DNA of 32,000 nucleotides from Candidatus Nanoarchaeia archaeon (GTDB lineage Archaea > Nanobdellota > Nanobdellia > Woesearchaeales > JANQNC01). Positions 1 through 32,000 of this stretch are shown in pieces; position 1 is the first letter of the stretch, and the number at the start of each line of letters is the position of its first letter. The notes below the pieces were generated by a model. The model saw nothing but the letters and a program-made list of their open reading frames with translations, did not search any database and was not told the DNA's origin. The DNA is taken from positions 750,001 through 782,000 of the forward strand of contig JANQNC010000001.1 in NCBI GenBank assembly GCA_028279745.1, given 5' to 3'. The translations under genes and the position numbers were made by a program.

Positions 1-140
1 CTAGCAAGAACCATGTGGATAAGTTCACCGCTTCTTGTCTCAAATATTATATCTCCCACTTCTCCAAATCTTTTACCAATCTTACTTACAACAGTCTTTC
101 CAATCAGTTGTTTTGTGAATTTTTTTTCTTCTTCTGCCAT
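1..140 (-). CDS. PRC-barrel domain protein (N-terminal fragment; gene runs off the left edge)
   Basis: Absent from the ORF track because it has no stop in the window. The reverse complement of 1-140 starts with ATG (138-140) and reads MAEEEKKFTKQLIGKTVVSKIGKRFGEVGDIIFETRSGELIHMVLA. This is the G-K-x-V-x3-G-x2-G-x-V-x-D-I-x-F pattern typical of PRC-barrel proteins. A GAGGGGT Shine-Dalgarno-like element lies at 147-153 (minus), 6 nt before the ATG. The + ORF 15-200 is its antisense shadow. Confidence 0.55.
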   Translation of the reverse strand, partial: MAEEEKKFTKQLIGKTVVSKIGKRFGEVGDIIFETRSGELIHMVLA

Positions 141-285
141 TTTATTACCCCTCTAACAATTTTTTTAATTATGAAATCATTACAAATCTATCAGCCATAA
201 TATATAAACTTTTCCAAAAGAATATCATAAATCTGTATATTTCTACAACGGAACGGGCGTAAAAAAGGGTCCGTTTAGGAAAAAT

Positions 286-304
286 AAAAAAGCTTTTTAT
301 ATAG
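286..304 (+). promoter_or_regulatory. BRE/TATA-like promoter element upstream of tyrS
   Basis: AAAAAGCTTTTTATATAG lies about 35 nt upstream of the ATG at 337. The same AAAGCTTTTTAWA-type element recurs upstream of other genes in the window (25271-25285; a related palindromic version at 31421-31440). Confidence 0.4.
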
Positions 305-336
305 TGGATGATAAAATAGGGAATAAGAGGTATAAA

Positions 337-1413
337 ATGGATACAGACAAAAAAATCGAGCTAATCAAACAAGTTGGAGAAGAAATAATAACAGAAGAAG
401 ATTTACGTAAATTATTAGATGAAAAGAAAAATCCAATAGCTTATGATGGGTTTGAACCCTCAGGAAAGATCCACATAGCACAAGGAATCCTTCGTTCAAT
501 TAATATTAACAAGATGACTTCTGCAGGATGCAAGTTCAAATTATGGGTTGCAGACTGGTTCGCACTAATGAACAACAAGATGGGTGGAGATCTTGAAAAA
601 ATTAAAATTACTGGAGAATACTTCACAGAAGTATGGAAAGCATCAGGAATGGACATGGACAATGTGGAGTTCTTATGGGCATCAGACGTAATGGACGATA
701 AAGAATACTGGAAAAAAGTCATAGAAATAGGTCGTAAGAATACTGTAAAAAGAATTACAAGATGCTCACAAATAATGGGAAGATCAGAAGATGAAAGTTT
801 AAGTGGAGCACAAATATTCTATCCTTGCATGCAAGCAGCAGATATATTTCACCTAGAAGCAGATATTGCGCAGTTAGGAATGGATCAAAGGAAAGTGAAT
901 ATGCTTGCAAGAGAAGTAGGTGACAAACTATTCGGATACAAACCCGTAGCAGTACACCACCACATGTTAATGGGGTTAGGGCAGCCTCCTGAGAGTGACT
1001 TGAAGGGTGCAGATAGAGGGATAGCAATGAAGATGTCAAAAAGCGTTCCCGACAGCGCATTATTTATGACAGATAGCGAAGATGATATCAAAAGAAAGAT
1101 GAAAAAAGCATACTGTCCTGAGAAAGAAATTAATGAAAATCCAATATTAGAATATGCAAAATATTTGGTATTTGAAAAATTTGATAGTTTCAAGATTGAG
1201 AGAGATGAAAAATTTGGTGGAGATGTGGAGTTCAAAAGTTATGGTGAGCTAGAAGAAGCTTATGGTAAAGGGGAGTTGCACCCGATGGACCTAAAAGCGG
1301 GTGTTGGGAACTATTGTAATGAAATGATCAAACCAATAAGAGAACACTTTGAAAAGAATTCTAAAGCAAAAGAGTTATTAGAACAGGTAAAAAGCTTTGA
1401 AGTGACACGTTAG
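337..1413 (+). CDS. tyrS: Tyrosyl-tRNA synthetase (archaeal/eukaryal type)
   Basis: AYDGFEPSGKIHIAQG is the class I HIGH-region equivalent of TyrRS, and an exact KMSKS occurs in IAMKMSKSVP. Length and overall layout fit archaeal TyrRS. Start moved from the track GTG (304) to ATG 337, which is preceded by AGAGG at 326-330. Confidence 0.92.
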   Translation: MDTDKKIELIKQVGEEIITEEDLRKLLDEKKNPIAYDGFEPSGKIHIAQGILRSININKMTSAGCKFKLWVADWFALMNNKMGGDLEKIKITGEYFTEVWKASGMDMDNVEFLWASDVMDDKEYWKKVIEIGRKNTVKRITRCSQIMGRSEDESLSGAQIFYPCMQAADIFHLEADIAQLGMDQRKVNMLAREVGDKLFGYKPVAVHHHMLMGLGQPPESDLKGADRGIAMKMSKSVPDSALFMTDSEDDIKRKMKKAYCPEKEINENPILEYAKYLVFEKFDSFKIERDEKFGGDVEFKSYGELEEAYGKGELHPMDLKAGVGNYCNEMIKPIREHFEKNSKAKELLEQVKSFEVTR

Positions 1414-2090
1414 AAATACTTGTTTAGTTCTAGGAGAGATTTAATTTTGTAATCAACATTACTTTTAATTTCTTCATCAGAAGACTCAATAATATCAACT
1501 GTTGTGTCTTTCACACCCGTAAGATCAACAAGAACTGTTTTTGTCCCTATTTTTTTCCCAGGAATCAAGTCTTTGTAAACATTATTACCTACAACAACTG
1601 TTTCTTCTGAGGTTGTGTTCCAATCCTTAATTATCTCTTGATATGGTAAAGAGGAAGGCTTAGCTTTAGCAAACATCTGAGAAGAATAAGCTTTCTTAAA
1701 AAAATCCTTAATACCTAAACAATCTAAAACATTATTGACAGAATCTATAGACGAACCAGAAAGAACAACCAATTCATGCTTCTTACTGAAATCAGAAAGA
1801 AAATCAGCCAACTCTTTATCCTCCCCAATAATGCCCTCTGCTCGGACTGCATTCAAAGTTGCATAAAAATCATCCTTAGAAAAACCTAAAGCAACATAAG
1901 TATAAGTGGATGAGGCTTTCTCACCGTTTGCAGCGAGATCTAACTTAGTCTGATTATACTTATTAAGAGCCTCATCAAAACTAAGATTAAACTTATCTGC
2001 AACCCTACCAATTATAGCCTTGCTCCTAGCTTCCCTAAAACCATCAGAATAATATAGCGTATCATCCATATCGAAAATAAATAAAGTCAT
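1410..2090 (-). CDS. HAD-superfamily hydrolase
   Basis: The N-terminal motif I FIFDMDDTLY (DxDxT) is followed by later VVLSGSS and GNN..KD motifs typical of HAD phosphatases. Its stop overlaps the tyrS stop (TTAG at 1410-1413). Confidence 0.8.
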   Translation of the reverse strand: MTLFIFDMDDTLYYSDGFREARSKAIIGRVADKFNLSFDEALNKYNQTKLDLAANGEKASSTYTYVALGFSKDDFYATLNAVRAEGIIGEDKELADFLSDFSKKHELVVLSGSSIDSVNNVLDCLGIKDFFKKAYSSQMFAKAKPSSLPYQEIIKDWNTTSEETVVVGNNVYKDLIPGKKIGTKTVLVDLTGVKDTTVDIIESSDEEIKSNVDYKIKSLLELNKYF

Positions 2091-2143
2091 AAATCTGGGA
2101 TAAGACGCATGTTTAAAAAAATTCCCATTTTAAAAGACAAACA

Positions 2144-2151
2144 TTTATAAA
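2144..2151 (+). promoter_or_regulatory. TATA box for pan (leaderless or near-leaderless transcript)
   Basis: TTTATAAA is centred about 26 nt upstream of the ATG at 2174, the canonical archaeal TATA-to-start spacing. Confidence 0.45.
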
Positions 2152-2173
2152 CATAAAAACTAAGGAAAATAAC

Positions 2174-3316
2174 ATGGTAGACAGCTCAAAAAAAGACATA
2201 GATGAATTAACATATGGATATGACACAGATGTCAATAAATTGGAAGACGAAAACAGAATACTCAAAGAGACAATAGACCAATTAAAAGAAGAAATTGGAA
2301 GACTAAAGACTCCTCCTTTGATCATTGGGGAAGTAAAGGAGCTGGAAAAGAATAATGCAATTGTCAGATTGAGTAATGGTAATGAGTTCTATGTAGCAGT
2401 AAGCAAAGAATGTGAAAAACTAGTGGCAGGGGATTTTGTATTATGTGAACAGAAAAACTTAACTGTGATAAAGAAGGCACATACGTTGAAGAGTTTCAAT
2501 GTAGATAAATTTGTAATGATAGAAAAGCCAACAATAAAATGGACAGAAGTTGGTGGATTAAAAAAACCAATCAAAGAGATAAAAGAAGTTGTAGAATTAC
2601 CTTTGAAGAAGCCCGAGCTGTTTAAGAAAATAGGGATCACACCACCAAAAGGGATATTATTATATGGGCCACCCGGAACTGGAAAAACCTTGTTAGCTAA
2701 AGCCGTTGCAGCTTCAACTAACAGCACATTTATCGAAATAGTAGCATCAGAACTAGTTCAAAAATTCATAGGGGAAGGAGCTAAACTAGTAAAAGAAATA
2801 TTTACACTAGCTAAAGAAAACGCACCAGCAATAATATTCATAGATGAGATTGATTCATTAGCGGCAAAAAGGATCGAGATAGGAACTTCAGGTGAAAGAG
2901 AAGTACAAAGAACATTTATGCAATTACTGGCAGAGATAGATGGATTTAAGGCATTAGGAGATGTGAAAATAATAGGTGCAACAAATCGTAAGGATATTTT
3001 AGATCCTGCAGTTACAAGACCCGGCCGTCTTGATAGATTAATTCATATAGATGTTCCAAAAGGTGAAGAAATAACACAGATACTAAAAATACACACAAAA
3101 GACATGAAATTAGAAAAAGTTGACTTGAAAAAACTAACTTTGGAAATGGAAGGATTCTCGGGAGCAGAAATAAGAGCTTCATGTGTAGAAACAGGATACC
3201 AAGCAATACGAAAGAACAAAACAAAGGTTACCCAAAAAGACTTCAAACTAGGCATACAAAGAGTAAAAGAAGCAGAAGAACAAGAAGGGGAAGACTTTAT
3301 GGGAATGTTTGGCTAG
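2174..3316 (+). CDS. pan: Proteasome-activating nucleotidase (AAA+ ATPase, PAN)
   Basis: N-terminal coiled coil ([23 protein letters not shown]) followed by an OB-like segment. Walker A GPPGTGKT, Walker B IIFIDEID, second region of homology ATNR...PGRLDR. About 380 aa, as expected for PAN. Confidence 0.9.
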
Positions 3317-3912
3317 AATTTAATATCTAACTCTTTTAATTTATTTTTTAAATTTTCAACATCTGTAAAAAGTATTGTTTTCATACCCAGTTCTTCTGCA
3401 GGAGGCAGATTTTTTTCTAAATCATCAACAAACACACAATCGGCCGGTGCTGAAGAAGTGTTTTTTAGCGCAACCCTATAAATTTCTGGGTCTGGTTTAT
3501 TAACACCAACCTCATAGGAAACAACACAATGATCAAAATAAGAACTTACATCGTACTTAGTGTTTAGAAACGGCCACCATTCTTTAGTTTGATCAGACAA
3601 CAAAATAAGATTGTAACCTTTCTCCTTTAAAGAAGATAACAGTTCAGGCATACCTTTATTAGGCTTGAATAAATTTAGCATTTCATTCCTAAGTTTTTTC
3701 CAGTCTTCATCTAAATCAACCCCCTTAAGGTAGGTTTTCCAAAAATCTTCCTCTGAAATTTTACCTGAAAAATAATCCTTATAAGAACTTAAGAAAAATT
3801 TGGTTGAAGTTTCGTTAGAAATACCATACTCTTTTTTCATGTAGTCCCAAAAACACCACAGACCCCTATTAAGAACTACTCCCCCCAAATCAAAAATCAC
3901 CGTTTCAATCAT
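3313..3912 (-). CDS. HAD-superfamily hydrolase (subfamily IA-like)
   Basis: Motif I VIFDLGGVV, LLSDQT (motif II-like) and C-terminal VFVDD (motif IV). Its stop shares CTAG (3313-3316) with the pan stop. Confidence 0.8.
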   Translation of the reverse strand: MIETVIFDLGGVVLNRGLWCFWDYMKKEYGISNETSTKFFLSSYKDYFSGKISEEDFWKTYLKGVDLDEDWKKLRNEMLNLFKPNKGMPELLSSLKEKGYNLILLSDQTKEWWPFLNTKYDVSSYFDHCVVSYEVGVNKPDPEIYRVALKNTSSAPADCVFVDDLEKNLPPAEELGMKTILFTDVENLKNKLKELDIKF

Positions 3913-4025
3913 AAAACAGAGAGAGATACACCCATTTAAATAACTATCCAGTTAATGTTTATAAATAAAAGCTGATTTCTAAGGTTATTATGCACAAAAA
4001 TCAAAGATTTTTGGCACCATAAAAA

Positions 4026-5030
4026 ATGGTGGCTAAAAAGATAGAAAAGTATGAAGACCTTAAGACCATGAATTTTAAGGTTGAGAAAATCAAAACACTA
4101 GATGATTTTCCGCCAATAAAAGGGATAAACTTCGAGAAAAAAGTATCAGTAGGTAAATTAATTGATTCCATGGCAACAACAGGATTTCAGGCTGCTAATC
4201 TAGCTAAAGCTGTACACATAATAAAAGCGATGCAGCGGGAGAAAGCTAAGATTTTTTTGGGTTTCACTTCCAATATGATAACCTCGGGTGTTCGTGAGAT
4301 AATAAATTATATGTGCAAACATAAGATGGTGCATTCTATAACAACAACAGCAGGCGGAGTAGAGGAAGATATTGTTAAATGTTTTAAACCATTTGTTGTT
4401 GGAGAGTTTGATGCAGACGGAAGAGGATTATTACAAAGCGGGATAGCACGGACAGGAAACATCTTTATCCCAAATGACAGATACTTGTATTTTGAAAGAT
4501 TCATGGAAAAATTCTTCGTAAAAATGAATGCAAAACAAAAAAAAGAAGGTAAAGTGATGGCAATAACAGAATTTACAAATTTACTTGGAAAAGAGATTGA
4601 TAATAAAGACAGTTACCTGTATTGGGCACATAAAAATGGAATTCCTGTTTACTGCCCACCAATAATAGACGGTGCAATAGGGGATATGTTATACTTCTTC
4701 AAACAAAAACACCCAGAATTCCAACTAGACTTGGTTGATGATGTTAGAAAAATAGTCGATTATAGTTTAAGCGTAGAAAAAACAGGCGCCATTATTTTGG
4801 GTGCAGGAGTACCAAAACATCATATTTTGAATTCTAACATTCTTAGAGGTGGATTGGATTATACTGTCTATGTGAATACAGCACAAGAATATGATGGGTG
4901 TGACTCAGGAGCAAGAATAGACGAAGCAATAACTTGGGGAAAAGTAAATCCAAAAGGTATGGATGTTAAGGTTTTCTGTGACGCAACAATTGCGTTTCCT
5001 TTGATAATGAGTGCAGTGCTAGAAAAGTAA
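4026..5030 (+). CDS. dys: Deoxyhypusine synthase
   Basis: Characteristic blocks TSNMITSGVRE, TTAGGVEEDI, GAGVPKHH and DEAITWGK. The 334-aa size fits archaeal DHS. Confidence 0.9.
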   Translation: MVAKKIEKYEDLKTMNFKVEKIKTLDDFPPIKGINFEKKVSVGKLIDSMATTGFQAANLAKAVHIIKAMQREKAKIFLGFTSNMITSGVREIINYMCKHKMVHSITTTAGGVEEDIVKCFKPFVVGEFDADGRGLLQSGIARTGNIFIPNDRYLYFERFMEKFFVKMNAKQKKEGKVMAITEFTNLLGKEIDNKDSYLYWAHKNGIPVYCPPIIDGAIGDMLYFFKQKHPEFQLDLVDDVRKIVDYSLSVEKTGAIILGAGVPKHHILNSNILRGGLDYTVYVNTAQEYDGCDSGARIDEAITWGKVNPKGMDVKVFCDATIAFPLIMSAVLEK

Positions 5031-5031
5031 A

Positions 5032-5108
5032 GGTGCATGCTCATCAGTTACTTCCGGAGGTCACAGCCCGAAGGCTACCCTGGTGTTCACTTAATCATCG
5101 CACGCACC
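5032..5108 (-). ncRNA. Candidate 77-nt structured small RNA (k-turn / box C/D-like features); class unknown
   Basis: This is the one conspicuous GC-rich non-coding island I noticed. Minus-strand read: GGUGCGUGC-GAUGAUUAAGUGAACACCAGGGUAGCCUUCGGGCUGUGACCUCCGGAAGUAACUGAUGA-GCAUGCACC. The 9-bp closing helix is fully paired on the minus strand (one G.U) but has an A.C mismatch on the plus strand. An AGCC-UUCG-GGCU hairpin (plus 5065-5076) carries a cUUCGg tetraloop only on the minus strand. GAUGA and CUGA(UGA) face each other next to the closing helix, as boxes C and D do. TTATATA (5131-5137, minus) is centred about 26 nt upstream of the 5' G. The element is followed on the minus strand by UUUACUUUUCU (5021-5031). 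Confidence 0.5.
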
Positions 5109-5130
5109 GATAAGAGAAATGTCTGAATCC

Positions 5131-5137
5131 TATATAA
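5131..5137 (-). promoter_or_regulatory. TATA box positioned for the minus-strand small RNA
   Basis: TTATATA on the minus strand is centred about 26 nt from the first G of the closing helix (5108). Confidence 0.4.
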
Positions 5138-5194
5138 TCATTGCGCCTTTTTTGTTCCCATAGATATTTAAATCAAAAACACAAAATAAAAAAT

Positions 5195-6385
5195 ATGTTA
5201 TTTAAGAAAGGAGAACTGGAACTATTGTGGCCATTTTACATTTATTACCTTGTGTTTGGATTGTCAACAATGGTTCTACCTTTCCTCATCATCTACTTCA
5301 AAAACTTAGGATTTTCTTTTCTTCAAATAGCGATAATCACATCCACCATGGGAATAAGTATGTTCTTATTTGAAGTACCGACAGGTGCGTTTGCAGATGG
5401 GTTCAGCAGAAAATACTCAGTAATACTTGGGTTTGTCATTACAGGTATTTCAGTAATACTAATCCCCTTAACTTCAAATTTTTATCTCTTACTTTTGTTT
5501 TGGGTGCTTGCAGGGATAGGTATGACTTTTGTAAGTGGAGCAGAAGAATCATGGGTAATAGATAACCTCAATAAATTCAAAAGAAAAGATCTTCATCATG
5601 AATTCTTTATCAAAGCCCAAAGTCTGGCTGCATTTGGAGCAATATTTGCACCTTTTGTTGGTGCGATAATAGTAAAATCATATTCAATAAAACTTCTCTG
5701 GTTCATATTTGGAATGGGTTTTTTGATAAACTCGTTAATTCTTGCATTGTTTGCGAATGAAATGTACAAACCAAAAAGACTTAAACTTACGAATGCAATA
5801 ACCGAAACGTACAAAAACAGCAAGAAAGGACTAAAATTTACAAAAACACACAAAACAATATTCTTGCTCTTATTAGGGAGCATTTTTACTTTCATGATGG
5901 TAATAGGAGGCAATGGCTGGCAACCGTTTTTAGTTTCACTTTCAATGCCACAATACCAACTAGGATATGTTTATTCTGCATTTGCTGCTTTCACTATGAT
6001 AACCCCGTTCTTATCCAAATTATTCATAAGAAAAAAAGTAAAAAATGTAGTATCATTTATCGTATTAATAAGGATGGCACTTCTTTTATCCTTACTTTTT
6101 ATTTATCCTCCATTTTACCTAATCGCAGCAATAGTTTACATAATGGAGGGAACATTATCATCAATAAAAGGACCACTATTACAACCATACTTCCACAAAT
6201 TCATACCAAGCAAAATAAGAGCGACAGTAATATCTGTCAAAAGCATGGCTACAACAATAGTAATCTCTCTATCAGCTATAGTTGCAGGTGTTTTCTTAGA
6301 TATATTTGGAACACAAAAAGTTTTAGCATTCGGAAGTCTTTTCGGGATACTCGCAATAATAGCATATCAAAAAATAAAAGACTAA
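5195..6385 (+). CDS. MFS-type transporter (about 12 TM segments)
   Basis: Hydrophobic throughout, with about 12 predicted helices and a central basic loop (KPKRLKLTNAITETYKNSKKGLKFTK) between two six-helix halves. An MFS-like GAFADGFSRK loop follows TM2. Start moved from the track TTG 5141 to ATG 5195; ATATTTAAAT at 5164-5173 is placed like a TATA box about 26 nt upstream. Confidence 0.72.
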   Translation: MLFKKGELELLWPFYIYYLVFGLSTMVLPFLIIYFKNLGFSFLQIAIITSTMGISMFLFEVPTGAFADGFSRKYSVILGFVITGISVILIPLTSNFYLLLLFWVLAGIGMTFVSGAEESWVIDNLNKFKRKDLHHEFFIKAQSLAAFGAIFAPFVGAIIVKSYSIKLLWFIFGMGFLINSLILALFANEMYKPKRLKLTNAITETYKNSKKGLKFTKTHKTIFLLLLGSIFTFMMVIGGNGWQPFLVSLSMPQYQLGYVYSAFAAFTMITPFLSKLFIRKKVKNVVSFIVLIRMALLLSLLFIYPPFYLIAAIVYIMEGTLSSIKGPLLQPYFHKFIPSKIRATVISVKSMATTIVISLSAIVAGVFLDIFGTQKVLAFGSLFGILAIIAYQKIKD

Positions 6386-8154
6386 TTAAGAACCTTGAAA
6401 TCAATACATACTCTAAAAGTTCTAGGTGAATAAGTACCACACTTCACAACATCTAAGACTTTAATCTTCTTTTTAGATTTCCTAGCTGCTTTTTCAACCA
6501 TCTGTTTGGCTTTAGAAGGTATTTCTTCCTCTTTCAGGAATGTGTATAGATGGATGATTGTGCCTTTTTTACTAGCAGCAAATGCTACGTCCAAAAATGT
6601 TTCAGCAGACTTAGGCAAAGGCATAACAATACGATCAAATAATCTCTTTTTTGAAATTAGGGTTTCATAAGAAGAGATCATCTCAATAGGATGCATCTCA
6701 TCTTTAGAAGTCACTTCAGCAACACCACGTCTAACATAAGGAAGAATCTTGTTAAAATTTATTTTTCCTGAGCCGATAGGTGTGCCGTGAGACTTACCGT
6801 TAGAGTCCGCTAGATGGAAATAAAGATTAAAGTCTTTCAGTTTTCTTATATGTTCAAGTACTTTTTTATTACTCTTATGCACAAGGAAAGAATGACACAC
6901 ATCAAAACATAAATTTTTCATACCTGTGTCTTGAGCAACATGCAGTTCATGATCTGCATCACCAAAGAATCCTCCACTATCATTCTCAAAAAAGAAATAA
7001 TCAAAATACTTTCTTAACTTTCTGATATTTCTTATGAATAAAGGACAATCCTTGGTTGATTCGTCTGATTTTTGGAAAGGATGAACAACAGCCTTAATAT
7101 CATGTTTAATGCATAACTCACCTAAAACAGCAAATATTTTTAGTTCGTCTTTGATGTTTTTCTTGTCTAAGCTCAACCTTTCTCCTTTGAAATTATAGAA
7201 GGGCATGTGGAGAATAATATCTTTAATGCCTTTTTTCTTTAAAGATCTTATCTCAACTTCAAGTCTTGCTTTTTTCTCAAATAAATCGGGCAGATTAAGA
7301 TGAAACTCAAAAATTCTTGGTTGTTCAACCAATCTTTCACTTAGTTCAGCAAGCTGAGTGTCACTTTTTAGACCTATTAGCTGATTGTAAAATTCAGGAG
7401 TTATCTTTCTAACATCACCCAAAATAACTTTTGCATTATTAAGATTGTTTAATTTTACATTTTCTTCTGCATATCTGTGCGCTTCGGGATTTAACTCAAC
7501 ACCAAAAACATTCCTAGCATCTGAATTTTTAGCAATAGAACAAACAAAAGGACCACACCCAGAAAACATAACCAAAACATCCTCATCTTTCTTAACCTGT
7601 TCAATCACTCTTTTTCGCTCATATGATGAACGTGTGCTAAAATAAACATCCTCTACATTAAGCTTCAGTTGAACATTGTTTTCCCTATGATTTGTTTCTT
7701 TGGTTCTTACACCTGCTAAGTGCTTCATTTTCTGAGTTCTAAATCTACCTTTATGAATCCCTTCCTTTCTAAGAACTGTTTTAATATTATTTTGAGTATC
7801 TAATAATGTGTTTGCAATTATTTTTTCTTTTCTCTTTAACGAGTCAGGAACTTCAAGAATGGCAACATTCCCCACAACATCATAAGAGGTAATAAGTTGT
7901 TCGGATTCTTTCTCTGACAAATGTTTTGATAATGCTTTTTTTAGATCTGTCTCTTTTCTTACTTTCTTCTTTAACTTCTTTTTTGAGAAAGACAGCAGTG
8001 AAAACTTATCTTTTAGATCATCTTTTTTAGTTGCAACAAAAAAAAGAAAATCGTTTTGGGCTAATATCTCATAGTTATTATCAACTAGATCCTTGCCTCT
8101 TGCATAGTTCAAAACTTTTTGCGCTTCCTTAACTGGGACTTTGACAACAATCAA
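6382..8154 (-). CDS. Trm5/Taw2 (Met-10+) family tRNA methyltransferase with a nested xylose-isomerase-like/endonuclease IV-like TIM-barrel domain
   Basis: Methyltransferase blocks: YDVVGNVAIL, VYFSTRSSYER, VLVMFSGCGPF (SAM loop), VELNP, ILGDVR. After about 250 aa come FDRIVMPLPKSAETFLDVA, GTIIHLYTF and YSPRTFRVCIDFKV. The inserted block (aa about 255-505) has LHMP, VVHPF, FENDSGG, FDVCHSF and FHLADSNGKSHGTPIGSGKINF. It starts on TTG, overlapping the fen1 TGA (TTGA at 8151-8154); there is no in-frame ATG until aa 143. Confidence 0.8.
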   Translation of the reverse strand: MIVVKVPVKEAQKVLNYARGKDLVDNNYEILAQNDFLFFVATKKDDLKDKFSLLSFSKKKLKKKVRKETDLKKALSKHLSEKESEQLITSYDVVGNVAILEVPDSLKRKEKIIANTLLDTQNNIKTVLRKEGIHKGRFRTQKMKHLAGVRTKETNHRENNVQLKLNVEDVYFSTRSSYERKRVIEQVKKDEDVLVMFSGCGPFVCSIAKNSDARNVFGVELNPEAHRYAEENVKLNNLNNAKVILGDVRKITPEFYNQLIGLKSDTQLAELSERLVEQPRIFEFHLNLPDLFEKKARLEVEIRSLKKKGIKDIILHMPFYNFKGERLSLDKKNIKDELKIFAVLGELCIKHDIKAVVHPFQKSDESTKDCPLFIRNIRKLRKYFDYFFFENDSGGFFGDADHELHVAQDTGMKNLCFDVCHSFLVHKSNKKVLEHIRKLKDFNLYFHLADSNGKSHGTPIGSGKINFNKILPYVRRGVAEVTSKDEMHPIEMISSYETLISKKRLFDRIVMPLPKSAETFLDVAFAASKKGTIIHLYTFLKEEEIPSKAKQMVEKAARKSKKKIKVLDVVKCGTYSPRTFRVCIDFKVLN

Positions 8155-9185
8155 AAGAAATCACCCAACCCTTTCTGCTGTTTAGCTTTTTGATTCTTAG
8201 TAAGTTTATTTAATGTTGTCTCTACCCTAGAAACTCCAAAATCATGCTCATCGCAAAGAATCTCTTTAACTTTTTCTGCATCGACAGGACCCCAATTAAG
8301 ATCATAATCATCAGTAGAAGGTGAATTCTCAAATAAATCATAAGCTTTCTTCCAAGGGAAATCAAAATAATCTTCCCACTTCACTTCCTCAAATAAAGTG
8401 TCAAAGTCATCACCATGTTTTTTTACTAATTTGATTGCATTTTTAGGCCCAATACCTTTAATTCCACCAATATTATAATCTGTACCGACCAATAAACCTA
8501 AAGCTATCAACTGCTTTCTGTCTATCCCCAAATTATTTAGAACTTTGTCCAATTTAATAAGTTCTGGTTTAACAATATCATAACTAAAACGACCAGCTTT
8601 TTTTCTTTTACCAGTAATTGAAAGATTTCTTATCAAAGTAGGAGTTCCAAATAATAAACAATCACTGTCTTGAGATCCTAATGCATAAACTTTGTTTTGC
8701 TTAACCATGTGTGCTGCTTGAGCTTCTCCCTCCCCAGGTGCTTGAATCACAGGGATCCCTAAAGCAGATAATAGTTGTTTAGCTTCATCAACCATTTCTT
8801 TCGTTAATCTTGAAGTTCTACCCGCATATTTCTTCATAGCTTCAATATCTTCCTTTTCAACAGCAATCTTGTGCTTAACTTCAGCTTCTCTCTTCAAAGC
8901 AGCTCTTCTTTCTCTCTCCTTTTTCTTTAAATCGGGAGTTTTACCATCAAAAACAAAAGCAAGCTTAATATTTTTCTGCATAAGATTTGTGGTTCTAGCA
9001 AAAAGGCCAGTTAGATGTGAAGTTACTCTTCCTTGTGAGTCTGTTAATAAAGAGCCATCTCTCTGCCTGATGGTTGTAATAAACTGATAAAGCATGTTAA
9101 AAGCGTCAACAGAAATCTTCTTATCACTTAGAGACTCCAACGTAATCTCATCTCTAACCAATAAATCAGTTATTTGAACACCCAT
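8151..9185 (-). CDS. fen1: Flap endonuclease 1
   Basis: N-terminal MGVQITDLL, an XPG-N/I-type acidic cluster (FVFDG, GEGEAQ, SQDSDCLLFG), H3TH GTDYN.GGIKGIGPK, and a C-terminal PIP box QKGLGDFF. Confidence 0.93.
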   Translation of the reverse strand: MGVQITDLLVRDEITLESLSDKKISVDAFNMLYQFITTIRQRDGSLLTDSQGRVTSHLTGLFARTTNLMQKNIKLAFVFDGKTPDLKKKERERRAALKREAEVKHKIAVEKEDIEAMKKYAGRTSRLTKEMVDEAKQLLSALGIPVIQAPGEGEAQAAHMVKQNKVYALGSQDSDCLLFGTPTLIRNLSITGKRKKAGRFSYDIVKPELIKLDKVLNNLGIDRKQLIALGLLVGTDYNIGGIKGIGPKNAIKLVKKHGDDFDTLFEEVKWEDYFDFPWKKAYDLFENSPSTDDYDLNWGPVDAEKVKEILCDEHDFGVSRVETTLNKLTKNQKAKQQKGLGDFF

Positions 9186-9217
9186 AGTAATACTTAATAA
9201 GGTCTTTATTTAAAAAT

Positions 9218-10333
9218 TTATACTTTCAAGAAGAAAACTTGGTTCTTAAAATCTTCATCAAGCATAACTTGTGCTTTCTTAGTCAAGTCGCCAGGACCAA
9301 CAAATAAAGTCTGTAATTGTTTGGATTGGCCTTTAACAAATGCACTGCTTAAATCACCGTCGCTGAATCTCTTCTTGTTTTTAGCTTTACAGAAGAAATC
9401 TGTTGTGCCAATAGCAGAAGGCACCGAGATAACACATTCAAATTCATTATTTGCCTTAATTATATCATACTCTATAACCGCAATGTCTTTTTCTTTAAAC
9501 TTATCAAATGCTGTTTTGAAGAATTCATCTTCTTCATCTTCAGGTTTTTTTATTTCAGGGGCTTCAGGTTCAAGTTCTGCTGTTTTTTGCATCTCGTGCT
9601 TAATCAACTCTTTAACTTTAGCCATTATGTCTGCATCAATGTTATCCAAACCTTTAGTTTTCTTAGCAACCTCTTTCTTTAGTCTTTTCTGAACGTCCTG
9701 TTTAGGTTCTGGCTGCTTTTCTTCAACTTTAGGTTCTTCTTTCTTAACCTCTTTTTTCTCCTCTTTAACTTCAACCTTTGGTGTTTCTTTCTTCACATCT
9801 TTCTTTTCTTCTTTAACTTCAACTTTAGGTTCTTCTCTCTTTACTTCTTGTTTTCTCTCAACTTTCTCTATTTTCTTTATTTGAGGTTTGTCTTCCTTCT
9901 TAGATAACAGATCAGAAATAATCTCTCTAACGTCACTATCTGAAGTCAAGAAAAATTTCCAGAACAACTCCTTATTGCCGTTAACAGTAACATTCAAAGG
10001 CATAGCAAAATCTCTTAATGTCTTAATAACAACCTTATCAGAAGCGCCAAGATGAGCGTCCCTTAAAACTTTTTTCTTCTTGAGCTGATCAAAAATCTGC
10101 TTCTCTTTATCAGTTAGGTAGCTAGTTAAATCTAATAATTGTTCTTCCTGACCTGGAAGATAGTAAAAAGGGCTTCCCCCTTTCTTAACATGTGTAATCT
10201 TAAGCTTTTTTGCATCTACTAACTGTGATAGATGCGCTCCAGCAAACAAAGTATCTAAGCCTGTCGGCTTGGTTATATCAGAGGGTAAAACAGGTCCCTT
10301 ATTCTTTACAATCTGCATAATCTTTTCAATCAT
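9218..10333 (-). CDS. Hypothetical protein: N-terminal winged-helix-like region, Lys/Glu-rich 16-aa repeats, conserved-looking C-terminal domain
   Basis: Long ORF in the same direction as endA and fen1, with short gaps (46 nt and 32 nt). No family recognised. See findings. Confidence 0.7.
   Translation of the reverse strand: MIEKIMQIVKNKGPVLPSDITKPTGLDTLFAGAHLSQLVDAKKLKITHVKKGGSPFYYLPGQEEQLLDLTSYLTDKEKQIFDQLKKKKVLRDAHLGASDKVVIKTLRDFAMPLNVTVNGNKELFWKFFLTSDSDVREIISDLLSKKEDKPQIKKIEKVERKQEVKREEPKVEVKEEKKDVKKETPKVEVKEEKKEVKKEEPKVEEKQPEPKQDVQKRLKKEVAKKTKGLDNIDADIMAKVKELIKHEMQKTAELEPEAPEIKKPEDEEDEFFKTAFDKFKEKDIAVIEYDIIKANNEFECVISVPSAIGTTDFFCKAKNKKRFSDGDLSSAFVKGQSKQLQTLFVGPGDLTKKAQVMLDEDFKNQVFFLKV
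9716..9835 (-). repeat. In-frame 48-nt tandem repeat (about 2.5 copies) encoding EEPKVEVKEEKKDVKK / ETPKVEVKEEKKEVKK / EEPKVEEK
   Basis: On the plus strand, CTTCAAC(T/C)TT... recurs at about 9721, 9769 and 9817 (48-nt period). A 16-aa periodicity is visible in the translation. Confidence 0.75.
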
Positions 10334-10379
10334 AATAGAAATCTTGGAAGGGTAGTATAAAAAACTTTTTATCTAGCTT

Positions 10380-10913
10380 TTAAGGCCTCATCCATCTAAT
10401 CTCATAGTAAGTTACAGAATTTTCCTCGTCAACAATACCTATCAATAAACGCTTCTTAGTTGAGTGTGCAACCCTATTTTTAGCAGCGAATTCGTACCAA
10501 GTAAGACCTGACGTTTCCTGAACAGGGTATACAATCCACCTAGCGTGATCTTCCCCGGGCTTAACACCCCTGTCATACACCCTAAAATCCGCACCAAATT
10601 TAAGTGCAGTCTTAACAATATAACCTCTATCCCTTAAATCTGCAAAAACACAATATCTCGTCCAAAAGTTTGGTTCTTGCTTTTGAGCTTTCTTCAGAAA
10701 TTTTTCTTCCTCAATAGGTTTGTTCCTGCCATCAAACAGTTCAATCTTTTTTTTCTTTAATAGGAAAAGGACTTCGATAAGTGAAAGCTGCACCTTATTG
10801 TCTTCCGTAGTTGCACCAAATCTAGATTGATTATACAACTCTCTAGCCAAATCAGATTCCTCTGTTATTGCTCTGTCTTTTGAAAAAGTTACTTTCACTT
10901 TTTGTTTCTTCAT
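10380..10913 (-). CDS. endA: tRNA-splicing endonuclease
   Basis: LSLIEVLFL (N-domain), YCVFADLRDRGYIVKTALKFGADFRVYDRG, and HARWIVYPV with the catalytic Tyr/His, plus a later HSTKKRLLIG Lys. The 177-aa size fits the short (alpha4 or catalytic-subunit) form. Confidence 0.88.
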   Translation of the reverse strand: MKKQKVKVTFSKDRAITEESDLARELYNQSRFGATTEDNKVQLSLIEVLFLLKKKKIELFDGRNKPIEEEKFLKKAQKQEPNFWTRYCVFADLRDRGYIVKTALKFGADFRVYDRGVKPGEDHARWIVYPVQETSGLTWYEFAAKNRVAHSTKKRLLIGIVDEENSVTYYEIRWMRP

Positions 10914-10989
10914 AATATTTTGAGGGTGAGGGATTGTTTAAAAAGGTTAATTATTTTCCATATAGAAAGAAATTCAGTTGGGAAAGCAT

Positions 10990-10998
10990 TTATAAAAA
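10990..10998 (+). promoter_or_regulatory. TATA box for rnz (leaderless spacing)
   Basis: TTATAAAAA is centred about 25 nt upstream of ATG 11019. Confidence 0.45.
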
Positions 10999-11018
10999 AA
11001 GTTCAATTTGTAAAAAAT

Positions 11019-11912
11019 ATGGAAATTACAATATTAGGAACATCTTCAATGATACCAACTAAAGATAGGAATCACACTTCAATATTTTTATCGCATAAAG
11101 GAGAAGGTATCTTGATGGATTGTGGAGAAGGAACACAAAGACAGATGAAACTAGCAGGGATAAGACCCTCAAAAATAAAGAAAATTTTGATAAGCCATTG
11201 GCATGGAGATCACACCTTAGGATTGCCAGGGTTATTACAAACAATGGCAGGAACAGCATACGAAGGAACTGTAAAAATATTTGGGCCTTCTGGTACTAAA
11301 GAACATTTTGAACATATGATGAAAGCATTCCCAGGAGATTTAAGAACATTAACATACGAAATAAAAGAAGTTGAAGATGGAAAAATATATGACGGAAGCG
11401 ACATAATCATCAAGTCTTACAAACTAGATCACAACATACCTTGTGTTGGTTATAGAATTGAAGAAAAAGATAGAAGAAGAATAAATGTAAATTATGTAAA
11501 AAAAATAGGTATTGGTGAAGGACCTTTAATGGGAAAATTACAAAAAGGAGAAAACGTTAAATTCAAAGGGAAAGAAATTAAGGCTAATGATGCAACTTAT
11601 ATCGTCAAAGGAAAAATTGTTGGATACATAGCAGACACAAACTTATGTGCTAATATGAGTAAGATAGCAAAAGACTGTGATGTTTTGATCTCTGAATCCA
11701 CTTATGAAGAAAAAGAAAAAGAAAAAGCACTTGAATACGATCATCTAACTTCTGTTAATGGTGCAGAAATTGCATCAAATAACAATGTCAAAAAATTAGT
11801 TTTGATACATTTTAGTCAAAGGTACAAAACAGTAGACAAGATTGAAGAAGAAGCAAGAACAATATTTCCAGAAACTGTGTGTGGGTATGACTTTATGAAA
11901 ATAAAGGTGTGA
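11019..11912 (+). CDS. rnz: Ribonuclease Z (tRNA 3' endonuclease), metallo-beta-lactamase fold
   Basis: MEITILGTSSMIPTKDRNHTS, DCGEGTQ, HWHGDH (HxHxDH) and C-terminal LIHFSQRY. Start moved from the track TTG 10902, which would overlap endA, to ATG 11019. Confidence 0.9.
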   Translation: MEITILGTSSMIPTKDRNHTSIFLSHKGEGILMDCGEGTQRQMKLAGIRPSKIKKILISHWHGDHTLGLPGLLQTMAGTAYEGTVKIFGPSGTKEHFEHMMKAFPGDLRTLTYEIKEVEDGKIYDGSDIIIKSYKLDHNIPCVGYRIEEKDRRRINVNYVKKIGIGEGPLMGKLQKGENVKFKGKEIKANDATYIVKGKIVGYIADTNLCANMSKIAKDCDVLISESTYEEKEKEKALEYDHLTSVNGAEIASNNNVKKLVLIHFSQRYKTVDKIEEEARTIFPETVCGYDFMKIKV

Positions 11913-11913
11913 G

Positions 11914-12300
11914 ATGAGAGCAAAATCGAAAGGAAGTAATGCAGAAAGAGAATTAATACACTTACTTTGGGAAAGAGGGTTTGCAGCAATTAGAATAGCT
12001 GGAAGTGGAAGCATAAAATATCCCGTACCTGATGTTTTAGCTTCAAATGGCATTAAAACAATTGCTGTTGAATGCAAGGCTTCAGGAGATTCATATAAAT
12101 ATCTAGAAAAAAGAGAAGTTCATGAATTAGTTGAGTTTTCAGAAAGGTTTGGAGCCGAACCTTTGATAGGAATTAAATTTAACAATGTGGCTTGGAGATT
12201 TTTTAAACCATCAGAGATGAAAGAAACGGGGAAAAATTACATGATAAAAAAAGAAGAAGCCAAAGAAAAAGGAAGAGATATAGATCAGATAATTCTTTAG
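11914..12300 (+). CDS. hjc: Holliday junction resolvase Hjc
   Basis: KGSNAERELIHLLWERGFAAIRIAGSGS, PDVLASNG, IAVECK and EFSERFGAEPLIGIKFNNVAWRF closely follow the Hjc pattern (E..D..ExK nuclease core). AGGTG lies upstream of the ATG, 1 nt after the rnz stop. Confidence 0.87.
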   Translation: MRAKSKGSNAERELIHLLWERGFAAIRIAGSGSIKYPVPDVLASNGIKTIAVECKASGDSYKYLEKREVHELVEFSERFGAEPLIGIKFNNVAWRFFKPSEMKETGKNYMIKKEEAKEKGRDIDQIIL

Positions 12301-12568
12301 AAATACGGCCTGAAATGGCTAAATTTTGGTTTAAATATATTGTTTAAAATATATATTATACAATTATTTTCTATATAGAAAAAAATGTTTTTTAGCGCTT
12401 TTTAATGGTAGAATATCAAGTGTACACGACTTAAGAGTAAAGAATTCAGTTTATAGACGGTAAAAAAGTAAAAATTTATAAAGCTAAAAAACGGGTATAA
12501 CTATCACTGGATTGGGAGAAAAAACAGTGAAAACAAGTAAAAGATAGATGATGGAATGTGATGGATAA

Positions 12569-13081
12569 ATGAAACTATCCAATAAACTAATAGATGAAGT
12601 AATAACAGAAACTGCAGGAGAAGACGTAATCAAACTAGTTCACAAACTAAAAAACAAAAAGAATTTCTCAGAATTTAAACTTGCAGAAGCAATAGAACAA
12701 GAGATAAACCAGACAAGAAATCAATTGTATAGGTTGCTTCGTTTCAACTTAGTTTCTTTTAATAGAAAAAAAGACAAGAAGAAAGGATGGTATATCTACT
12801 ATTGGACATTCAACTTGAAGAGAATTAAATATCTATACAAACAAGTTAGAGTACAAAAGATAGAAAGACTAAAAGACAGACTAGAAAGAGAGAACAGTGA
12901 GACTTTTTTCAAATGTACAGACGGGTGTATGAGACTTAATTTTGATCAAGCTAGTGAATTTGAGTATAAATGCCCAGAATGCGGTGATTTGATAGAACAA
13001 GAAGATAACGAGAAAAAGAAAAAAGAGATAGAAAAAGAGATCAAAAAGTTAGAAAAAGAAGTTAAAGCATTAAAATTCTAA
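12569..13081 (+). CDS. tfe: Transcription factor E (TFE alpha, TFIIE-alpha homologue)
   Basis: N-terminal winged helix (DVIKLVHKL...FKLAEAIEQEINQTRNQLYRL...GWYIYYWTFN) followed by a Zn ribbon (FKCTDGC...YKCPECG) and a K/E-rich tail. Confidence 0.8.
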   Translation: MKLSNKLIDEVITETAGEDVIKLVHKLKNKKNFSEFKLAEAIEQEINQTRNQLYRLLRFNLVSFNRKKDKKKGWYIYYWTFNLKRIKYLYKQVRVQKIERLKDRLERENSETFFKCTDGCMRLNFDQASEFEYKCPECGDLIEQEDNEKKKKEIEKEIKKLEKEVKALKF

Positions 13082-13220
13082 TTTAATTGTTTATTTTTAC
13101 GAAAAGAAGTTCTAAATCTTAATTAAACTTGAAAACAATATAATTCTAGAGGGAAAAAATAGGCCTTGAAGTCCTCATAAAAACTAAACAAAAGAAAAAC
13201 TTTTGTTGGAGGAAAAGAAA

Positions 13221-13475
13221 ATGGAAGGAAACAAACCAGAAAAAAAATTTACAACAGGACTAATAGAAGCAACAGTATGGAAAAACAATATAACAAATAA
13301 AGAAGGACAAGAAAGACAGTTTAGAAGTATAAGCTTCACAAAAAACTACAAAGATCCAAATGATGAATGGAAAACAACCAGTAATTTGAATATAACAGAT
13401 ATTCCAAAAGCAATGGTTGTATTAAGTAAAGCTTATGAATATCTAATTCTAAAAGGAGAAGAAGTTGAAGCTTAG
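13221..13475 (+). CDS. Small conserved-looking protein, possible PC4/YdbC-like ssDNA-binding fold
   Basis: GGAGG at 13208-13212 lies 8 nt before ATG 13221. Three to four predicted beta strands (LIEATVWKN, RQFRSISFTKNY, EWKTTSNLNI) are followed by one helix (DIPKAMVVLSKAYEYL), as in PC4-like domains. The functional call is weak. Confidence 0.5.
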   Translation: MEGNKPEKKFTTGLIEATVWKNNITNKEGQERQFRSISFTKNYKDPNDEWKTTSNLNITDIPKAMVVLSKAYEYLILKGEEVEA

Positions 13476-13552
13476 ATCTTTTTCTTTTATTTTTTAGTTT
13501 TTCAATATAATCTATATTATAATCTAGATTGATTAAATCATTAGAAATGTGC

Positions 13553-13574
13553 TACCCCTATATTGCATATGGAA
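13553..13574 (-). promoter_or_regulatory. Origin recognition box (ORB)-like element, inverted orientation
   Basis: Minus-strand read is TTCCATATGCAATATAGGGGTA: a TTCCA..dyad followed by a GGGGT G-string. It matches the 14088-14109 box at 16 of 22 positions. Confidence 0.7.
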
Positions 13575-14087
13575 AATGTTATTTGAGAATTGAGGTTTGG
13601 TTGTTGTTTTTTGTATATCTATAAAATATATTTTATATTATATATTTTATAAAATTTATTAATTTTTGATTTTTAGTTTTAGTTTTTAACTTTTATTTTC
13701 TATATTGAAAATAATTGATATATGATATAATAAATAATATAAAAATAATAATATAATAATAATAAATAATAAAAAGAATAATAAATAAAAAAATAATAAA
13801 AAAAATAATAAAATAGAATTTAAAATTTAATTTTTATAGACGATAAAATTAATAAATAATATAAGTAAAATATGTTAAATTGATTTTTATAGTTTTAAAA
13901 TAAATTAAAATTATATATGAAAAAAAGTTAATAAATAGTATAAATAAAATTAATAAAGAATATAAATAAAAAATTGATCATGTATTTTCTAGACTTTATG
14001 TTAAATTCTATAAAATGATATAAATTAGATCTTTATTGATTATTAAATTAAATGAAAATTGATGGTTCCAAAAATTTTTAAAGAAAG

Positions 14088-14109
14088 TTCCATAGGAAAT
14101 GATGGGGTG
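14088..14109 (+). promoter_or_regulatory. Origin recognition box (ORB)-like element
   Basis: TTCCATAGGAAATGATGGGGTG has the dyad TTCCATAGGAA plus a GGGGT string. A half-site GGTTCCA lies at 14064-14070. Confidence 0.7.
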
Positions 14110-14150
14110 GGTGTGAAGCACTAAAAGATAAAGTTTAAATATACCTTCAT

Positions 14151-14171
14151 TTCAATTGGAAATAGGGGGTA
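14151..14171 (+). promoter_or_regulatory. ORB-like element overlapping the orc1/cdc6 ribosome-binding site
   Basis: TTCAATTGGAAATAGGGGGTA has the same architecture as the other boxes. Its GGGGGT lies 8 nt before ATG 14179, so it may equally be, or double as, the Shine-Dalgarno sequence. Confidence 0.5.
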
Positions 14172-14178
14172 GGTTTAG

Positions 14179-15390
14179 ATGAAAACAAAAGAAGAGTTAG
14201 TTAATTTTTTCGAGGATTTTCTACAAAAAAAATCTTTATTCAAAAATAAAAAGAATTTACAAGCAAATCACACACCAGAAGAATTACAGCATAGAGATGA
14301 GCAAGTAAATCAAATAGCAGGAATAATGGCATCATCACTAAGATTAGAAAAACCATCAAACTTATTTGTATATGGAAAGACAGGAACAGGAAAAACAGTA
14401 ACAATCAAATATACAACAAATAAAATAAAAGAAGTAGCGGAAAAAAAAGATATACCCCTAAAAATAGTATATGTAAACTGTAAGCTAAAAAAGGTAGCAG
14501 ACACAGAATATAGATTAGTAGCACAACTTCTAAAAGAATTTGGCAGAGAAGTACCAATAACAGGATTACCAACAGACGAAATATACAAAATGTTCTATGA
14601 ACTAGTAGATCAAAAAGAACAACTAATAATATTAGTACTAGATGAAATAGACGAACTAGTAAAAAGAATAGGAGATGAAATATTATACAATTTTACAAGA
14701 ATAAATTCAGAACTACAAAAAACACAGATAAGTATGATAGGAATATCAAATAATCTAACCTTCATAAATGATGTAGATCCAAGAATAAAAAGCTCATTAT
14801 CAGAAGAAGAAATAATATTCCCACCATATAATGCAGTACAAATACAAGATATTCTGAAAAACAGATGTAAAGAAGCATTCAAACCAAATACATTAGAACA
14901 AGGATTAATAGAAAAATGCGCAGCATATGCAGCAAGAGATCATGGAGATGCAAGAAGAGCGCTTGAGCTATTAAGAGTGGCTGGAGAAGTAGCAGAAAGA
15001 AAAGGACAAGAACAAATAATGATACAACAGCTAGATGAAGCAGAAGAAAAAATAGAGAAAGATAGAGTAATAGATGGAATAAGAGCACAACCAAAACAAT
15101 TTCATCTAACACTATACTCAATATTGCACATAAATAAGAAAAAAGAGAACTTCATTTTCACAGGAGAAATATATGAATTGTATAAATCATTATGTGGACA
15201 GACTGGTTTAAGGCCATTAACACAAAGAAGAGTTTCTGATATCATAGCTGAATTAGATATGTTAGGAGTAATCAACGCTAAAACAATCTCAAAAGGCAGA
15301 TATGGAAGAACAAGAGAGATATCTATGATGTTACCACCACAAATGGTAGATAAAGTAGAAACAATAGTCAAGGAGACATTAGACCTGTAA
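14179..15390 (+). CDS. cdc6: Orc1/Cdc6 replication initiator
   Basis: AAA+ Walker A GKTGTGKT, Walker B LVLDEIDEL, sensor motifs, ARDHGDARRALELLR (typical Orc1/Cdc6 lid) and a C-terminal winged helix (LTQRRVSDIIAELDMLGVI...GRYGRTREI). Confidence 0.93.
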   Translation: MKTKEELVNFFEDFLQKKSLFKNKKNLQANHTPEELQHRDEQVNQIAGIMASSLRLEKPSNLFVYGKTGTGKTVTIKYTTNKIKEVAEKKDIPLKIVYVNCKLKKVADTEYRLVAQLLKEFGREVPITGLPTDEIYKMFYELVDQKEQLIILVLDEIDELVKRIGDEILYNFTRINSELQKTQISMIGISNNLTFINDVDPRIKSSLSEEEIIFPPYNAVQIQDILKNRCKEAFKPNTLEQGLIEKCAAYAARDHGDARRALELLRVAGEVAERKGQEQIMIQQLDEAEEKIEKDRVIDGIRAQPKQFHLTLYSILHINKKKENFIFTGEIYELYKSLCGQTGLRPLTQRRVSDIIAELDMLGVINAKTISKGRYGRTREISMMLPPQMVDKVETIVKETLDL

Positions 15391-15392
15391 AA

Positions 15393-16940
15393 ATGCAAGA
15401 ACAAGTAAATAAACAACAAATAGTGGAATATTTTTTAGGAAAAGAGATCTTAATAGAGGAAAAAACAATAGAAAAAATAGATGAAAATAATTTTGACACA
15501 ATAAAAAAATTTGTAGAAGCTAAAGAAGGGGAAGACACCTTATTCTTAGATGAAGAAATAAATCAAGTTATAGACACGCTAAAAGAAAATGAAACTAAAC
15601 CAAAAACACAAGGGAATGAAATAACACAAGAAGAAAATAAAGAAGAACAAAAAAAAGAAACAACTAAAGAAAAAATAGAAAGAGGAACAATAAAAATAAT
15701 AAAAAATTATGATAAGGAAGTGACAGAAAAGAAAACAGTACAACACTTTGTTGAAAGTTTCAAACAAAGATACAAAAAAATAGAAAAATTATTGAGAAAT
15801 AGACAAGAGTTAAGATCAATAACCTCAATAAATCGAATTCTACAAAGAAAAGAAAGAGACAGCGTATCATTAATAGGGATAGTAAGAGAAAAACAAGTAA
15901 CAAAAAATAATCATATAATATTAATCTTAGAAGATCTAACAGGAGAAATAAAAGTTTTAGCAACAACAAACAATGAAAAGACACACAAAGTAGCAAAAGA
16001 AGTATCTTTAGATGAAGTAATAGGAATAACAGGGATGAATGGGGAGGAAATAGTATTTGCATCAACAATAATAAGACCAGAAGTGACAATAACAAGAGAA
16101 TTCAAAAAAGCACCCAAAGAATCTTATGCCTTATTTATGGGAGATCTACACTTCGGATCAAAAGTATTTCTAAAAGAAAAATTTGAAAAATTCAAAAAAT
16201 GGCTAAAATGCGAAGCAGGGACTGAAGAACAGAAAAAAACAGTCAAAAAAATCAAGTACTTATTTTTAGTGGGTGATCTGATAGAAGGAGTGGGAATATA
16301 TCCAAGCCAGGAAGAAGATTTAGAGATAAAAGATGTTTATGATCAATATAAAGAGTTAGAAAAATTTGTAAAAGAAATTCCAGATCATATACACGTTGTA
16401 ATAATACCTGGAAATCACGATGCAGTAAGACTGTCAGAACCACAACCACCATTAGCAGAAGAGTATGTACCAAATTTGTACCAAATGGAAAATGTACATC
16501 TATTAAGCAATCCAAGCAGAGTAAATATAGATTATTCGGATGAGTTTCCAGGATTTGACATATTACTTTATCACGGATTTAGTTTTCCGTTCTATGCAGA
16601 CAGCGTAGAAAAAATAAGAGAAAAAGGTGGACAAAAAAGATCAGACCTAATAATGCAGTACTTAATGGAAGTAAGACATTTAGCACCATCACACACATCA
16701 AACCTTTACTCACCAGACAAAAAAGAAGACGCGATGGTGATAGATTCAGCACCAGACTTTTTTGTAACAGGACACATTCATAGAGTAAGTGCAGTAAATT
16801 ACAAAAACATGACACTGCTAAATTGTTCGTCTTGGCTAGAGGAAACAGAATATCAACAAAAAGTTGGACTAATCCCAGAACCAGCAAGAGCAATAATTGT
16901 AAATTTAAAAACAAGAGATGTTAAAATCATAAAATTTTGA
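15393..16940 (+). CDS. DNA polymerase D small subunit (DP1, 3'-5' exonuclease, calcineurin-like phosphoesterase)
   Basis: OB region followed by phosphoesterase motifs MGDLHFGS, LVGDLIEG, IPGNHD and VTGHIH. It starts 2 nt after the cdc6 stop. Confidence 0.92.
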   Translation: MQEQVNKQQIVEYFLGKEILIEEKTIEKIDENNFDTIKKFVEAKEGEDTLFLDEEINQVIDTLKENETKPKTQGNEITQEENKEEQKKETTKEKIERGTIKIIKNYDKEVTEKKTVQHFVESFKQRYKKIEKLLRNRQELRSITSINRILQRKERDSVSLIGIVREKQVTKNNHIILILEDLTGEIKVLATTNNEKTHKVAKEVSLDEVIGITGMNGEEIVFASTIIRPEVTITREFKKAPKESYALFMGDLHFGSKVFLKEKFEKFKKWLKCEAGTEEQKKTVKKIKYLFLVGDLIEGVGIYPSQEEDLEIKDVYDQYKELEKFVKEIPDHIHVVIIPGNHDAVRLSEPQPPLAEEYVPNLYQMENVHLLSNPSRVNIDYSDEFPGFDILLYHGFSFPFYADSVEKIREKGGQKRSDLIMQYLMEVRHLAPSHTSNLYSPDKKEDAMVIDSAPDFFVTGHIHRVSAVNYKNMTLLNCSSWLEETEYQQKVGLIPEPARAIIVNLKTRDVKIIKF

Positions 16941-16949
16941 GATAAAAGA

Positions 16950-19900
16950 ATGGAATGCAGCAAGCAAATACAAAAATACTTCGACAGGATCGAAAGAGAA
17001 ACAAAAGAAGCACATGAAATAGCTACAAAAGCAAGAAAAAAAAGCTATGATCCAGAAGATCAAGTAGACATAAAACTAGCTAAAAACATGGCAGAAAGAG
17101 TAGAAGGACTAATTTCTACAGTTGCACCACAAATCGTTGGAAGTGGGATGACAAAAAGAATTCTAGAACTAGAAAAAAAATATGGAACTTTATCCTGGGA
17201 AGTAGCACTACAAATAGCATTAGAAGTAGCACAAGAAAAATTCTGCAAATTTAAAGACAAAAAAGAAGCGATGGAAGTGGGTATAAGGGCAGGATTTACA
17301 TACCACACAGTTGGGATCGTAGCAGCACCCCTAGAAGGTTTTGTAGAATTAAGAATAAAACAAAGACAAGACGGAAAAGAATATTTTTCAATGGTATATG
17401 CGGGCCCAGTAAGAGGAGCAGGAGGGACAGCAGCATCAGTATCAGTATTAATCGCAGACTACGTAAGAAAGAATATGGGTTACTCAGAATATGACCCAAC
17501 AGAAGAAGAAACAAACAGATACTTTACGGAATTAGATGATTATCATGAAAGAGTCACAAATTTACAATATCACCCATCAAAAGATGAAGTATTATTCTTA
17601 GCAAAAAACTGCCCAATAGAAGTAAATGGGGATCCAACAGAAGAAATAGAAGTAAGCAACTACAAAGATCTGAAAAGAGTAGAAACAAACAGGATAAGGG
17701 GAGGGATGTGTTTAGTATTTTCAATGATGGCGCTAAAAGCACCAAAACTATGGAAAAGAATAGAAAAATGGCCAGAAGGTTCTGAATTTGATATGGGACA
17801 ATGGCAGTTTGTCAAAGAGTTCATGAAAATACAAAAAACAATCAAAGCAAAAGAATCATCAAGCGGAGAAAAAGGAGGCAAAGAAGAAAAGCTAAAACCA
17901 AACTACACATACATATCAGACTTAGTTGCTGGAAGACCAGTACTAACAGACCCGATGGCAAAAGGAGGATTTAGATTAAGATATGGAAGAGGGAGAACTT
18001 CAGGATTTTCAGCAGCATCAGTACATCCAGTAACAATGCTTCTTTTGAACAATTATATAGCAGTAGGAACACAACTAAAAGTAGAAAGACCAGGTAAAGC
18101 AGCAGCAATAACAACCTGTGATACAATAGAAGGACCAACAGTAAAACTAGAAAACGGCAACGTAATAAAAATCAAAACAGAACAAGAAGCAAGACATTAT
18201 CTTCCAGAAATAAAAGAAGTACTATTCTTAGGAGATATGATGTTCAACTACGGAGACTTTTCAGAAAACGGACACAAATTAGTTCCACCAGGGTACTGTG
18301 AGGAGTGGTGGATACAAGAGCTAGAAAAAAAGGCAATAGACTTGTTTGGAACAATAGACTATGAAAAAATAGCAGAGACAATAGGGATAGATGTTGAGAG
18401 AACAGAACAACTGCTAAAAAATAACTTGAATGGGATAAAAGCAGAAGAAGCAATAAACATCTCAAAAACGTTAAACACACCTTTACACCCAGAATACACA
18501 TATCATTGGAAAGACATAACAAAAGAAGAATTTTTACCCTTATTTGAATTAATGAAAAAAGCAGAAACAAAAAAAGAAGAAGGCAGGGTAAGAAAAATAA
18601 TAATCCCATTCAAAGAAAAAGAAAAAAGAACACTAGAAAAAGTAGGAATACAACACGCTTTAGCAACTAACGAATATATAGTGATAGAAAAGGATCAAGC
18701 AGAGATAATACAAGAGCTGATTCTTAAAAACATGGATGTTGATATCAAAAAGGAAACAAGCGTTAATGAAACAACATTAGATATATTAAATTCCATAAAC
18801 GAAATAAAACAAAGAGACAAATCAGGAACCTACATAGGATCAAGGATGGGAAGGCCAGAAAAGGCAAAACAAAGAAAGTTAACAGGCAGTCCGCAAGTAT
18901 TATTTCCAGTGGGAAAAGAAGGCGGAAGATTAAGATGCTTCCAATCTGCACTAGATGAAGGAAAAATAAACGCACAATTCTCAACACACTACTGCGACAA
19001 ATGTAAAAAAGAAACAGTATACAGAAGATGTGAAGATTGTGGGACTAGAACAAAAATACAATACAACTGTAAACAATGTGGTGTGAAGTACGAACCTTGC
19101 ATACACAATCCACAACCATACAAAGATATGTCAATAAACATAAAACACTACTTTGAACAAGCCTTGAAGAAATTAAAAACACGAAACTATCCAGATTTAA
19201 TAAAAGGCGTTAGAGGAACCTCAAACAAAGATCACGCACCAGAACATCTAGTAAAAGGAATACTAAGAGCAAAACATGATATTTTTGTAAACAAAGACGG
19301 AACAATAAGATATGATTGCAGCGAGTTACCAATAACACACTTCAAAGCAAAAGAACTAGGTGTTAGTGTAGAAAAACTAAAAGAATTAGGTTACGAACTA
19401 GACATAAAAGGAAAACCATTAGAAAACGAAAACCAAGTACTGGAGTTAAGACCGCAAGATATCATACTGCCTGCAGCAACAGAAGGAGTGGATGAACCAT
19501 GCGATGAAGTGATGTTCAGGGTAGCAAACTTCGTAGATGAAATGCTAGAAAAATTATACGAAGAAAAACCATTCTACAACCTGAAGAAAAAAGAAGACTT
19601 AATAGGACACTTAGTAATTGGGTTGGCACCACACATATCAGCAGGAATGATAGGAAGAATAATAGGATTTTCAAAAACACAAGGGTTCTTTGCACACCCA
19701 ATGTATCATGCAGCCATGAGAAGAGACTGTGATGGAGACGAGGCATGTGTAATATTATTGATGGATGCTTTCTTAAACTTTTCAAAAAGTTATCTACCAG
19801 ATAGAAGAGGCGGAAGAACAATGGACGCACCATTAGTATTAACATCTATATTACTGCCTTCGGAAGTTGATGATATGGTTTTAGGACTAGACACAGTATG

Positions 19901-20480
19901 GAAATATCCTTTAGAATTTTATGAGGCTGCTTTGGAGTATAAAAACCCGTGGGATGTCAAAGTTGAACAGATAAACAATCGTTTATTCACTGAGAAACAA
20001 TACGAAGATATAGGATACACACATAAAACATCAGACATAAATGATGGTATAACATACTCAGCATACAAACTCTTACCTTCAATGCAGGAAAAACTAATGG
20101 GGCAGATGGAGATAGCAGAAAAAGTAAGAGCAGTAGATGAAGTTAATGTGGCAACATTAGTAATAGATAAACACTTCATGAAAGATATTAAAGGTAATTT
20201 GAGAAAATTTTCACAACAACAATTCAGGTGTGTTAAATGCAATGAAAAATTTAGAAGACCTCCTTTGATTGGAAAATGCATAAAATGCAATGGAAAGATA
20301 ATATTTACAATAGCAGAAGGATCAGTTATTAAGTATTTGGAACCTAGTCTAAGTTTGGCTAAAAAGTATAATCTAGACCCGTATCTGAAGCAGAATTTAG
20401 AGTTAACCAAAAAGAGGATAGAATCAGCATTTGGTAGAGAGAAGGAAAAACAAGAAGGATTAGGGAAATGGTTTGGGTAA
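16950..20480 (+). CDS. DNA polymerase D large subunit (DP2, catalytic)
   Basis: 1176 aa with DP2-typical blocks (GGMCLVFSM, RLRYGRGRTSGFSA, GRPEKA, HPMYHAAMRRDCDGDE). Cys clusters (CDKCKK..CEDCG; CVKCNEKF...CIKCNG) and a C-terminal PIP box QEGLGKWF. The length gives no room for an intein. Confidence 0.95.
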   Translation: MECSKQIQKYFDRIERETKEAHEIATKARKKSYDPEDQVDIKLAKNMAERVEGLISTVAPQIVGSGMTKRILELEKKYGTLSWEVALQIALEVAQEKFCKFKDKKEAMEVGIRAGFTYHTVGIVAAPLEGFVELRIKQRQDGKEYFSMVYAGPVRGAGGTAASVSVLIADYVRKNMGYSEYDPTEEETNRYFTELDDYHERVTNLQYHPSKDEVLFLAKNCPIEVNGDPTEEIEVSNYKDLKRVETNRIRGGMCLVFSMMALKAPKLWKRIEKWPEGSEFDMGQWQFVKEFMKIQKTIKAKESSSGEKGGKEEKLKPNYTYISDLVAGRPVLTDPMAKGGFRLRYGRGRTSGFSAASVHPVTMLLLNNYIAVGTQLKVERPGKAAAITTCDTIEGPTVKLENGNVIKIKTEQEARHYLPEIKEVLFLGDMMFNYGDFSENGHKLVPPGYCEEWWIQELEKKAIDLFGTIDYEKIAETIGIDVERTEQLLKNNLNGIKAEEAINISKTLNTPLHPEYTYHWKDITKEEFLPLFELMKKAETKKEEGRVRKIIIPFKEKEKRTLEKVGIQHALATNEYIVIEKDQAEIIQELILKNMDVDIKKETSVNETTLDILNSINEIKQRDKSGTYIGSRMGRPEKAKQRKLTGSPQVLFPVGKEGGRLRCFQSALDEGKINAQFSTHYCDKCKKETVYRRCEDCGTRTKIQYNCKQCGVKYEPCIHNPQPYKDMSINIKHYFEQALKKLKTRNYPDLIKGVRGTSNKDHAPEHLVKGILRAKHDIFVNKDGTIRYDCSELPITHFKAKELGVSVEKLKELGYELDIKGKPLENENQVLELRPQDIILPAATEGVDEPCDEVMFRVANFVDEMLEKLYEEKPFYNLKKKEDLIGHLVIGLAPHISAGMIGRIIGFSKTQGFFAHPMYHAAMRRDCDGDEACVILLMDAFLNFSKSYLPDRRGGRTMDAPLVLTSILLPSEVDDMVLGLDTVWKYPLEFYEAALEYKNPWDVKVEQINNRLFTEKQYEDIGYTHKTSDINDGITYSAYKLLPSMQEKLMGQMEIAEKVRAVDEVNVATLVIDKHFMKDIKGNLRKFSQQQFRCVKCNEKFRRPPLIGKCIKCNGKIIFTIAEGSVIKYLEPSLSLAKKYNLDPYLKQNLELTKKRIESAFGREKEKQEGLGKWFG

Positions 20481-20549
20481 CAGCTGACACCCTCAGATAC
20501 AGAATAACCGCAACATTTATTAAATCTGAAACCATTCTAGAATAGTAAA

Positions 20550-21236
20550 ATGAGGTTAATAGGTGGTCTGTTCAGGAACAAAACAGTATACTTTCCAGGA
20601 TGCACATCACGTGCAATAGTGAAAGAGATAAAAGATAATTATGAACAGATCCTAAAAGAACTAGAAGTTGAGCACATCAAACTAGATGAAGAATTCTGTT
20701 GTGGGCAACCCGTAAAACAATTGGGATATGAAGAAGAGTTTGAAGACCTTAAAAAAACCAATAAAAAAATATTAAACAGAAACAAAGTAGCAAAGATAAT
20801 AACGAATGACCCGCATTGTTACGTCTGCTTTAGAAAAGCATACAACAGAGACGCAGAACACATACTGAACACAATCCTAAAAAATTTACATAAGATACCA
20901 AGACAAGACAGGGGGAAAATAATGTATCATGATCCCTGTTTTTTAGCAAGACATTCAAACATAGTAGAAACACCAAGAAAAATACTAAAGGCAATAGGGT
21001 ATGAAGTTGTGGAAATGAAATCAAACAAGAAAAACACAAAATGTTGTGGTGGTACTTTAAAATTAACAAACGCGCCTCTCGCAAACAAAATGGCGAATGA
21101 GAGACTGAAAGAAGCCAAGATAAAACGAATAGTTACAACATGTCCAACGTGCTACAAACACCTCAAAGATAATGCAAAAGATGTACAGGTATATGAGTTA
21201 AGCCAGCTTCTAAAAGGGACGGTAAAAAAAGAATGA
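20550..21236 (+). CDS. Cysteine-rich (CCG) domain Fe-S oxidoreductase subunit, GlcF C-terminal half / HdrB / LutA-like
   Basis: Two CCG-type repeats: FPGCTSR...FCCGQP...DPHCY and HDPCFLARH...KCCGG...TCPTCY. Confidence 0.75.
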   Translation: MRLIGGLFRNKTVYFPGCTSRAIVKEIKDNYEQILKELEVEHIKLDEEFCCGQPVKQLGYEEEFEDLKKTNKKILNRNKVAKIITNDPHCYVCFRKAYNRDAEHILNTILKNLHKIPRQDRGKIMYHDPCFLARHSNIVETPRKILKAIGYEVVEMKSNKKNTKCCGGTLKLTNAPLANKMANERLKEAKIKRIVTTCPTCYKHLKDNAKDVQVYELSQLLKGTVKKE

Positions 21237-22375
21237 GTAGAATAACTGAAATATTCCCACAAGGGCAGGTGTCTGAAGCACAAGAAGATTTAGAAGCTTA
21301 CTCAATAAAAGATCAAAAAACAAAAACAATAGTCTGGCCAACAGATGAAGAACAACTAAGACAGTTGCTAAGATATGTTATAAGAACAGACACAACAATA
21401 CTGATAAAAGGTAGTGGAACAAGCCAAAGGGTAAAACAAATACCGCAAAACTCAATTATATTGGACACAAGCAGAAAAAACAAAATAATCAAAGCAGACC
21501 TAAAACAAAAAACAGCAACAGTTGAAGCAGGATTACTGATAAAAGATCTGAATGATTTCCTTTTAGACTACGGTCTTGAATTTCCAATAAAACCAGACAA
21601 CCCAACATCAACAATCGGAGGATTGATTGCAGTAAATGGAAAAACCAGAAGAACAGCAAGATATCCAGAACTAATAGACTGGGTGGAAGAGCTTGAAGTT
21701 ATGGATGGTTCAGGAAAATTATACTCTACAAAAACAGTGAAAGACTTCATAGGTAGTGAAGGAGTAAATGCACTAATACTAAAAGCAAAAATAAAACTAA
21801 CAGAACCGATCAAAAAAACAAGAATACAATCATACGCATTTGACCATTCACTAGATGTTTTGGAAAAAATAAAGGATTTAGAACAAGATCCAACATTACT
21901 ATCTTTAGAAATGATAGAAAAAACTTCATCATCAATACTGAAAGAGCCAGAAAGATACTTTTTGTTAGCAGAATTCACAACAGAAGACTTAACAAGCGCA
22001 GAAGACATGAAACTATGGAAAGAGGTAAGAGATTTACACTCGATATTATGTCAAAAAGGATACGATGTTATTGAAGATGTTAAAATACCAAGAGAGAACA
22101 TACCAAAAATACTGATGTGGATAAGAAAAAACAAGATACCTGCAAGAGTCGACATGTCATTGGGAATAATATACCTCTACTTTAGAAAAAATCAAAATAC
22201 AACAATAAAAGAACTTTATCTACAAACAAAAAAACTAGAAGGAAATGTAAATGGATGTTATGGAATAGGAACACAAAAGAAAGAATATATAGAAAAAGAG
22301 CTAAAAGAAGAAGTAAAAGAATTAAAACAGATATACGACCCAGACAACACACTAAACAGAGGAATAATACTATGA
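21233..22375 (+). CDS. FAD-linked oxidase (GlcD / D-lactate dehydrogenase-like)
   Basis: PCMH-type FAD-binding signatures (ILIKGSGTS, TVEAGLLIKDLN, STIGGLIAVNG) and the C-terminal IYDPDNTLNRG typical of the family. ATGA overlap with the upstream gene at 21233-21236. Confidence 0.75.
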   Translation: MSRITEIFPQGQVSEAQEDLEAYSIKDQKTKTIVWPTDEEQLRQLLRYVIRTDTTILIKGSGTSQRVKQIPQNSIILDTSRKNKIIKADLKQKTATVEAGLLIKDLNDFLLDYGLEFPIKPDNPTSTIGGLIAVNGKTRRTARYPELIDWVEELEVMDGSGKLYSTKTVKDFIGSEGVNALILKAKIKLTEPIKKTRIQSYAFDHSLDVLEKIKDLEQDPTLLSLEMIEKTSSSILKEPERYFLLAEFTTEDLTSAEDMKLWKEVRDLHSILCQKGYDVIEDVKIPRENIPKILMWIRKNKIPARVDMSLGIIYLYFRKNQNTTIKELYLQTKKLEGNVNGCYGIGTQKKEYIEKELKEEVKELKQIYDPDNTLNRGIIL

Positions 22376-22719
22376 TACACGATTGCAACGAATGCGGATA
22401 TTGCAAAGAGGCATGCCCAATGTACAGAGCAATACTAAAAGAAACAGAAAGTCCCAGAGGGTTCATAAAACTAGAAAACAAAGAACAAAAAACAACTAAG
22501 TTTTTCAACTGTGCAAACTGCAAAGCTTGCAAAGAAGTTTGTCCATCAAATGTGGACTTTGATATAGAAAAAATAAGACAAAGAGTGATATATGAAATAG
22601 AGACAGAGTCTTCAAGAAGAGTTCTAGAGAATGTTAAGAGATATGGAAATCCTTATGGTGTAGCTGAAACAGAAGAAGAAACAAATAAACAATCAACAGA
22701 TTCTACGAAAGATTTATAA
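22372..22719 (+). CDS. 2x[4Fe-4S] ferredoxin-domain protein (GlcF N-terminal half-like)
   Basis: CNECGYCKEACP and CANCKACKEVCP. Start moved from the track (22255, entirely inside the previous gene) to ATG 22372, which forms an ATGA overlap with the GlcD-like stop. Confidence 0.7.
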   Translation: MIHDCNECGYCKEACPMYRAILKETESPRGFIKLENKEQKTTKFFNCANCKACKEVCPSNVDFDIEKIRQRVIYEIETESSRRVLENVKRYGNPYGVAETEEETNKQSTDSTKDL

Positions 22720-22770
22720 ACACCCAAATCCAAGAATTATATATTATATTTAAAAAAGGAGGTGCATTAT

Positions 22771-23037
22771 ATGGTATTAACAATAGAACAAGTAACACTT
22801 GCAATTATAGTAGGAACATTAGCAGCGATCGTATACAGCATGAGAGTTCTGGTCATACTTGAAAGAAGAATAGCAAACATGGATAAAAACATAGAAAGAA
22901 TGACCTACGCTATTGCTCGAGAAGAAAAGAAAATAGAAGCAGAAGAGAAGAAAATCGAAAGAGCAGTAAAAAAGATAACAAAAAAAGTTAAGACAAAAAA
23001 AGCAAAGAAGAAAAAGGTCAAGAAGAGAAAAAGATAA
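22771..23037 (+). CDS. Small membrane-anchored protein with coiled-coil and poly-Lys tail
   Basis: GGAGGTG lies 7 nt upstream of ATG 22771. One N-terminal TM helix (VTLAIIVGTLAAIVYSMRVLVIL), then K/E-rich sequence ending KKAKKKKVKKRKR. No family recognised. Confidence 0.5.
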   Translation: MVLTIEQVTLAIIVGTLAAIVYSMRVLVILERRIANMDKNIERMTYAIAREEKKIEAEEKKIERAVKKITKKVKTKKAKKKKVKKRKR

Positions 23038-23040
23038 AAT

Positions 23041-23066
23041 CTCTTTCTTTTAATTTTTTTATTTTA
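23041..23066 (+). terminator. Oligo-T tract (archaeal-type terminator candidate)
   Basis: CTCTTTCTTTTAATTTTTTTATTTTA follows immediately after the stop at 23037 and overlaps the 3' end of the convergent trmB-like gene. Confidence 0.35.
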
Positions 23067-23847
23067 GATTATCCCAAGTGTTATCAAATAAGTTTTCTAA
23101 AGACTGACAAAAGAAATTTGAGTTAACCCAAACACCAGAGTCATAAGTTGGATGGATTTTTTCATCATCAGTAAGCATAAACATCAACTCATTACCGTCA
23201 ACAACAACAAATCTTGAACTAATATTATCTGCGTTTTTCACTTCCGCAAACTTGGAAAGTTCTTTAACAACATTCTTGTTATTTTTTGTGATGGGTGCGA
23301 TTATCTTGACTTTTGCACTGGTATTTTTACCGAAAGCATTCTTTAACTCGTCAGCCTTTCTCACTAAACCTTGTTCAGTTGTCATCAATCTAACTGTGTT
23401 TTTAGCATTCTTAAGCTTAAGAGCAAAATGGTCATACATGTTGCTTCTTCCTTTCAAACTTCCTGAAAGATCAGAAGGTTCAACATTATCCATGCCTTTT
23501 TCATGTAATGTGTTTAATTCCTTAACAACATCAGATGATTTTAATTTGGTAAGTGTGTCCATCTGAGAAGCAGCTTTTTCATTAACCTTTTTCTTAACCC
23601 TCTCAACAACTTCTGTAGGTGTTACTGCAACGTACTTGATGGGTTTACCAAGCTTCAATGTTATGAACCCTTTCCTTTCCAGAGATTCAAGAACGTCATA
23701 AGTTCTACTTCTAGGAACGTTAGAAATGTCTGATAACTCACCTGCTGTAGATACACCTCTACTTAACAACGCAATCCAAAGCTTGGATTCGTAACTATTA
23801 AGACCAAAGTCCTTTAACTTCATCAAAAAGTCATTTTCAAAAATCAT
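23059..23847 (-). CDS. TrmB-family transcriptional regulator
   Basis: The N-terminal wHTH LGLNSYESKLWIALLSRGVSTAGELSDISNVPRSRTYDVLESLERKGFI is the TrmB signature. A C-terminal effector-type domain is present. GGGGGT SD-like element upstream. Confidence 0.85.
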   Translation of the reverse strand: MIFENDFLMKLKDFGLNSYESKLWIALLSRGVSTAGELSDISNVPRSRTYDVLESLERKGFITLKLGKPIKYVAVTPTEVVERVKKKVNEKAASQMDTLTKLKSSDVVKELNTLHEKGMDNVEPSDLSGSLKGRSNMYDHFALKLKNAKNTVRLMTTEQGLVRKADELKNAFGKNTSAKVKIIAPITKNNKNVVKELSKFAEVKNADNISSRFVVVDGNELMFMLTDDEKIHPTYDSGVWVNSNFFCQSLENLFDNTWDNLK

Positions 23848-24109
23848 TCTGATTTACCCCCAGTTTTATGTGCTTCTTTTTTGGTAAAGAGCTCAAAAAA
23901 GCTTTTTTTACCTAAAAAACACTAAATAAATGCTTTTTCTACTATTTCCCCATATATTTGCTAAAAAAGCCCAAAAAGACTTCTTTAACACCCTCTTTAA
24001 CTGTTTATTTAGAGAATGAAATTTAATATATAAAACATTCCTTTTTTAGTATTCTCCAGTAGCAACAAAAGGGAAGTTTTAAATAATAAACCAATTTGAT
24101 TTTACAACA

Positions 24110-24670
24110 ATGGTAAAACATCCGACAAGAATGGAGAAAAAGGAGATGGAATTAGAGAGAATCATAAATAATGCATGTAATAAATACTTACGACGAAAAA
24201 AATTAACTGAGTTTCAAAAATTTCTACAAGAACTAGATCCGCCAGAACATGCAATAAACCATTTATACGGCATTTTCATTGGCCAAGAGGACCTTACAGA
24301 TTTTACAAACCTCATGAAAACATCAAAATACCGCCCCCCCGAATTGTACGTGCAGGGACAATATCAAAAATATTTAATAAAACTTAAAACAGACAAAATT
24401 GCTGAGATTAAAAAGTTAACTGGTTATATCCCTAAAGTAAGTAGAAGGATGAGTATTTTTGTAACCGGTAATAGATGTTTGAAGCAAAGAAAGTTCATAC
24501 AACTAAATGAATTCATTAATCTATACGAATTAAATATGCCTCAAGACATGGAAGATGAAACTATTCAAGTCACCTACAGAGGTATGATTCGGGAAAACGA
24601 CATACCAAGCTACAACAAAGCAGTTGACATAACTAAAATTAAGCCGACTGCAAAACCCTTAATACATTAG
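24110..24670 (+). CDS. Hypothetical protein (no recognisable motifs)
   Basis: 186-aa ORF with coding-like composition, divergent from the TrmB gene across a 262-nt gap. Start uncertain (M1 or M8/M12). Confidence 0.45.
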   Translation: MVKHPTRMEKKEMELERIINNACNKYLRRKKLTEFQKFLQELDPPEHAINHLYGIFIGQEDLTDFTNLMKTSKYRPPELYVQGQYQKYLIKLKTDKIAEIKKLTGYIPKVSRRMSIFVTGNRCLKQRKFIQLNEFINLYELNMPQDMEDETIQVTYRGMIRENDIPSYNKAVDITKIKPTAKPLIH

Positions 24671-24804
24671 AAAAATACATGAATAGGAAGCCAAAACTTT
24701 AGGTTTTTTTAATTTAATACAAGAATTCCGAAACAGCATCTATATCTTCGTTAATATTGTTGGATCAAAGCTATGTGTATAAGATTTAGTAGTAAAAATA
24801 GGAA

Positions 24805-25209
24805 CTACAACCCCTTAACAGCGTGTCTACTGCCACAAGCAGCACACTTAAGATAAAGAACTTTACCTTCTTTAGTAAGTTGAGTATCTGGCTTTCCACA
24901 TTCAGTGCAAAAAACATACTCATCACAGAACTGCTTAATCTTTTCATTAATTCTTGAAGCAGGGATCTTAGCACCAAAAACAACATTATTACCTCTTTTT
25001 TCACCAGGTGTTGCTAGACCCTTGAGAACATATTTTAACATCTGATCAGGATCACGATGTAAGTGACTGGCAATTTGAAGAAAGTTAACAATAATTGTCT
25101 TATTACCTTCAACCCTTCCCATAACTTTAGGAATTTCAAATCTTGACTTTTCATGAACAGACTCTGGCATTGACTTCTGAGCTCGTTTCAATAATTTATC
25201 ATAATCCAT
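24805..25209 (-). CDS. eif2b: Translation initiation factor aIF2 beta subunit
   Basis: MDYDKLLKRA...RFEIPKV..GNKTIIVNF..IA..L.RDP, then a C-terminal Zn ribbon CTECGKPDT...LKCAACGS. Typical size of 134 aa. Confidence 0.88.
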   Translation of the reverse strand: MDYDKLLKRAQKSMPESVHEKSRFEIPKVMGRVEGNKTIIVNFLQIASHLHRDPDQMLKYVLKGLATPGEKRGNNVVFGAKIPASRINEKIKQFCDEYVFCTECGKPDTQLTKEGKVLYLKCAACGSRHAVKGL

Positions 25210-25270
25210 ACTAATTGAAGTTAAGTGCTAGTATATAAATTTAGAGGAAAAATATAGCAAGAATTAACAA

Positions 25271-25285
25271 AAAGCTTTTTAAAAG
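25271..25285 (+). promoter_or_regulatory. BRE/TATA element at leaderless spacing for the SpoIIM-like gene
   Basis: AAAGCTTTTTAAAAG has its T/A core centred about 26 nt upstream of ATG 25306. Confidence 0.45.
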
Positions 25286-25305
25286 AACAACTGCATAAAA
25301 ACTAT

Positions 25306-26175
25306 ATGGTGTTTGAATCTTTACTAAGCCCAATTAAAGCAGAAAAAAAACCTTGGGAACTATTCTTTATGGGTGCATTCTATTCATCACTAGCAATAAT
25401 ACTAAGCTTATGGATATTCAGAAAAGAGACAAGCATAGTCATGGTGTTATTAACAGTGGCAATGTCAATACCGCTAATTTACAGAACAATCAGATATGAA
25501 GAGAAAAAAGATGTAGTGATGAAAGTAGGAGAAAAAAGATTATTGGAAGAACATGGAAAAGCAATAGAAGCATTTGTAATGTTATTCTTAGGATTTTTTA
25601 TTTCATTTGTACTATGGTATGTTTTTTTACCTGCCGGAACAACAGAAATAGTGTTTAGTGTACAGACAGAAACAATACGGAACATCAATGGAGTTACAGG
25701 AAGAGCAATAGATCCAGTAGGGCCAATAGTCAAAATATTTTTGAACAACGCAAGAGTGTTGGCATTATGTATATTATTTTCATTCTTATGGGGTGCAGGA
25801 GCAATATTTATCTTGACGTGGAACGCATCAGTGGGGGGAGCATTCATAGGAAACTTCATACGTACTAGACTGTCTGCATTTGGAGATGGTGCATCAATAA
25901 TGAACTATTTCCAAGTATCTTCTTTAGGTCTAATAAGATATTTGCCGCACGGGGTTTTAGAGATGGGTGCGTATTTTGTCGGAGGATTGGCAGGAGGAAT
26001 AATATCTGTATCAATAATAAGAAAAGACTACAAAACACCAAAATTTGAAAAAATATTATTTGATGCATCAGACTTAATCTTAATTGCAATAGCAATACTA
26101 TTAGTGGCAGCATTTGTTGAGGTGTTCATAACACCTGGCTTAGTGAATTTCTGGGAAGGGATCTTCTTAAAATGA
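25306..26175 (+). CDS. SpoIIM-like (DUF95) integral membrane protein
   Basis: FLNNARVLALCILFSF.WGAGAIFILTWNASVGGAF and LPHGVLEMGAYFVGGLAG match the stage II sporulation protein M family pattern. About 6 TM segments. Confidence 0.65.
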   Translation: MVFESLLSPIKAEKKPWELFFMGAFYSSLAIILSLWIFRKETSIVMVLLTVAMSIPLIYRTIRYEEKKDVVMKVGEKRLLEEHGKAIEAFVMLFLGFFISFVLWYVFLPAGTTEIVFSVQTETIRNINGVTGRAIDPVGPIVKIFLNNARVLALCILFSFLWGAGAIFILTWNASVGGAFIGNFIRTRLSAFGDGASIMNYFQVSSLGLIRYLPHGVLEMGAYFVGGLAGGIISVSIIRKDYKTPKFEKILFDASDLILIAIAILLVAAFVEVFITPGLVNFWEGIFLK

Positions 26176-27191
26176 AATTAAATAAAATTGTTACTTTAAT
26201 ATTAATAGCGTTAGTAATATCCTTTGCTTTCAGAGTAGGCTTTTCAGTATATGAACGAAACCAGTATGTAGGTATATGTGGGATAACCAAAGAAAGTTTA
26301 TCTGTTACAGGGGTAGATAAAGCATGGAAAATAAAAGTTGATGGAGTTAAGTTAAATGGAGAGGGTAATTCTGTTTGTGTCATAGATACGGGAGTAAGAT
26401 ACACAGACCCAGACTTGGGTGGGGAATGGGGTGAGATAGTCATTGGAGGATATAACTCAATAGATGAAGTTGAATGTTCAACAAACCATTCCGCATGTGA
26501 CGAAGACGGAAATGTTTACCCCTACCAACATGGAAGTGGTATGGCAAGAATAATAGCAGCAAATCAGCCTTACGATAGAGGTGTATCTTACGGTTCAAAA
26601 ATAGTAGCAGCAAAATTTGAGCACAAAGATGATGTTTTTGAGATGGAAGATTACCTAGAAGCGATAGAGTGGTGTATAGATAATTCTGAGAAGTATAATA
26701 TTACTGTACTTAGTATGAGCAATTGTTATTTGTCTAGTTTAGAAGAAAGAAGTTGTTTAGAAAAATATCCTCAGTATGAAAATTATTCAAGATTATTACA
26801 AAAAGCAATAGACAAAAACATAGTTGTAGTGGTGGCGGGAGGAAACTCAGGACCAGGAATATGCCATCCAAACTGTGCAGCACCAGAAGATGTGATAATT
26901 GTAGGGGCAACTAATAGTTCAGGGAGTATGAATGGAGAGCTAGCATGGGGCCCTAGTGTAGATGTAGTTGCGCCTGGAAGAGTAACATCTTGTTCAACAC
27001 CCTTTGTTTCAGGAGTTGTATCTTTAGTGATGCATTACAATAAATTATTAGGAAATGAAGCTTTAACTCCTGGAGAGATAAAAGATATACTTATTAATAC
27101 AGGAGATTCTGTGAAATCACCACACGAAAACGATTCAGTTAAAGAATATCCAAGAGTAAATGTGTATAATGCAGTGAAGTATTTAGAATGA
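26172..27191 (+). CDS. Membrane-anchored subtilisin-like serine protease (peptidase S8)
   Basis: N-terminal anchor KIVTLILIALVISFAF. Catalytic blocks VCVIDTGV (Asp), HGSGMARIIA (His), VVAGGNSG (oxyanion Asn) and VTSCSTPFVSG (Ser, variant of GTSMAxPHVxG). ATGA overlap with the upstream gene. Confidence 0.8.
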   Translation: MKLNKIVTLILIALVISFAFRVGFSVYERNQYVGICGITKESLSVTGVDKAWKIKVDGVKLNGEGNSVCVIDTGVRYTDPDLGGEWGEIVIGGYNSIDEVECSTNHSACDEDGNVYPYQHGSGMARIIAANQPYDRGVSYGSKIVAAKFEHKDDVFEMEDYLEAIEWCIDNSEKYNITVLSMSNCYLSSLEERSCLEKYPQYENYSRLLQKAIDKNIVVVVAGGNSGPGICHPNCAAPEDVIIVGATNSSGSMNGELAWGPSVDVVAPGRVTSCSTPFVSGVVSLVMHYNKLLGNEALTPGEIKDILINTGDSVKSPHENDSVKEYPRVNVYNAVKYLE

Positions 27192-27529
27192 GAAAGAAAA
27201 TATATGGAAGTTACCAAGAAAGCAAGTGCCCTTTTTGTGGGAAAACAGCAACTGTAAAGAATAAACAACAAGTTCCAGTATGTAGGGACCACACTAATTC
27301 TGTATTGGAAGACATTAAATGTATTTGTGGGGAATGGATGAGTGTTAGAACAGGAAAATATGGAGCTTTCTTTTTATGTGACAAATGCGGGCCTATGAAC
27401 TTGAATAAAGCTTTAGAGATAAAAGAGATGACACAGAAAAAAGAAGAAAAGAAAGTACATGAAGAATACCAATCACCCAAGAAAGAAAAAGAAATCACAA
27501 TAACAACTGATGATGTTGAGTATTTCTAA
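27188..27529 (+). CDS. Zinc-finger protein with topoisomerase-type C4 finger
   Basis: CPFCG...VCRDH, then CICGEWMSVRTGKYGAFFLCDKCG (pattern of the Topo I C4 zinc finger), and a K/E-rich tail. ATGA overlap with the protease stop. Confidence 0.6.
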   Translation: MRKKIYGSYQESKCPFCGKTATVKNKQQVPVCRDHTNSVLEDIKCICGEWMSVRTGKYGAFFLCDKCGPMNLNKALEIKEMTQKKEEKKVHEEYQSPKKEKEITITTDDVEYF

Positions 27530-27978
27530 AGAAACAATTTAAACCAAACAGTGTTATCACCATCAATCCTATCATTTTTAATGGTTCTATACTTCCTAAA
27601 GCCCAGTTTTTCTATAACTAATCTAGAAGGAGCATTTTTCTCCCAAGTTCTAACAATTATTTGCTTGATATTTTTCTTTTTCAGATTATTGATTGCTTTT
27701 CTGTACAGTTTGGTTGCTAAACCTTTTCCCCTATATCTTTTATCGACCCAAATACCCCTGATGTATCCTCCTTTCTTGTATTTATCATCATAAGAGATGT
27801 ATGCTATGAAGTTGTTTTTGTCACTGACTAAAATCATGTGTAGATTATCTTTAACAAGGTAATCTTCTAAAGGATTGTTTTTTCTCTTTTTTCTAAAAGG
27901 AACAAAGTCTTTTTCAATAGCCTTAACTCTCTTTTTCAACAAAGGAATATTTTTGCTATTAATGTTAACAAACTTCAT
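27526..27978 (-). CDS. GNAT-family N-acetyltransferase
   Basis: Acetyl-CoA motif A: WVDKRYRGKGLATKLYRKAI. 150 aa. Confidence 0.8.
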   Translation of the reverse strand: MKFVNINSKNIPLLKKRVKAIEKDFVPFRKKRKNNPLEDYLVKDNLHMILVSDKNNFIAYISYDDKYKKGGYIRGIWVDKRYRGKGLATKLYRKAINNLKKKNIKQIIVRTWEKNAPSRLVIEKLGFRKYRTIKNDRIDGDNTVWFKLFL

Positions 27979-28013
27979 ACACTTTAATTAAGTTAGTTTA
28001 ATTATAAACTTTA

Positions 28014-28748
28014 CTACTCAAGAACTTTAACTCTGCCGGGCTTGACTTCAAATAGTTCACCTTCACCAAGAAGGGTTGTGATCAATGACTCTATGTCATC
28101 ACCTTTTAACTTTACTAATTCATCAACATCAACACCATCACCTTCGTCTAACTTTCTAATAGTCTTAAGAAGAGATTCTATAGGATTATCATCACTTTCT
28201 TCATCTTCAATAGTTTCTTCTTCTGCAATATTACTTTCCTCATCATCAGCTTTTTCTGGAAGTTTAGGTTCTTCTTTAACTTCCGTTTTTTTAGTCTCTT
28301 CAATAATCTGTTCAGTAACGGGTTTTTCTACGACAAGGTTTTCAGCAGAAACAAAATCATCACCAACTAACTCTAACTCCTTTTTTCTATAATCCAACCA
28401 ATCTTTATCAATAGTTTTACAACTTTCACAAACAACATATCTCATACTACCATACTCTTTAACTTTACCGATTATATTGATACAGTCGCCAACATCAAAA
28501 TTATCCAAAAGCACAGAACCAAAATTTCTCACTTCAATTACTGCAGTACCATCATCAAAACTTAAAGCTTCAAAATTAGCTTGGATGTTTTTCCCAACAA
28601 CAAAACCCATCAGATTAACTCTAGAAACCTTAATACCATTAACTGCAATAAAATCAGGCTCAAACTCTTGAACACCTTTAGAAAAATCACCATTAAGAAG
28701 ATCAACAACTCTTATCTTGTACGCTATAAGTCTATCTACCATGATCAT
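28014..28748 (-). CDS. RPA32/Stn1-like OB-fold protein with acidic linker and C-terminal winged helix
   Basis: VSRVNLMGFVVGK...LSFDDGTAVIEVRNF...VGDCINIIGKVKEYGSMRYVV follows the RPA32-type OB pattern (V.lvG.V...l.DgTG.i.v...G.yv.v.G.l). An E/D-rich linker follows, then ...LITTLLGEGELFEVKPGRVKVL (winged-helix-like). ATGA overlap with the mcm stop. Confidence 0.55.
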   Translation of the reverse strand: MIMVDRLIAYKIRVVDLLNGDFSKGVQEFEPDFIAVNGIKVSRVNLMGFVVGKNIQANFEALSFDDGTAVIEVRNFGSVLLDNFDVGDCINIIGKVKEYGSMRYVVCESCKTIDKDWLDYRKKELELVGDDFVSAENLVVEKPVTEQIIEETKKTEVKEEPKLPEKADDEESNIAEEETIEDEESDDNPIESLLKTIRKLDEGDGVDVDELVKLKGDDIESLITTLLGEGELFEVKPGRVKVLE

Positions 28749-30751
28749 ATCCTCGAAATGAAACCACGCTTAGGCTCAAAAATATCCCCACTACGCTTTA
28801 ATTTCTCTATCACCTCCTCGACAGTATCCTCGCTCACGCTTTTACTGCCAGCCTCCCTAATGATATCATCTATGGGGATAACTTTTCCTAACTTGTTTTC
28901 TAATTCATTAATCAACTCTTTAACAACATGAATGCTGTTACGTTGGGTAGCACTAATACCTGTGCTAATCCTATCAATATCGATCTGACCAGTCTCAGAA
29001 TCAGTAGCAACTTGCGCAAGGCAGTATTCTAAAAGTTCAATTGCCTTCTTAGCATCTTTCTTAGTCGCAACACTACTTAGTCTTAATCTTGCAGCAGCTT
29101 CAGTAAGTCTAACTAAAGCTTCTAACTGTCTTGCAGAGATGGGCATAGCTTTAACACCACCATCTTCACTGCTGCTTCCAGACCTCATCCTTACGAAATA
29201 AGACTGTAATTCTTCAAGAGCAGAATCATTAATCCTTGGGTGAATCTTTTGTTTAGCATAAGCAAAATATTTTCTTATAAGTTCAGTATCCAACTCAACA
29301 TTTAACTCAGGGTTTTGATGTAGTTTCAAAATAAAACCAGCCAGTTTAGAATCTTTCTCAGCAGAAGGTAAGTCTTTAATCGGGAAAATAAGATCGAACC
29401 TGTTAATCAATGCAGGAGGCAAATCAATCTGGTCAGCAATAATACCGTATGGATCAAATCTACCAAACTTAGGGTTTGCAGCCGCTAAAACTGTTGTCTC
29501 TGATCTTAAAGTAGCTTGAACATTAGCTTTGGAAATAGAAACTGTCTGCTGCTCTAAAGCTTCGTGCATCGCACTTCTATCTTCATTACTCATCTTATCT
29601 AACTCATCAATCATACACATACCTTTGTTAGCAAGAACCAATGCTCCTGCTTCTAAAGCCCAACCTTTCAAGAACTCATCCCTAACAACAGCAGCAGTTA
29701 ATCCTGCACCGGATGCACCTTTACCAGAAACAAATCTAGCTTTGGGCGCTACTTTCTGCATTCTTTTAATTAATTGGGACTTACCGCAACCTGGATCTCC
29801 CACCAATAAAACGTGAATATCTCCTCTAGTTACTACACCATCAGTTCTTTCTTTTTGAACTCCACCAACTTGTTGATAGATTAAAGCTTCCTTAATCTTT
29901 TCATGACCATAAATAGTTGGAGCAACACACTTGATCAGTTTATCATGAAGTTTAGGATCTTTAGCAAGATCAAGAATCTGTTTTTCTTCCTCATCACTAA
30001 TCTCAATATTACCAAACTCTTCCTCAACACCTTCAACATGGTTACATTCAATCAGCAGATCAAATCTTGTCGATTGTGCACCCGTTCTCAAGGTGATAGG
30101 AACTTCCTTAACAACACCAGAAACCTTAATCTTAGAACCGGGGTTAGTCTTTTTTTCACCCAAAGGACTAACTAAATCATTTTTCAAAAATAAGTTCATA
30201 CGTTTTGGCTGTTCGCTACCTTCAATATCTTCAGGAGACTCTTCTAAAATAATTGCTTGCGCATCAACTAACTCTTTGTTTAATAGCCTAAACTTACCTT
30301 TCCGACCACAACCACATCTAGAAGGCTCTTTGAATGATGTGTCTAGTTGTAACACATTAATTGTGTTACCGCAAGAAGGACATTCAAACTTAGCAGATGT
30401 AACTTGAGGTCTTACATCTGACTTCTGTCTGACAATACCATTAATCTCTAAGAATTTATTGATGTGTTCACTTCTAATATTCCTAATCATGATCTGTTGA
30501 GAGTTAGGAATGTTGAAGAATCTAACAAAGACATTTTTGCCTTCGAGACCTTCTGCTGCAATTTCGGCTGCTTTAATAGAATCGTCTGGGAATTCTAATA
30601 CAGACTCAGCTAGGTCAATATCAAATTTAGATAAACCAATAAAGTCAATGTTAAGACTTTTCTTCCCCGTTCTTATAGCTTTAAGAAGATCAGAGTGATG
30701 TTCTGATTCTAAAAACTCCTGAAACTTCTTAATCTGCTCAGCAGCATCCAT
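28745..30751 (-). CDS. mcm: MCM replicative helicase
   Basis: N-terminal Zn finger CPSCGNT...CGCG, Walker A LLVGDPGCGKSQL, Walker B CMIDELDKM, arginine finger SRFDLIF-type (NRFDLIF), and a C-terminal winged helix. At 668 aa there is no intein. Confidence 0.95.
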   Translation of the reverse strand: MDAAEQIKKFQEFLESEHHSDLLKAIRTGKKSLNIDFIGLSKFDIDLAESVLEFPDDSIKAAEIAAEGLEGKNVFVRFFNIPNSQQIMIRNIRSEHINKFLEINGIVRQKSDVRPQVTSAKFECPSCGNTINVLQLDTSFKEPSRCGCGRKGKFRLLNKELVDAQAIILEESPEDIEGSEQPKRMNLFLKNDLVSPLGEKKTNPGSKIKVSGVVKEVPITLRTGAQSTRFDLLIECNHVEGVEEEFGNIEISDEEEKQILDLAKDPKLHDKLIKCVAPTIYGHEKIKEALIYQQVGGVQKERTDGVVTRGDIHVLLVGDPGCGKSQLIKRMQKVAPKARFVSGKGASGAGLTAAVVRDEFLKGWALEAGALVLANKGMCMIDELDKMSNEDRSAMHEALEQQTVSISKANVQATLRSETTVLAAANPKFGRFDPYGIIADQIDLPPALINRFDLIFPIKDLPSAEKDSKLAGFILKLHQNPELNVELDTELIRKYFAYAKQKIHPRINDSALEELQSYFVRMRSGSSSEDGGVKAMPISARQLEALVRLTEAAARLRLSSVATKKDAKKAIELLEYCLAQVATDSETGQIDIDRISTGISATQRNSIHVVKELINELENKLGKVIPIDDIIREAGSKSVSEDTVEEVIEKLKRSGDIFEPKRGFISRI

Positions 30752-30763
30752 GTTAATCTAACC

Positions 30764-31360
30764 TTATATTACTTTTTTAAGGTTAACTATTAACTTTTCA
30801 ACTGCCACGTGAACTTCGTCTTCGCTTTTGGTTCCTGTACAAACTATTTTTCCGTTACTGAATAACAAGAAAGTAGCGTTAGCATCTTTCAACTTGTAAA
30901 CAAGTCCAGGGAACTGTTCAGGTTCGTATTCTGTGTTATCAAGCTTCATAGCTAAATTGTTTAGGTTTAAAGCCATACCAATATCGCCATGAGCAACCAT
31001 GTTCTGAACATTCACAACCGGTTTGATTGTTATCTTTATGTTGATCTTTTCTAGAGCTTTGATTACTTGCTGAATGCTTTTGTCAACTTCATCCAAGTTT
31101 CTTGCTCCGGTACAAACAATTTTACCAGAACTAAAAATCAAAGCAGATGTCTTTGGCTCTTTTATTCTTATTACTAATCCTGGAAACTGTTCCGGATTGT
31201 ATTCTGTGTTTGGTAAGGTTGCTGCCATCTTCTCTAATGGAATATCGTGTTCCAAAGATGAAGAAATTACTATGTTTACTACCTTAGTTTTTGGCTCATC
31301 ATCACTCTTTTTCTCAGCCTTTTCAGCTGTCTTTTTTTTAGCTTTTTTCTTAGGTGCCAT
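30764..31360 (-). CDS. tbp: TATA-box binding protein with Lys-rich N-terminal extension
   Basis: Two direct repeats: EQFPGLVIRIKEPKTSALIFSSGKIVCTGA and EQFPGLVYKLKDANATFLLFSNGKIVCTGT. The track starts at TTG 31372; ATG 31360 (MAPKKKAKKK) is preferred, with GGGGGT at 31378-31383 (minus). Start is uncertain between the two. Confidence 0.9.
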   Translation of the reverse strand: MAPKKKAKKKTAEKAEKKSDDEPKTKVVNIVISSSLEHDIPLEKMAATLPNTEYNPEQFPGLVIRIKEPKTSALIFSSGKIVCTGARNLDEVDKSIQQVIKALEKINIKITIKPVVNVQNMVAHGDIGMALNLNNLAMKLDNTEYEPEQFPGLVYKLKDANATFLLFSNGKIVCTGTKSEDEVHVAVEKLIVNLKKVI

Positions 31361-31466
31361 TTTTAATTCCAACCCCCATTTGGTTTGATCGTTAATTTAT
31401 AAACAAGGGAGTAGGTAAAAGTTTATAAAGCTTTTTAAACAAGTATATACTCCAGAATATAATAGA

Positions 31467-31488
31467 GACCCCCCTATTTCTTATGGAG
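31467..31488 (-). promoter_or_regulatory. Solitary ORB-like box upstream of the tbp-mcm array
   Basis: Minus-strand read CTCCATAAGAAATAGGGGGGTC matches the 14088-14109 origin box at 16 of 22 positions, with the same dyad-to-GGGGT spacing. It is not adjacent to any start codon, so it is not a Shine-Dalgarno sequence. Confidence 0.45.
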
Positions 31489-31670
31489 TTCTTAGTGTTA
31501 ATACGTGGATTTTTTGTTTTGGGTTGTTTTTACGCTTGTTTCGCTCCATACGAAAAAAAGCATTTCTATTTAGTTAGTTTATAAGCAAAAATTCCCATGG
31601 AAAACATAAAGCATAAAAAGAAATTATGGTTTTTTCTTTCAAAAAGAGGTCTTGAAGGAGTTTAATTAAA

Positions 31671-32000
31671 ATGGTAAAGATAAAAATACAAAAGATAAGA
31701 GAGAACGCAATAATTCCTAAATACGCACATAAAGGAGATGTTGGGATGGACTTATATTCTACTATTTCTGTTAGGATCAAACCGGGACACAGAGCATTGA
31801 TCCCATCAGGGTTGAAGATAGCATTGCCTAAAGGATATGAATCACAAATAAGACCTAAGTCTGGGTTGGCGTTGAAAGAAGGAGTAACTGTGTTGAATTC
31901 ACCAGGAACAATTGAGGCTGAGTACAGGGGAGAGTATGGGATCGTTTTGATAAACCATTCAAGTAAAGATGTGTTAGTTGAAGAAGGACAGAAAGTAGCT
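31671..32000 (+). CDS. dut: dUTP diphosphatase, homotrimeric Dut type (5' part; runs off the right edge)
   Basis: Absent from the ORF track because it has no stop in the window. GAAGGAG lies 10 nt upstream of ATG 31671. Translation: MVKIKIQKIRENAIIPKYAHKGDVGMDLY...IRPKSGLA...NSPGTIEAEYRGEYGIVLINHS...GQKVA, carrying dUTPase motifs I-III and the start of IV. Confidence 0.85.
   Translation, partial: MVKIKIQKIRENAIIPKYAHKGDVGMDLYSTISVRIKPGHRALIPSGLKIALPKGYESQIRPKSGLALKEGVTVLNSPGTIEAEYRGEYGIVLINHSSKDVLVEEGQKVA

Follow-up and report, generated by a model that had tools for sequence, protein, structure and literature searches.

A TIM barrel of the AP endonuclease 2 superfamily nested within the Trm5b tRNA methyltransferase of Woesearchaeota and Nanoarchaeota

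Few tRNA-modification enzymes have been studied as thoroughly as Trm5, an essential methyltransferase on which maintenance of the reading frame depends. In the 32,000-nucleotide stretch of a Candidatus Nanoarchaeia genome analysed here (the window; contig JANQNC010000001.1, positions 750,001 to 782,000), an earlier note made from the sequence alone had described a Trm5-type methyltransferase gene with a complete TIM barrel resembling endonuclease IV (Endo IV) nested inside it. Does one gene of these archaea really encode two enzymes in a single chain, and what could the second one do?

The interrupted gene and its methyltransferase host

The open reading frame list contains a single 590-aa frame at 6382-8154 on the minus strand, free of stops and frameshifts, as the earlier note had claimed. 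The gene consists of 590 codons and a stop at 6382-6384; its start codon is a TTG at 8154 that overlaps the stop codon of the FEN1 gene by 4 nt. A protein of identical sequence (P0001) exists in public data. The gene is organized as follows.

6382..8154, minus strand: whole gene, Trm5b with a nested TIM barrel (ORF list, codon check)
7975..8154, minus strand: Trm5 D1 domain, residues 1 to about 60 (Pfam Trm5_N, 1.9e-5)
7705..7944, minus strand: Trm5 D2 domain (TYW2_N_2), residues 71-150, with the invariant R139 (Pfam, 3.5e-19)
7390..7695, minus strand: first part of D3, residues 154-255, with Y171, E179, R180, the SAM loop VLVMFSGCGPF, E220 (VELNP) and D247 (GDVR) (Pfam TRM5-TYW2_MTfase stretch 154-256; alignment with 5yac, 2yx1 and 5wt1)
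6652..7389, minus strand: inserted (beta-alpha)8 TIM barrel of the AP_endonuc_2 superfamily, Y256-S501, 246 aa (alignment with plain orthologues)
6385..6651, minus strand: second part of D3, residues 502-590, with the catalytic loop FDRIVMPLPK (D507, R508, P512, P514), GTIIHLYTF and YSPRTFRVCIDFKV (second TRM5 stretch; 506-588 against 5yac 262-344)

The D1, D2 and D3 domains of Trm5 are all present and in order, with Pfam matches to Trm5_N, TYW2_N_2 and, in two stretches, TRM5-TYW2_MTfase (3.1e-42). The best match among PDB sequences is the Trm5b of Pyrococcus abyssi (5yac, 5e-51). Residues 2-252 align to positions 19-259 of 5yac and residues 506-588 to positions 262-344; the alignment thus resumes at 262 after 259, and about 250 residues, the number that had been estimated from the letters, stand where a two-residue turn was. 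Together the flanks form a single Trm5b fold (Foldseek match to 5yac at E 1.6e-29, TMt 0.75). Pfam, the PDB alignment and Foldseek therefore bear out the reading of one Trm5-type methyltransferase interrupted in the middle, and flanks that do not form a single fold, named in the earlier note as an observation that would speak against it, were not seen. The NCBIfam equivalog model of Trm5b (NF047730) gives 225 bits, below its cut-off of 600, with the match split in two stretches because of the insert.

Conserved residues of the host part include R139, Y171, E179, R180, E220, D247, D507, R508 and P514. R139, Y171, E179, R180, E220, D247 and P514 align with R145, Y177, E185, R186, D223, D251 and P267 of Methanocaldococcus jannaschii Trm5 (MjTrm5), position 220 being Glu where MjTrm5 has Asp, and the aligned SAM-binding and catalytic residues are invariant or near-invariant among the nested proteins. 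The Asn of the NLPK loop (MjTrm5 N265) is absent; all nested proteins have a proline (P512, MPLPK) in its place. The earlier note had correctly read this motif as PLP. A link between this change and the insert was considered and rejected: PLP also occurs in all plain DPANN Trm5b proteins examined, and is therefore a trait of the lineage. Residues 1-255 together with 502-590 are a normal archaeal Trm5b. From the SAM-binding and catalytic residues and from the positional orthology described below, we infer that this part probably still makes m1G37 on tRNA.

The inserted barrel, its family and its active site

The insert sits in the Rossmann fold, in the short loop that connects the GDVR strand to the DRIxMPLP strand. 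The earlier note had placed it at 6640-7392; alignment with plain orthologues agrees with the site and gives a slightly narrower extent, Y256-S501 (6652-7389). The junctions read PEF/YNQLIGLK on the N-terminal side and TLIS/KKRLFDR on the C-terminal side.

The Pfam family AP_endonuc_2 (PF01261) matches the whole protein at 29.4 bits and residues 255-505 alone at 31.8 bits, a marginal score against the cut-off of 31.1. Among 31 nested homologues, 23 match the same family (best 6.5e-14); free-standing relatives of the insert reach 41-69 bits. The TIM-barrel match that the earlier note had expected, and whose absence it had held to be damaging, is thus present. AlphaFold2 (AF2) models of the full protein (pLDDT 93.3, pTM 0.83) contain two intact domains, both of high confidence, and the insert modelled alone has eight strands (pLDDT 96.7, pTM 0.93). 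A Foldseek search with the insert gave 113 PDB matches at E <= 1e-3; among the matches listed at the top, with TM-scores of 0.6-0.75, nearly all are superfamily members, and sugar epimerases, UlaE and AsbF stand slightly above UVDE and AP endonucleases. The family profile compared with the PDB gives MJ1311 of M. jannaschii (1.8e-20), Endo IV (1e-9 to 5e-6), MbnB (1e-5), Apn1 (3e-5) and UVDE (1e-4), and sugar epimerases at 0.02 or weaker. Pfam, profiles, AF2 and Foldseek together establish what had been proposed from the letters: the insert is a full xylose-isomerase-like/AP_endonuc_2 barrel, and it belongs to an uncharacterised subfamily. By its sequence the barrel appears Endo IV-like rather than epimerase-like.

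The insert fails every curated cut-off for Endo IV or CbiR. It has no match to the Endo IV models, for which the free-standing relatives reach 13.6-27 bits (cut-offs 129.65 bits for TIGR00587 and 244-376 bits for PRK01060). Nor does it match the CbiR model NF041277, which gives 20-29 bits for the free-standing relatives and 68 for MJ1311, with a cut-off of 105.

The subfamily of the insert also occurs in bacteria and archaea as free-standing proteins of about 260 aa (e.g. P0129, P0141, P0144, P0145 and P0110). These homologues span the whole insert (E down to 1e-59; hhalign 100%) and share with it the start motif IGLKS...QL..RL..P..E. Their top NCBIfam matches are CbiR phosphodiesterase and DNase IV.

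The putative active site was located by conservation and by alignment with Endo IV of Mycobacterium tuberculosis, and its codons were verified.

6715..7368, minus strand: active-site span
7366-7368, minus strand: K263, strand b1
7306-7308, minus strand: E283, strand b2
7207-7209, minus strand: H316, strand b3, in H-x-P-F
7081-7083, minus strand: H358, strand b4
6985-6987, minus strand: E390, strand b5
6901-6903 and 6892-6894, minus strand: D418 and H421, strand b6
6814-6816 and 6805-6807, minus strand: H447 and D450, strand b7
6787-6789, minus strand: H456, counterpart of Endo IV H231
6715-6717, minus strand: E480, strand b8

This set is invariant or near-invariant in the 31 nested proteins. 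Across 133 representatives (67 nested and 66 free-standing), conservation is about 100% in both forms for K263, E283, H316, H358, E390, D418, H421, H447, D450 and E480, while position 456 is restricted to H, D or E. The core Glu-Asp-His-Glu ligands of strands 5-8 (E390, D418, H447 and E480) are invariant in all 133. The metal-ligand series H/H/E/D-x-x-H/H-x-x-D...H/E that had been picked out from the sequence alone is present in full, and all the motifs quoted with it lie at the positions given. No active-site change specific to the nested forms was found in comparison with the free-standing relatives. The conservation pattern indicates that the barrel is apparently active as a metal-binding enzyme.

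One nested lineage (L076) retains the insert despite decayed ligands.

Recurrence, locus and evolution of the nested form

Could the fusion be a chimera of the assembly, two genes joined by a frameshift, or an intein removed from the product by splicing? An insert at the same site was found in 31 homologues with 36-58% identity and, more broadly, in at least 50 clusters (at 50% identity), all of them from Woesearchaeota/Nanoarchaeota. The earlier note had suggested such a search for orthologues. Among the best 80 species-representative loci 38 are nested and 42 plain; the nested ones include two from single-cell genomes and one on a closed 1.84-Mb chromosome (OY970338.1). This recurrence is far beyond chance. 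The junctions are identical in at least 38 species-level genomes, the frame is uninterrupted, the GC content of the insert (0.327) and its GC3 match those of the flanking parts of the gene, and the AF2 model is one compact two-domain protein. No intein signature was found in the Pfam matches or at the junctions of the 590-aa protein, as the earlier note had also judged: there is no Hint/intein match, no Cys/Ser at the N junction and no His-Asn followed by Cys/Ser/Thr at the C junction. Recurrence in dozens of independent assemblies, the intact frame, composition and the model refute the chimera, the split genes and the intein, in favour of which nothing was found; the chance that the architecture is an artefact is vanishingly small. 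The architecture is almost certainly real and ancient.

The nested gene occupies the conserved trm5b locus and is therefore, by position, the orthologue of plain trm5b. Across the 80 loci, the two forms never occur together in one assembly. The order tRNase Z / EndA / unknown / FEN1 / trm5b is identical for nested and plain genes, and the 4-nt overlap with FEN1 is also found in a plain orthologue (L013). The neighbouring EndA, tRNase Z and FEN1 genes were considered as a clue to function in tRNA splicing or base-excision repair, and rejected because plain trm5b has the same synteny, overlap included. A search with PADLOC gave no meaningful match to a defence system.

The D1 domain is absent in about a third of the nested forms. 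Its loss was counted in 14 of 36 nested against 2-3 of 41 plain proteins, and in a second count in 22 of 65 against none of 70. Loss of D1 is not exclusive to the nested forms, as two plain genes (L083 and L093) lack it too; the enrichment stays.

In neighbour-joining trees, nested and plain forms are intermixed for the methyltransferase part, as are nested and free-standing forms for the barrel. The trees are star-like and fit a single gain with repeated loss as well as multiple gains, so that a single origin of the insert is unsupported by them. The only evolutionary claim supported is that host and insert have been inherited together (r = 0.43; Mantel 0/2000).

Possible roles of the barrel and comparison with known systems

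We propose that a whole free-standing TIM-barrel gene was inserted in frame into the ordinary trm5b of this lineage. The N- and C-termini of a (beta-alpha)8 barrel lie side by side on its non-catalytic face; from this topology, the barrel could hang from one loop with both folds undisturbed. The product would be one chain with two active sites, the second an Endo IV/MJ1311-type centre for two or three metals, with a chemistry that is most likely hydrolytic, directed at a phosphoester, and a substrate shared with the free-standing enzymes. The two sites would most likely act independently of each other. Once fused, the nested copy may have taken over as carrier of the barrel activity, and both halves would for that reason remain under selection.

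As a whole, this explanation of an independent Trm5b and a hydrolytic multinuclear-metal barrel in one chain seems to us about evenly balanced between right and wrong. Its parts differ in strength. Judged by their conserved residues, both halves are probably catalytically competent; for hydrolytic multinuclear-metal chemistry in the barrel the chances look about equal either way. That the barrel is independent of tRNA falls a little short of an even prospect, against a rather unlikely role directed at tRNA. Independence is supported by the absence of a nested-specific basic patch (nothing was found beyond K413 and K431) or active-site change, and by the free-standing relatives, none of which adjoins trm5b in the neighbourhoods examined. 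Counted against the explanation are the epimerases heading the Foldseek order, the sugar-type clusters of the bacterial relatives, the gap at Endo IV D229, and the H231 position, which is only H/D/E. The charge of the nested inserts, the loss of D1 and the decayed barrel of L076, described next, also hint at some involvement of tRNA.

Alternatively, Trm5b could serve as a scaffold that brings an Endo IV-like metal centre to the anticodon loop of a bound tRNA. The canonical archaeal tRNA intron is located at 37/38, and Trm5 flips G37 out. Such an activity might be directed at a phosphoester at or near 37/38, be it the 2',3'-cyclic or 3'-phosphate that the splicing endonuclease leaves on nucleotide 37 or a site that is abasic or damaged, or it might carry out another modification step. 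The stable nesting over at least 50 clusters and the kinship of the barrel sequence to Endo IV, including H-x-P-F/Y and H-x-x-D, are compatible with this. The nested inserts are also shifted towards basic charge (median net charge +6 against -8 in the free-standing proteins, p = 1e-10), loss of the tRNA-elbow-binding D1 is enriched among nested forms, and L076 keeps its decayed barrel, which would fit an additional role in structure or binding. However, the charge shift is explained in part by AT-rich composition, conserved basic residues or active-site changes specific to the nested forms are lacking, plain Trm5b without D1 exists too, and the nearby EndA and tRNase Z are ancestral synteny common to plain trm5b genomes. 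The earlier note had suggested that the insert could couple G37 modification to a second chemistry or recruit a nuclease-like domain to tRNA; support for either is weak and indirect. We regard a second activity directed at tRNA as possible though rather doubtful. Slightly less likely still is the more specific version, a metallo-phosphoesterase or other metal-dependent tRNA enzyme that acts near nucleotide 37 through the grip of Trm5b on the anticodon loop, for example on the 2',3'-cyclic phosphate end at 37 after intron excision, or in cleavage or repair of a damaged or abasic nucleotide 37.

The Endo IV-like sequence could also point to a DNA AP endonuclease housed in Trm5b and working in base-excision repair with the adjacent FEN1. 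Among sequence relatives of described function the best are Endo IV, Apn1 and UVDE, 7-8 of the nine Endo IV ligand positions are matched, trm5b overlaps fen1, and MJ1311, the closest solved relative, is listed as a predicted Endo IV homologue (PMC2770678). Nevertheless, the Endo IV models are missed by a wide margin (no match for the insert; 13.6 against 129.65 bits for the relatives), D229 has no equivalent, the fen1-trm5b adjacency is older than the insert, and bacterial free-standing members in aminosugar-type clusters have identical active sites. An Endo IV-like paralogue of Pyrococcus, PF1383, showed neither AP nor DNA-binding activity (PMC2770678). A role as a DNA AP endonuclease is thus improbable.

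The bacterial free-standing genes sit in clusters with DegT, PIG-L, SDR, NAD-epimerase and aminotransferase genes (of the type DegT-barrel-Aminotran_3), and one relative adjoins GFO_IDH_MocA. Such a context is no less compatible with sugar chemistry than with the hydrolysis of a phosphoester. The barrel might, as most superfamily members do, isomerize, epimerize or dehydrate sugars or sugar phosphates; it would then have nothing to do with nucleic acids, and its fusion to Trm5b would be accidental. The Foldseek top matches are epimerase-type barrels, and MJ1311 matches epimerase models as well. On the other hand, the sequence profiles favour Endo IV, MbnB and UVDE over epimerases by 5-7 orders of magnitude. 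Ketose 3-epimerases have a mononuclear E-D-H-E site, and the three additional invariant His and the H/D/E position of the barrel surpass the need of such a site. DPANN genomes also encode little sugar metabolism. We consider a sugar enzyme unlikely, though less so than the AP endonuclease.

A second enzyme within the Rossmann fold of Trm5, carried by a large part of Woesearchaeota/Nanoarchaeota, was not found in the literature searched, nor was a paper describing a Trm5b with a nested barrel, in line with the claim of the earlier note. Public records name the nested proteins 'hypothetical protein' or 'tRNA (guanine37-N1)-methyltransferase'. A TIM barrel as the inserted module is an unusual case; in one survey, TIM barrels are named among the folds that preferentially host inserted domains (PMC13114784). 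The locus also flags a widespread uncharacterised barrel subfamily, nested and free-standing, with an Endo IV-like set of ligands for a multinuclear metal site. A barrel acting on tRNA would represent a new tRNA-processing or quality-control activity with an Endo IV-like fold; otherwise, genome-reduced archaea would provide a natural example of two unrelated enzymes joined in a single chain. A natural series exists, from plain Trm5b through the nested form to nested forms that have lost D1 or whose barrel has decayed.

Compared with archaeal Trm5b (P. abyssi 5YAC; M. jannaschii aTrm5 2YX1/2ZZN), the protein has the same D1-D2-D3 order, SAM loop, catalytic Arg/Tyr/Glu/Asp/Pro and fold in both halves, and its locus is that of plain trm5b in related DPANN. 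It differs by the 246-aa barrel, PLP for NLP and a D1 that is often missing. The free-standing homologues have the same conserved residues as the insert; in contrast to it they are acidic and unfused to Trm5b.

CbiR, the top NCBIfam match of both the free-standing relatives and MJ1311, is a cobamide-remodelling phosphodiesterase of the AP endonuclease 2 superfamily (PMC7733943). This metal-dependent hydrolase attacks a phosphoester within a small molecule that resembles a nucleotide, so the superfamily includes phosphodiesterases that do not act on DNA. No cobamide genes were found near the loci of the free-standing relatives examined.

Endo IV/Nfo/Apn1 (Escherichia coli 1QTW, M. tuberculosis 5ZHZ) and archaeal PfuAPE have the same barrel, and the nested one is about 35 residues shorter than Endo IV. 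The nine catalytic residues of E. coli Endo IV are listed in PMC2770678. H69, H109, E145, D179, H182, H216 and E261 have invariant counterparts in the nested barrel family, H231 aligns with H456 (H/D/E in the family), and D229 has no conserved counterpart; the full set of nine trinuclear-Zn ligands is thus not reached, seven being invariant. The H-A-P-Y and H-x-N-D motifs of Endo IV are mirrored by H-M-P-F and H-L-A-D. K263 and E283 of strands 1-2, invariant in the barrel family, lie outside the nine.

MJ1311 (3WQO) is the closest solved sequence relative of the barrel family and the top Foldseek match (TM 0.72). Its deposition title is 'D-tagatose 3-epimerase-like protein', Table 1 of PMC2770678 has it among the Endo IV homologues predicted for M. 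jannaschii, and no function for it is named in the literature searched. In the alignment with the family profile (positions 22-261, identity about 18-24%) the GLK strand falls outside the comparison because the match starts at profile position 22; a profile of nested sequences only gives 96.8% in hhalign. MJ1311 appears to share the series E / H-x-P-F / H / E / D-x-x-H / H-x-x-D / E with the nested barrel and differs from it in being free-standing. By sequence, it looks like a member of a sister subfamily rather than of the same family.

Structure and locus of the nested trm5b gene

Features of the window
304-1413: class I Tyr/Trp-type tRNA synthetase
1410-2090, minus strand: HAD hydrolase
2174-3316: AAA ATPase
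3313-3912, minus strand: HAD hydrolase
4026-5030: deoxyhypusine synthase
6382-8154, minus strand: nested trm5b, a single uninterrupted frame of 590 codons
6652-7389, minus strand: insert Y256-S501, delimited by alignment with plain orthologues
9218-10333, minus strand: 371-aa protein with a repetitive Lys/Glu-rich middle
13081-14179: ORF-free stretch, GC about 0.19, with degenerate direct repeats AAATTAATAAATARTATAARTAAAAT
14179-15390: Cdc6/Orc1, directly downstream of the ORF-free stretch
15393-16940: PolD DP1
16950-20480: PolD DP2
28745-30751, minus strand: MCM

The earlier note described a Trm5-type methyltransferase split by an AP_endonuc_2-type barrel within one open frame. The ORF is indeed unbroken, each motif quoted there was located at its position, and Pfam places AP_endonuc_2 between two separate stretches of TRM5-TYW2_MTfase (D3), which follow Trm5_N (D1) and TYW2_N_2 (D2). 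The AP_endonuc_2 score is 29.4 bits with the whole protein and 31.8 bits with residues 255-505 alone (gathering score 31.1 bits). The top NCBIfam model is Trm5b, and the best match among PDB sequences is Trm5b of P. abyssi (5yac, 5e-51), with query residues 2-252 aligned to chain residues 19-259 and 506-588 to 262-344. Since the aligned blocks end at 259 and restart at 262, the approximately 250 extra residues occupy a two-residue turn of Trm5b. With a 31-sequence alignment, AlphaFold2 models the whole protein at pLDDT 93.3 and pTM 0.83; for the insert by itself the values are 96.7 and 0.93. The match between the full model and 5yac spans the insertion (E 1.6e-29, TMt 0.75), the methyltransferase flanks forming one fold. 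Neither an intein domain (Pfam) nor intein junction residues (inspection of the junctions) were found in the protein, and the insert has the same GC and GC3 as the flanking parts of the gene.

The SAM-binding and catalytic residues of Trm5 are kept (R139, Y171, E179, R180, E220, D247, D507, R508, P514). The NLP motif does read PLP, as had been noted, but this is not peculiar to the nested gene, because plain DPANN Trm5b proteins (without the insert) share it.

The fen1 gene precedes nested trm5b with a 4-nt overlap; upstream of this pair are a conserved gene of no assigned family, a tRNA splicing endonuclease and a divergent tRNase Z. The same gene order is found around nested genes of other genomes and around plain trm5b genes, hence the nested gene is a positional orthologue of plain trm5b, and the neighbourhood, considered as a clue to the function of the insert, is uninformative. 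No link to a defence system was found. The 371-aa protein has no match in Pfam or PADLOC; in related genomes, a gene of similar size (344-425 aa), likewise without a Pfam match, lies between EndA and FEN1. Elsewhere in the window, the genes at 304-5030 are an ordinary archaeal housekeeping set, and the ORF-free stretch probably represents the origin of chromosomal replication. Cumulative GC skew reaches its minimum near 11000.

Distribution and origin of the insert

A word-indexed search recovered the identical protein, which comes from a 1.3-Mb NCBI contig, and 30 further proteins (504-611 aa, identity 36-58%) with the same-site insert; about 70 plain Trm5b proteins of ~335 aa scored below them. 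A search of 1.84 billion cluster representatives with the insert profile yielded 523 relatives, the best 150 of which include about 50 nested clusters. Among the best 80 Trm5b loci in species-representative genomes, 38 are nested, and no assembly holds nested and plain copies together. Nested loci include two single-cell genomes and one 1.84-Mb chromosome. The nested architecture is real and old. The genomes of these 38 loci are all labelled Woesearchaeota, Nanoarchaeota, Nanobdellota or, generically, 'binchicken'. The 'uncultured Methanosarcinales archaeon isolate binchicken_...' records (loci L020, L022, L024, L028 and many others) contain DPANN-type Trm5b near the Woesearchaeota ones, and their organism names seem to be placeholders, either generic or misassigned. 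Public annotation of nested proteins is 'hypothetical protein' or 'tRNA (guanine37-N1)-methyltransferase', and a literature search found no paper on a barrel nested in Trm5b.

There are free-standing proteins of ~250-290 aa whose match to the insert covers its whole length (E down to 1e-59; hhalign 100%), and the motif IGLKS..QL..RL..P..E..L opens these proteins and the insert alike. The simplest history is that a whole gene was placed in frame into the Trm5b loop, which would be possible because the N- and C-termini of a (beta-alpha)8 barrel share one face. Host and insert distances are correlated (r = 0.43; Mantel 0/2000), the insert evolving faster than the host (mean identity 37% vs 57%). 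In neighbor-joining trees, nested forms are interleaved with both plain and free-standing ones, and the branching is not resolved.

Clues to function and possible tRNA coupling

The tRNA-elbow-binding domain D1 is lost more often in nested forms, being absent in 14 of 36 nested vs 2-3 of 41 plain loci, and in 22 of 65 nested vs none of 70 plain proteins; its loss is also seen without the insert (loci L083 and L093). D1-less Trm5b genes start at the D2 boundary, and in the closed chromosome of L031 no separate D1 ORF was found upstream. The D1-less nested loci are L016, L025, L028, L029, L031, L032, L034-L036, L038, L041 and L043-L045. The median net charge is +6 (pI 8.9) in nested inserts vs -8 (pI 5.7) in free-standing proteins (p = 1e-10), a basic shift partly due to AT-rich composition. 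A conserved basic patch peculiar to nested inserts was looked for and not found.

Among bacterial free-standing members, recurring clusters (loci L001, L002, L004 and L014) combine DegT aminotransferase, barrel and class III aminotransferase, or DegT, PIG-L, barrel and SDR; the DegT-barrel-Aminotran_3 arrangement was seen twice. Bacterial members also lie next to an NAD-epimerase, and in L014 the arrangement with the class III aminotransferase contains a methyltransferase, an NAD-epimerase and an M24 peptidase. These clusters seem to represent an uncharacterised pathway of the aminosugar or aminocyclitol type. Archaeal free-standing members have no consistent partner gene at the loci examined, and none adjoins trm5b.

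The barrel and known enzymes of its superfamily

The modelled insert is a complete eight-stranded barrel. At TM about 0.7, Foldseek matches it to proteins of the xylose-isomerase-like superfamily (the MJ1311 'epimerase-like' protein, UlaE, AsbF, ketose epimerases, UVDE and the ASFV AP endonuclease). The fold assignment is certain; the predicted structure does not settle the subfamily, of which sequence profiles give a sharper picture. With a nested-only profile, matches in PDB were limited to M. tuberculosis endonuclease IV (3.8e-6) and Apn1. A profile of nested inserts plus 64 free-standing relatives matched MJ1311 (1.8e-20), eight Endo IV entries (1e-9 to 5e-6), and then MbnB (1e-5), Apn1, UVDE, E. 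coli Endo IV and the ASFV AP endonuclease. For isomerases and epimerases of sugars the values were only 0.02-0.09. The insert passes none of the curated Endo IV and CbiR models, to which free-standing relatives score 14-29 bits at most. It therefore falls within the AP_endonuc_2 superfamily; its subfamily, which is uncharacterised, is related to MJ1311 and, at a greater distance, to Endo IV.

The metal-ligand series named in the earlier note could be aligned to Endo IV residue by residue. H316 (H-M-P-F) aligns with H69 (H-A-P-Y), H358 with H109, E390 with E145, D418-x-x-H421 with D179/H182, H447-x-x-D450 with H216 (H-x-N-D), and H456 with H231, while E480 matches E261 by strand position; D229 of Endo IV has no counterpart. 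Identity of the insert with Endo IV was rejected on this absence and on scores below every curated Endo IV model. Across 133 representatives, 67 of them nested and 66 free-standing, the aligned positions, together with K263 (strand 1) and E283 (strand 2), are essentially invariant, position 456 being H, D or E in all. One nested Trm5b (locus L076, 2653-4413, Candidatus Nanoarchaeia archaeon STD2_164) retains a recognisable barrel despite lost ligands (H316K, H358L, E390S, H421A, H447G), and may be a natural pseudo-enzyme intermediate.

The best-supported reading is a two-enzyme chain, in which an active Trm5b methyltransferase would be joined to an autonomous barrel. The latter would have a two- or three-metal centre and catalyse the same, most likely hydrolytic, reaction as its free-standing relatives. 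That the barrel acts independently seems slightly more likely than that it acts on tRNA. Kiyonari et al. gave MJ1311 as the homologue of Endo IV predicted in M. jannaschii and showed that AP activity is lacking in an Endo IV-like Pyrococcus paralogue (PMC2770678); thus Endo IV kinship alone does not predict DNA repair. Small-molecule phosphodiesterases exist in the barrel superfamily, as exemplified by CbiR (PMC7733943).
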